Under the pieces are notes generated by a model. The model was not told the origin of the DNA. It searched no databases and worked only from the letters and a program-made list of their open reading frames with translations. DNA of 64,000 nt from Macrostomum lignano (Eukaryota): assembly GCA_002269645.1 (NCBI GenBank), contig NIVC01000984.1, forward strand, positions 124,001-188,000, written 5' to 3'. The position numbers and the translations under genes were made by a program. Every line of letters begins with the position of its first letter. The first letter of the stretch is position 1. This document shows positions 1-64,000 of this stretch, piece by piece.

Positions 1-304
1 CTCCAGTGCAACGGCCGAGCCCGCTCGCTTTGTGGTCCAAGCAGGCAGCAACACGGCGGTGATCATCCGCGACAACAACCGGCCGGCCCTTGCCCATCGG
101 GACCAAATTCGGCCGCTGCCGTTCGACTTGACGGTCACGCCAGGGCAGGAGCAAGCGACCGGGCGCGGACAAGAGACAGCGGCTGAGGAGACTCCAGTCG
201 AGCCCGAGACTCCGATGTCGGGCAGCCCCAACACCGAAATCGAGGTGCCGGCGGCGCCGAGGCGTAGCGAACGCGGAAACAAAGGAGTTCCCCCTCCGTG
301 GTGA
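1..304 (+). mobile_element. Probable 3' end of an LTR-retrotransposon (Ty3/gypsy-like) pol ORF
   Basis: The frame is open from the window edge. It ends in an acidic/Pro-rich linker followed by PRRSERGNKGVPPPW*, resembling the RRSxRxxKxP tail after gypsy integrases. A G-rich tract (cttggcgggg) follows the stop. No catalytic motif lies inside the window. Confidence 0.4.
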
Positions 305-864
305 GGCGTCGCTTGGCGGGGCTCATCAACTATCTCTGACTCGCCCAGCGTATCTGCGTACTTAATATCTAGTGTACTCATTACCAATGTACTTAGTGTG
401 CACGCGCGGAACGTTGCATCTTTCTATCTATATGCTAAAGCTTAAAGTTTGATCGCGCTGTACTCGTAATGTAGGCGGCATGTTGCCGTCGGTCGTTTTC
501 AAGTTAATATAAAGACCGGTTTGGCTATCAGTTGCAGTCTCGTATTCTATGCTCAGCTAAGAGCTCTCTTAAATAGAAAAGAGTCCATCTTATTGCTACG
601 ACACGACAAAAACATCCCAAAGTAAGGATGTTTGCTCGTTGAGGCTCCTTGACACTTGTCATAGTAGAAGCTGGCTGGTTGACAGACCATGAGTATTGGC
701 AGCTCCAGATGCAGCCGCAGGGGCTCAGTAGTAACAATGCAGCTAGGTGTTAATAGGAGACAAAACCAAAGGCGGATTTCCAAATCTTCAGCTGGATTCA
801 GAGATTTAAATGCTTCAGAATGCTTCTTGTTCCATTGAGCTAGAAAACGATAAGAATGCAAGAC

Positions 865-930
865 ATCCCGGGATTTCGATTGGGCCTAAATCCCGGGATT
901 GACCATCGGGATCCCGATCCCGGTTTGCAA
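865..930. repeat. CCCGGGAT-rich subterminal-repeat fragment of a DNA-transposon/MITE
   Basis: Clustered atcccgggat/cgggatcccg motifs. A related cluster lies at 2581-2671. Confidence 0.4.
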
Positions 931-1073
931 TAATTCAATCATTCATTCTCGAGTAGTAGTATCTGCAGCTGAGCAATTTGTCAGGTGAAAATCATCACCC
1001 ATTTGTCTTGCTTTGATTTATTAATCTTTTAAGCATGCAGGCAAGTGAGACGGCTAGGACTTCAGGGATACAA

Positions 1074-1834
1074 TATAGAATTTTGCAGCCCATTTGGGCT
1101 TACGCGCATTTAATTTAATCCAAGATACGTTTGCCAATGTAACAGAGCTTTTGTCTATGGTAGCAAGGCTGGCGCAGCGGCATTTAATTTGGTCCAAAAT
1201 TGACCAACAAGCATCCATTTGGTCCAAACACTCGTGAGCCATTAAACAAACTCTTGCCTTCTCTCAACCGTCTGCAGGTTGTTGCGCACCGCTGGAATGT
1301 CAGCGTCTCTACCAAAAGTTTTCAGTTGCTTTTCCAGAGCTCTGCTGATAGTCGAAATCTGATAACCAACTGGAGCTGTTCCCTCAACTTCTGCTGCATT
1401 TTCTGCAACGTCAACAAAGGGTTCGTCTCCACTGCATCGAGTAGCAGTTGGACCTGAGGCTCTCGAGCAACTTTCCTTGGCGATTGCCACCCTTTCGCAG
1501 GCAATCTCTGCCGGCAGAGTTTCAACGCGCTGCTGGATGCTGTAAACCACCTTTTCTTTTACATTCAGCAACCTTGCAATGTCCTTTGGGTGTTCACCTC
1601 CGTCGAGTGCTTCGATCACAAGCCAATGACATTCGTTCAATAGCCTAGCATATGGTCCACAATTCTGGGACTGAGCTGAAAATGAACTAAATGGACCAAA
1701 TTGATGCTTGTTGGACCAAATTAAATGCCGCTGTGCCAGCCTTGCTACCATAGACAAAAGCTCAATTACTTTGACAAACATATCTTGGATTAAATTCAAT
1801 GCGCGTAAGCCCAAATGGGCTGCAAAAAGCTATA
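1074..1834 (-). mobile_element. Non-autonomous IS630-Tc1-mariner-like element, copy 1
   Basis: ~124-bp terminal inverted repeats (1074-1197 and 1711-1834) begin TATAG at both ends. The interior encodes frameshifted N-terminal HTH segments on the minus strand (IARLLNVKEKVVYSIQQR; ETNPLLTLQKMQQKLREQLQL..STISRAL). No DDE domain is present. Confidence 0.78.
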
Positions 1835-2580
1835 TTGAAGCTATTGGCAGATCGTAAAGGAGATTTTAGGTGTAACAATGTACGTGCAGCTGTATGTATT
1901 TGTTACTCGCAGACTAATGTAATTATTAATCAAAAACCTGTAAGCAGAGCCTAAAGCAATAGAAGCCAATTCCTCATTGTTTCCTATCACAGCGCTATAG
2001 CTTGCCATACGGGAGTCAAATCATTGTTCATTTGAACTCTCCCTCTATCTCAAACCCAGCTAAAGTCGGGGGGTCTCGAGTCTCGACCTTGCGCAGATCA
2101 GAAGCCTCCTATGCGAAAGACCTCATTCTCAGCACTGTCAGGACACCCTTTGGATGCCCAGAATAGGGTTGGTGGCAGAACTACTTTAAACAGTCCCTAC
2201 CTTCAAAACTTCTTGGCCGTAGTTGGGATTAGAACAGTGGGAGTCCGGACCTTGCTATCGGACCACAACCCAAGCTATCTATGGCGGGTGCCCCTGGGAG
2301 GGTGAGGTCTGATCCCCTTCTAACCTGGTATAGCTCTGTATGCTATCGTTCCCCAGGTTACATCACAATCAAGTGTGATTCTCCTGAGCTGATACCGAAA
2401 TGCAAAAAAGCATGTCTAATACGCCAGCCCGTACATCCCACTCCAATTCAGAGCTCACTGTCAGTTTCTTGTTTGCAAAAATCTTTTATTCTGTTGTAAT
2501 TTTATCATTGAAAGCCTTTTAAAATCATATTAGATAGCTTCGTAAAGCAAAATTGCACCAACAAAAATTAGAAACCTTTT

Positions 2581-2671
2581 CAATTCCGGGATCTCGGGAT
2601 CTTGGCCTAATTCGTCGGGATCCCGGGATTGGCAAAGTCCGGGATATCCCGATCCCGAGAATCCCGGGATC
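2581..2671. repeat. CCCGGGAT-rich subterminal-repeat fragment, second copy
   Basis: Same motif family as 865-930. Confidence 0.4.
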
Positions 2672-3902
2672 AGATTGAGTTTCATGAAATGAGAATTGAA
2701 AATTGAGTTCAGTAGTTGATTTTTGCGCTGTCGCGAGTTGCAAAATTTTTTACATTAGCTTTTATGGCCATATAAGTGGTTAATGAGTGGCCCATCTTGT
2801 GTATATATGATCTTAGGACTCCTTTGAAAGCGGTTCACATAACAAAAATTGTGATTCGCCATTAAGTTGTAACAATTGCAATTGAAATTGTAATCAATTG
2901 AAAAAGATTGCAATTATCGTGTGTAACGTTGCAATTATCGTGCAATATATCGCATTTTAGCACAATCCACTTATCTGGTGAATACTGGGCGCATACACAA
3001 CCGAAACGGCGTTTTGTGTCGACTGCTTGTTGAACAACAAACAACGTCCTCGTTGGTGCGCCGCGTCGACCTGCTGTTCAATTGAGCCTGTCAACGTCCT
3101 GATATCGGGGTTTTAAATTTTGGTCCATTTTGCAATCACGTTTTTGAAGTTTTTTCATCGAAAAGTACTAATATTTGGTGGTGTTTAAGGAGAATTTAAG
3201 CATAGTATCGGATGAAGCATTTAAAAAATTCTGTCCCAAAAGCAGAATGAATGAAATATGAATATTTAGCCAGTCTCAACTGTCAGAAAGTTGGGCTGCC
3301 TGTGACGAGACATTGACAGCTACTCGGGTGGCTGCTGAGAGTTGCGCATGCACACATTTTTATCCTGTGCTTTGTAAAAATTTGATTGTCAAATTTCAAA
3401 CAACCCATCTGAATTTTGTGCCCAACATGCGCTTCAAACAGAATCCTTTGCCAACGAGTATGAATGCATTGAGCACGGTGGAATCTTTCATGGCCTGCCT
3501 TGTGCAGCGCACTTTGATGTGTTTCTTTGAATTCTCAATTGTCCAGACCACTTCAATGTCATTCCAATTTCTATATGAATTAAGTGAGCGCATGTGCACC
3601 AAAGTTTTAACTCATCATGCTCTCTGAGTGTTGGAAATTACTGAAACTTGCGTAAAAACTCAATAGTTTGAGCATCAGAGTATAGGGCTTACTGACGCTA
3701 AAATTCTAATCGATAAGCCGTGTAAATAAAGTTAGCATCACGGACTTCGGAAGCATTTTTAACAAAGTTATAAATGGTGAGATTTCAATTGTTCCTGTCT
3801 ATTTTGTGTATTTTTTCGACTGATTCCGCAGATTGTATATAATTACCTAGATTTAACACTCCAGCATTCGCTAATGTATGTAGCGGCCATCTACCAAGAC
3901 CC

Positions 3903-3995
3903 GATAACCCCGCGGTTAGGGCCATAGACACTGGCTGCTGATAATGCTTGAGAGCAGCAGAAGCTACAGTCTATGGTCTTAACCCCGGGGTTTTC
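3903..3995. repeat. Imperfect palindrome with CCATAGAC/GTCTATGG inner ends
   Basis: gataaccccgcggttagggccatagac pairs with gtctatggtcttaaccccggggttttc (27-nt arms, 4 mismatches). Confidence 0.75.
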
Positions 3996-4548
3996 GCGCT
4001 GCGGCCAGGCGGCTGGATTATAGAATCTTTGACCGAAGTCTGTCTACACTAAATAAGGTTTCACCATAGACAAAGTCGGTCGAACGCATACTGAATGCAC
4101 TACCGATACGACTTAGGAGAATGGTCATTTCTAGGAAAATAGAGTGTATAGGCGTCCTTCTACTTTTAGTTGCAGATGTGCCGCTCTGCAATGTAACGAT
4201 ATATGAAGAGTTTTTCGGCAGCAACTGCTGCCGTGAAATAATCTGTCCATGTCGTTATTGTACCCTTTTGCCATGGATGAAGGACGTACCCTTTTGCCCT
4301 TCATCCATGCCTTTTGCATGAAATTTGTTTTTGCCGGATTTCTAGTCAATTCTGCTGTCTATGGCACTTTGAAAGAGCAGTAAAGCTAATAGTCAGTCGT
4401 CTATGGTAGTTGGAAAGGACAGTGAAGACGACTCGACTATCTGTCATAAATAATTCTCTAGTGGATTTTCAGCTTTCAATTAAATTACCAATAGAAAAAG
4501 GAGCTACATGCATGTTCGTTTCGCTACAAAAACCCTGGCGGAGGAAAT

Positions 4549-4985
4549 GTGGACTCTCCACGGACGAGTTGGCTTTTGTCAACCGAGAGTCGAGCAGTCG
4601 CTTTTCTGGAGATGAAAAATTTTGATGCGTCGTTTAGTACCAAAGTGCTGCCTGAGCTGACTAGCGAAGATCTACAAATGCTGCACCGGATTGAGAATGA
4701 ATCTGCGCCGAAATCGACCGAGACTCAACGAAAACTTTGCGTGGCAAGGTTCCGTCAGTTCCTCAACGAGAAGGGGAGTTTAAAGCGGGTGCCGGGTCGA
4801 TTCCTGAACGATAATCTGAGGCTTTTCTATTCGTCTCTTCGAAAGCAGGAAGCCTGAAGTCTTTTATCTGTTTTCCTGCGGCAATTCAACGGCACCTGCA
4901 CTGGAGCCCGTCCGTCAATCGCCAGGTGAACATCATTACCGGAGAATCATTCAAGTGTTAAAACGGAGTTCTTGTCGAACTTATA
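4549..4985 (+). pseudogene. Degenerate Crypton-like (DUF3504/tyrosine recombinase family) transposon fragment
   Basis: The ORF reads ENESAPKSTETQRKLCVARFRQFLNEKG..LNDNLRLFYSSLRKQ. After a frameshift it continues SLKSFICFPAAIQRHL..QVNIITGESFKC*NGVL, matching the N-terminal core of animal CryptonA/KCTD1/ZMYM-type domains. The catalytic C-terminus is absent. Confidence 0.62.
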
Positions 4986-5040
4986 TGTGACAGAAAAATA
5001 ATACTACTCCTTTTTGTTTTTGTTGTTGTGCGTCATTGTT

Positions 5041-5249
5041 TAGCAATTTGACGATCATTATTCGCATATTTTATGCAGAACAATCCATTACTACAAACAA
5101 TGCATTGTCTGTAGGATCGTCAAACAGAAAAACAATGCAAAGAATCAGCGGTCGCAGCACGTGACAACGATTTGTCTATGGCTCGCGCCTACCGGCGCTC
5201 GCCAGACAATCGTTGTCACGCACTGGGACCGCTGATTATTTATCCATTG
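5041..5249. repeat. 209-bp dispersed repeat containing a 93-nt hairpin (copy 1)
   Basis: Near-identical to 60579-60787. Hairpin 5144-5236 has ~33-nt arms (atcagcggtc..gtgacaacgatttgtct / agacaatcgttgtcac..gaccgctgat). Confidence 0.9.
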
Positions 5250-5457
5250 TCAGGTTTCGATTCTTTTCTAGAGCCAAATGCATCTGTTAATTTACCGGCA
5301 GCAATATAAAACAGCCGGCAAACAATTGAATTGTTGCCAAGAGGATCACTGCCGAAAACCATAGACAAAAGAGTACAATAAAAATTTTATAAAGCTTTTT
5401 TTCGCTGCAAACTTATCGAGCACACCTCGAACGGAACACATAAGCTGCCTAGATTTT

Positions 5458-5970
5458 TATAGCTTTTTGCAGCCCATTTGGGCTTACGCGCATTTAACTT
5501 AATCCAAGATACGTTTGCTAATGCAATGGAGCTTTTGTCTATGGTAGCAAGGCTGGCACAGCGGCATTTAATTTGGTCCAACAAGCATCAATTTGGTCCA
5601 AACACTCGTGAACCATTGGACAAACTCCTGCCTTCTCAAAACCGTCTGCAGGTTGTTGCGCACCGCTGGAATGCCAGAGTCTCTACCAACAATTTTCAGT
5701 TGCTTTTCCTGAGCTCTGCTGATAGTCGAAATCTGATAACCAACTGCAACTGTTTTTTTAACTTCTGCTGCATTTCGGCAACGTCAACAAAGGGTTCGTC
5801 TCAACTGAATTGAGCAGTTGGTTGGACCTGAGGCTCTCGAGCAATTTGCCTTGGCGATTGCCACCCTTTCGCAGGCGAAATCACAGGCGAGATCACAAGC
5901 CAATGGCATTCGTTCAACAGCCTAGCATATGGTCCACAATTGTGGGGCTGAGCTGCAAATGAACCAAATG
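5458..5970 (-). mobile_element. IS630-Tc1-mariner-like element, copy 2 (internal deletion, right TIR lost)
   Basis: Colinear with 1074-1696 from the TATAG terminus. It lacks about 110 bp of interior and stops before the second TIR. Confidence 0.8.
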
Positions 5971-5993
5971 ACGGACGGACAAGCAAAAAAAGA

Positions 5994-6058
5994 CGGACAA
6001 ACGAGGCGCGCTTCTTCTTGCCAAGGCGGACAAATGAAGCGCGCTTGCCCAAGCGTAC
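5994..6058 (-). repeat. 65-bp exact duplicate of neuropeptide coding sequence 6647-6711
   Basis: The sequence is identical to 6647-6711, including the diagnostic synonymous codons (ttc att/gta cgc units). It sits at the broken end of Tc1 copy 2. Confidence 0.9.
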
Positions 6059-6396
6059 TAAATGCTATATTCATTTCAATTTTGTCTGCTTAGTCTGCTA
6101 CTTATTCTTATAGACAATAGAGCTAACATGCAGCGAAATTGAAGAAGCCGAAAAGCAAAAAAGTTTCTGTTGGCTCAGAATAAAGCCAACTTTATTATAG
6201 ATAGAGCTCCAGTTGCTTTGTACGCTCGTATATTTTTTCTGTTATTCAATTTCAGATCGTCTGCAATCAGACTTGGGCAGAAGATGACGCTGGTTTGGGG
6301 GCGGCGGGGGTTAACATTGTTCCTATTAATTCATTATCCAGTCTTTGAAACTGGGGGCGACTTGAAATAATAGCAGCTGTCAAGGACCTCAAGCCC

Positions 6397-6876
6397 TCAA
6401 CCCAGTCGGACAAAGCTCGCCCTCTTCTTGGCGTCGTTCAGCTGCTCATCGTCCAGGTAGCTCTCGTCCTCCGGCTCGTAGCTTGGCCGCTTGCCAAGAC
6501 GGACGAACGAGGCGCGCTTACCTAGGCGGACAAATGAGGCGCGCTTCTTCTTGCCGAGGCGGACAAACGAGGCGCGCTTGCCAAGACGGACAAACGAGGC
6601 GCGCTTTCCAAGACGGACAAACGAGGCGCGCTTCTTCTTGCCGAGGCGGACAAACGAGGCGCGCTTCTTCTTGCCAAGGCGGACAAATGAAGCGCGCTTG
6701 CCCAAGCGTACAAACGAGGCGCGCTTGTCGTTGGCTAGGCCGGCCTCCTCGCCGAGCTCCGCGCAGTAGGACAGACAGTCATCGTCCACCTCGTCCGAGA
6801 GGCAGTCGGCTGGCGCGCAGGCGAAGGCGGCGCTGACCGCCAGCAGCAGGCAGAGTCCAATAAGTTCGGCTCGCAT
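6397..6876 (-). CDS. Neuropeptide precursor, 9 copies of ASFVRL-amide (FVRI/FxRI-amide family; flatworm npp-1-like)
   Basis: Signal peptide MRAELIGLCLLLAVSAAFA, then an acidic 4-Cys spacer. Nine ASFVRLG units are flanked by KR/KKR/KKKR convertase sites, each with a Gly amide donor, and synonymous variation differs between units. A splice acceptor (aaaccgcag, AG at 6879-6878) lies 1 nt before the ATG. Confidence 0.95.
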   Translation of the reverse strand: MRAELIGLCLLLAVSAAFACAPADCLSDEVDDDCLSYCAELGEEAGLANDKRASFVRLGKRASFVRLGKKKRASFVRLGKKKRASFVRLGKRASFVRLGKRASFVRLGKKKRASFVRLGKRASFVRLGKRPSYEPEDESYLDDEQLNDAKKRASFVRLG

Positions 6877-8904
6877 TCTGCGGTTTGAGGGGTTTTGGAA
6901 TGATAACAGGATGTACAGGATGAGGCCTTTTCAAGTCTATGGACATAAACAGGCTGAAATGATGTGCTTATTTAGCTTTATCTGTGTAAATAGTTGTCGA
7001 ATAGACAATTAACTAATAATACGAGCGATAAGCGATTAACGGGGCAGAAAAGAAGTGAAGCAGAGGACGAGGACACGGGCCTAAGCCGCGAGTTGAACTT
7101 TGTATTTATACTAACAATAATGAACAGGTTAGAGGCTGAATTGCAAAACAGAAAGTACAAATATTTGCAGGATTGAAATCCGACAATAGTCTATTTGGCC
7201 CGGCCAAGGTTTGACAGTTGTTAGAAGTAGTTATGCAGCTTCAGTCAATTGTAAATGAAGCTATCAATAATTCTAAAACGCTTGCTTGATGGATGGGAAT
7301 TTTTTTGGAGAAAAAAATCTAGGAGTCAGTTTCATCTCAAAGCGAAATTCGAAGTCTAAAGCTCCCGATCTCATGTTATTTACTCAGACAAGAGAGGGCT
7401 CGACACTGAGATCAATCTTGCCCCATTTTCTAGTCTCTAAATATTTGCTTTCCGGTATTGTTTCGATTAAAGAAACTTTGACTTCCTTTTTGACTGAAGA
7501 GTTCGGATAATTGGATTTTGAGAAATTTGATAACGCACCGCGGTTGCTGGCCAAGCTATACCCGACTTTCTCCCCGAGAGACTTTGGCAGAAGTTCTCTG
7601 CTAGATGCGCGCTTTGAACGGAATCAGTTCGGCTCAAAAGTGTCAAACCGAATGCTTGCACCCCAGTCTCACTGAATTCTCGTCACTTCAAAGCCCCAAG
7701 GCCTTTTCTTTACTTTGATGGCGATAATTTCGTTAGTTGCTAAGCCACATTCTTCCAGTTTGCGACACCCACACAAAGCATTTGCATTCAGCTGCCAACA
7801 AGAGAGAGAGTTCCAGGCTTGCCAACAAGTATCTACCAATGGAGAGCAGTGCAAACACCTGCTAACTGCTTGCCGGAAAGTGTTTACCACTGTCAGCAAT
7901 GCCTGCAATTGTTTAAATTCAAACATGCAATAAATGAAGAGGCTCCAGTACTGAGTTGTTAGCTGATTCCACTCTAGACACAGCAGCAATTGTCTCAAGA
8001 CAAATACTACGGCTTGTATCTTCGGGTGTTCGTCAAAAATTGCTGCAATGGAATTGCCGAATTTAAACAACTTGCCAACTGCAGCACGCCCAGCTACTCC
8101 AGCCAAGCACTCGGGTTTATCGCTAGTCAAAGGATTTGCCAATATCAGCTCTCGGTCCTCGAGTCTGCAGGACTTCGCAGCGCTCTTGAGTTCTGATGAT
8201 GGCGACAGGCTGAAAGTCTCAGCAGCCTCCATCTGCGCCTCTCCTATTCCCGTCCGCTTTCTTGGGAAAGGGCGCTTTAGGAAGTGGAGAGTAGGATAAT
8301 GTTTCATGCAAAGCAGGGGGCATGGGAGGGGGGTCAGCGGCGCCCGACTTCGAACCTTTGACTCTCTGCAGCCGCTTTGCCAATAAGCAGCAAGGCTCCG
8401 AGCCGCTCGAGCGTTGACAGTAGGAAAATATCAATTCCTTCTGTTCAGGCCAGGCCCATAAAGTCTCCGGCTGGCTGAACTCAATAACATTTTTTCTGTG
8501 CGCCGCCTTGGACTCGTTCGCGCACACGCGAAAAGATTTATAAGCTCCTCTCACAGAGCGCCATATGGTTTCAGCTGGCTTGTACTCCGAGCTGCCCCCG
8601 ACTGGTTAATAGCCGCGAAATTGAGACCTACGATATCAATAAACGAAACTTCGCAACGCCAAAAGTGGTTTCGGTGTTCGCCGGCTGTCGAACTGGCTGA
8701 GAAGCCAGTTCCCCTAGCAACTATTATTTGTGGGGCGTTACAAATTATGGCCGGTTCACAGATTCGATTTCTAGTTGCAGCCCCAGTTCGCTCTTATTAA
8801 ATCGATTTTGATATGCGGCGTAGCAGCTCGACTCAATATTAATAAATTATTAGGCACAAAAGTTGTGTTTTTTCATAGCGGGAAAATTCTACTACAGGAG
8901 GAAG

Positions 8905-9009
<105 letters not shown>

Positions 9010-10179
9010 GCATCGCAAAACAGACTTCTGAGCAAACTGCTGAACTATGTTTGTACAGGGCTTGGAGATTTTTCTTGTTCTAAAAAATCTACAATCTACA
9101 AGTCGGAATAGCGATTGTAAACACTTGAAGTCTTTTTAAGCGATCTCGTACTCTGCCTCGTTCCGATTCTGCAGTTCCTTAGCCTCCTTCCTGGATGAGA
9201 GCATTAAAATTTGCACAGAGCAAGCACTTTATTTGCTTTATTGCATAGTTACATGTAGACCTAGCCTTGATGCTCACCCAGCCTCTTTAACGGCTGGATC
9301 TGCGAGACAATGCGCCGACAGGGGAGTGGCATGGGTAGCCCCTCAAGAGTCGCTAGTTAGTCAAGTCGACCAGCCCACCGACTTACATTGAGCTTCATCA
9401 ATATTGCATCCGTTTGCATTGCTAAGAAAGAAAGAAATAGAAAAATCAAGGCGGGGAACCGGGGGGGGGGTAGGACCGGAGAATAGAGGACATCGGGGAT
9501 AAAAAATAACGCCACAATGCTAGAGAACCTTTTGCCGGCAAATTGTCCTTCAAAATACTTATCTAACCCCATTTTAATGCAATAAAGCCGTTGACAAAAA
9601 ATTTTTATCTAAAGCATCACAGCAGGTAACAGACAGTTTAAAAGTTTAAAAGCAAAAAACTGCAATACATTAAAACAATTCTGTGACATCAAGTTCAAAT
9701 TGACTTACCTGTAGTGCTTTCTCTGCCTTAGCGTTAGAAATAAGAGGAATTTCAAAAGCAACTTTGGTCTGTTGATTGAAGTCCTATACAAAGCCGAGAT
9801 TTTTTGGGAGCGGCACCCCTCCGGGCCCCGCGGCTCAGCCGCTTTTATCGGCTCTGGATCGGCGTCCCAACCCCCCCCCCCGCCGTCGCTGCACTCGCCC
9901 GGCTCTTGCCAGTTGAAGTAACTCAGTCAGCTATTGGCTGGCTTGAAAGGGAGATTCAACTATCCATGGCCCAGGAGGTGCAGCTGCTGTCTCTTAGAGC
10001 CAGCTATGGACGAGCAAATCAATCATTGCCGCTCTCAGGGTTAATCCGAGTGCTGAAAATTTTTTAACTAGCTATTAAAGAAATTTTTAAAGATAAACTT
10101 TCTAGATTCAGGGAAACTTGATGGACCAGTCCGTTTGTACTTTTATGGCGAAATTCTCCGTATTCTGTACCTAGACTGT

Positions 10180-11517
10180 GTATGAGAATGGGTATGAGGA
10201 TGGGTATAAGAATGGGGATGGGGATGGGTATGAAAATGGGGATGAGAATGAGCTTGAGAACAGATGAGAATGGAGATAAGAATAGAGATGAGAATGAAAA
10301 TGAGAATGGGGATGAGAATAGGGATGAGAATGAGCTTGAGAACAGATGAGAATGGAGATAAGAATAGGGATGAGAATGAGGATGAGAATGGGGATGAGAA
10401 TGGGGATGAAAATGGGCTTGAGAACAGATGAGAATGGAGATAAGAATAGGGATGAGAATGAAAATGAGAATGGGGATGAGAATGGGGGATGAGAATGAGG
10501 GATGAGAATGGGGGATGAGAATGGGGGATGAGAATGGGGGATGAGAATGGGGGATGAGAATGGGGGATGAGAATGGGGGATGAGAATGGGGGGTGAGAAT
10601 GGGGGATGAGAATGGGGGATGAGAATGGGGGATGAGAATGGGGGATGAGAATGGGGATGAGAATGGGGGATGAGAATGGGGATGAGAATGGGGGATGAGA
10701 ATGGGCATGAGAATGGGGGATGAGAATGGGGGATGAGAATGGGGGATGAGAATGGGGGATGAGAATGGGGGATGAGAATGGGGGATGAGAATGGGGGATG
10801 AGAATGGGGATGAGAATGGGGGATGAGAATGGGGATGAGAATGGGCTTGAGAACAGATGAGAATGGAGATAAGAATAGGGATGAGAATGGGGATGAGAAT
10901 GGGGATGAGAATGAGCTTGAAAACAGATGAGAATGGATATAAGAATAGGGATGAGAATGAAAATGAGAATGGGGATGAGAATGGGGGATGAGAATGAGGG
11001 ATGAGAATGGGGGATGAGAATGGGGATGAGAATGGGGGATGAGAATGGGCATGAGAATGGGGGATGAGAATGGGGGATGAGAATGGGGGATGAGAATGGG
11101 GGATGAGAATGGGGATGAGAATGGGCTTGAGAACAGATGAGAATGGAGATAAGAATAGGGATGAGAATGGGGATGAGAATGGGGATGAGAATGAGCTTGA
11201 AAACAGATGAGAATGGATATAAGAATAGGGATGAGAATGGGGATGAGAATGGGGGATGAGAATGAGGGATGAGAATGAGGGATGAGAATGGGGGATGAGA
11301 ATGGGGGATGAGAATGGGGGATGAGAATGGGGATGAGAATGGGGGATGAGAATGGGGGATGAGAATGGGGATGAGAATGGGGGATGAGAATGGGGATGAG
11401 AATGGGGATGAGAATGGGGATGAGAATGGGGATGAGAATGGGGGATGAGAATGGGGGATGAGAATGAGGATGAGAATAGATGAGACTGTGGATGAGAATG
11501 GGCATGAGAATGGGATA
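10180..11517. repeat. Purine-rich 11-12-bp minisatellite (GGGG[G]ATGAGAAT)n with interspersed longer variant units
   Basis: Directly visible. The long minus-strand ORFs are by-products of the repeat. Confidence 0.97.
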
Positions 11518-12059
11518 AAGACGAGTATCAAGTGGAGACGGTAGTTGAGAGTAGCAGTAGATGCATTACACCATCTCTCGCAGCTTTACTAAACTCTTGA
11601 GCCTATTTTTGTGCTGAAGGAAATTATTGAGCACCAAATTCTGTTGCTAGGGGATATTTCTTTCCAATAAAATATGCGCAGATTCGGTGCCCGGTAGGCC
11701 TGATTAGAATTGAGCATCTCTCTGTCTGCCAGTGAATGGCGCCAGTCCATCTTAGGCAATCTGCCGGTCTTGAGTGATATTCCATGTAGGCACAGCTCCA
11801 ATCTCCCCCCTCAAGTCTCCGGGCTTCGTCAACCAAGCCAACCAGCCAGTGCACAAAAAATACTCGTATTTGCCAGCAGAACAGGAGAATCTAATTTTCA
11901 CTCTAACTCTGTCTATCTGGGGTCTGGAGTGGCTTTGGATGATACATTGATATGGCAACCATGGCAACCATCGGAGGTTTGTTGAGGTGAATTGCTGATC
12001 GGTTTTATTTGAGCCTGGATCTGATAGACTTAGTTCAGGTGCCAACCAATTCTGTTTTT

Positions 12060-13380
12060 CTGACTCGATTGCAGATTCATGACTGACTCGATTGCACACT
12101 CATGTCTGACTCGATTGCAGATTCATAACTGACTCGATGGCACACTCATGTCTGACTCGATTGCACACACTCATGTCTGACTCGATTGCAGATTCATAAC
12201 TGACTCGATGGCACACTCATGTCTGACTCGATTGCACACTCATGCCTGACTCGATTGCACACTCATGCCTGACTCGATTGCAGACTCATGCCTGACTCGA
12301 TTGCACACTCATGTCTGACTCGATGGCACACTCATGTCTGACTCGATTGCACACTCATGCCTGACTCGATGGCACACTCATGCCTGACTCGATTGCAGAT
12401 TCATGCCTGACTCGATTGCACACTCATGCCTGACTCGATTGCAGACTCATGCCTGACTCGATTGCACACTCATGTCTGACTCGATGGCACACTCATGTCT
12501 GACTCGATTGCACACTCATGCCTGACTCGATTGCAGATTCATGACTGACTCGATTGCAGATTCATGCCTGACTCGATTGCAGATTCATGCCTGACTCGAT
12601 TGCACACTCATGTCTGACTCGATTGCAGATTCATGACTGACTCGATTGCAGATTCATGCCTGACTCGATTGCAGATTCATGACTGACTCGATTGCAGATT
12701 CATGACTGACTCGATTGCAGATTCATGCCTGACTCGATTGCAGATTCATGCCTGACTCGAATGCAGATTCATGTCTGACTCGATTGCACACTCATGCCTG
12801 ACTCGATTGCAGATTCATGCCTGACTCGATTGCACACTCATGCCTGACTCGATTGCAGATTCATGCCTGACTCGAATGCAGGTTCATGCCTGACTCGATT
12901 GCACACTCATGCCTGACTCGATTGCAGATTCATGACTGACTCGATTGCAGATTCATGCCTGACTCGATTGCAGATTCATGCCTGACTCGATTGCAGATTC
13001 ATGCCTGACTCGATTGCAGATTCATGCCTGACTCGAATGCAGGTTCATGCCTGACTCGATTGCACACTCATGCCTGACTCGATTGCAGATTCATGACTGA
13101 CTCGATTGCAGATTCATGCCTGACTCGATTGCAGATTCATGCCTGACTCGATTGCAGATTCATGCCTGACTCGATTGCAGATTCATGCCTGACTCGATTG
13201 CAGATTCATGACTGACTCGATTGCAGATTCATGCCTGACTCGATTGCAGATTCATGACTGACTCGATTGCAGATTCATGCCTGACTCGATGGCGGATTCA
13301 TGACTGACTCGATTGCAGATTCATGACTGACTCGATTGCAGATTCATGACTGACTCGATGGCGGATTCATAACCAACTCG
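12060..13380. repeat. 23-bp minisatellite (GCCTGACTCGATTGCAGATTCAT)n
   Basis: Period 23 read at 13141-13200; about 57 units. Confidence 0.97.
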
Positions 13381-14341
13381 ATTGCGCCAATTATTTATGA
13401 CGTGCGTCAGTTTTTCGTCTTGACTGCAAAACCATAAGACATGTTTTCTTGAGTCTATCTTTAGATGCGAAGTTTCCATATAGGCAAGGTTTGACGTAAA
13501 ACGATTGACATATCTATTATTATTCATAAACTTCGATGAGTTGCTTATATGGCATTTCAAACATTTCGCTGATCAATTTCTGCAGCAAAGTTTGGCGACA
13601 TAAGGCGATTGACTCGTGACTAAACATCCCCGTGAGCTTAAATTGCGGGAAGCAATTTATCAGTTGAGTTGCAAACAGCTCTGCTAACAGCTAGCAAACA
13701 GATTACATTGATAGATACTAGCAATCTGCGCTCCCATTGGGGAAAGCAACAAAGAGAAGAACCATTTTTCAATAACCAATACGTGTGGCTTCTGACGCTG
13801 CACAGTCACTATTGCTGGTTTCTTAAGGAAAGTAATGTGTAGATCTAAAAAGCAGCAGCCCTAAAAGCCAGCTATCATCTATCTAGGCAACCCCCTCCCC
13901 ATGAGCCACAGCATTTTAGCGATTCCACCATGAGCCTTGGCATCTCAGCAACTCTCAGCAAAAGGATTTAAGATACCGCTAGACTTTATTAGAGGCAGGG
14001 GGCTGTGTGCACCCTGGCGCACTTTAAGCGACATTGTCACACAAACCGGCTACAGGTATTACTGCCCATTCCGCCGACTCCCCTGAGCAGGCACACAAAC
14101 GCGCGGATACGTACCGCAGTCATACGCACAGGCACACACTCACACAAGAGTGTACAGCGGCCCTAACTTTATTTTATCGCTTGACATGTACACTTCACTG
14201 TGCCTTGGGGGCTGGCCCTCAAAGCCGTTAATTGCACGAGCAGAGCCAAGCCGAGATTCCAATTTAGCCCCAAATTAATGTGACTGCACTTGGAATCGAG
14301 CCTCTGCCGCTGGCACATCAGAGCACTGGGCTACGGTCCTC

Positions 14342-15469
14342 GATACCTCTAGACAGATAATATACCTCTAGACAGATAGGATACCTCTAGACAGATAAGA
14401 TACCTCTAGACAGATAAGATACCTCTAGACAGATAAGATACCTCTAGACAGATAAGATACCTCTAGACAAATAAGATACCTCTAGACAGATAAGAAACCT
14501 CTAGACAGATAAGATACCTCTAGACAGATAAGATACCTCTAGACAGATAAAAAACCTCTAGACAGATAATATACCTCTAGACAGATAAGATACCTCTAGA
14601 CAGATAAGATACGTCTAGACAGATAAGATACCTCTAGACAGATAAGATGATACCTCTAGACAGATAAGATACCTCTAGACAGATAAGATACCTCTTGACA
14701 GATAAGATACCTCTTGACAGATAAGATACCTCTAGATAGATAAGATACCTCTAGACAGATAAGATACCTCTAGACAGATAAGATACCTCTAGACAGATAA
14801 GATACCTCTAGACAGATAAGATACCTCTAGACAGATAAGATACCTCTAGACAGATAAGATGCCTCTAGACAGATAAGATGATACCTCTAGACAGATAAGA
14901 TACCTCTAGACGGATAAGATACCTCTAGACAGATAAGATACCTCTAGACAGATAAGATGATACCTCTAGGCAGATAAGATACCTCTAGACAGATAAAATA
15001 CCTCTAGACAGATAAAATACCTCTAGACAGATAAGATACCTCTAGACAGATAAGATACCTCTAGACAGATAAGATACCTCTAGACAGACAAGATACCTCT
15101 AGACAGATAAGATACCTCTAGACAGATAAGATACCTCTAGACAGATAAGATACCTCTAGACAGATAAGATACCTCTAGACAGATAAGATACCTCTAGACA
15201 GATAAGATACCTCTAGACAGATAAGATACCTCTAGACAGATAAGATACCTCTAGACAGATAAGATGATACCTCTAGGCAGATAAGATACCTCTAGACAGA
15301 TAAAATACCTCTAGACAGATAAAATACCTCTAGACAGATAAGATACCTCTAGACAGATAAGATACCTCTAGACAGATAAGATACCTCTAGACAGACAAGA
15401 TACCTCTAGACAGATAAGATACCTCTAGACAGATAAGATACCTCTAGACAAATAAGATACCTCCAGGCA
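14342..15469 (+). repeat. 19-bp minisatellite (GATACCTCTAGACAGATAA)n, left arm of inverted pair
   Basis: About 59 units, each containing TCTAGA. Confidence 0.98.
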
Positions 15470-15766
15470 GACACCCACAGACGCTCTCTCTCTCAGAAAG
15501 TCTCTCCGTGATATTGCCACCACCCAGTATTTCCAAGAAATTTAACAGCGGTGTACAGGTAGCGAGAGGGATCCAATTGTAAACCGATAATGCGATACGG
15601 GCTCGCGGCACAAGTGCCTCTCTGTCTTGTCTCGCAAACAATTGCTTGTCAGAAGGAGAAAAGTGGCTGATTACCGCTGCACGCACAGATATAATCGCGG
15701 GGCCAGGTGTTCGCGGATGGCTGCCAGTTTGGGATGCGGCGGGAAGAAATGCCGCAAAAATTGAAG

Positions 15767-15822
15767 GCCAAGTCATAGAATTCTAGATAACTAGTTAGTT
15801 ATCTAGAATTCTATGGCCAAGT
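15767..15822. mobile_element. 42-bp perfect palindrome (20+2+20) with CATAG..CTATG ends flanked by 7-bp direct repeat GCCAAGT
   Basis: gccaagt|catagaattctagataacta-gt-tagttatctagaattctatg|gccaagt. Confidence 0.8.
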
Positions 15823-16339
15823 CACGCGCCTGGCATGCTTTGGGTGGGGGTTCCGAGAGACAGGGGGGCCCACTCAAACATCTGCTCCAGTCTGCCACTC
15901 TTCCGGGTGGAAATCGCCTAGCAATTAGAAGAATTTAGTTGGGAAAATATCGCTAAATAGGGATTTGCTATCAGCTTAGGAACAGTCTCTATCAGCTATT
16001 GATCCCCCTAAGCCGGTCGTATTTTTCAATTCAAACGGAATGGCTGAATACAATTTGCAAAACAAGCAGAGCAATGGCACACAGGTGAAACAATTCAAAG
16101 AGAATTCATTTGTTTTACTGCAAATTCACTCTATTAGAAATATAGCTGTACACTTCGAAATTCGCAATAGAAATAACTTTTTGACTCTGTGAATACGACG
16201 AGATCATTGCACTGAGGATAGTCTCGTGTTATGCAGCAAATATTTGGTAATTTAATAGGGAAACAAACTGTTTTAAATACTTTTGTAGGTTTGTTTATAA
16301 ATACGACGCTTTTTTATTGGCAAACTGTTTTGAGGTTGC

Positions 16340-17801
16340 TTATCTGTCTAGAGGTTTCTTATCTGTCTAGAGGTATCTTATCTATCTAGAGGTATCTTAT
16401 CTGTCTAGACGTATCTTATCTGTCTAGAGGTATCTTATCTGTCTAGAGGTATCATCTTATCTGTCTAGAGGTATCTTATCTGTCTAGAGGTATCTTATCT
16501 GTCTAGAGGTATCTTATCTGTCTAGAGGTATATTATCTGTCTAGAGGTATATTATCTGTCTAGAGGTTTTTTATCTGTCTAGAGGTATCTTATCTGTCTA
16601 GAGATATCTTATCTGTCTAGAGGTATCTTATCTGTCTAGAGGTATCTTATCTATCTAGAGGTATCTTATCTGTCTAGAGGTATCTTATCTGTCTAGAGGT
16701 ATCTTATCTGTCTAGAGGTATCTTATCTGTCTAGAGGTATCTTATCTGTCTAGAGGTATCTTATCTGTCTAGAGGTATCTTATCTGTCTAGAGGTTTCTT
16801 ATCTGTCTAGACGTATCTTATCTGTCTAGAGGTATCTTATCTGTCTAGAGGTATCTTATCTGTGTAGAGGTATCTTATCTGTCTAGAGGTATCTTATCTG
16901 TCTAGAGGTATCATCTTATCTGTCTAGAGGTATCTTATCTGTCTAGAGGTATCTTATCTGTCTAGAGGTATCTTATCTGTCTAGAGGTATCTTATCTGTC
17001 TAGAGGTATCTTATCTGTCTAGAGGTATCTTATCTGTCTAGAGGTATCTTATCTGTCTAGAGGTTTCTTATCTGTCTAGACGTATCTTATCTGTCTAGAG
17101 GTATCTTATCTGTCTAGAGGTATCTTATCTGTGTAGAGGTATCTTATCTGTCTAGAGGTATCTTATCTGTCTAGAGGTATCTTATCTGTCTAGAGGTATC
17201 ATCTTATCTGTCTAGAGGTATCTTATCTGTCTAGAGGTATCTTATCTGTCTAGAGGTATCTTATCTGTCTAGAGGTATCTTATCTGTCGAGAGGTATTTT
17301 ATCTGTCAAGAGATATCTTATCTGTCTAGAGGTATATTATCTGTCTAGAGGTATCTTATCTGTCTAGAGGTATCTTATCTGTCAAGAGGTATCTTATCTG
17401 TCTAGAGGTATATTATCTGTCTAGAGGTATCTTATCTGTCTAGAGGTATCTTATCTGTCAAGAGGTATCTTATCTGTCTAGAGGTATCTTATCTGTCTAG
17501 AGGTATCCTATCTGTCTAGAGGTTTCTTATCTGTCTAGAGGTATCTTATCTATCTAGAGGTATCTTATCTGTCTAGACGTATCTATCTGTCTAGAGGTAT
17601 CTTATCTGTCTAGAGGTATCTCATCTGTCTAGAGGTTTCTTATCTGTCTAGAGGTATCTTATCTATCTAGAGGTATCTTATCTGTCTAGAGATATCTTAT
17701 CTGTCTAGAGGTATCTTATCTGTCTAGAGGTATCTTATCTATCTAGAGGTATCTTATCTGTCTAGAGATATCTTATCTGTCTAGAGGCATCTTATATGTC
17801 T
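16340..17801 (-). repeat. 19-bp minisatellite (TTATCTGTCTAGAGGTATC)n, right arm (reverse complement of 14342-15469)
   Basis: About 77 units that share rare variant units with the left arm. Confidence 0.98.
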
Positions 17802-18538
17802 CATTATTTGATATTTCGTCTGCGTTAAATAAGTTCATTTCTCTTGCGTGTCAGCTACTGACAGTAGTCTCCATTAGAGAAATTTTCAAGCGTATAATTG
17901 GTGACGCAAAAGTCAGAAAACACAAGCAGATTGGGGAGGGTAGGGAGAAAAATAGATAAGCGCACCTGATCGCGAATGTCTTATCCCTTAAAAGACTGAA
18001 CGTTTTTACTTGCAGGAACGAAGCCAATTATAGAAGACTGAGCTGTGGCTTTGCATAAGTAGGTTTAACTCTATGCTTTCAATGCCAGTTGCTACTTGTT
18101 GGCAATTTTTTTCGCTATTGACTCCCTTATGCACCAGGCTCTGTCTATCATCCAACAGCTCTTTGGATAATTAATCTCATCATTTGATAAAAAACTACAT
18201 TTCCCTAATCTGCCTTTTTTTCATCCATCTTACAATTCCTTAATCTCATTTGGTCTCAACTCCCAGATTTGCTCTTTGCATCTTTCTTGATCTGTACCTG
18301 ACAGTATGATCTATCGGTCCCTATCTCTTGTATCCCTCGGCTTCTTCAACTGAGGAAGCCGCACGGCTATTCGCCCCCCCCCTCCCCTCAGCCAGTCTCT
18401 GAATCCCGATTGTTGGGGAGTCGATTAGCTCTGCCGCTCTGCCGGGTGAGAGCGGCATAAAAGCGGCACAGCAGGGGCAGGGCTAAGCAAACCAGCTTAC
18501 GATAAGAGCAGAGCAAAGAGCAACAATTAAGCACTTCA

Positions 18539-21500
18539 ATGCTAGGAAATCATTCAAATCGGTTCGCTGATTCCAGTAGCCATGGCAACGCCACGCTGCT
18601 CAGCATGCCAACCTGGACAGTCGTCGGCGCCGTGAAAGCCACCATCATGCTGGCGCTGTTCCTGACTGCCCTGTTTGGCAATGCCGGGGCCGCTTCCGTG
18701 CTGCTGCTCATCCGCCGACGGCTGAACGGCGGCGGCTGGGACGGCGGCGACAGGGCAGGAGGCGGCTGGACTCTGCTGCTGCACCTTCTGGCCGCCGACA
18801 CACTGGTTGCCATCTTCTGCATGCTCGGCGACGCCATGTGGCAGGCCACGGTGCAGTGGCTGGCCGGCGACGCCATGTGCCGACTGTTCAAATTCTGCCA
18901 GTCGGCGGCCCTCGCCGCGTCCACCTACGTCACCGTAGCGGTGGGCATCGACCGGGCCATGGGCGTCGTTGACGCCGAAACCTCGGATAGTCCGCAGCGC
19001 CGCCGGTGCAGACGGAGACTCCTGACTGCCGCCTGGGGCCTCGCATTACTGGTCAGCTGCCCGCAGGTTCGTGCACCGGGAGACTGGAACTCGGGAGGCC
19101 TGTTCGATAATGATGGAGTGCTGAGGAGACTGGGACTTGGATAGCCTGTTCGATAATGATGGAGTGCTGAGGAGACTGGGACTTGGATAGCCTGTTCGAT
19201 AATGATGGAGTGCTGAGGAGACTGGGACTTGGATAGCCTGTTCGATAATGATGGAGTGCTGAGGAGACTGGGAGTTGGATAGCCTGTTCGATAATGATGG
19301 AGTGCTGAGGAGACTGGGACTTGGATAGCCTGTTCGATAGTGATGGAGTGCTGAGGAGGCTGGATGATTAATTTTATCTTTTCGTCAATAATAAATTTAC
19401 TTGTCAGGGATGAGTACTCGTATCTCAGGAGAAAACAAAAATCCCCATTATGATTCTCCTAAAACTAGCTGCTACAATTTCGCGTCGCCCGCGGGCCCTG
19501 GGAGCTGCCGTTCTACCAGTGCGTCTCACTGCATGTCGACCCGCCAGCCGAGCTCGCTGGCAGCATTGACCGAATCCTGATGGCCGTGATGATCTTCAAC
19601 CTGACCTTCATGTTCCTCCTGCCTGTGACGGTCCTCTCGTTCGCCTACGGCCGCCTCGTGCGCGCCATCGACGAGGGGCGTCGCGTGATCGGTAAATTGA
19701 ATCACCAGCTCAGTCACCAATTCAGCCACCAATTCAGTCACCAATTCAGTCACCTGTTCATTCACCAATTCAGTCACCAATTCAGCCACCAATTCAGTCA
19801 CCAATTCAGTCACCAATTCAGTCACCAATTCAGTAAATAATTCAGTCACAAATTCAAACACCTATTCAGTAAATAATTCAGTCACAAATTCAGCCACCAA
19901 TTCAGTCACCAATTCAGTCACCAATTCAGTCACCAGTTCAGTCACCAATTCAGTCACCAATTCAGTCACCAATTCAGCCACCAATTCAGCCACCAATTCA
20001 GTCACCAATTCAGTCACCAATTCAGTCACCAATTCAGTCACCAGCTCAGTCACCAATTCAGCCACCAATTCAGTCACCAATTCAGTCACCAATTCAGTCA
20101 CCTATTCATTCACCAATTCAGTCACCAATTCAGTCACCAATTCAGTCACCAATTCAGTAAATAATTCAGTCACTAATTCAATCACCAGCTCAGTCACCAA
20201 TTCAGCCACCAATTCAGTCACTAATTCAGCCACCAATTCAGCCACCAATTCAGTCACCAATTCAGTCACCAATTCAGTCACCAGCTCAGTCACCAATTCA
20301 GTCACCAATTCAGTAAATAATTCAGTCACTAATTCAATCACCAGTTCAGTCACCAATTCAGCCACCAATTCAGTCACCAATTCAGCCACCAATTCAGTCA
20401 CCAATTCAGTCACCAATTCAGTCATCAATTCAGCCACCAGTTCAGTCACCAGTTCAGTCACCAATTCAGTCACCAATTCAGCCACCAATTCAGTCACAAA
20501 TTCAATCACCCATTCAGTCACCAATTCAATCACCAGTTCAGTCACCAATTCAGTCACCAATTCAGTCACCAGTTCAGCCACCAATTCAGTCACCAATTCA
20601 GTCACCAATTCAGTAAATAATTCAGTCACTAATTCAATCACCCATTCAGTCACCAATTCAGTCACCAGTTCAGTCACCAATTCAGCCACCAATTCAGTCA
20701 CCAATTCAGTCACCAATTCAGTCACCAATTCAGTCACCAATTCAGTCACCAATTCAGTAAATAATTCAGTCACAAATTCAATCACCTATTGAGTCACCAA
20801 TTCAGTCACCAGTTCAGCCACCAATTCAGCCACCAATTCAGTCACCAATTCAGTCACCAATTCAGCCACCAATTCAGCCACAAATTCAGCCACCAATTCA
20901 GTCACCAATTCATTCACCAATTCAGTCACCAATTCAGTAAATAATTCAGTCACCAATTCAGTCACCAATTCAGTAAATAATTCAGTCACCAATTCAGTCA
21001 CCAATTCAGTCACCAGTTCAGCCACCAATTCAGTCACCAATTCAGTCACCAATTCAGTAAATAATTCAGTCACCAATTCAGTCACCAATTCAGCCACCAA
21101 TTCAGTCACCAATTCAGTCACCCATTCAGCCACCAATTCAGTCACCAATTCAGTCACCAATTCAGTCACCAATTCAGCCACCAATTCAGTTACCAATTCA
21201 GTCACCAATTCAGTCACCAATTCAGTCACCAATTCAGTAAATAATTCAGTCACAAATTCAATCACCTATTGAGTCACCAATTCAGTCACCAGTTCAGCCA
21301 CCAATTCAGCCACCAATTCAGCCACCAATTCAGCCACAAATTCAGCCACCAATTCAGTCACCAATTCAGCCACCAATTCAGCCACAAATTCAGCCACCAA
21401 TCCAGTCACCAATTCATTCACCAATTCAGTCACCAATTCAGTAAATAATTCAGTCACCAATTCAGTCACCAATTCAGTCACCAATTCAGTAAATAATTCA

Positions 21501-23552
21501 GTCACCAATTCAGTCACCAATTCAGTCACCAGTTCAGCCACCAATTCAGTCACCAATTCAGTCACCAATTCAGTAAATAATTCAGTCACTAATTCAATCA
21601 CCCATTCAGTCACCAATTCAATCACCAATTCAATCACCAGTTCAGTCACCAATTCAGTCACCAATTCAGTCACCAATTCAGTCACCAATTCAGTCACCAA
21701 TTCAGTAAATAATTCAGTCACCAATTCAGTCACCAATTCAGTCACAAATTCAGTCACCAATTCAGCCACCAATTCAGCCACCAATTCAGCCACCAATTCA
21801 GTCACCAATTCAGTCACCAATTCAGTCACCAGTTCAGCCACCAATTCAGTCACCAATTCAGTCACCAATTCAGTCACCAATTCAGTCACCTATTCATTCA
21901 CCAATTCAGTCACCAATTCAGTCACAAATTCAGTCACCAATTCAGCCACCAATTCAGCCACCAATTCAGCCACCAATTCAGTCACCAATTCAGTCACCAA
22001 TTCAGTCACCAGTTCAGCCACCAATTCAGTCACCAATTCAGTCACCAATTCAGTCACCAATTCAGTCACCTATTCATTCACCAATTCAGTCACCAATTCA
22101 GTAAATAATTCAGTCACCAATTCAGTCACCAATTCAGTCACCAATTCAGTAAATAATTCAGTCACAAATTCAAACACCTATTCAGTAAATAATTCAGTCA
22201 CAAATTCAGCCACCAATTCAGTCACCAATTCAGTCACCAATTCAGTCACCAGTTCAGTCACCAATTCAGTCACCAGTTCAGTCACCAGTTCAGTCACCAA
22301 TTCAGTCACCAATTCAGTAAATAATTCAGTCACCAATTCAGTCACCAAATCAGTAAATAATTCAGTCACTAATTCAATCACCAGCTCAGTCACCAATTCA
22401 GCCTCCAGTTTAGTCACCCATTCAGTCACCAATTCAGTCACCTGAATGTTTATCAATGTTTCCATCGCGGACGGCAAATCCAACGAAAACTCGTGTTATG
22501 GTTGATTAAATTGAATAAATTGATTAAACTGATCCAATTAAGTTGATTCGTTATCATTTTTTAATCACGCATGCATGAAGCGACAAATTTACTCTGATTA
22601 GACAAATTAAAGCTGAAGGATCTGTATTGCCTTAAAAGGTAGTGCCTTCCTTAAACAGTATTGAAAACATTGGGTAAAAGAGTTATACAGCTGTATCTTG
22701 TTCCAGACCGTCCGCCCCATCACACTTCCCCATCCGCCCACTCCCCCCTCTATCTGCTCCCTGTATTTATCTTCTTCCTATACTCTTCTGCCTCCATTTA
22801 ACGGTGTGCATGCTCGTCTCCAACGCCCCACTTTGTACTTCACCGTCCGCCATCATCATCCCTACAACCGCCCCTTCACTAACACTCTCTCCGCCCCCTC
22901 TCTCCGCTCCCTCTATCCGCCCCTCTCTCCCGCCCCCTCTACCTGGCTCCGCCCCTATCCGCCCCCTTTATCCGCCCCCGCCCCCGCCCCTATCCGCCCA
23001 CTTTATCCGCCCCCTCTCTCCACCCTCTCTATCCGCCCCCGCTCCTATCCGCCCCCTTTATCCGCTCCGGCTCCTATCCGCCCCCTTTATCCGCCCCGCC
23101 CCTATCCGCCCTCTGCTTTATTCGCAGCCGAGCGGCAAGCTTTGGACAGCGATCGCGAAAGCGGCAGCGTCGGCGGACTGATGAGGCGTGCCAGAGTGCG
23201 GAGCCTGCGGATGTTCGCCGCGATCATCTTGACCTTCATTGTCCTGTGGACACCCTACTGGCTGATCTACCTCGCCACCTGCGTGAGCAACCTGGTCACC
23301 GGTGTTCTAGATCAGACTTCGGACCAGAATTATCACTCCAGACTCGAACTGGCTAGCGATTTAATCTTCTGCTTCGGCATGAGCGTTAGCTCTGTGAATC
23401 CCTTTATCTATGCCTTCTGGGGTGGAGGCAGAGGCGGCGGCGGAGGTGGCGGCGGAGGCGGCGTCGGAGGTGGCGGCGGAGGCGGCAGCGGAGGCGACGG
23501 CGGAGGCCGGAATCATCAGCAAATTCTGCAAATTCCAATGCTAATCATCTAA
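18539..23552 (+). CDS. Rhodopsin-family neuropeptide GPCR, corazonin/GnRH-receptor type; join(18539..19066,19469..19691,23128..23552), 391 aa
   Basis: Seven TM segments with GT-AG introns in consistent phases (0,1). Motifs: LHLLAADTLV (TM2), ATVQWLAGDAMCRLFKF (ECL1/TM3), GIDR, PQ|LLQFRVARGPWELPFYQCV (ECL2), RRARVRSLRM..WTPYW (TM6), IFCFGMSVSSVNPFIY (TM7). The ECL2 RGP..FYQCV and TM7 FGMS..VNP.IY motifs resemble arthropod corazonin receptors. Confidence 0.88.
19098..19363. repeat. 46-bp tandem repeat (~6 copies) in GPCR intron 1
   Basis: atagcctgtt recurs at 19141 and 19187 (period 46). Confidence 0.95.
19704..22443. repeat. 12-bp minisatellite (TTCAGTCACCAA)n, ~228 units, GPCR intron 2
   Basis: Directly visible. 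It produces artefactual (TELV)n ORFs on the minus strand. Confidence 0.98.
22890..23112. repeat. C-rich short tandem repeat (CTATCCGCCCC-like) before GPCR exon 3 acceptor
   Basis: Repeated tatccgcccc units end about 15 nt before the AG at 23126-23127. Confidence 0.85.
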
Positions 23553-24099
23553 ATCTTCATGTTGGATATTTCTTTATTAACTTACCAAACTCGAGTCAAG
23601 AATTCGTAGAAATTACAACTTCCTGAAAGTTAAGCAAAGAAAACTTTTTAACTAATGTCTGGGCGGGATGGTTTTGAAAGTGAGAAAAATTTTGTAAAAT
23701 ATTTTCAGGTCTTGACTCGAGGTGCAAATTGTTTGTTTGTCAATTCCCGCTGTATTTCAATAATTTGTACTGTGAGGCAACCGCTTCATCCTAATCACAT
23801 AATTACGTAATTAGCCAGTTTTTCTCCTCTAATAAACATCTCTATGAGAGATGGATTTTATGGGTTCTGATTGGCATTGTAGTTGCTGTTGCTGTTCGGT
23901 GTTGCTAACGCTGCAAGTTAAGCACAGTTGAACACGGTTAGCTATGGGCCATTCCAGCTGCTTCATCTGGCATGTATTTCTGTGTTTCTAAATCAAATGT
24001 TGCTGCTTTTTTCTTTTCTACTGTTTGATTTTTGGGAAGTATCGTCGTAAAAAGTTTGTGAAAATCTTGAAAGCCTATGATCTACCTGACAATGTTATA

Positions 24100-24900
24100 A
24101 ATAGGATTTGGAAACTGTTTGATAAGATTGTGAAACTGTTTATAGGATTGTGAAACTGTTTATAGGATTGTGAAACTGTTTATAGGATTGTAAAACTGTT
24201 TATAGGATTGTGAAACTGTTTATAGGATTGTGAAACTGTTTATAGGATTGTGAAACTGTTTATAGGATTGTGAAACTGTTTATAGGATTGTGAAACTGTT
24301 TATAGGATTGTGAAACTGTTTATAGGATTGTGAAACTGTTTATAGGATTTGGAAACTGTTTGTAGGATTGTGAAACTGTTTATAGGATTGTGAAACTGTT
24401 TATAGGATTGTGAAACTGTTTATAGGATTGTGAAACTGTTTATAGGATTGTGAAACTGTTTATAGGATTGTGAAACTGTTTATAGGATTGTGAAACTGTT
24501 TATAGGATTGTGAAACTGTTGATAAGATTGTGAAACTGTTTATAGGATTGTGAAACTGTTTATAGGATTGTGAAACTGTTTATAGGATTGTGAAACTGTT
24601 TATAGGATTGTGAAACTGTTTATAGGATTGTGAAACTGTTTGATAAGATTGTGAAACTGTTTATAGAATTGTAAAACAGTTTATAGGATTGTAAAACTGT
24701 TTATAAGATTGTGAAACTGTTTATAGAACTGTGAAACTGTTTATAGGGCTTTGAAACTGTTTATAGAACTTTAAAACTGTTTATAAAACTGTGAAACTTT
24801 TAATTGTTACACAGTTCCCCTGTGAAACTATGTATAGAACTATAGAACTGTGAATCTGTTTATAGGGCTAAGAAACTGTTTATCGGACTGAAAAACTGTT
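24100..24900. repeat. 20-bp minisatellite (GTGAAACTGTTTATAGGATT)n
   Basis: Exact period 20 at 24181-24640, decaying at both ends. Confidence 0.97.
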
Positions 24901-25344
24901 TAAATGAGCTAGAAACTACACACATTTATGTCCAAGATTTGCTACTAAAAGTAGCGCTAGAAAAAGCTTCAACAATTATTCTTGAACAGCCACAATTTTT
25001 ATGATGGTAAGTTTTCAGTCAGCCTGTTGAGAAGTGAATTGCCTGTTGAGAAACATTGAAATAGACTAAAATACCTCAGCGCCCTAAGGACAGTCGGTAT
25101 TTAATTAGAGCGTTAAAATCTTAAAGCTTTGATCAGCTGTAAAACGCAATCAAGTACGACATTCTGCAGTGCTTGCCATCCAAAAAGTGTAAGCTCACGC
25201 GACTCTTGTATATTTAGCTGGCGCGAATGAAATTTTTTCACATTTTCACCTGAAAGAGCGTTAATTAGGGGTGAACAATCTATTAATTCCCAAGGTTTGG
25301 GATTAAAAGGCTCGGTGACAATTGGTCACTCTTTCTTGGCTAAC

Positions 25345-25600
25345 TAAGGAATTGCCCTTGTGAATCATATGATATCTGACAGAGGAATTCCCCTTGTGAA
25401 TCATATGATATCTGACAGAGGAATTTCCCTTGTGAATCATATGATATCTGACAGAGGAATTTCCCTTGTGAATCATATGATATCTGCCTGAGGAATTCCC
25501 CTTCTGAATCATATGATATCTGACAGAGGAATTCCCCTGTGCATCATATGAGAGGAATTCCCCTGTTGCATCATATGATATCTGCCTGAGAAATTCCCCC
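25345..25600. repeat. 36-bp tandem repeat (~7 copies)
   Basis: agaggaatt recurs at 25381 and 25417. The unit contains the palindrome ATCATATGAT. Confidence 0.93.
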
Positions 25601-25679
25601 ATAGTGATGAGCAATCGGTAAGACCTCAATTTTATAAACTGTCACCGCGCACAAACGTGAATTCAATCCTACTAAATTT

Positions 25680-28600
25680 CTACACAAATGCTTTCGCTTC
25701 GCTTCCGCCTGCGACTCCAGCAGCTGTCGATGCCGCAACGCTCGCACCGGAAGCTGTGGCGGCACTTCCGGCCAGTTCGCCGGCTGTGAGCAGGCTGACT
25801 GAGAACTTCTTGCCGCTGTTGGCGTTGCCGCCTCCGCCGCCGCCGCCGGTAGAAGCTGCTGCTCCAGCTATGCCGGATTCGGCGACGTCTTTGAAGTCGG
25901 ACCGGATGATGTAGAGCAGGAAGCCGAGAAACTGGAACACATCGGCCACCACAGCTAGCCAATAGGACCAGCGCAGCTCGTTTCTGTGCAAAGCGTTCTG
26001 CTCGCCATGCTTGATAAAATCGCCCCACACAGCCACGGCTACCAGTAGGCAGAGAACTGCAAGTTTATAATGCAATAATTGCAAGTAATATTTGTATGAT
26101 GCAATAATCGTGCGTCACATTCGAAGCTCGGAGAAGCTCATCACAGCAGGACACTAACCGAGACCAACTCTGCTTAATTTGCACAAGTGGCTGCGAGTTT
26201 GCTAAGATCTATCGACCCCTTGCCTAATATAGTTAACTCAATCCCTTCCAGCCAATAAGAATGGAGCAAAGGATTGGGGAAGCGGGATAGGCGTGAGGTG
26301 GGTAACAGTCGCAGCCAATCAAAACTCGTCACTGCTAAATCGATACTCACGAAGCATTCGTGATGTACACACTTACAGGAAGCAAGCAGACTGCTGACAA
26401 ATAGCAATCTCAGAGTCTTGCTGTGCATCGAGGCCTCGAATTTCATGCGAACAATGCCGATCGCTAGGGAGGCTACGGACGCCACCAGGCCTAGAATGAA
26501 TGCCGCCCTGGTCTTAATGAAGTCCGCTGCAATAGAGACAAGTTTTACACAGATTAGATCTGCTTAACAACAGCTGGCACCCCCCTGAACCCACAGCAAT
26601 GCCATTCTATTTGATTCGAGACCATTTTATTTGATTAAGTGCCATTTTATTTGATTGGATGCCATTTTATTTGATTAGACGCCATTTTATTTGATTAGAC
26701 GCCATTTTATTTGATTAGACGCCATATTATTTGATTAGACGTCCATTTTATTTGATTAGACGCCATTTTATTTGATTAGACGCCATTTTATTTGATTAGA
26801 CGCCATTTTATTTGATTAAGTGCCATTTTATTTGATTAGACGCCATATTATTTGATTAGACGCCATATTATTTGATTAGACGTCCATTTTATTTGATTAG
26901 ACGCCATTTTATTCTATTGGAGGCCATTTTATTTTATTGAAGGCTATTTTATTTGACTAGACGCCATATTTTTTATTAGACGCCATTTTATTTTTTGGAG
27001 GCCATTTTATTTGAATCAACGCCATATTTTTTATTAGACGCCATTTTATTTGATTAGACGCCATTTTATTTTATTGGAGGCCATTTTATTTGTTTAGACG
27101 CCATTTTATTTTATTGGAGGCCATTTTATTTCACTAGACGCCATATTATTTGAATAGACGCCATTTTATTAGACTAGACGCCATATTATTCGAATAGACG
27201 CCATTTTATTAGACTAGACGCCATATTATTTGACTAGACGCCATATTATTTGATTAGATGCCATTTTATTTGATTAGATGCCATTTTATTTGATTAGATG
27301 CCATTTTATTTTATTGGAGGCCATTTTATTTGATAAGGAGGACATCAAGACACCAAAATGTTGGGCGATCAAGATCAAGATTTGTACGCGAGTTAATGTG
27401 TAGCTTAGTGTGTAATTTTCACGCATACGAGGTATGGATTAACTCTGACAGTTCTCAGTTTCTCGGATAACTATTTTATCTTCAGAAGACGAAAGACTGT
27501 TACTGAGGATACTAAAAGTACTGAAAATGGTAATGGGAGCAGTAATCCTTCAATTGGAATGGGACAAGCTCATACTTCGTAAAAGGCTCGTATAAGAAGC
27601 AAAGTGCTTCCGACTTGTGGTTCCGCTCTCCAATCTTTCTCTTTGCTATGCAAATGCGATTAGTTGTCAATGATTTCTGCTTTCTCTTGCCTTATTTTTC
27701 CCTCGAAGTCTGACCATCACACAGTAAGTACAAAGCCAGAACTAAGCTGACCGATTATATTTGTCTTACGGGACCATTGCAGTTACGGATGCTTATTAAA
27801 GTGCAGACCCGATGGAAGGGCGAATAGCGACTGCCGCAGGCTTGTTCGAAGTTGGCAGTTCCTACTGGAGCCGTTCGCCCCAGTTACTTTTGCCCGCAGC
27901 AGCAGCAGACGCTGCACATAGTCAGCCAGAGCTTTCAGTCCATGCGCACCACTTGCCGCATCGGGCCGCGAAATCTGCCGGCTGAATCGCGTGCGGTTGG
28001 ATTGGCGGAGTGCTTTTGTTCCCATGGCTCTTTAGTTAGAATGCTTGAAAGATAGCGATAACCCACGGAGTTAGGGTAAGAGTCAAGGTAATACAAACTG
28101 CTGACAGAGCGGAAGCCTTGTCACCTGTCCGTCAGTGCCTCGGCAGAAAATTTCAGCCTCGATGTCATCCGGCACGCAGAGCACGACGTGTCCTCGACGG
28201 TCGAGGACAGCAGGGCGAGATCGTCGGCGTAGCCAAGCACGCTGAGCCGCCTCTCCGGTCGACCCACGCGTCGCTGCAACAGGAAGCCGTCTGCCTACCT
28301 CGAAGTTTGTCTACCTTGGCGGTCTGGTGCCTGACGTGTGTGACATTTGTCCCACGCTTGACTGGCTGACAATGTATTTTCTTGTTGTTTTTGGAAGGTA
28401 AGGATTAGGGTAAGGATTAGGGTAAGGATTAGGGTAAGGATTAGGGTAAGGATTAGAGTAAGGATTAGGGTAAGGATTAGGGTAAGGATTAGGGTAAGGA
28501 TTAGGGTAAGGATTGGGGTAAGGATTAGGGTAAGGATTAGGGTAAGGATTGGGGTAAGGATTAGGGTAAGGATTAGGGTTGGGGAAAAATTCAGCATTTT

Positions 28601-30495
28601 CATCCACTGCGCAAGTGTCACTTCAGAATAAATTAACCAGGATTTCTGTTCTCCACCAAGTAAAGAGAAAGTATATCCAGACACTCATCTGCCACACACA
28701 GCTGCCCAGACTTCCCAGCGGCTGCCTCAGATTGAAGTTGAAGAAAAACAATTGGCAAAGAAGTTTCAGAGACTCTGCCAAGAGGACAGGCAGACGCCAT
28801 ACGGTCTCTGGTGTTTACGAGTACCAGCTTCAAGCTTTCTCTGTTTAGGTTGAATTCTGTGCAGTCACTTCTGGCTCGCCTGCGCTAGGGAGATAGACAG
28901 ATTATCAGTACGGAGAGGAAGGGGGATCATAACCCGGGCAGATTGCGGCAGCTGACGTGGGGCAAAAGAACTTGCGCTTTTTCCTGCTGGCCTTTGCAGA
29001 TCCCACTGTGACCCGATTTTTTTACACAATTCAAGCTGAGTTTGTAGTGCAGCGCTTTGGGAAGTTATTCTGCAAAGTGTGTTTTTTACTTAATCGTTTT
29101 TTGCAGCCTTACCAGAGGATTTGTTCTACAGTGCTTTGGGAATAACTTGAGAAACATGGCGCCTCTCTTTTGAGAATCGTGGCGCCTCTCTTTTGAGAAT
29201 CGTGGCGCCTCACTTTTGAGAATCGTGGCGCCTCTCTTTTGAGAATCATGGCGCCTCACTTTTTGAGAATCGTGGCGCCTCTCTTTTGAGAATCATGGCG
29301 CCTCTCTTTTGAGAATCGTGGCGCCTCTCTTTTGAGAATCGTGGCGCCTCACTTTTTGAGAATCATGGCGCCTCACTTTTGAGAATCGTGGCGCCTCACT
29401 TTTGAGAATCGTGGCGCCTCACTTTTGAGAATCGCGGCGCCTCACTTTTGAGAATCGTGGTGCCTTAATTTTGGGATTATGGTGTCTCACTTTTGAGAAT
29501 CGTAGCATCTCAAATTTGAGAATCGTGGCACCTCACTTTTGAGAATCGTGGCGCCTGACTTTTGGGATTATGGTGTCTCACTTTTTAGAATCGTGGCGCC
29601 TCTCTTTTGAGAATCGTGGCATCTCAATTTTGAAAATCGTGGCGCCTCACTTTTGGGATTATGGTGTCTCACTTTTGAGAATCGTAGCGCCTCAATTTTG
29701 AGAATCGTGGCATCTCAATTTTGAGAATCGTGGCATCTCAATTTTGAGAATCGTGGCATCTCAATTTTGAGAATCGTGGCATCTCAATTTTGAGAATCGT
29801 GGCATCTCAATTTTGAGAATCGTAGCATCTCAATTTTGAGAATCGTGGCATCTCAATTTTGAGAATCGTGGCATCTCAATTTTGAGAATCGTAGCATCTC
29901 AATTTTGAGAATCGTGGCATCTCAATTTTGAGAATCGTGGCATCTCAATTTTGAGAATCGTAGCATCTCAATTTTGAGAATCGTAGCATCTCAATTTTGA
30001 GAATCGTGGCATCTCAATTTTGAGAATCGTGGCATCTCAATTTTGAGAATCGTGGCGCCTCACTTTTGAGAATCGTGGCATCTCAATTTTGAGAATCGTG
30101 GCATCTCAATTTTGAGAATCGTGGCATCTCAATTTTGAGAATCGTGGCATCTCAATTTTGAGAATCGTGGCATCTCAATTTTGAGAATCGTGGCATCTCA
30201 ATTTTGAGAATCGTGGCATCTCAATTTTGAAAATCGTGGCACCTCTTTTTTGATAAACCAACAACAACCAAGGATTAAGAATTTATTACTATAGTCCAGA
30301 AGTCTTTGGCTGCAACCAAATTCGAGAAAAACTTATTGACAAAAGTCCCAGTGGGAACTCACGCTCAGCCGAGTGATCCTCCTTCATCACAATTGGCCAG
30401 CTCGGCAGCTGGGTGGCTGCCACCACAGTGCCGGCCAGCCCGCAGCCGCAGGCCACCAGTATGGTCCTGTCTATCACTTGCAGCGAGGGCCACAT
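25680..30495 (-). CDS. Claudin/PMP22/EMP-superfamily-like 4-TM protein; exons 30495-30363 (tentative), 26526-26377, 26056-25680
   Basis: Exon 26526-26377 (DFIKTRAAFILGLVASVASLAIGIV..LLFVSSLLAS) and exon 26056-25680 (FLCLLVAVAVW..LRWSYWLAVVADVFQFLGFLLYII plus Gly/Ala tail) have canonical phase-1 junctions. LxWSYxLA before TM4 is typical of the family. The candidate first exon (TM1 TILVACGCGLAGTVVAATQLPSW) ends at C|GTGAGT in matching phase. The ECL1 exon is unresolved. Confidence 0.6.
26600..27335. repeat. 20-bp AT-rich minisatellite (GCCATTTTATTTGATTAGAC)n
   Basis: Period 20 at 26681-26820. Confidence 0.96.
28085..28345 (-). mobile_element. Rearranged non-LTR retrotransposon reverse-transcriptase fragments
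   Basis: The minus strand reads GFLLQRRVGRPERRLSVLGYADDLALLSSTVE (YADD motif), then LCVPDDIEAEIFCRGTDGQVTRLPLCQQFV. A plus-strand piece reads KFVYLGGLVPDV (~28312-28347). Confidence 0.8.
28397..28580 (+). repeat. Telomere-like 12-bp repeat (TTAGGGTAAGGA)n, ~15 units
   Basis: Directly visible. Nearly every unit contains TTAGGG. Confidence 0.95.
29150..30245. repeat. 23-bp minisatellite (GAGAATCGTGGCATCTCAATTTT)n
   Basis: Period 23 at 29761-29784. Confidence 0.97.
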
Positions 30496-31574
30496 AGCCT
30501 TGAATATCGCCAAGTCCCAACACGACTGCAGACGGCGCGAGCCCTTCTAAAACCAATTTTCTAGCCAATAATCCGAGGAGGGGGGGCGAACTTACTGAAT
30601 ATGCCAGATTCTTGTCCACTGCTCGCATCTGTGTTCAGGCCGTTAGCCTTGTGCGATTGGCTGCGGACGAATAAGTCCCCCAAGATCCGGAGGGAAATGT
30701 GGGGGGGGGGGCGAGAGTGATTGAGAGTGGACGGCGCCCAGCGTTTGCTCCGACATAGAAAGTCGAGAATGTTGTGTTGAGCAGTGATGGCAGCTGGACC
30801 ACACAGGCGGAGCTTTTTCTGTTCAGGCCGCCCCCACACCAATCAAACTATATGCAAGGATTGCGAATGCTTTCTTGGGCTTTGCAAATGACCCTTGAGG
30901 ACTGTAGCTCGCTATATGAATATTTGTTAATCATTTTCCCTTGTGTTTGGCCTCCCTGTGCCATCAGCATGGGCGATGAAAGACTGCCGGGATTGCGGTT
31001 AGGGATAGGGTAAGGTTTAAGGTGTTAACGGCTTCCTGTAAGAGGTCAGATTGTATACTCTGAGGGCATTAGTGGCCAAGAATTAACATCTCGTTTTAGC
31101 AACCGTTTATCTTACTGATATGATCAACAATCGATCAATCAGGCTTAACTGTCAGGATTGAGATTGGCAATTCCAAACAGCTGAACTCGTGCTTAACTAC
31201 AGAGAGCTGACAACTGAGGACTCAAAATACAGTTGTTCTAGAAGCGTCTCGCACAAACTATATATGACAGGCAGCGGAAATTAAAACCCCGGTTCTCTAT
31301 TGGCTATCAAAACTGAAAAAAATAACGTTGAATTTGCTTATTTTACTCCTGCCACCTCAGAAATTGACATTCGTCAGTCTACGACAGTTGGACAGTTGAC
31401 TCCTATCAATCACTATGGACTTTGATTTTGAATTTGAGAATACAGATGTAGCGATTTTTAATTGGCTTTAACAATTACTCACTCACAATGGCTGATGTGA
31501 GCAATCCGGCTGGTAAGAAAGTACACTCATTCACCTTCGAATCGTGAACGTTTTTCAAAATCATTTTTTTGAAA

Positions 31575-32985
31575 AGGGCTTATCAATGAGGGCTAATCAA
31601 TGAGGGCTAATCAATGAGGGCTAATCAATGAGGGCTAATCAATGAAGGCTAATCAATAAGGGCTAATCAATGAGGGCTAGTCAATAAGGGCTAATTAATG
31701 AGGGCTAACCAATGAGGGCTAGTCAATAAGGGCTAATTAATGAGGGCTAATCAATGAGGGCTAGTCAATAAGGGCTAATCAATGAGGGCTAATCAATGAG
31801 GGCTAGTCAATGAGGGCTAGTTAATAAGGGCTAATCAATGAGGGCTAGTCAATGAGGGCTAGTTAATAAGGGCTAATCAATGAGGGCTAGTTAATAAGGG
31901 CTAATCAATGAGGGCTAGTTAATAAGGGCTAGTCAATAAGGGCTAATTAATGAGGGCTAATCAATAAGGGCTAATTAATGAGGGCTAATCAATGAGGGCT
32001 AGTCAATAAGGGGTAATCAATGAGGGCTAATCAATGAGGGCTAGTCAATGAGGGCTAGTTAATAAGGGCTAATCAATGAGGGCTAGTCAATGAGGGCTAG
32101 TCAATGAGGGCTAGTCAATGAGGGCTAATCGATGAGGGCTAATCAATGAGGGCTAGTCAATGAGGGCTAGTTAATAAGGGCTAATCAATGAGGGCTAGTC
32201 AATGAGGGCTAGTTAATAAGGGCTAATCAATGAGGGCTAGTTAATAAGGGCTAGTCAATAAGGGCTAATTAATGAGGGCTAATCAATGAGGGCTAGTCAA
32301 TAAGGGCTAATCAATGAGGACTAATCAATGAGGGCTAGTCAATGAGGGCTAGTTAATAAGGGCTAATCAATGAGGGCTAGTCAATGAGGGCTAATCAATG
32401 AGGGCTAGTCAATAAGGGCTAATCAATGAGGGCTAGTCAATGAGGGCTAGTTAATAAGGGCTAATCAATGAGGGCTAGTCAATGAGGGCTAATCAATGAG
32501 GGCTAGTCAATGAGGGCTAATCAATGAGGGCTAGTCAATAAGGGCTAATTAATGAGGGCTAGTCAATGAGGGCTAATCAGTGAGGGCTAGTCAATGAGGG
32601 CTAATCAATGAGGGCTAATCAATGAGGGCTAATCAGTGAGGGCTAGTCAATGAGGGCTAATCAGTGAGGGCTAGTCAATAAGGGCTAGTCAATGAGGGCT
32701 AATCAATGAGGGCTAATCAATGAGGGCTAATCAATGAGGGTTAATCAATGAGGGCTAATCCAAAAGGGTTAATCGATGAGGGCTAGTCAATAAGGGCTAA
32801 TCAATGAGGGCTAGTCAATGAGGGCTAATCAGTGAGGGCTAGTCAATGAGGGCTAATCAATGAGGGCTAATCAATGAGGGCTAATCAATGAGGGTTAATC
32901 AATGAGGGCTAATCCAAAAGGGTTAATCGATGAGGGCTAATCAATGAGGGCTAATCCAAAAGGGTTAATCGATGAGGGCTAATCA
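31575..32985. repeat. 14-bp minisatellite (GGCTAATCAATGAG)n
   Basis: About 100 units. Confidence 0.97.
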
Positions 32986-34152
32986 ATGACGACCATCCCT
33001 AAAGGCGCGCACAGTGTATACACTGACTTTCGATGAAAAAAGTCAAGGCTGCTGTGCACCCTGTGTGACTGTGGCACCTGTGTCAGCCGGTTCAGCGCAA
33101 TGGGCATGACTGCTTGCCTCCCCTCCCTGCTGGATGTGGGTCGAACGTCGCCTTGATTCCCCAAAGCCTCTAACCCAAAAACCTGCATGCAGTTCAAATA
33201 CCACCGCCATCAAAGCACACACAAAGCTCGATAACTTTGATAACGCAAACACATCATTTTTGTACCGTTGAACGAGACTTAACTATTCGCAAGTGACAGT
33301 AACGCGTGGACTGCGACCACTTAAAAAAGTTCTAGTGCTGCTTTTCAGGTTTGAAAGACAATATTATTTTACAATCAGCCTTCAGCCAATTGAGCTGTTT
33401 ACATAGAGAATTCATTTCATGGCTTCACAGCCATCAGCCAGGGACTTCTCATCCATTCGCTCTAACGAAAGCGAGCAGGGAAATTATTTTTGCAGTGGCG
33501 CATCAGCAATTCAGGTAAGTTATTACCTAGAAGTCCGGCCCTCTCTCTGAAGCGGCGTTCCTGTCTTTCCAATCAATTCGCGGTGACAGTGGAAACAGCC
33601 GGGGCGGGCAGTCTCCGAGGAAAGATAAATTTACTCTGGGCAAGACAAGTGAGGTGGGAGTGGACAGAAACTGGAGTAGCTAAAAGGAGTGCGGCACAAC
33701 TGTCTTCTTTTGCTTTTGAGCCATGTAGTTCAGAATCCAATCACTAATTCATCATTTCTTCTTCTCTTCCGTTCTTTTCTGCTTTCTCCAGTCAGCTGGA
33801 TGGGGAGGGCTGTGTGTGTCAAACACGATTTCAGCTGGATTGTGAGAGCTGTGTGTGTGTCAGACACGAGTTCAGCTGGACTGTGAAAGCTGTTTGTGTC
33901 AAAACTGAGTTTAGATGTCTGTTATTTGTGTCAAATTTGAGACTGAGAGTGATATGAATGCCTTGAAGGCCTCTCATACTGTACAGTATAATCATAAATC
34001 AATCGAGAATGTGACATTAAGGGGCAGAGAAATGAGAAACTCGTTTGATAAAATGTTGACCGAACTGTTATTTTCGACAAGTTGACAGAATATTATTCTG
34101 CATTTTTGTAAGCTCACTGAACCATCTGCTCCGTCATAATCACCTCGGCCAT

Positions 34153-34905
34153 ACACAGGCCCTTTGCCACAACACTACGAACTCCCGGACAGTCGCTGAC
34201 TGCACCCGGCAGCTCAACCTCCTGGCCAGTTGCAATACTGTCAGGCTGAAGTGGATCCCAGGGCACGGGAACGAGTTAGCAGACGACCTCGCCATGAGGG
34301 CGGCTCTGGCTCCTTATGGGCCCTGAGCCACTGGTCCCTATCCCTTCTACGGTCATCAATCGTCAGATCGATGACTGGGCTGATTCCCTCCACAGGGACA
34401 GATGGGCGGGCACCCAAAACTGCCGGCAATCTCGTGCCGCGGTTCCGTGCCCCTCTCGCAGGCTCAGAAACGTCCTTCTGAACCAAAATCGGATAGATAT
34501 TCGAGCCCTCGTCATGACCTTTGCCGGCCATGGCTACCTCGCCAAGCACTGCTTCCTCCGAAGCGATCTGGAGAGTGAACTTTGTCCTTTTTGCGAGTAC
34601 AACAATGAAGATGCTCAGCACTTTGTCACTGCCCTTTCTTTACCAGCGACCGGCTGCGCTACCTCGGGCCAAACCCGTCCATTGACGAGGTCTGCCAGCC
34701 CGCGGACAGCATCCCACACGGCTCATCCAGCGACAAGCCGAGCCACTTTCTTCCCTAGGAAAGTTTACACTGCAGGACGGACTGGCGGACCACCCTGCGA
34801 CCCGGCGTCCACGCCTCTGCCTGTCTGCGGGCCTTCAGGGGTTTAGCGGAATGGGCGACCCTCGCCTCCCTAGTCTACGGATCACCCTCAGCTGAGTCAA
34901 GTAAG
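34153..34905 (+). mobile_element. 5'-truncated RNase H-containing LINE (I/R1-group-like) with 13-bp TSD
   Basis: RNase H end TVRLKWIPGHGNELADDLA, then GPEP..GHGYLAKH..CPFCEYNNEDAQHFV(fs)CP zinc knuckle and a short AAGT tail. The flanks are tcacctcggccat (34140-34152) and tcacctcagccat (34906-34918). Confidence 0.88.
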
Positions 34906-35571
34906 TCACCTCAGCCATGTTGTCACTGCGCGCCCATACGGTGCCCAAGCTGTTTTTGCCTTTCCAATTGTCTTATTTGCAGATGCAATAGCAAATTAAT
35001 TCAGACTCTGTCGGACAGTCCTACAGTAAATGCACAAGCTATAGCCGTAAGCTTAGAGTTTGAACCTGAGGATAGTTCTGAACAGCACCTCAGTGCTGCT
35101 TCACAGATTTTAAAAAGATATGCTTCTCTCAATTGCAAGACACGGAAATCCCTCAGAATAAGGTAGAACGCCAAGAGAATGAAGAGTTGCAGGAAGTATA
35201 CTAAGCCTCCTCCCTAGACCGCTTCGCCATCAATAGTGCAAGGTGCAGATCACCATTGACAGCAGCTTCTAAAGCCATCCTGTCAATCGGCTATTGAAGG
35301 CAGGTAAATTTGAAGTTGGCCTCTTCTAATTGTGCATGACAGCCTAGCTCGTGCCGTTCTGGCTCCGCCTCAAAATGCTTCTGCCGGTCTGGGTCCACTA
35401 ATTTACACAGGAAGTTGCGTGCTGCACTAATTAGGTCAAAAAAATGGTTTTTTTTTAAGTGTTAGCTAAATTTTGCCTTTGACAATGTTCCTTAACAAAG
35501 GAATCAATCAAGCGTTTTATTCGCTTCTCGTCGTTTCAGAAACAAGGCATAATAGTATAAGGATACTAACA

Positions 35572-35878
35572 GTAATAATAATTGATTACACGGTACACCT
35601 GCCCCAACAATCGGCCGCCAGATGTGCAACCGACAGCTCAGCCGCAGCTATTGCGCGGCGCATCTGAAGGCTGCGTACGGCTGTTCAGTCCAAGGACTGG
35701 CTGACATCCTCAATTACCCCAGCTAATGCTGGCACCCATTTTAGACCGTGGATGGACTGAAGCAATGCAGAGGGACCAAGAAGAGGGACGTCTTGCTGAA
35801 GGACCAAGAGTCGAGAATCGAACCCCAGACCTTACAGTCTGGAGTCCGACGCTCTAACCCTTAGGCTACAATTCCCCC
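35572..35878 (-). mobile_element. tRNA-derived SINE, copy 1
   Basis: The head has A-box TAGCCTAAGGG and B-box GGTTCGATTC. The body is shared with 48583-48845 and 60222-60440, and there is an (ATT)n-like tail. Confidence 0.85.
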
Positions 35879-36567
35879 AACTAGTTTTGAACGAAATATC
35901 GCCAAATAGCTAGAATTTCAAAACTTTCTACTCACCATCATTCTTAGTAACAGTAGTAATATCAGAGTTTGCGAAAAATAAGATCAGAGTTATGGTTAAA
36001 AATTAAAAACGTTTGTGCATATGAATGTCAGTAAATATTTGTTTTAATGGTTACAATTACAATTAATGGGTCGGGACTGACTCTGGTACATTTCCCGTAG
36101 AAATCCAATTATATGAGCGTAATTACTCGTAGTGTATCTTGGCAAAAAACTTTATATTCTTCATTTAAAATATAGAAAAAAGTCAACTTGAGTGCAGATT
36201 TGCATAATTAATTAAGCTGGTGATGACTGTGTTTATTTCGAGTCCATATCTGGAGGAGGGGAGGTTTTTTATTAACTACATTTATAGCAAATGGGAGTTA
36301 GAAAGGATTATAATAGCACACATTGTACAAGTCAAGCAAATTCTATCAAATACTAGCGATAACCACTTTCGGACTTGAACATGTCAGTCTCCCCTTAGTC
36401 ATTCACAATATAATAAAATAGAAAAAAACAACAGCAGGTACAACAGTGAGTGAATTAAGGAAAGGTATTTCAATTAGAGCTTGAACTGGAAGTGAATGGT
36501 AGGCATATAGCAATATTGATGCGGCTTGCTCTCATTCAATTAGTCGGCAAGGCCTAATTTAAACAAA

Positions 36568-37147
36568 TCAAGCCGGCTGCGATTCAGCGCCAGCGCCTCG
36601 CGCGCCTCCGGCTCGCTTCCGTTCGCGCCTGCGCGCTTTCCTCTGCCTGCGCCGGAGTTTGCGCCTCTCCCGGCGCTGACGCTTGCACTCGGGCGTGCTG
36701 CACTTGGAACGTCGGCCGGCCTTTCTGCCGCCCTTCCGGCGGCCTTTGCGGCCTTTGCGGCCTTTGCGGCCTTTGCGGCCTTTGCGGCCTTTACGACCTT
36801 TACGGCCTTTCCGGCCCTTCCGGCCCTTCTTCTTCCTTCGGCCGCGGCGCTTCCGGGCGCCACTGGGGCTGGCTTCAGATCCGGCGCTGGCGCTAAAAAT
36901 AAAAATAAATGAATGACAATTCAAGGTGATCGAAAATCAATAGAATGGCGCCTATTATTAGTACGGTCCAGCATTACAGATAGACTTACACTTCAGGCCG
37001 CTGATTTCCGGTCTGAAGTGCGCCGCCTGCTTCAGGAGCCAGAAGCTGCAGCGGCTGTCGGCCAGAGGCTGGAGCCGCCTCACAGACGAGGCTGTAAGCG
37101 GCAACGCTGGCCGCAACGACCAGGGCCAGTGTACAAAGGCCCTTCAT
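36568..37147 (-). CDS. Secreted polycationic GRK-repeat protein, 160 aa; join(complement 37147..36990, 36892..36568)
   Basis: Exon 1 encodes the signal peptide MKGLCTLALVVAASVAAYSLVCEA and ends GT|gtaagt (phase 2). The 97-nt intron has a T-rich acceptor (tttatttttatttttag). Exon 2 resumes in phase and encodes RKRRGRRKKK(GRK)9..CSTPEC..RRERRKLRRRQRKARRRERKR. All nucleotide variation among GRK units is at third codon positions. Confidence 0.88.
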
Positions 37148-37299
37148 GTGCGCGCGTCTTTGACTTTTTAAAAAAGTAAATGTGTATTATAATCTTTTGC
37201 TTCGAATAGCTGTCCGGTTCGACTCTTGAACGGTAGCAATTTAGTTTTCTGAATGCTGTTGTGGGCTTGACTTCTGTTGTGGCCTTAAATATGAAACTT

Positions 37300-37640
37300 C
37301 ATAGAGCGAAAGGGACGGGGAGGGAGGGTTGACGGAGACGAAAGGAAAGGAAAGGGAAGGGAAGGCCTTGGGTTTGGCGGCAGCGAGACTGAGGACCCAT
37401 GCAAAGGGGAGAGTGTGGAATCGGGGGGCTCAAGAGAAGATGGAGGCTTAGGAGCCAATGTGCAAACGAAAGAAGGATGAATCGAAGGAATTTAGCCCAT
37501 GCAGGGTTGGGTAATGTGATGACTAGGCGCCGCGTCCAGCCAGCCCCTCCTCCCCAAGTCCACACAAGACCCAAACCCTCGCTTTGAAGGCAAGAGGTTT
37601 TGCAGTTTCTGCGTTTGCTGTACTCTGAGTAACTGAACAT
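37300..37640 (-). mobile_element. Possible LINE 3' end (C-terminal codons plus pyrimidine-rich 3' UTR)
   Basis: The minus strand reads ITLPNPAWAKFLRFIL, followed by a CT-rich tract. Only a weak resemblance. Confidence 0.3.
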
Positions 37641-38917
37641 TTAGTTAGTAACCTTGTACGCCTCGTCACGTGCGACCGATGCGGACCGCTGGGCCCGCGT
37701 CGACTTCGTCGCTCTTGATGTCGCCCGATCTATCCGCACAACCTTCCCTCTGCTCTCTCCCTCCTTCCATCTACATGTTATTGGGCGAGCCGAGCGTGTG
37801 TTCTTGCATGAAGCTGGGCACATTAGCACTTTTCACCCATCTGGCTGCAGTTAACTTATAGAGTTCCCTACAGAAAGCGAACTCGATACCTCCTATAAGT
37901 CGTGAGACCTACATGTAACTACTGTATAGCGTGTTGCTGGTCTGGTTGTTGCTAATGAGACCTATGCTCGTTCTACTATGCGGTCTACATGTACGAGCGA
38001 TACGTCTACTACATATATTAGCCAATGCACCTTCCTTTGGTGTACGGCAGATGAACTAGACATACCGATAGAAGAAAAACGATCGAGCCTTTCAATCCGC
38101 CATTGAACACAGCATGATATGCGACGCATCGATAGAGTTCGTCAAGAGATATTGATTTATCAATACAGATGCTCATGGTTCAAGTGCGATGCTATCAAAC
38201 TATTATGCTGTGTCGCTGAGACAGTACATGTACATGTACGAGCGTATTTTGATCTTGTTATGTACCAAGAAAAAATTGAGGGGGGACAATTCTTAGTTAA
38301 TTATATATTAAACTTCTAAAAAATTGGCAAATTTATATCATGCATTTTTAAGTAAAAAATCTATAAAAACGGGACAAAGGGGTGTGGTAAATAATTTTGG
38401 CACCAGCTGATGGACCATCCCCCCCGTCCCCCCGTCCCCCCTGGATCCGGGAATGTGGAAATTTAGTATTACTAACACAGTTGGTCGTTGCGCGTTATAG
38501 TTACATTATTACTACATCGTTACTTTTCCATCTTGCTTTCCAATCGACTTAAGGCGAGCCTAATAGCTGCATTTATATATTTAGCAATATAACTTACTTG
38601 CGGAGAATCACAAAATTCCCAATTTCCTATCGAATCGATCAACTTTCAAGCCGACATCCCTTTTAGTATTTAGCTACTGTTCGTTGCCAATCAAATCGAT
38701 TTTAGACTCATAAAATAATAATTACCAATTAACTAACTAAAAATAATCTTTTTTGTTATTATAAAATCTTTCATCTGCTGATGAACTACAAATATTTGCT
38801 TTAATTTATTTTACTAAGATTTTCTCGTTTAAAATAGGAACCAGCGGTAAATTATTATTCTTTTCAGCGAGGCTGATTGTTGCGCGGTAGTTCACTGTAA
38901 ATTTTTCCTACCTGTCC

Positions 38918-41900
38918 ATGTCCGTATTTACATTAGAATATTGTTACACAAATATTTTTGCTATTGTAAGTACCTTTCAATATTTCCTGCATTTTTTGTC
39001 ATTTTGTGTTCACTATTATTTGCTCTTTTGCAGCCCTTTTTGCTTTGAAAACTGCTGACATGCCACCATTTGCTTTTGAAAGTAAAGCAAAATAATTTTA
39101 ATCAATTAAATTTCAATTTTTGGTGAAAACCGATACTTATCTTTGCTCTTAATGACAAAATTTCACTAATTAGGCCCTAGCCCTATCCATTTTAGCCCTA
39201 TTAAGTATAACCATATTTATGTCAATGGTAAAAGTATGTATTAAAAATGTGGCAGTTGTTATTGTTATGGTGACTGTATAAATATTCAAACAGATATTTT
39301 TACAGTAAATGAATAAGGCACTATCTGGGCCAAATGCTAAGGTTTTAACTTAATAAAACCATATAAATAGTAAAACTGTTATTTTAATTTTTAGGGTCAT
39401 TATACATAAGAAGCAAAATGGCTATTTTTATATCGTCATGGGGAAGAAATTCAATTTATAATAATTAGTTAACAATTAGTGACAAGAACTACTATATACA
39501 TTAATAACATATTTGTTTAATTCTTTAAATTCTCTTATTATTTGCACTGCAAGTTTCTTATTTAATTTAGAACTATCTTTCTATTGATATGGTCATTGCA
39601 ACAATAACAACTGCTTAAAAATTTTTGTCTATAATATCTAAATGTCAATATAATTTAATAAATTCAAGTTATTGTTTATTGCAACCAAGGCATAAAAATA
39701 CTATTATTATGATATTTGTATTAGTTATAAGACTAATGACAACTTAAAGCAATGCCAATACTAACTAAATATCAAATTGGTAGGAACCCATAGTCAGGAT
39801 GATTGAAATTACGCCAGAAATTTCTGGTGTACAATTGAAAATTTTACTTTTTTTGATGTACAATTAGCGTAAAAAATGAGGCAAAATATATTTGGCATAC
39901 CTTTTGGCGTGATGCCGTGGCGTAAATATGCCAAGTAGCATATGCCAACTACAACCTTCATGCCAAAGTTAATATTAACAATTGTTGGCATAATGCCATA
40001 ACCTCAGAATCTTATTATAAAATCATAAAAACTGTAAAACTCATTAGATGAAAGTTCATAACTATTTGTGACTTATAAAAATTTAAAATTCCATGCAAAC
40101 TAATTGTGATAATTTTCTAAAACAAACTTAAACAAAAAAATGATTTTTGTTAGCATTATCTATAAGCCAATTTACTTTAAATGAAAACCACACATTTGTT
40201 AAATTTTTATTGTTAAAAAATGTGTAACATGCAAAACAGGTCATTTATTGTCGCAAAGCCTAGAAAACCTAGCGTAAGTTCCTAGGACCTTGGCGTACGT
40301 TTCAGTATGAAGTGGCATAGATTTTTTTAGGGGACTTTTTATTCTGGCATATACCATGACATGATCCTGACTATGGGTAGGAACTAGTCTAATATATCAA
40401 TTTCATTAATAGCCTTATATATATACTTTGTATATCTTATATTGCTATAATACATAGTTAAATTAACTAATAATTATAATAAAATATGCTAAGGATTCCA
40501 AAAACTAGTTAATGAAAACAAAATCTTTTCACCCCATTGAGCTTTGGGGTTGGAATTTTATAATACCTAGTGTTGTATCAATTATTTAAAGAGATCTAAG
40601 GCATTATTAATGCTGATGCTTTTAATATTTTGTGTTGTGTCATATATAAAGTTAGCCTAATAGATAAAGTAGGGCAAGAGTTGTAAAATGTCTCTAATGT
40701 CAAATGATTTTTAGAAAGGGAATAAGGATATTGATTCCCTAGGGAATTATCTTATCTAGAACCCGGGGAATTTACTGTCATTCCCTGGGGACCCCTGGGA
40801 AAAGATAAAAATAAGTAAAATAGTGGATAACTTAGAATCTTAGATCAAAGTAGAATTTTATAAACTTTAATTTAAGGTTTGTACTACATGTTCAAGGCGC
40901 AAAGGCAAGGGTAAAAACTTTGGGTTTGGAATTAAATGATGGCATCAAACTGTTTTTTCCATATTCCAAAAATTATAATGAGCACTTTTCCACAAAGCAG
41001 TTTGAGATCATGCTTTTTAGTCCTTCGGCTATAACTTACTTATTTCAAATGTTTAAGAATTGAAAACTTCCACACTTGTGTATCTTTGAATTGCGCATCA
41101 ATTGGTGTATAGTATTTATTGCACCAATAGTTATGTTACTTATCCTATGATCATGATAGCTGTACCTAATTATAAGTATTTTACTACAAGCAAGCAATTT
41201 AATAATCAGTGTGGAAACCTAGTACTAAAAGATAGTTTTCTCAATACTCTATGGTTTAAACCATGGACTTGCAGCAACCAAGTTAGTAATTTAAGCACTC
41301 ATTTAGTTATTTCCAGTCACTGTCACAAAAAACATTGTATCTAGGGTATAAAGCAATAAATCACAAATAGTTAAAGAACATAAACAGAGCAAAATTAAAC
41401 AAACTAAACTGACAACTGATGGGATACAAAATTAGCATAATCAGGTCTTACATAGAAAAGTAAGTCAGTCATTCAAATTAGCTTGTTTAGGCATTCTGTC
41501 AATTGGTAGCACCATTAGATAGAATACACAGCCTGTGGCTTCACTTTCAGCCATTTTGAAATGTAGGCAGTGTTATCATCCCTCTCAATTGCACTTGATC
41601 AAATTGTACTTTGTGTTACTTATCTTGTTGTAGAGGCCATGTGCTGTGATATTGTTCTAATGTTTTATCTGTAGTAACAAAGCCTAGCCCATCTCCCCAT
41701 CTTCCTTTAAAGGTCATTGGATTCCCTTTCTTCTAGCATGCTGAATCAGTATATCTTTTTGCAGCCAAAATGGCACTAAAGACACTGAAAATGACTTAAT
41801 GAGTGCTTTAATTATTAAATTGATTGCTCTAATGACCTCTGGTTTAGACCATAGACTAAAAAAGTCTATCTTTAAGCATTGCTTTCTTTACTGGTTATTA

Positions 41901-44900
41901 AATTGATTATTAATATTATCAAAATGGTTTTCAAAAAGCTATATTAATGCCTGGGGCCAATTTCATAAAAAAACTACAAGTGACAAGTGACAAGTCGACA
42001 AATGACAAATGACAAGTGTCAAGCGTCAACAATTTTGGTTTCATAAACATCACACGTTACTAGTGTTAAAAATAACTCACTTGTGTTTCAATGGTTGAAC
42101 CACCTTATAAAATCGATTGAGCCTTTTGATCACAGACCAAAATCTTTGGAGTTATGTTTTGCTTTGCTTTGATAGATTTGCTTAAATGATGGCCTCTGTG
42201 TTCTTCTCAGTTTGTAATACTTTATTTACTGCAATGAAAGACAAAGAGGAAGCAAAGATTTTTTTGCTAGATCGTATCCAGACCAATAGGGAAGTTTTGT
42301 TTGGAAAGTTCATTAGGGCTGTAAAGCTGTTAGGGGTTTGTTACTGAGCGTACCATGTTCAATCACTGGACCAATAGTTTGTAAAAGAGTCTCCACCTGA
42401 TCCATTCTGGGATAGAAGCATTCGGAAAATTTAAGGCCCTGAGGCTGAAAGTTGATTCATTCTTTAAAAACTCTTTGCACAGGTCCTAGAGCCACTAGGA
42501 ACTCTAATTCTTCATCTTCGCTATCGGACATGAAAAGATAAAACATAAGAAAACAATTTGATAAAAGCTACAAGTGTTACAGTGACTTGTCAAAAACACA
42601 TGACAAGAGGAAGTATTTTTACACAGAAGCATCCAGCTTAGTGCATGTCTATAGACGAAAATCCCAAACAAACACTTGTAATTTGTCAAATTTTGCTTGT
42701 CACTTGTCACTTGTAATTTGTCAAGTTGTAGTTGTTTTTTATGAAATGCATTATTTTTTGGACTTGTCACTTGTAATTTGTCCAACAAGTGCTTTATGAA
42801 ATAGCCTCCTGGTAAAGTTTTTATTTAAAAACCAAGATTGTAATATGTTTATTTCATACAAAACTTGTCTAGCTTCTTTAACAGTTACATATTTGTGCAA
42901 TAGATGTGTATATTAATATTGGTAGACTAAATGTTTTATAAATGGCTTAATTTGAATTTCTTGGCCTATTTATAGAAACATTTACCAACTTAATATCCTT
43001 TATATGCTTTATATGCTTTTGCTACCACATGGAGTTAGTCATAGTTTATAGTTGGCATTGGACACTACATACATGCACAGTTTGGTATCAAAGGCAGAAG
43101 TCACATGACAAGATCCAGGCTAATTTTTGTGCACAAGCCCCAAATTAATGTGCAATTAGAGAGCATTCTATAAACGCACCCCTCCAAATCAACCCCTATA
43201 TAGGCCTCCCTAAAGGAGATTCATTATCGCCGGTACCGAATAGCACAGCCAGTAGAGAGTGCGCACACCTGCTCCGATCCGGTGTTTAGCAGCTTCGCAA
43301 AATGCCAACGCTGCGGCATTTTGTCAGCCTGGAAGCGCTACCTACCTGACACTGGCGATCCCAGCAAGCCGTACGATTATGGCAATTATGAGAAGGAATT
43401 ATGGGTATTCTGGCATGGCGGCCACGACCCGCCTCAGCTGCGGGACAGTCTGGCGCACGATCTCACACCGTGGTCAGACAGCTCGGATGGCGGCGGCATC
43501 AGCTACGAGGTTCGGACTATGCTATTCAAAGCAGTGCATAATTGCATCGAGCGCTGTTTAACTGGCAAAGGCTACGTTCGACTAGGCCAATGGTTTGTCC
43601 GGCCGCTGGTGCCCGGCCTCTGTTTGGATCCGGCTGTGACGCAACAGTTCAGTCTGGCTTTGAACTATTTCCTGCACGGCGAATCTGTCTGCGCCGCTGT
43701 TGATGCTAAACTATATCCCCCTGTAAGCTAATTTAATACTCCTTTGCAGCAGCTTTACTAACTCACAATACCTCCCGCCATTGAGATTTGTTAAATAGAA
43801 ATTACCGTTGAGATTCATCTGATCATTAATCTTCTCTTGTGAAACTAGATTACAATCTTACCAGTTGAGTTTTGATGCTTCAAAATAATCCTCACCGCTC
43901 GGTTTATAATATCCCCTTGTGAGATTTGTTAGCCCATCTCACAATATCCCCTTGTGAGATTTGTTAGCCCATCTCACAATATCCCCTTGTGAGATTTGTT
44001 AGCTCAGCTCACAATATCCCCTTGTGAGATTTGTTAGCTCAGCTCACAATATCCCCTTGTGAGATTTGTTAGCTCTGCTCACAATATCCCCTTGTGAGAT
44101 TTGTTAGCCCATCTCACAATATCCCCTTGTGAGATTTGTTAGCTCAGCTCACAATATCCCCTTGTGAGATTTGTTAGCTCAGCTCACAATATCCCCTTGT
44201 GAGATTTGTTAGCTCAGCTCACAATATCCCCTTGTGAGATTTGTTAGCTCAGCTCACAATATTCCCTTGTGAGATTCTATTTAATGCCTGTGTGCCCAAT
44301 TGAATCAATCGCTTGTCTTAATTCAACCACAATACCCAACCATGAAAATGCAGGTACACAGCCTGACCAAGCAGCAGTGCCAGGCTCGGACTCCCGTCAT
44401 TCTGTCTCCACACGGCATTGCTGGCGAACTCACTGGCCGAGAATGGGATTCACAAAATCAGATTGAATCCCTAGTCTGGCGCGAGTTCTTTCCTCACGTT
44501 CGCACCGATCGCGGCTTTGTTGAGGTGGCCGTCGGGCAGCATCGCCTCTGGTACCCGGTGGATCTTCTGTTCGCCACCCAGGCGCCGCTGCCGCCGGAGC
44601 CGCTATCCCAGATTGAGCTCAATCTGGCTGCCGAATCATCAGCAGATGCCTGTCTGCAACACCTGCTCGGCTGTCAGGGCTCGGATGCTAACGGCGTGCA
44701 TCAGCAGCAGCAGCAGCAGCGCTGCACGTGTCGCAGGCGCACAAAGCCGCGCCCGGCACTGACCAGCGCCTATCACAATCGTTTCTTTCAAGCCACCGAG
44801 CGGACTGTAGACCGAGAACCGGCTATGCCGACGCTTAGCCCGCAGGAGCCACTCAGCGTTGAAGAAAGCGAAGCCGCAGCCGCCGCCGCCTCTGGGGCAG

Positions 44901-47900
44901 CCTCCATCCCAACGGCTGATGGCGTCGGGCAACAGCCGTCGTTAAAAGGCCTGCCAAAAAGTGAGCCAATCTCGCCGCCGGCCGCCGCGTCAGTTGAAGC
45001 AGCAAAGTCTCAGGGCGACGGCGTCGGACTGATGGACGACGAGTCGCAACAGCAGCAGACCCAGGCGGCCGCCGCTTCTGCGCTTGCCGAATCTTCGTCG
45101 AGTCGGCCAGCTTCGGTCAAGACGCCGCAGTCTCAGCCAACTGGCAGCGAGTCTCAGCCCGCTTCGGCCGCCGCCGCTGCAGCCGCCCCGACGCCGCCCC
45201 TGCCGCCTCCGCCTCCCCCACCGCCGACATCCTCTGCCCAACAACAGCAGCAACAGCAGCCGCCACCGCTTCCCGCCTCCTCGATGCCTAACGGTCAAGC
45301 TAGCAGTGTTGCAGCCGACTCACTGTTGGAGCCTGGCCTCGGCTGGCTTTCCGTAGTGCAACAATCGCTGCGCAAGCGGCCGCTACCGCAGCTGGAGCCT
45401 TGGGAAGCCGATCTGAACGATTCTGGGCACGACGTTGTTAGCGAACTGCCCGAATGGACATCGCTGGCTGCATACGCTAAGCACGCTCGGCTCCTGCTAC
45501 CAGCTCGCGGCATTTTGAACGGTCCCGCTAGCAGTGCTAATGCGACTGCCGCTGGCTCCGTAGGCGGTAGCGGCGCTGCCAGCGGCGTCGCTTTACCTAT
45601 TGACGATTCGGCTTCGCCTTCGGGCATTGGTTCCCTAGTCGGCCTGAGAAGTTCGCCTAGTAAAGCCGGTTTGTCAGCCGACTCTAAGTCAAGTAAGCTT
45701 TTCATCATTGTATAATTTTTATTCATTATCTATTATTTGATTCATTCTCTTTATACTCGTATCCGACCTCTAGTTCGATTTGCTATTTTCAATATATCGA
45801 AGCAATCATCCCAAAAATTTCAGCCGCCGTGTCTCTGAAGAGCGAAGACATACTTAAAGTAGAGAATCTGCAGATGCAAAGCATTTTTGAAGTTGAATCG
45901 CCAGAACCCGTGAGTTGGTGGCTCTTTTTCTTATTTATTACCTTCTGTAGCCCAATCATTTTTGTTGCTCTTTAAATCTTTTAAAAGACTTGGCAACCAA
46001 GAAGCAACAACCCTATGGAAAATCGCCTCCACACCACAACACCCTATGTAATATCGCCTCCATGGCACAACACCCTATGGAAAATCGCCTCCATGGCACT
46101 ACACCTTATGTAATATCGCCTCCATGCCACAACACCCTATGTAATATCGCCTCCATGGCACAACACCCTATGGAAAATCGCCTCTATGGCACAACACCCT
46201 ATGGAAAATCGCCTCCACACCACAACACCCTATGGAAAATTGCCTCCATGCCACAACACCCTATGTAATATCGCCTCCATGGCACAACACCCTATGAAAA
46301 ATTGCCTCCATGCCACAACACCCTATGGAAAATTGCCTCCATGCCACAACACCCTATGGAAAATCGCCTCCATGGCACAACACCCTATGGAAAATTGCCT
46401 CCATGGCACTACACCCTATGGAAAATCGCCTCCATGGCACTACACCCTATGGAAAATTGCCTCCATGGCACTACACCCTATGGAAAATCGCCTCCATGGC
46501 ACTACACCCTATGGAAAATCGCCTCCATGGCACTACACCCTATGGAAAATCGCCTCCATGGCACTACACCCTATGGAAAATCGCCTCCATGGCACTACAC
46601 CCTATGGAAAATCGCCTCCATGGCACTACACCTTATGTAATATCGCCTCCATGCCACAACACCCTATGGAAAATCGCCTCCACACTCGCACCCGCAACGC
46701 TTTGCAGTTGGACAACGCAAACGCCACTTGCGAAGGCCCAGGCTTACACGGCAATCCGTCCAGCAGCGGATGCGTCATCGGTGGCACCTCCATGGCCTCC
46801 TGCGGCGGCTCCGGCACGCTGCCCGCCTCAGACTTGTGTCGGATCTACCCGACCCCGCCCTCTCTAGAGAATCACATTCACCCGTCACCTGCGCCGGAAA
46901 CCGACCAGGCCAATATGCTCAGTCCTGCTGCTGCGGCCGCTGGACACCATCACCACCACCATCACGCCTCGGCCGACTGCGGATCTGGCCCCGATCTAGC
47001 TAACGACGACGATTGGAGCTTCTTGACCTCGCAGCGTCATCAGGGCGGCAGTCTGGGCCAATTATTTACTGCCCAGAATCCTCCGATGCCTCATCTATCG
47101 ATTGTGTACGTACCGGAGCTGCCACAGACGCATCGGCCGCATCGGGCTGCTGCGGCAGCTGCTGGCCACGCAGGCGGTGGGCACTACGGCATTGGCCAGC
47201 AGATTGCTGCAACACCTTCGTCGGCCTCTGTCACCGCTGTCGGACACATGCCGGCCGGAACGCCGGTCACGCCCGGTTCATTCGCCGCGGTGGCAACGCC
47301 GGTCAGTGTCCGGACGCCCGGACCGGCGGGCACGCCGTGCGGTTCGATTGTTGGCGAACAGCTGGACCAGTCTCAGCTGTCCACAGGGCATCAGTCTATT
47401 CAGGCGTCTCAGGCGCAACCGGTTGAAGCGCTGAGATTAAATTTGTTGCTATCTGACTCACTGCTTTGTCTGTGCCGAGATCAGGTACTTTCTTAGATTT
47501 TTGGGTTGTTATCATGCTTGGTTAAAATCTTAACTGGCTCTACTCTACGGCAATTGCATTCCAGTATCCTCGATTAGCCACCACCCTTCCAAACCCTCAG
47601 CTGTTGAGCCACACTCCCATATCCTCAGTTGCTGGGCCAGCCTGTCAGATCCTCAGTTGCTCGGCCAGCCTCCGATATATTCAGTTGCTGGGCCAGCCTC
47701 CCAGATGCTCAGTTGCTCGGCCAGCCTCCGATATATTCAGTTGCTGGGCCAGCCTTCCAGATCCTCAGTTGCTGGGCGACCCTCCCAGATGCTCAGTTGC
47801 AGGGCCAGTCTCCCAGATCCTCAGTTGCTGGGCCAGCCTCCCAGATACTCAGTTTCTGGGCCAGTCTCCCAGATCCTCAGACTGAGCCATCACCCTAGAA

Positions 47901-50900
47901 AAGATCCAGAAAAGACCTTGTCTAATCTCTCAGCGCCTTATACCTTCAATTAGCCGACTCGCCACTGCAAGCCAATATTCACATCATAGCACATAGCAAT
48001 TCTTCCCCGCGCAATCCCCAGAACTTCGAGGCCTGCAACATCTGCGTGTGCCACGGCGACCTGACAGGCTCCGAGGCGGGCCTCTACATGCCCGGCCTGT
48101 TGGACCGGCGGCCTTCGCCTTGCCAGTGCGGCTTCTCAGCCAGCGCCAACCGGGCCCTTGGCCTCGGCTCCAACATCTTCTATGAGGATCTGTGCGACCT
48201 ACTGGGCGATAGACGACGCCTGGATTATCGGCCCTGGCCGTCAACTTATTCGCCGGCTGTGATTGACAGTCTGCTGAACTTTGTCTCTCTCACCATTCCG
48301 CTCAGGCAGTTCCGATCTCCTCCAGCTCAGCAGCAACAATCGCAGTCAGACGCAACCAACTCCGCCGTTGCAGTTGTCGCTGGCGCCGCTGCAGCCGCGG
48401 GCGCCGCAACTGCTGATCCCGCTGCTAGCAGCAGCCTGCATCCCGGTCATCTCGCTCAGTTTGAAGATTGCAACGAAGCGGCTAAATTAGTGCTACAGGT
48501 AGCCAGCTTGATCCGACAGAATCACACTATGTGTACAGCGGGGGGTAATTTTCTCATCATCAGGAAACATTCAGCGCCTGTCCTGGGGGGTTGTGGGATT
48601 CGCAACTTCAAGGTCGGGGGTTCGATTCTCGACCCACTGGGAACAATTTGTGTCCTTGAGCAAGACAGCTGCAAAATGGGTGCCAGCATTAGCTGGGGTA
48701 ATTGAGGGTGTACATGGCGACCCCCCATTCCTTGGACTGAACAGCCGTACGCAGCCTTCAGATGCGCCGCGCAATAGCTGCGGCTGAGCTGTCGGTTGCA
48801 CATCTGCCCATTAGGGCAGGTGTAATCAATTATTATTATTATTATGAGCTATATAATAGATTGCCTACTGACAAGTAGCAAATAAAGATTGTGAAGTGAA
48901 TTTCTTATAGTGTGTGCAAAAAGACTTCAACCATGTCTACATTTGGGGTGCTAGCTCAGCGTTTAATAACCAGCTGGTCTCATCGTGAGATTACAAGCTC
49001 ACAGGGTTGCCTCTCATGAGTACTACAATGAATCGAGCATTCATCTTGAGTACTTAACCTGTATTAAGAGTACTTTGTTCAGGCCCATCGCGGAACAATT
49101 TTGTTGCTAGGCCGACTGGAGGGAAAGGATGGGAAAGAGTCCCAGATCCATCAGTCCTCCCTTCGAATTTCAGTTAAACAAGCATGAACGAAACAATCTA
49201 ATAAGCCAGATAATCTTTAATAATCCACCTTTAAACAATCTAATCCGCAGGCGTGTACGCAGGGACTGCATCAGCCGCAGCAGCAGCAGCAGCCATTTTC
49301 ACTGGCTGAGCAGCCAACCCTGCTGCACCGATGGAGCTTAACTGGCCAGCTGCCCACGGCTGGCTCAGATTTGGTCCGATTATTAAAAAGCCTCAGACCC
49401 TGGTTCCAAGACTCACTATGGGGCAAAGCGTTGCAAGGCAATTATTGGGTAACTGGCCCAATGACCTGGCAAGAGTTTCATCAGTTTGCTAGGCGAGGCT
49501 CCGAGGAGAGCTGCGAGCCGCAGCCTTTGCCATTAATATCTGTCTATACTGACCGAGACGAGGGCATGCTGATTGCGCCGACCGCTGTGCGCGACTGGGA
49601 GCGTCTCGGCTTGGAGCCCTATAGCCGGCCAAAGAAACTGCAGTTTGTAGTGCTGGCGCCAGTCCAGGCTAGCCGGGTATTGAAGAAAGCGGTCCGGCGT
49701 ACAATGAGCGAACTGACTGTAGCATTCGCCGATTGCAAACTAGGCGAGCACAGTCCCGTTGCTTTATCGACTGATGGCGATTTCTTTTTAGATACCGGCC
49801 GATTAGAGTCCACAGAATTGCCGCCTAATTGCGTGGTTTATATGCTGGTTCGTGGCCAAACTGAGGCTTGCCAACTGCGCGACACAGTGGCCAAACTGAC
49901 TGGTGGAGCTGTCCCCGTGCCGCTGTCCACCAGACTGTTGCTGGCTCCGGCCAAGGGCGATTTGCGTGCTCTGGCTCTGCGTGTTTACACTCAGGTGAGC
50001 CTGCTAGGTCATCTAGCATCTGTTGGCATTATCTAGCCTCCACGGAAAATATATGATCTCTACTGACATGATCTAGTCTCTATTGGCATGATCTAGTCTC
50101 TGTTGGCATGATCTAGTCCCTACTGACATGATCTAAGCCTTACTGTCATGATCTAGTCCCTACTGTCATGATCTAGTCCCTACTGTCATGATCTAGTCCC
50201 TACTGTCATGATCTAGTTCCTACTGATACTGACATGATCTAGTATCTAATAGCATGATCTAGTCCCTACTGACATGATCTAAGCCTTAATGTCATGATCT
50301 AGTCTCTAATGGCATGATCTAGTCCCTACTGTCATGATCGAGTCTCTAATGGCATGATCTAGTCCCTACTGTCATGATCGAGTCTCTAATGGCATGATCT
50401 AGTCCCTACTGACATGATCTAAGCCTTAATGTCATGATCTTGTCTCTAATGGCATGATCTAGTCCCTACTGTCATGATCTAAGCCTTAATGTCATGATCT
50501 AGTCTCTAATGGCATGATCTAGTCCCTACTGTCATGATCGAGTCTCTAATGGCATGATCTAGTCCCTACTGTCATGATCGAGTCTCTAATGGCATGATCT
50601 AGTCCCTACTGACATGATCTAAGCCTTAATGTCATGATCTTGTCTCTAATGGCATGATCTAGTCCCTACTGTCATGATATAGTCTCTAATGGCATGATCT
50701 AGTCCCTACTGTCATGATATAGTCTCTAATGGCATGATCTAGTCCCTACTGTCATGATATAGTCTCTAGTGGCATGATCTAGTCCCTACTGACATGATCT
50801 AAGCCTTAATGTCATGATCTAGTCTCTAATGGCATGATCTAAGCTTTAATGTCATGATCTAGTCTCTAATGACATGATCTACTTCCTACTGCTACTGACA

Positions 50901-52391
50901 TGATCTAGTATCTAATGACATGATCTAGTCTATATTGATATGATCTAGTCCCTACTGTCATGATCTATTCTCTATTGGCATGATCTAGTTCCTACTGACA
51001 TGATCTATTCTCTATTGGCATGATCTAGTCCCTACTGTCATGATCTATTCTCTATTGGCATGATCTAGTTCCTACTGACATGATCTATTCTCTATTGGCA
51101 TGATCTAGTCCCTACTGACATCATCTAGTCCCAGTCCCTACTGAGATACGCTACTTAATCCTATCCCAACAAAACTACCCCTCCCCAGGTGCCGAAGCGA
51201 GTGCCTTATCCCACGGACGGTCGCTCGCTGTGCGGCTTCGGGCCGCTGAAAGATCGCGAGAGCTGCCAGCGCGAGCTGGGCATGACCGGCCCCGTGTCTC
51301 TGTTCGCTCCGCCCTACGTGCTGCATGCAAGCTCCGATGAACCGGTGCTATTGTGCGCCTACTGCCTATCTGAGGACAGGCGCTGGCTACTTGCCACCCT
51401 AACAGACGAGCGGGGCGAATTAAATTATCGCCGATTAATTAATCTACGCGTGCCCGACTGTCATCGGCGTAGGAAAGCATCAACTAAACAGCTGGGACCC
51501 GAACGCCTGCTAGAGTGGATCTGCGACCTGCCAGAGACCAGAGCTCAACGCTGGCGGCTTGTGCTCAGCCGGCTGGGCCGTCTAGGCCACGGCGAACTGC
51601 TAGTGTGGGCCGACCTGCTCAAACGGGCCAGCCTGCAGCAGCGCGGCGCCCGCTCGGCCGCTCTGTGCGCAGTCGACGCCGATCCCCATCTGCGCGTCCT
51701 GCCCGACCAGCTCAGTCGGGAAGGTCCGCAACGCGGTCCGCCCAGCGTCGGCGCCGATCGGCGTGTCAGCAGCGCCATCACGCACATCCTTGTGCTGCCA
51801 ACTTCGGCCAGTTTTAGTCAGGCTAATCCGGCCGACTTTCTGGGCGGCAGTCTGGGCGAGCCGGACCTCATGAACGAATTATTAGGCGATCCCGGCGTTC
51901 TAGGCGGCGACACTGGCAACGATTTGTTCAACGATTTGGATTTGAATTTCGATATCCAACTGCCAGATATTGAGGAGCCGGTTGTTGGGCCGCAGGGCGG
52001 CGACGGGTCCGGCCAGTTGATGCAGCAGCCGCTGGCTCTTGGCTACTACCTGTCCAGCGCTCCGCCTGGCCCTGTGCCAGCCTGGTTCCGGGTGGCTCCA
52101 CCTGAGCAGGCCGCAGTCTGCCTGCGCGCCAGCCTGCACCTCAACCAGCTGGCTTCTTGCGATCGAGCGCCGCTGTCGGCCGCTTGCGATCGCTCGCCAA
52201 CGCATCCGTTGAACACCTACAAGACTACTGAGGTGCTGCGCTACGTGCTGGAGACCTGCCACAGTCTCAGCTGGCTTAGCGTTGATCCGGCCACTGGCGA
52301 TCGGGTCTCCTGTCTGCCTAGGCACATCAACCAGCTATTCCTGCTGTACCATTCTGTGCACGCCGTTAGCGCTAGCTGCCAGACGTCCTGA
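38918..52391 (+). CDS. MED13: Mediator kinase-module subunit 13; join(38918..38965,43204..43722,44354..45692,45824..45909,46708..47484,48022..48498,49251..49994,51189..52391), ~1730 aa
   Basis: Colinear MED13 motifs: TLEYCYTNIFAI|ASL, ELWVFW, SYEVRTMLFKAVHNCIERCL, FLHGESVC, VILSPHGIAGELTG, LLSDSLL..NFEACNICVC, GPMTWQEFH, WERLGLEPY, LCGFGP, CAYCLSEDRRWLLATLTDERGEL, WRLVLSRLGRLGHGEL, QQPLALGYYLS, LRYVLE..LSWL..SCLPRH. All seven introns are GT-AG with matching phases, and the summed length of 5193 nt is divisible by 3. Confidence 0.95.
39788..40376. mobile_element. 589-bp MITE with 13-bp TIR CCATAGTCAGGAT and 8-bp TSD GTAGGAAC (MED13 intron 1)
   Basis: gtaggaac|ccatagtcaggat ... atcctgactatgg|gtaggaac (TSD at 39780-39787 and 40377-40384). 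Confidence 0.85.
41954..42808. mobile_element. PIF/Harbinger-like non-autonomous element (MED13 intron 1)
   Basis: Imperfect 16-bp TIR (gggccaatttcataaa / tttatgaaatagcctc, 13/16), inverted subterminal TGACAAG repeats, and CTG on both flanks (CWG-type TSD). Confidence 0.62.
43910..44276. repeat. 35-bp tandem repeat (~10 copies), MED13 intron 2
   Basis: Period 35. The unit carries the mini-hairpin CTCACAA-tatcccc-TTGTGAG. Confidence 0.96.
46005..46685. repeat. 31-bp minisatellite, MED13 intron 4
   Basis: tacaccctat recurs at 46441 and 46472. Confidence 0.96.
47597..47885. repeat. 28-bp tandem repeat, MED13 intron 5
   Basis: tcagttgc recurs at 47653, 47681 and 47709. Confidence 0.93.
48583..48845 (+). 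mobile_element. tRNA-derived SINE, copy 2 (MED13 intron 6)
   Basis: B-box GGTTCGATTC, then gtgtccttgagcaagac..aaatgggtgccagc body and an (ATT)n tail. Confidence 0.85.
50010..51135. repeat. 20-bp minisatellite (CATGATCTAGTCCCTACTGT)n, MED13 intron 7
   Basis: Period 20 at 50161-50200. Confidence 0.96.
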
Positions 52392-52664
52392 TCGCCCAAG
52401 CCAGTAGTAATAGCCATGCGGAAGTGTATTTATTTGAAAAAAATTAACCTGTCCCTCTGTTTGCTCGTTTGTTTGTTTGTACTTCTAGTAAGCGCGGTTT
52501 TTTAAAAAGCACAAAGATTAACTGAAATTTACCGGTATTATCAAAAAGCTCTGCTGTTTGTACATGTAATTATTGTTGCCAGCTATTATCTTTTTTGTGT
52601 ACATTTTATTGCATGTAGTTATTGTCTTTTGTCTGAGTGCTAATGACATCTGATGGCTTTGGAA

Positions 52665-53222
52665 TGCTGATTTGCACTGATCAGGTGAGAATTGAGAATC
52701 GCTAGTCCCATCAGGTGAGATTGGAGAATCGCTAATTCCATCAGGTGAGATTGGAGAATCGCTAATCCCATCAGGTGAGATTTGAGAATCGCTAATCCCA
52801 TCAGGTGAGATTTGAGAATCGCTAATCCCATCAGGTGAGATTGGAGAATTTCTATCCCATCAGGTGAGATCGGAGAATTTCTAATCCCATCAGGTGAGAT
52901 TGGAGAATTTCTAATCCCATCAGGTGAGATTGGAGAATCGCTAATCCCATCAGGTGAGATCGGAGAATCGCTAATCCCATCAGGTGAGATCGGAGAATTT
53001 CTAATCCCATCAGGTGAGATTGGAGAATCGCTAATCCCATCAGGTGAGATCGGAGAATCGCTAATCCCATCAGGTGAGATCGGAGAATTTCTAATCCCAT
53101 CAGGTGAGATTGGAGAATCGCTAATCCCATCAGGTGAGATTGGAGAATCGGTAATCCCATCAGGTAAGATTGGAGAATCGCTAATCCCATCAGGTGAGAG
53201 TTAAGAGTCACTAATCCCGTCA
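52665..53222. repeat. 30-bp minisatellite downstream of MED13 stop
   Basis: Unit CATCAGGTGAGATTGGAGAATCGCTAATCC, about 18 copies. Confidence 0.96.
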
Positions 53223-54274
53223 GCATGTGCAACTATGCCTGAGTAAAATGTTGTGATTGCTGTATTATAAAAGTTGTAAACTAATTGTAGATGTGTAATA
53301 AAATCAATTAATGCACTTTATATCAAGTAATATTTAAGCGTCCAAGTTAATTTGAGCCGTTCTATTGTACCGTAAATATTATATTGCTAATTTCTACTCT
53401 TGTTATAATGATTAGTTTTTATTCCATTGGAAGTGTTTTTGCAACTCCAAATGCCGAAAATTTGCCTGTCTGAAGTTTCTAACATATTGCAATTACTAAG
53501 TACATCAATCGCTTTGACAAATATGTACTTTAGCTGTAATTTGCACACATTCGATCGATCCGGCGTGCCCCTCCCTTCCCCGTGTATTGTAAGCTAGGCT
53601 AAGCTCTGTTTTAATGATTGAACTGAATTTTTTACTTTATAAAGTATTTGTCATAGATATTACTATTAAGTAGTTGAATCCGACCGTTTCTCATTCATAA
53701 AATCGTTCTGCTGCAGCTTATCTGTCGGCCACTCATCGATCTGTACAACGCGTTGCTGTATTAATTAATCTATCTGAAAATGCCAGCCTACTAACTAACG
53801 GTATTGTGTTTAAGTGTCTGTTTCAATTAATTTTATATTATATTGATTGGTATGAATGGCGTTTCTTTATTAGTCAACGCATTGTGAACTTCATATTTTC
53901 GTATCAGGTCTCCGCACCTTTCACTTGTGTAACTCCTCTACCATCGGTGGCAGCTCGTCCAGTGCGTTTTAAAGTATAGCACGTATGTGTCCTATTCATT
54001 AAATCCTAACGATCCACAACTGACTGAGATCTCACATTGTGTTCGCGATGTGTCCCCTTCTTCCCTGTTCTCCCCGTTCGTTAATTCTCTATTTGTCAAT
54101 AAAGAACACCCTGTCTACTGAGGAATAAAGATTTTCAAAAAAAATTATGCAATCCTCGCTTTCCCTGTCACACATGGAAAAGCATAAAAAAAAAACTGAA
54201 AATTGTTGCGCTTGCGTGCGTTTTGGTTATTTTAATTTGACAGTACGGCACGGGCTGGTCTGCGGAAATTCCTA

Positions 54275-54800
54275 CTGTTATAATTAGTCTATGGTTATTC
54301 CTACTGGTTTGATTAGTCTATGGTTATTCCTACTGGTTAAAATAGTCTATGGTTATTCCTACTGGTTTAATTAGTCTATGGTTATTCCTACTGGTTTAAT
54401 TAGTCTAAGATTATTCCTACTGGTTTAATTAGTCTATGGTTATTCCTAATGGTTTAATTAGTCTATGGTTATTTCTACTGGTTTAATTAGTCTATGGTTA
54501 TTCCTACTGGTTTAATTAGTCTATGGTTATTTCTACTGGTTTAATTAGTCTATGGTTATTCCTACTGGTTTAATTAGTCTATGGTTATTCCTACTGGTTT
54601 AATTAGTCTATGGTTATTCCTACTGGTTTAATTAGTCTATGGTTATTTCTACTGGTTTAATTAGTCTATGGTTATTCCTACTGGTTTAATTAGTCTATGG
54701 TTATTCCTACTGATTTAATTAGTCTATGGTTATTCCTAATATTTTAATTATTCTGTCTTGGGGTATTTCCAGTGGTTTACTTAGTCCGTGGGTATTCCAC
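54275..54800. repeat. 29-bp minisatellite (TTAGTCTATGGTTATTCCTACTGGTTTAA)n
   Basis: Period 29 at 54542-54571. Confidence 0.96.
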
Positions 54801-55130
54801 TGATTACTTAGTTAGTTAGTTATTAATTACTTTGCAAACCTTTCGTCTTTGTTACATAATGGAAGTAGATAATGTCTAGTTCCGTATGTGGTTTGGAGAT
54901 TGCCCAGATGCTTCAGGCAAGGTTACTTCCTCATATTCAATTCGGAATTATTGACTTTTGTAAATAAAAGTCTATTTAATCGGCTGACGGTCTTAACTGG
55001 TAGTTTGCTGCCGGAAACTTTAGCTTCTCTGGCAGAAAAAAACCAGACTTTTACTTATATTTCTACTTAAAGTAGCAAAAATCTAAATCAACCGTTTTAC
55101 GCGAGTAGGCAAGGTCACGTGATAGCTGGG

Positions 55131-55200
55131 GCCAATAGCAGCAAAGTCAAGGCACTGCAGGTCATCGCATGCAGAGGGGTTTTGAATACGGCTATATAAA
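55131..55200 (+). promoter_or_regulatory. Candidate core promoter of MARCH-like gene (CCAAT + TATATAAA)
   Basis: gccaat at ~55131 and TATATAAA at 55193-55200, 83 nt upstream of the ATG. Motif match only. Confidence 0.4.
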
Positions 55201-55282
55201 TTGGGTTAATGGTGAACTCTTATCTCAGACGTGACTAAATTGTAATTAAAATTCGCCATCGCTATCCGCCAACACTGATAAT

Positions 55283-58200
55283 ATGGAGGCTGCCAAGACA
55301 ACATGTCGGATTTGCTTATCCGAGGCATCGAGCATTGATCTAATATCGCCATGCAGGTGTACTGGAACACAAAAATATGTGCACAATGGGTGCATAATGG
55401 TGAGCATTCTATAAGAATTATATAGAATCCAATTTTTGTAGTCTTACTCTTAGGCTTAGTCTAGCCACATATGTTAAATAAGTCTCAGCATTCTCTGTCT
55501 GCAGAGTACATGTATGTACAATGAGAATAAATTGCTTTAAACCTATCAGATTCCAGCCAAACTGAATAAATGTTGTAAGCTTCTGTCAGATAACAGTCAA
55601 GAGTTACTCTATAGATGTTGTGATATAACAATTACTATATAGTCTTAGATCTAACCTTATTCAACTTAAATCAAGTAATGTATACATCTTGTAAAACACT
55701 CTTTAAAATAACCTACTGAAAAAGACATTGTAAATCTCAACCAGGTTACAGTCAAATTGAGTAGATTCTGTAAATCTCAACCAGATTACAGTCAAATTGA
55801 GTAGATTCTGTAAATCTCAACCAGATTATAGTAAAATTGAGTAGATTCTGTAAATCTCTCAACCAGATTACAGTCAAATTGAGTAGATTCTGTAAATCTC
55901 TCAACCAGGTTACAGTCAAATTGAGTAGATTCTGTAAATCTCAACCAGATTACAGTCAAATTGAGTAGATTCTGTAAATCTCTCAACCAGGTTACAGTCA
56001 AATTGAGTAGATTCTGTAAATCTCTCAACCAGATTACAGTCAAATTGAGTAGATTCTGTAAATCTCAACCAGATTACAGTCAAATTGAGTAGATTCTGTA
56101 AATCTCAACCAGGTTACAGTCAAATTGAATAGATTCTGTAAATCTCTCAACCAGATTACAGTCAAATTAAGTAGATTCTGTAAATCTCTCAACCAGATTA
56201 CAGTCAAATTGAGTAGATTCTGTAAATCTCTCAACCAGATTATAGTCCAATTGAGTAGATTCTGTAAATCTCAACCAGATTACAGTCAAATTGAGTAGAT
56301 TCTGTAAATCTCTCAACCAGATTACAGTCAAATTGAGTAGATTCTGTAAATCTCAACCAGATTACAGTCAAATTGAGTAGATTCTGTAAATCTCTCAACC
56401 AGGTTACAGTCAAATTGAGTAGATTCTGTAAATCTCTCAACCAGATTACAGTCAAATTGAGTAGATTCTGTGAATCTCAACCAGATTACAGTCAAATTGA
56501 GTAGATTCTGTAAATCTCAACCAGATTATAGTCAAATTGAGTAGATTCTGTAAATCTCAACCAGGTTACAGTCAAATTGAGTAGATTCTGTAAATCTCAA
56601 CCAGATTACAGTCAAATTGAGTAGATTCTGTAAATCTCAACCAGATTACAGTCAAATTGAGTAGATTCTGTAAATCTCAACCAGATTACAGTCAAATTGA
56701 GTAGATTCTGTAAATCTCTCAACCAGATTACAGTCAAATTAAGTAGATTCTGTAAATCTCTCAACTAAATGACAGTCAAATTGAGTAGATTCTGTAAATC
56801 TCTCAACCAGATTACAGTCAAATTAAGTAGATTCTGTAAATCTCTCAACTAAATGACAGTCAAATTGAGTAGATTCTGTAAATCTCAACCAGGTTACAGT
56901 CAAATTGAGTAGATTCTGTAAATCTCAACCAGATTACAGTCAAATTGAGTAGATTCTGTAAATCTCTCAACCAGGTTACAGTCAAATTGAGTAGATTCTG
57001 TAAATCTCTCAACCAGATTACAGTCAAATTGAGTAGATTCTGTGAATCTCAACCAGATTACAGTCAAATTGAGTAGATTCTGTAAATCTCAACCAGATTA
57101 TAGTCAAATTGAGTAGATTCTGTAAATCTCAACCAGGTTACAGTCAAATTGAGTAGATTCTGTAAATCTCAACCAGATTACAGTCAAATTGAGTAGATTC
57201 TGTAAATCTCAACCAGGTTACAGTCAAATTGAATAGATTCTGTAAATCTCTCAACCAGATTACAGTCAAATTAAGTAGATTCTGTAAATCTCTCAACCAG
57301 ATTACAGTCAAATTGAGTAGATTCTGTAAATCTCTCAACCAGATTATAGTCAAATTGAGTAGATTCTGTAAATCTCAACCAGATTACAGTCAAATTGAGT
57401 AGATTCTGTAAATCTCTCAACCAGATTACAGTCAAATTGAGTAGATTCTGTAAATCTCAACCAGATTACAGTCAAATTGAGTAGATTCTGTAAATCTCTC
57501 AACCAGGTTACAGTCAAATTGAGTAGATTCTGTAAATCTCTCAACCAGATTACAGTCAAATTGAGTAGATTCTGTGAATCTCAACCAGATTACAGTCAAA
57601 TTGAGTAGATTCTGTAAATCTCAACCAGATTATAGTCAAATTGAGTAGATTCTGTAAATCTCAACCAGGTTACAGTCAAATTGAGTAGATTCTGTAAATC
57701 TCAACCAGATTACAGTCAAATTGAGTAGATTCTGTAAATCTCAACCAGATTACAGTCAAATTGAGTAGATTCTGTAAATCTCAACCAGATTACAGTCAAA
57801 TTGAGTAGATTCTGTAAATCTCTCAACCAGATTACAGTCAAATTAAGTAGATTCTGTAAATCTCTCAACTAAATGACAGTCAAATTGAGTAGATTCTGTA
57901 AATCTCTCAACCAGATTACAGTCAAATTAAGTAGATTCTGTAAATCTCTCAACTAAATGACAGTCAAATTGAGTAGATTCTGTAAATCTCAACCAGGTTA
58001 CAGTCAAATTGAGTAGATTCTGTAAATCTCAACCAGGTTACAGTCAAATTGAGTAGATTCTGTAAATCTCTCAACCAGGTTACAGTCAAATTGAGTAGAT
58101 TCTGTAAATCTCTCAACCAGATTACAGTCAAATTGAGTAGATTCTGTGAATCTCAACCAGATTACAGTCAAATTGAGTAGATTCTGTAAATCTCAACCAG

Positions 58201-60097
58201 ATTATAGTCAAATTGAGTAGATTCTGTAAATCTCAACCAGGTTACAGTCAAATTGAGTAGATTCTGTAAATCTCAACCAGATTACAGTCAAATTGAGTAG
58301 ATTCTGTAAATCTCAACCAGATTACAGTCAAATTGAGTAGATTCTGTAAATCTCAACCAGATTACAGTCAAATTGAGTAGATTCTGTAAATCTCAACCAG
58401 ATTACAGTCAAATTGAGTAGATTCTGTAAATCTCAACCAGATTACAGTCAAATTGAGTAGATTCTGTAAATCTCAACCAGATTACAGTCAAATTGAGTAG
58501 ATTCTGTAAATCTCAACCAGGTTACAGTCAAATTGAGTAGATTCTGTAAATCTCTCAACCAGATTACAGTCAAATTGAGTAGATTCTGTAAATCTCTCAA
58601 CCAGGTTACAGTCAAATTGAGTAGATTCTGTAAATCTCTCAACCCTGACTACACTCAAATTGAGTAGGGCCTAGATTCTGTAAATCTCTCAACCTGACTA
58701 CACTCAAATTTAGTAGATTCTGTAAATCTCTCAACCTGACTACACTCAAATTTAGTAGATTCTTGCTGTAAAATTTTACCGGCTTATTATCAATAACTTC
58801 AGTAAAAATTGCTCAAACAAATGAAAACCCACAGGCCTGGATTCGCCTCGAAGGCGAGGTTGAGCCAAAAAAGCTGGCCTGCGAAATCTGCGGCAGCAAG
58901 TACAGGATGAAATCCAGGCGTTTTTTCCGGGTATGGACCGCCTTTGCTTGCTTGTGTCTGGAGACAGCAGTCATCACCCAGTTCAGTCACACTGCTCAGT
59001 CACCAGCCAGTTCAATCACACCCCAGTCACCAGCCAGTTCAGTCACACTGCCCAGTCACCAGCCAGTTCAGTCACACTGCCCAGTCACCAGCCAGTTCAG
59101 TCACACTGCCCAGTCACCACCCAGATCAGTCACTGCCCAGTCACCACCCAGTTCAGTCACACTGCCCAGTCACCACCCAGATCAGTCACTGCCCAGTCAC
59201 CAGCCAGTTCAGTCACTGCCCAGTCACCAGCCAGTTCAGTCACTGCCCAGTCACCACCCAGATCAGTCACTGCCCAGTCACCAGCCAGTTCAGTCACACT
59301 GCCCAGTCACCACCCAGATCAGTCACTGCCCAGTCACCAGCCAGTTCAGTCACTGCCCAGTCACCAGCCAGTTCAGTCACACTGCCCAGTCACCAGCCAG
59401 TTCAGTCACACTGCCCAGTCACCAGCCAGTTCAGTCACACTGCCCAGTCACCAGCCAGTTCAGTCACTGCCCAGTCACCACCCAGATCAGTCACTGCCCA
59501 GTCACCACCCAGATCAGTCACTGCCCAGTCACCAGCCAGTTCAGTCACACTACCCAGTCACCAGCCAGTTCAGTCACACTGCCCAGTCACCAGCCAGTTC
59601 AGTCACACTGCCCAGTCACCAGCCAGTTCAGTCACACTGCCCAGTCACCAGCCAGTTCAGTCACACTGCCCAGTCACCAGCCAGTTCAGTCACACTACCC
59701 AGTCACCAGCCAGTTCAGTCACACTCTCACTCGCCCCTCAACCCCGCAGCCCCGCCTCGTGGTGAATCGAAAATCGCCCATCCTGGCTTTGATTTCGATC
59801 GCCCTGATCATGTTCGCCTGCGGCGCTGTGGCCTCGATGCTGAAATACTCGCATCTGCTAGACAACACGCCGATGTCTGAGCTGCACATCTTCAATCCGG
59901 GTCTAATACTGAAGCTGCTGGGCCTGCTGCTGCTGTCCGTGTTCTGCTGCGCAGCCGTGCTGTGCCTGCTGTGCGCGGCCTTCTGCGCCGAGGACTCCCT
60001 GCTGAGCTGCGAGCTGACGCGTCGGGAGCTCCGACTAGTTGACTATCGGTGTCCTGCCGATCGTAGCGACGACACCGCTGACGTCATGGCCGTATGA
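55283..60097 (+). CDS. Membrane-associated RING-CH (MARCH-type) E3 ubiquitin ligase, 186 aa; join(55283..55399,58835..58930,59750..60097)
   Basis: Complete C4HC3 RING-CH across exons 1-2 (CRIC..SPCRCTGTQKYVHNGCIM|AWI..CEICGSKY), followed by two TM helices in exon 3. All junctions are phase-0 GT-AG. Confidence 0.9.
55725..58760. repeat. 40/42-bp minisatellite (~3 kb) with 1104-bp higher-order duplication, MARCH intron 1
   Basis: Unit GTAAATCTC(TC)AACCAGATTACAGTCAAATTGAGTAGATTCT. Rare variants recur 1104 bp apart. Confidence 0.97.
58965..59725. repeat. CAGTCAC-core minisatellite (mixed ~27-29-bp units), MARCH intron 2
   Basis: Units such as CAGTCACCAGCCAGTTCAGTCACACTGCC. The array is stop-free in all three plus frames. 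Confidence 0.95.
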
Positions 60098-60221
60098 ATA
60101 CGATTGCTTAGTGTGCTCACAGTGGTGCTGGATCATGCTTTACTAGGGCCTTGATCAAATTGAGAGATCGTTAATCTCCTTCGGTTTTGTTTCACCCATT
60201 TCTGAAGACATTCAATTCTGC

Positions 60222-60440
60222 AGGAGGGGTTCTAGCCTAGAGCTTCGGACTCACAACTGAAAGGTCGGGGGTTCGATTCTCGACTAAATCGGGACAATGT
60301 GTCCTTGAGCCTCTGCATTGGTTCAGTTCACCCAGCTGTTATGGATGCCAGCATTAGCTGGGGTAATTGTGGGTGTGTGGCGACCCCCCAGTCTTTCAGC
60401 TGGCGGTTGCCGCCCCATTAGGGCAGGTGTAATCAGTAAT
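60222..60440 (+). mobile_element. tRNA-derived SINE, copy 3 (internally deleted)
   Basis: B-box GGTTCGATTC, then gtgtccttgag..cacccagctgt..gccagcattagctggggtaatt..cccattagggcaggtgtaatc. Confidence 0.82.
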
Positions 60441-60578
60441 CTTTAATCCTGCGTCTTGTAGCTCAGTTTTGTCTTCTTAAACAGTCAGTGAGTTGTCAAT
60501 CAAGTTGATAGCTAAGCCGATCAATAACCATAATTTACTGGAGCAGCCACTGCCATAGAGGGTCGATCAATCATTGGC

Positions 60579-60787
60579 TAGCAATTTGACGATCATTATT
60601 CACATTTTTAATGCAGAACAATCCATTACTACAAGCAATGCATTGTCTGTAGGATCGTCAAACAGAAAAACAATGCAAAGAATCAGCGGTCGCAGCACGT
60701 GACAACGATTTGTCTATGGCTCGCGCCTACCGGCGCTCGCCAGACAATCGTTGTCACGCACTGGGACCGCTGATTATTTATCCATTG
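60579..60787. repeat. 209-bp dispersed repeat with 93-nt hairpin (copy 2)
   Basis: Near-identical to 5041-5249. The hairpin spans 60682-60774. Confidence 0.9.
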
Positions 60788-61639
60788 GCAATCAATAGGG
60801 GATAGCATAGATAATAAATTTTTTAGTATCTGTGGGGGATAGTTTCATAAAAAATAAATATTTATGGCCAAATTAATGGCTCAAGGCCAAATCAAGTCGT
60901 GAGCAAACGCACTCTTTGGCACAGTATATTCTGTGCTCTTTGGTGCTGAAAATATTAAAAGAACAATCATTGAGTTAAAAAGGCGCTCATATTTTTACAT
61001 TTTCGTTATTTGAGATCATGTGCTACAAGAAACAGCGTTTTAACAATTTTTTACTAAAATGTTTAGTAGACTACTGCTGCAAGACAATAAGTAGTGTAGT
61101 AAGTAAGTACTGTATGATATCGTTTTTTTCAAATTTTTAAAAATCCTGGTTTTTCAGTGTCAGTTTCGTTTCATGCTTTCAGTTAATAAAAAACATATCA
61201 ATCCTTTGTCTATGTACATACATATGACCATATTTTGGCATTCACTAGCTTGCTACCCCAACGGTGCCAAAGTTATGGGTGCCAATGATTCTCTATACTT
61301 TTTATGCACAACTATTTTTATAGCATTTAAATATGATTAAAATACCCGTGAGAATGCTGCTGCGTGTACTAAAAGTAGGACCCAGCAGATTCAAGCAATG
61401 ATTACTGTTGTTTTCATTTTTTAAATTCAGATTTTTACTTACGATTCTTTTGGAGTGAAAATATTTGCTTTAAACTGGCCACTAGGGCATTAGTGCCGAT
61501 GCGAGCGCCATACTGAAGCACGGGCCGCCAGCAAGGGGCGCTAGCTTGGGAAGAGTACATACGGGAAGAGTACGGCTATCAAAAGTCCCAAACATGGGTT
61601 CGATTTTTAAAAAACTTTCTGCACAAGAAGGACCCATTA

Positions 61640-62180
61640 TTTCGCTATCTAGGGGGCGCCAGAGATAAACACGGAGCGCTATTTAGGGGGCGCCAGAGAG
61701 GAGCACGGAGCGCTATTTAGGGGGCGCCACAGGAGCATGCACGGAGCGCTATCTCGGGGCGCCACAGGAGCATGCGCGAAGCGCTATCCAGAGGGCGCCA
61801 CGGGAGCTGAGGAGCATGCACGGAGCGCTATCTAAGGGGCGCCACAGGAGCTGAGGAGCATGCACGGAGCGCTATCTAAGGGGCGCCACAGGAGCTGAGG
61901 AGCATGCACGGAGCGCTATCTAAGGGGCGCCACAGGAGCTGAGGAGCATGCACGGAGCGCTATCTAAGGGGCGCCACAGGAGCTGAGAGCATGCACGGAG
62001 CGCTATCTAAGGGGCGCCACAGGAGCTGAGGAGCATGCACGGAGCGCTATCTAAGGGGCGCCACAGGAGCTGAGGAGCATGCACGGAGCGCTATCTAAGG
62101 GGCGCCACAGGAGCATGCACGAAGCGCTATCTAGGGGGCGCCAGAAAGGAGCACGGAGCGCTATCTAGAGGGGCGTCAGG
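61640..62180. repeat. GC-rich 44-bp tandem repeat
   Basis: tgcacg recurs at 61861 and 61905; shorter variant units occur at the edges. Confidence 0.95.
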
Positions 62181-64000
62181 GACCACAAAGCAGCTAGATA
62201 CAACCCCTAGATATAAGTCTACGGGTTAGAGACCATTAGAGGTTCAAGGCGCCAGACCAGTGCACACAGCTGCTGTTCTTCATCAATCTGCATCAAATAT
62301 AGCGCAGCTTCAGAGCTTATCAATCGACTCTTTCACGGTTCGCAGGCCCAAGTAAAACTTTCCCCAATTTTAACTGAGTGATTGATTTTTTTGTATTTTT
62401 CAAGGAAGAAAAGCTAAAAAAAGAGCTGTCATCATATCATCATCACCTATCGAAATTAGCATAATTCATTGAAAAACTCCGACATGAATAATTCATCAGC
62501 AACTCAATCGAAGTGCTCAGAAAGTCTAATTCAAACTTCCGGCTTGGAGTTGGAGTAGGTGATGATGGAGCTGTGAGCCTGGCGGCTGACGCAAATGTGC
62601 TAATACATGTAAAACTATACCCCCTGCCCAATACTTCCAAAGAATTTTCTTTTTATTCAAAGCCAAAAAGCAATGGGATGCCAGGGATAAATTGCCGGGG
62701 TGACGTCACGCATGGGGCAAGAATGAGCAGACAAAATTCGAGGTGCAAATGTCAGATCTCCGAGCTGGCAACCCCCCCCCCCGAAATCGCTCTCTGCTCC
62801 AACAACCGCACCCGACAGCTCAGGATTTGAGCATCGAACACGTCGATCTTGATTTCCAGCTGACTCCCCTCTATCATCATCCAGTCTCGCTGTGAAATGA
62901 AATTTGAGTCGCCGCACTTATCCGAGTTGAATGCCAGGGGGGATTGGGGCGGGGGGGTCGGGAGCGATCAGCTGACTCTGGCGCAACCTTTGGCTGTGGG
63001 ATATAGATAGGCGGCCCTGTGTGAGGCCTCCGGCGCCTCCCCACAGTCTCTCAAGTCCTGCAGCCCTGCCGGGTGACTCAGCGCCCCTGTTCTCAAATGA
63101 GGAGTGGAAGGTTGGGGATCTGGGATATTATATAGGAGCGGCCTATACGCCCCCTTCCATCATCACACATCCATTTAGCAATCCAGCCTCCCGCGCCCCC
63201 GCCTCATCGAAAGCGTTTTTGTCTCCGGGCGTCGAGCGCCCCCTGCCTCCGTCAAAGCCCCTTGCTTCCATTCCTTGCGCATTCAGCCTGAATGGAGAAT
63301 AATGGGGGATTTCTATTAAGCTCTCCCCATCTCTCTGCAGCCGGGGGTTGCGTGCTCAGCAGACCCATATTATGGATTTGGAAATCGAGGCAAAAACTGG
63401 GAAGGCAAAACTATTCAAGCCCGAAGCTGGTCCATTCTTTTTTCTAAATTCCTTGGCTTTTTTATTCAATCCTGCCCCGGTACACTTGGCCAGCTGGGAC
63501 CATTGTTGAGCGGCAGGCGAATGGTTTTCAATGGCTGCAAGGGCCTCTATATATGAAGTTGTCAGTCCTTATGGAACAATGAAGTCCTTAAACAGCACGC
63601 AGTCTTCATCTCACGGGGACTCTAGGATGAATCATTGTTAGATTTATCTTATATAGTTTTGCAGCAAAAGGAATCGTTATAATAGAGAAAAGTGGCCTTT
63701 GTCACATGTCACTGGTCGGTTTGGACCATAGACATTGATGGATTGGAGGTCCCGAGTGTGCCGACTGTGTATTTTAGCTGCATGGCGCAGGAAGTTTCTG
63801 TTAGGCAAGGCATTGGTCTGCCTTCATTTGGATGTTTTTCTCACGGAAACTTGTGCCAGAGAAGGGAACTGCCTGTTGGGGGGCTATACAGGTATCATGC
63901 TGCTTGGGACACTTCCTCCTCGGCCCCCCACTTGTTCAAACACAAGTGTGTCTCCCTACTTTGGAACACGATAGCGCTAGCTACAGCAGGCAGAGAAAAC

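Follow-up and report, generated by a model that had tools for sequence, protein, structure and literature searches.

Does a short GC-rich interval in the genome of the flatworm Macrostomum lignano, for which an automatic list of open reading frames (ORFs) offers only a basic fragment lacking a start codon, conceal a gene for a small secreted polycation, and, if so, what might such a protein do? The window, that is, the whole stretch of 64,000 nucleotides that was analyzed, carried a first-pass annotation proposing here a two-exon gene on the minus strand with a start at ATG 37147, a 97-nt intron, and an in-phase splice. This model was reproduced and gave the same protein: joining position 36990 to 36892 on the minus strand resulted in a spliced coding sequence (CDS) of 483 nt (0 mod 3) encoding 160 aa. 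The coding part of exon 1 (36990..37147, minus strand; 158 nt) extends from ATG 37147 to the last base ahead of the donor and supplies residues 1-52 together with two bases of codon 53. It is followed by a phase 2 intron of 97 nt with 32% GC (36893..36989, minus strand; GTAAGT...ATTTTTAG) and, in the spliced translation, by the 325-nt coding part of exon 2, which includes a TGA at 36568-36570 (36568..36892, minus strand). Left unspliced, the exon 1 ORF starting at the same ATG comprises 53 codons (MKGLCTLALVVAASVAAYSLVCEAAPASGRQPLQLLAPEAGGALQTGNQRPEV) and is closed by a TAA lying within the donor itself (GT/GTAAGT). On the other side of the intron, the acceptor (TTTTTAG/C) ends a T-rich tract, after which the frame, free of ATG, continues for 107 codons to TGA. 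The observation that the ORF list holds nothing but a start-less basic fragment was likewise borne out, exon 2 being listed there as a 118-aa ORF started by TTG.

The signals surrounding this model are largely sensible for a gene. A TATA-like box (TATAAT; 37186..37191, minus strand) is located 44 nt 5' of ATG 37147, and its TAA places an in-frame stop at -42 that rules out any start further upstream in the exon 1 ORF; since exon 2 contains no ATG either, ATG 37147 is the sole start left. Beyond the stop codon, two AATAAA hexamers (36268-36273 and 36232-36237; together 36232..36273, minus strand) are found at 295 and 331 nt in the AT-rich 3' flank of the candidate gene, where they constitute candidate polyadenylation signals. 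Splice sites in M. lignano have been described as carrying a GT[G/A]AG donor motif and an enrichment of CAG acceptors (PMC8629364). The candidate donor, GTAAGT, agrees with the former, and the acceptor, a TAG behind a tract with 10/12 pyrimidines, is a canonical YAG but not the CAG enriched in this species. The C at position -3 of ATG 37147 also counts against the gene model. Scans of the same region for elements of other kinds returned no transposon structure or flanking repeats around the candidate gene; in the window as a whole, the M. lignano SL sequence was not present and an Rfam search gave no match. A scan for bacterial promoters and terminators was set aside as irrelevant in a eukaryote.

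The arrangement might nevertheless have no function, being either a GC-rich 9-bp minisatellite that is open by chance and is preceded by a coincidental upstream ORF, or a young de novo ORF without a stable protein. We consider this reading unlikely, with an appreciable residual probability, and the evidence on it runs in both directions. Part of that evidence comes from a composite splice requirement, consisting of a GTRAGT donor inside the ORF, 40-300 nt of intron closed by an AG whose 12 preceding bases include 10 or more pyrimidines, and no fewer than 100 additional in-phase codons. When this composite was applied to the 631 ATG ORFs (>=20 codons, both strands) of the whole window, it was satisfied by the candidate gene alone, and in the candidate it coincides with a signal-peptide-like start. 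A crude signal-peptide heuristic was passed by 9 of 423 ATG ORFs (~2%), the candidate among them, and five of these nine correspond to transmembrane segments of a G protein-coupled receptor (GPCR). The base composition also argues against an accidental ORF: GC reaches 67-68% in the candidate CDS (about 64% in exon 1 and 68% in exon 2) versus 32% in the intron and 34% in the 3' flank, bona fide exons of the window standing at 60%, so that the contrast at this locus is exon/intron-like. The TATA and AATAAA signals, located at sensible distances, point the same way. In favor of a non-functional locus, on the other hand, the window contains more than 25 tandem-repeat arrays, and the 9-bp array is thus not special in itself. 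Moreover, besides the frame of interest, three others of exon 2 can be read through (four open frames in all), including a sense frame with an AAK-type repeat and an antisense frame with an LRP repeat. This is expected of low-complexity DNA with 68% GC, and ORF length therefore provides no evidence. The contribution of codon usage is similarly weak: exon 1, at 0.146 bits/codon in frame 0, comes close to the 0.16-0.23 of the Med13 exons, but one antisense frame of exon 1 reaches an equally good score.

The internal variation of the repeat array is more informative as to the frame. Among the nine 9-nt units, all differences fall at third codon positions (GGC/GGT, CGG/CGT/CGC, and AAG/AAA). The five 3' units are identical, whereas the four 5' units differ, in synonymous third positions only. 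This agrees with the first-pass claim of purely synonymous variation across the GRK units, changes being confined to unit positions 3, 6, and 9. With at least four mutational events in the array, the chance of all of them falling at third positions is ~(1/3)^4 = 0.012, and the same changes alter residues in the other frames (AGR/AGK/AVK/VVK/AAK). The synonymous-only pattern would therefore count toward selection at the protein level on the GRK frame. Additionally, all six Arg codons are used in the candidate, AGG and AGA included, and K/R amounts to 65% of the core in the GRK frame vs 24% and 19% in the two other sense frames. Six Arg codons combined with a frame-specific K/R content indicate that the basicity is a property of the protein and not of one nucleotide repeat. 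Both features, like the synonymous variation, are at odds with a non-functional minisatellite, in favor of which the five identical units speak, as they indicate a recent expansion of the array. The array also bears on a different splice form, in which a GTGAGG donor after base 64 of exon 1 would be joined to the same acceptor in the +1 frame, resulting in a 138-aa Ala/Lys-rich protein of the type ...(AAK)n.... This form is in phase, has a donor of the GT[G/A]AG kind, and is open to its stop. However, in its frame the unit differences are the non-synonymous ones listed above, its donor is weaker than GTAAGT, and the signal peptide would be cut at the c-region, and we accordingly regard it as exceedingly improbable. 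Taken together, the locus probably contains a real protein-coding gene, a judgment we hold with more confidence than doubt.

How such a gene could have escaped annotation is suggested by the way in which the gene set was produced. The Mlig_3_7 annotation deposited in GenBank left out transcripts overlapping repeats, tandem repeats having been masked with TRF (Wudarski et al., PMC5730564). A TRF array at 36739-36825 lies inside the candidate CDS, so that the gene was possibly filtered out of the GenBank annotation, and it may already be present in a fuller, unfiltered M. lignano transcriptome. The description of the gene as hidden thus possibly reflects an artefact of the annotation filter and not biology. 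More generally, filters of this kind would hide repeat-built coding genes in genomes rich in tandem repeats, which amounts to a systematic blind spot.

Elsewhere in the window, neighboring animal genes were recognized, namely Mediator Med13 (Med13_C, E = 1e-52), a rhodopsin-type GPCR, and a neuropeptide-like precursor. For the Med13 C-terminal exon, the named protein that matched best was M. lignano Med13 in UniRef, and 478 of its 607 residues recur in the window between 43 and 52.5 kb as exact stretches of 12 aa or more, distributed over various frames. Such exact stretches in different frames indicate that both derive from the same locus, which assigns the window to M. lignano, and that frameshift errors are present in the UniRef model. 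In run SRR31628403, a Logan contig encodes a Med13 that is 82% identical; the contig gave no megablast match to the window and presumably belongs to a congener. The neuropeptide-like precursor corresponds to a prohormone-like ORF at 6397-6876 with RASFVRLGK(K)(K) repeats, and an exact look-up of this ORF in public assemblies had nothing on record.

Searches for relatives of the candidate returned composition and no family. No homologue of the full protein was detected among 5.8 billion proteins, where only compositional matches driven by GRK appeared. An exhaustive phmmer search of 1.84 billion representatives reached a best E of ~1e-9 with nothing convincing on the non-repetitive parts, the matches inspected being mostly collagen-like G-x-K repeats. 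The N-terminal 72 residues, which are non-repetitive and span the exon junction, had six word-sharing candidates among the 5.8e9 proteins, none at E <= 10. A tblastn of the candidate protein against the window revealed no paralogue, and a literature search for the strings GRKGRKGRKGRK and SFVRLG gave no match. In Pfam, the only signal was a sub-threshold Collagen assignment (PF01391; 19 bits vs a gathering cut-off of 27.2), and the best matches among PDB sequences were chains of collagens or of their mimetics, (PKG)10 (PDB 2klw) being one example. In line with the undescribed protein suggested by the first-pass annotation, no characterized relative came up in the protein, Pfam, and PDB sequence searches, and on these comparisons the candidate is an orphan belonging to no family. 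The UniRef proteome of M. lignano does not include the gene either, and both this absence and the lack of homologues are compatible with a locus without function. The missing homologues nonetheless say little against expression, as the collections evidently have no M. lignano proteins derived from transcripts even for Med13.

The predicted protein has a layered anatomy. Residues 1-24 (MKGLCTLALVVAASVAAYSLVCEA; 37076..37147, minus strand) form a predicted signal peptide, recognized heuristically by its MK n-region, a hydrophobic core free of charges, and small residues at -3/-1. The subsequent pro-region of 41 aa is neutral (2 K/R vs 3 D/E, net -1) and rich in Pro, Ala, Gly, and Ser, and at its end stands RKRR (residues 66-69; 36844..36855, minus strand), a site of the furin/proprotein-convertase type, for which R-X-K/R-R is the consensus. 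Past RKRR, the polycationic core (residues 70-146; 36613..36843, minus strand) reads GRRKKK-(GRK)9-GRRKGGRKAGRRSK-CSTPEC-KRQRRERRKLRRRQRKARRRERKR. Within it, the (GRK)9 tract (residues 76-102; 36745..36825, minus strand) coincides in the repeat-unit alignment with the 9-bp tandem array GGCCGCAAA. CSTPEC (residues 117-122; 36685..36702, minus strand) holds the sole Cys pair of the mature part, and the Arg-rich block KRQRRERRKLRRRQRKARRRERKR (residues 123-146; 36613..36684, minus strand) is predicted to form a single long alpha-helix with a pLDDT of 86-97. A neutral C-terminal tail, AGGARGAGAESQPA, lies behind a KR site (36571..36612, minus strand). These features agree with those read from the DNA at first pass: the order of signal-peptide-like N-terminus (the leader by heuristic), pro-region, and polycation is present, the (GRK)9 tract is uninterrupted, RKRR and the C-x4-C pair of CSTPEC both occur, and a recount of the core from RKRR to RERKR gave 53 K/R in 81 residues.

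The predicted mature part, comprising the 91 aa past RKRR, would have a mass of ~10.6 kDa and a net charge of about +46 (50 K/R vs 4 D/E). It is nearly devoid of hydrophobic residues and not amphipathic, and RQRR and RERR in its C-terminal block constitute additional R-X-[KR]-R sites. An AlphaFold2 model, built without an alignment and of low confidence overall (mean pLDDT 64), places a helix at residues 3-21 in the leader, leaves the GRK tract at low confidence, and predicts one long helix at 120-152, with block-mean pLDDT values of 86-97 across roughly residues 121-150. We take the Arg-rich block to resemble arginine-rich RNA-binding, nucleolar-targeting, and cell-penetrating motifs.

From this anatomy, we tentatively propose, with somewhat less than even confidence, an unannotated M. 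lignano gene for a pre-pro-protein that would be processed by a convertase into a secreted polycation acting as a mucus-associated defence effector. Residues 1-24 would serve as a cleavable signal peptide for co-translational entry into the endoplasmic reticulum, and a furin-type convertase of the Golgi would cleave after RKRR(69), removing the 41-aa pro-piece. In the mature product, the (GRK)9 tract would then be flexible and the Arg-rich helix rigid, with CSTPEC serving as a mini-loop or cross-link site. As the (GRK)n units have Lys and not Arg at P1 of their basic pairs, the tract should largely resist furin, and trimming of the C-terminal block by a convertase at RQRR and RERR is conceivable. 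After storage in gland granules, the product would be secreted and would act extracellularly in a purely multivalent electrostatic manner, with nucleic acids, microbial envelopes, and acidic or sulfated mucus glycans among the polyanions that it would bind and condense. Its XBBXBB spacing is ideally suited to the binding of polyanions and glycosaminoglycans. By analogy with known cationic peptides, the most likely single role, and the one we favor, would be in host defence, as an effector that is associated with mucus and belongs to the 'polycation poisoning' type. Roles in adhesion or granule packaging and in the seminal fluid are comparably plausible, and the defence, adhesion/granule, mucus/rhabdite, and seminal roles are indistinguishable from sequence alone.

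If expressed, the product would be among the most densely charged small secreted proteins (91 aa, about +46), and it is short enough to be synthesizable. It would offer a handle on how extreme polycations are safely made and exported, on a possible defensive use of pure charge without amphipathicity in flatworm mucus, and on a possible participation of small cationic parts in adhesion or release. M. lignano is tractable in this respect, being amenable to transgenesis, RNAi, and in situ hybridization, and its temporary adhesion is known to use polycation-polyanion chemistry. This prospect is tempered by the fact that orphan low-complexity secreted ORFs are common.

Comparison with known systems places the candidate among several kinds of basic or repetitive proteins. 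With protamines and other sperm nuclear basic proteins (SNBPs), it shares an Arg/Lys-dominated low-complexity make-up and a small size. This composition, together with the confidently helical C-terminal block of the AlphaFold2 model, would suit an intracellular product, that is, a protamine-like, nucleolar, or RNA-binding Arg-rich protein arising from a different start or isoform, or with a leader that is not used as a signal peptide. Protamines, however, are nuclear and leaderless, while the candidate has a signal-peptide-like leader and a convertase site, and its sole start, ATG 37147, comes with that hydrophobic leader. In addition, no protamine, SNBP, or histone H1 family was matched in Pfam at E <= 0.1 and none was found in PDB sequences. 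An intracellular product is therefore very improbable. The collagen-like matches have a simple basis, as (GRK)9-GRR formally represents ten Gly-X-Y triplets, but the tract contains no Pro. Membership among triple-helical collagens was rejected on the sub-threshold score, the mere 10 consecutive triplets, and the lack of Pro; judging by charged collagen peptides, the tract also lacks the length to form homotrimers and has too many like charges to do so. A neuropeptide prohormone was rejected as well, since the GRK units leave no peptide between basic pairs, in contrast to the RASFVRLG-type repeats of the prohormone-like ORF in the same window.

Within the species, the obvious comparison is Mlig-ap1, a cohesive adhesion protein of 5,407 aa whose KR regions total >3,600 aa, with a pI >14 (PMC6410801). 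The description in the first-pass annotation of long Lys/Arg-rich regions in a protein of thousands of residues was correct on this account. Mlig-ap1 has C-type lectin, vWD, C8, and TIL domains, and its expression in the adhesive gland is proven (Wunderer et al. 2019, PMC6410801). The two proteins share the species and an extreme Lys/Arg content, secretion and charge interactions with polyanions being predicted in the candidate, and they differ in architecture, Mlig-ap1 being multidomain and the 160-aa candidate having no domain. That M. lignano secretes so K/R-rich a protein provides a precedent for the favored proposal. In another reading, the secreted polycation has a structural job, as a coacervate/cohesive or packaging partner for polyanions in adhesive, cement, shell, or rhabdite glands. 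In favor of this reading, adhesion in M. lignano is charge-based, with cohesion supplied by the K/R-rich Mlig-ap1; attachment is blocked by heparin, and release by the addition of cationic peptide, Lys, or Arg (PMC6410801). The candidate could participate through its XBBXBB glycosaminoglycan-type spacing, and its Cys pair could cross-link. Yet when the GRK units are set against the peptide quoted from a KR region of Mlig-ap1, SRKPRRKNRKSRKP, the two repeats are alike in composition only and no homology is detected, and we consider the structural reading quite unlikely.

A further possibility is that the secreted polycation is a seminal-fluid protein of the prostate gland that is passed on at mating. 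Prostate and reproductive transcripts of Macrostomum are typically small, signal-peptide-bearing, lineage-restricted, and fast-evolving (PMC5977470, PMC7336406), and the orphan status of the candidate is compatible with rapid evolution. The text of the seminal-fluid screen, however, makes no mention of lysine, arginine, basic, repeat, low complexity, or isoelectric, and we judge this reading to be rather improbable.

A set of uncharacterized look-alikes of 100-220 aa is laid out in the same way as the candidate, with a signal peptide and a short pro-piece followed by RRRR/KKKK and a (G-K/R-K)n tract, and this independent occurrence is a further precedent for the favored proposal. Four of these (P0001, P0002, P0057, and P0045) originate from Tara Oceans metatranscriptomes and P0035 from an ENA contig, and P0042 is A0A914D9Y7 of the nematode Acrobeloides nanus; for P0001, an exact look-up in public assemblies had nothing on record. 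Their pro-pieces are acidic, unlike that of the candidate, and P0045 and P0057 have a common C-terminal motif (C-x-T...WKD[IV]..NFE.Q) from which the candidate departs. Homology was rejected, as nothing beyond leader hydrophobicity and G/K/R composition carried the alignment, and BLASTP with composition correction failed to align the candidate with P0035. The look-alikes are thus to be treated as analogues and not as demonstrable homologues. One could speculate, as an unlikely but not negligible prospect, that the candidate, the Tara Oceans proteins, and the Acrobeloides nanus protein constitute an undescribed convergent class of small secreted Gly-(K/R)-(K/R)n polycations working as extracellular charge effectors. 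In such a class, the secretory route would keep the polycation harmless to the producing cell. In M. lignano, the effector might condense and kill microbes or prey cells after entry by way of a Tat/Rev-like Arg-rich helix, or might antagonize an anionic releasing factor and so tune the charge-based attach-and-release cycle.

Cationic host-defence precursors, to which the Hydra arminins also belong, have in common with the candidate a leader, a pro-piece, a basic site, and a cationic mature part. Among host-defence and venom peptides associated with 'polycation poisoning', LL-37 and crotamine exemplify the combination of a signal peptide with a processed pro-piece, and an excess of positive charge alone has been argued to be sufficient for the activity of cationic peptides (PMC10028949). 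The defence role is favored because the precursor logic is that of secreted cationic killer peptides and because of this charge-alone argument. Two observations count against it, as typical host-defence precursors have an anionic pro-piece and an amphipathic mature peptide, whereas the pro-piece of the candidate is not acidic and its mature part not amphipathic. The mature part (~+46 over 91 aa) is also built from repeats, carries a far higher charge than host-defence peptides, and has no sequence relationship to them. Among known kinds, the candidate is best filed with the secreted cationic-peptide precursors, whose layout it shares, and with the K/R-rich secreted proteins of flatworms, which it resembles in composition.

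Within exon 1 of the predicted two-exon polycation gene, 64 nt into the exon, an alternative splice donor (GTGAGG, position 37083, minus strand) was found, and its junction with the acceptor placed ahead of exon 2 in the main gene model is likewise in phase. Judged from the reading frames, a transcript spliced in this way would encode an (AAK)n protein of 138 aa, rich in Ala and Lys. A single ATG thus gives access to both sense frames of the repeat. Two uncharacterised proteins from the Tara Oceans metatranscriptomes that resemble the candidate protein, P0045 and P0057, both combine a signal peptide, an acidic pro-piece and a polybasic region, and neither contains a Pfam domain. The conserved C-terminal motif common to the two (C-x-T...[QK]-x-WKD[IV]..NFE.Q) shows that marine eukaryotes have here a real family of polybasic secreted proteins, one without a name.

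Much of the window is taken up by kilobase-long minisatellite arrays with periods of 12-46 nt, such as those at 10182-11514, 12060-13385, 31575-32989, 55729-58763 and 19702-22442, the last of which is intronic in the rhodopsin-type GPCR gene. In many of these arrays several frames are open, resulting in long spurious ORFs, for example of TELV or PHSH repeats. A 19-nt satellite unit, GATACCTCTAGACAGATAA, together with its reverse complement, builds two further arrays (14342-15471 and 16339-17801), which are mutually inverted, about 870 nt apart, and jointly form a large palindromic arrangement. The 396-aa ATG ORF at 58907-60097 (plus strand) has a hydrophobic N-terminus and reads through a 29-nt tandem array (58968-59725), in which about three units correspond to each 29-aa, Ser/Pro/Thr/Gln/His-rich protein repeat. 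Past the array follow a hydrophobic segment resembling a transmembrane span and a region rich in Cys, and the ORF could encode a mucin-like membrane protein or be a repeat artefact.

Minisatellites also occupy introns of the Med13 gene (43908-44276, 46005-46682 and 50057-51130), which spans 43282-52391 on the plus strand and matches Med13_N, MID_MedPIWI and Med13_C. The Med13 model of M. lignano in UniRef (P0008) derives from this same locus, and its several frameshifts relative to the window suggest that the public model is erroneous. Two other ORFs, at 34316-34846 (plus strand) and 1242-1814 (minus strand), are likely transposon remnants: one carries a CPFC...H motif of the type that non-LTR reverse transcriptases have at their C-terminal end, with no match in Pfam, and the other produced weak matches to the transposase-type HTH_29/HTH_23.

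On the minus strand, the 159-aa ATG ORF at 6397-6876 has a signal-peptide-like start, repeats (K)KR-ASFVRLG-K(K)R about ten times and contains an acidic spacer. Its product had no match in Pfam, an exact look-up in sequence records returned nothing identical, and the strings SFVRLG and FVRLamide were absent from the literature searched. By its sequence organization, this ORF looks like a neuropeptide prohormone yielding ASFVRL-amide, and it probably represents, in M. lignano, the family that comprises flatworm npp-1/GFVRIamide and lophotrochozoan FVRIamide.
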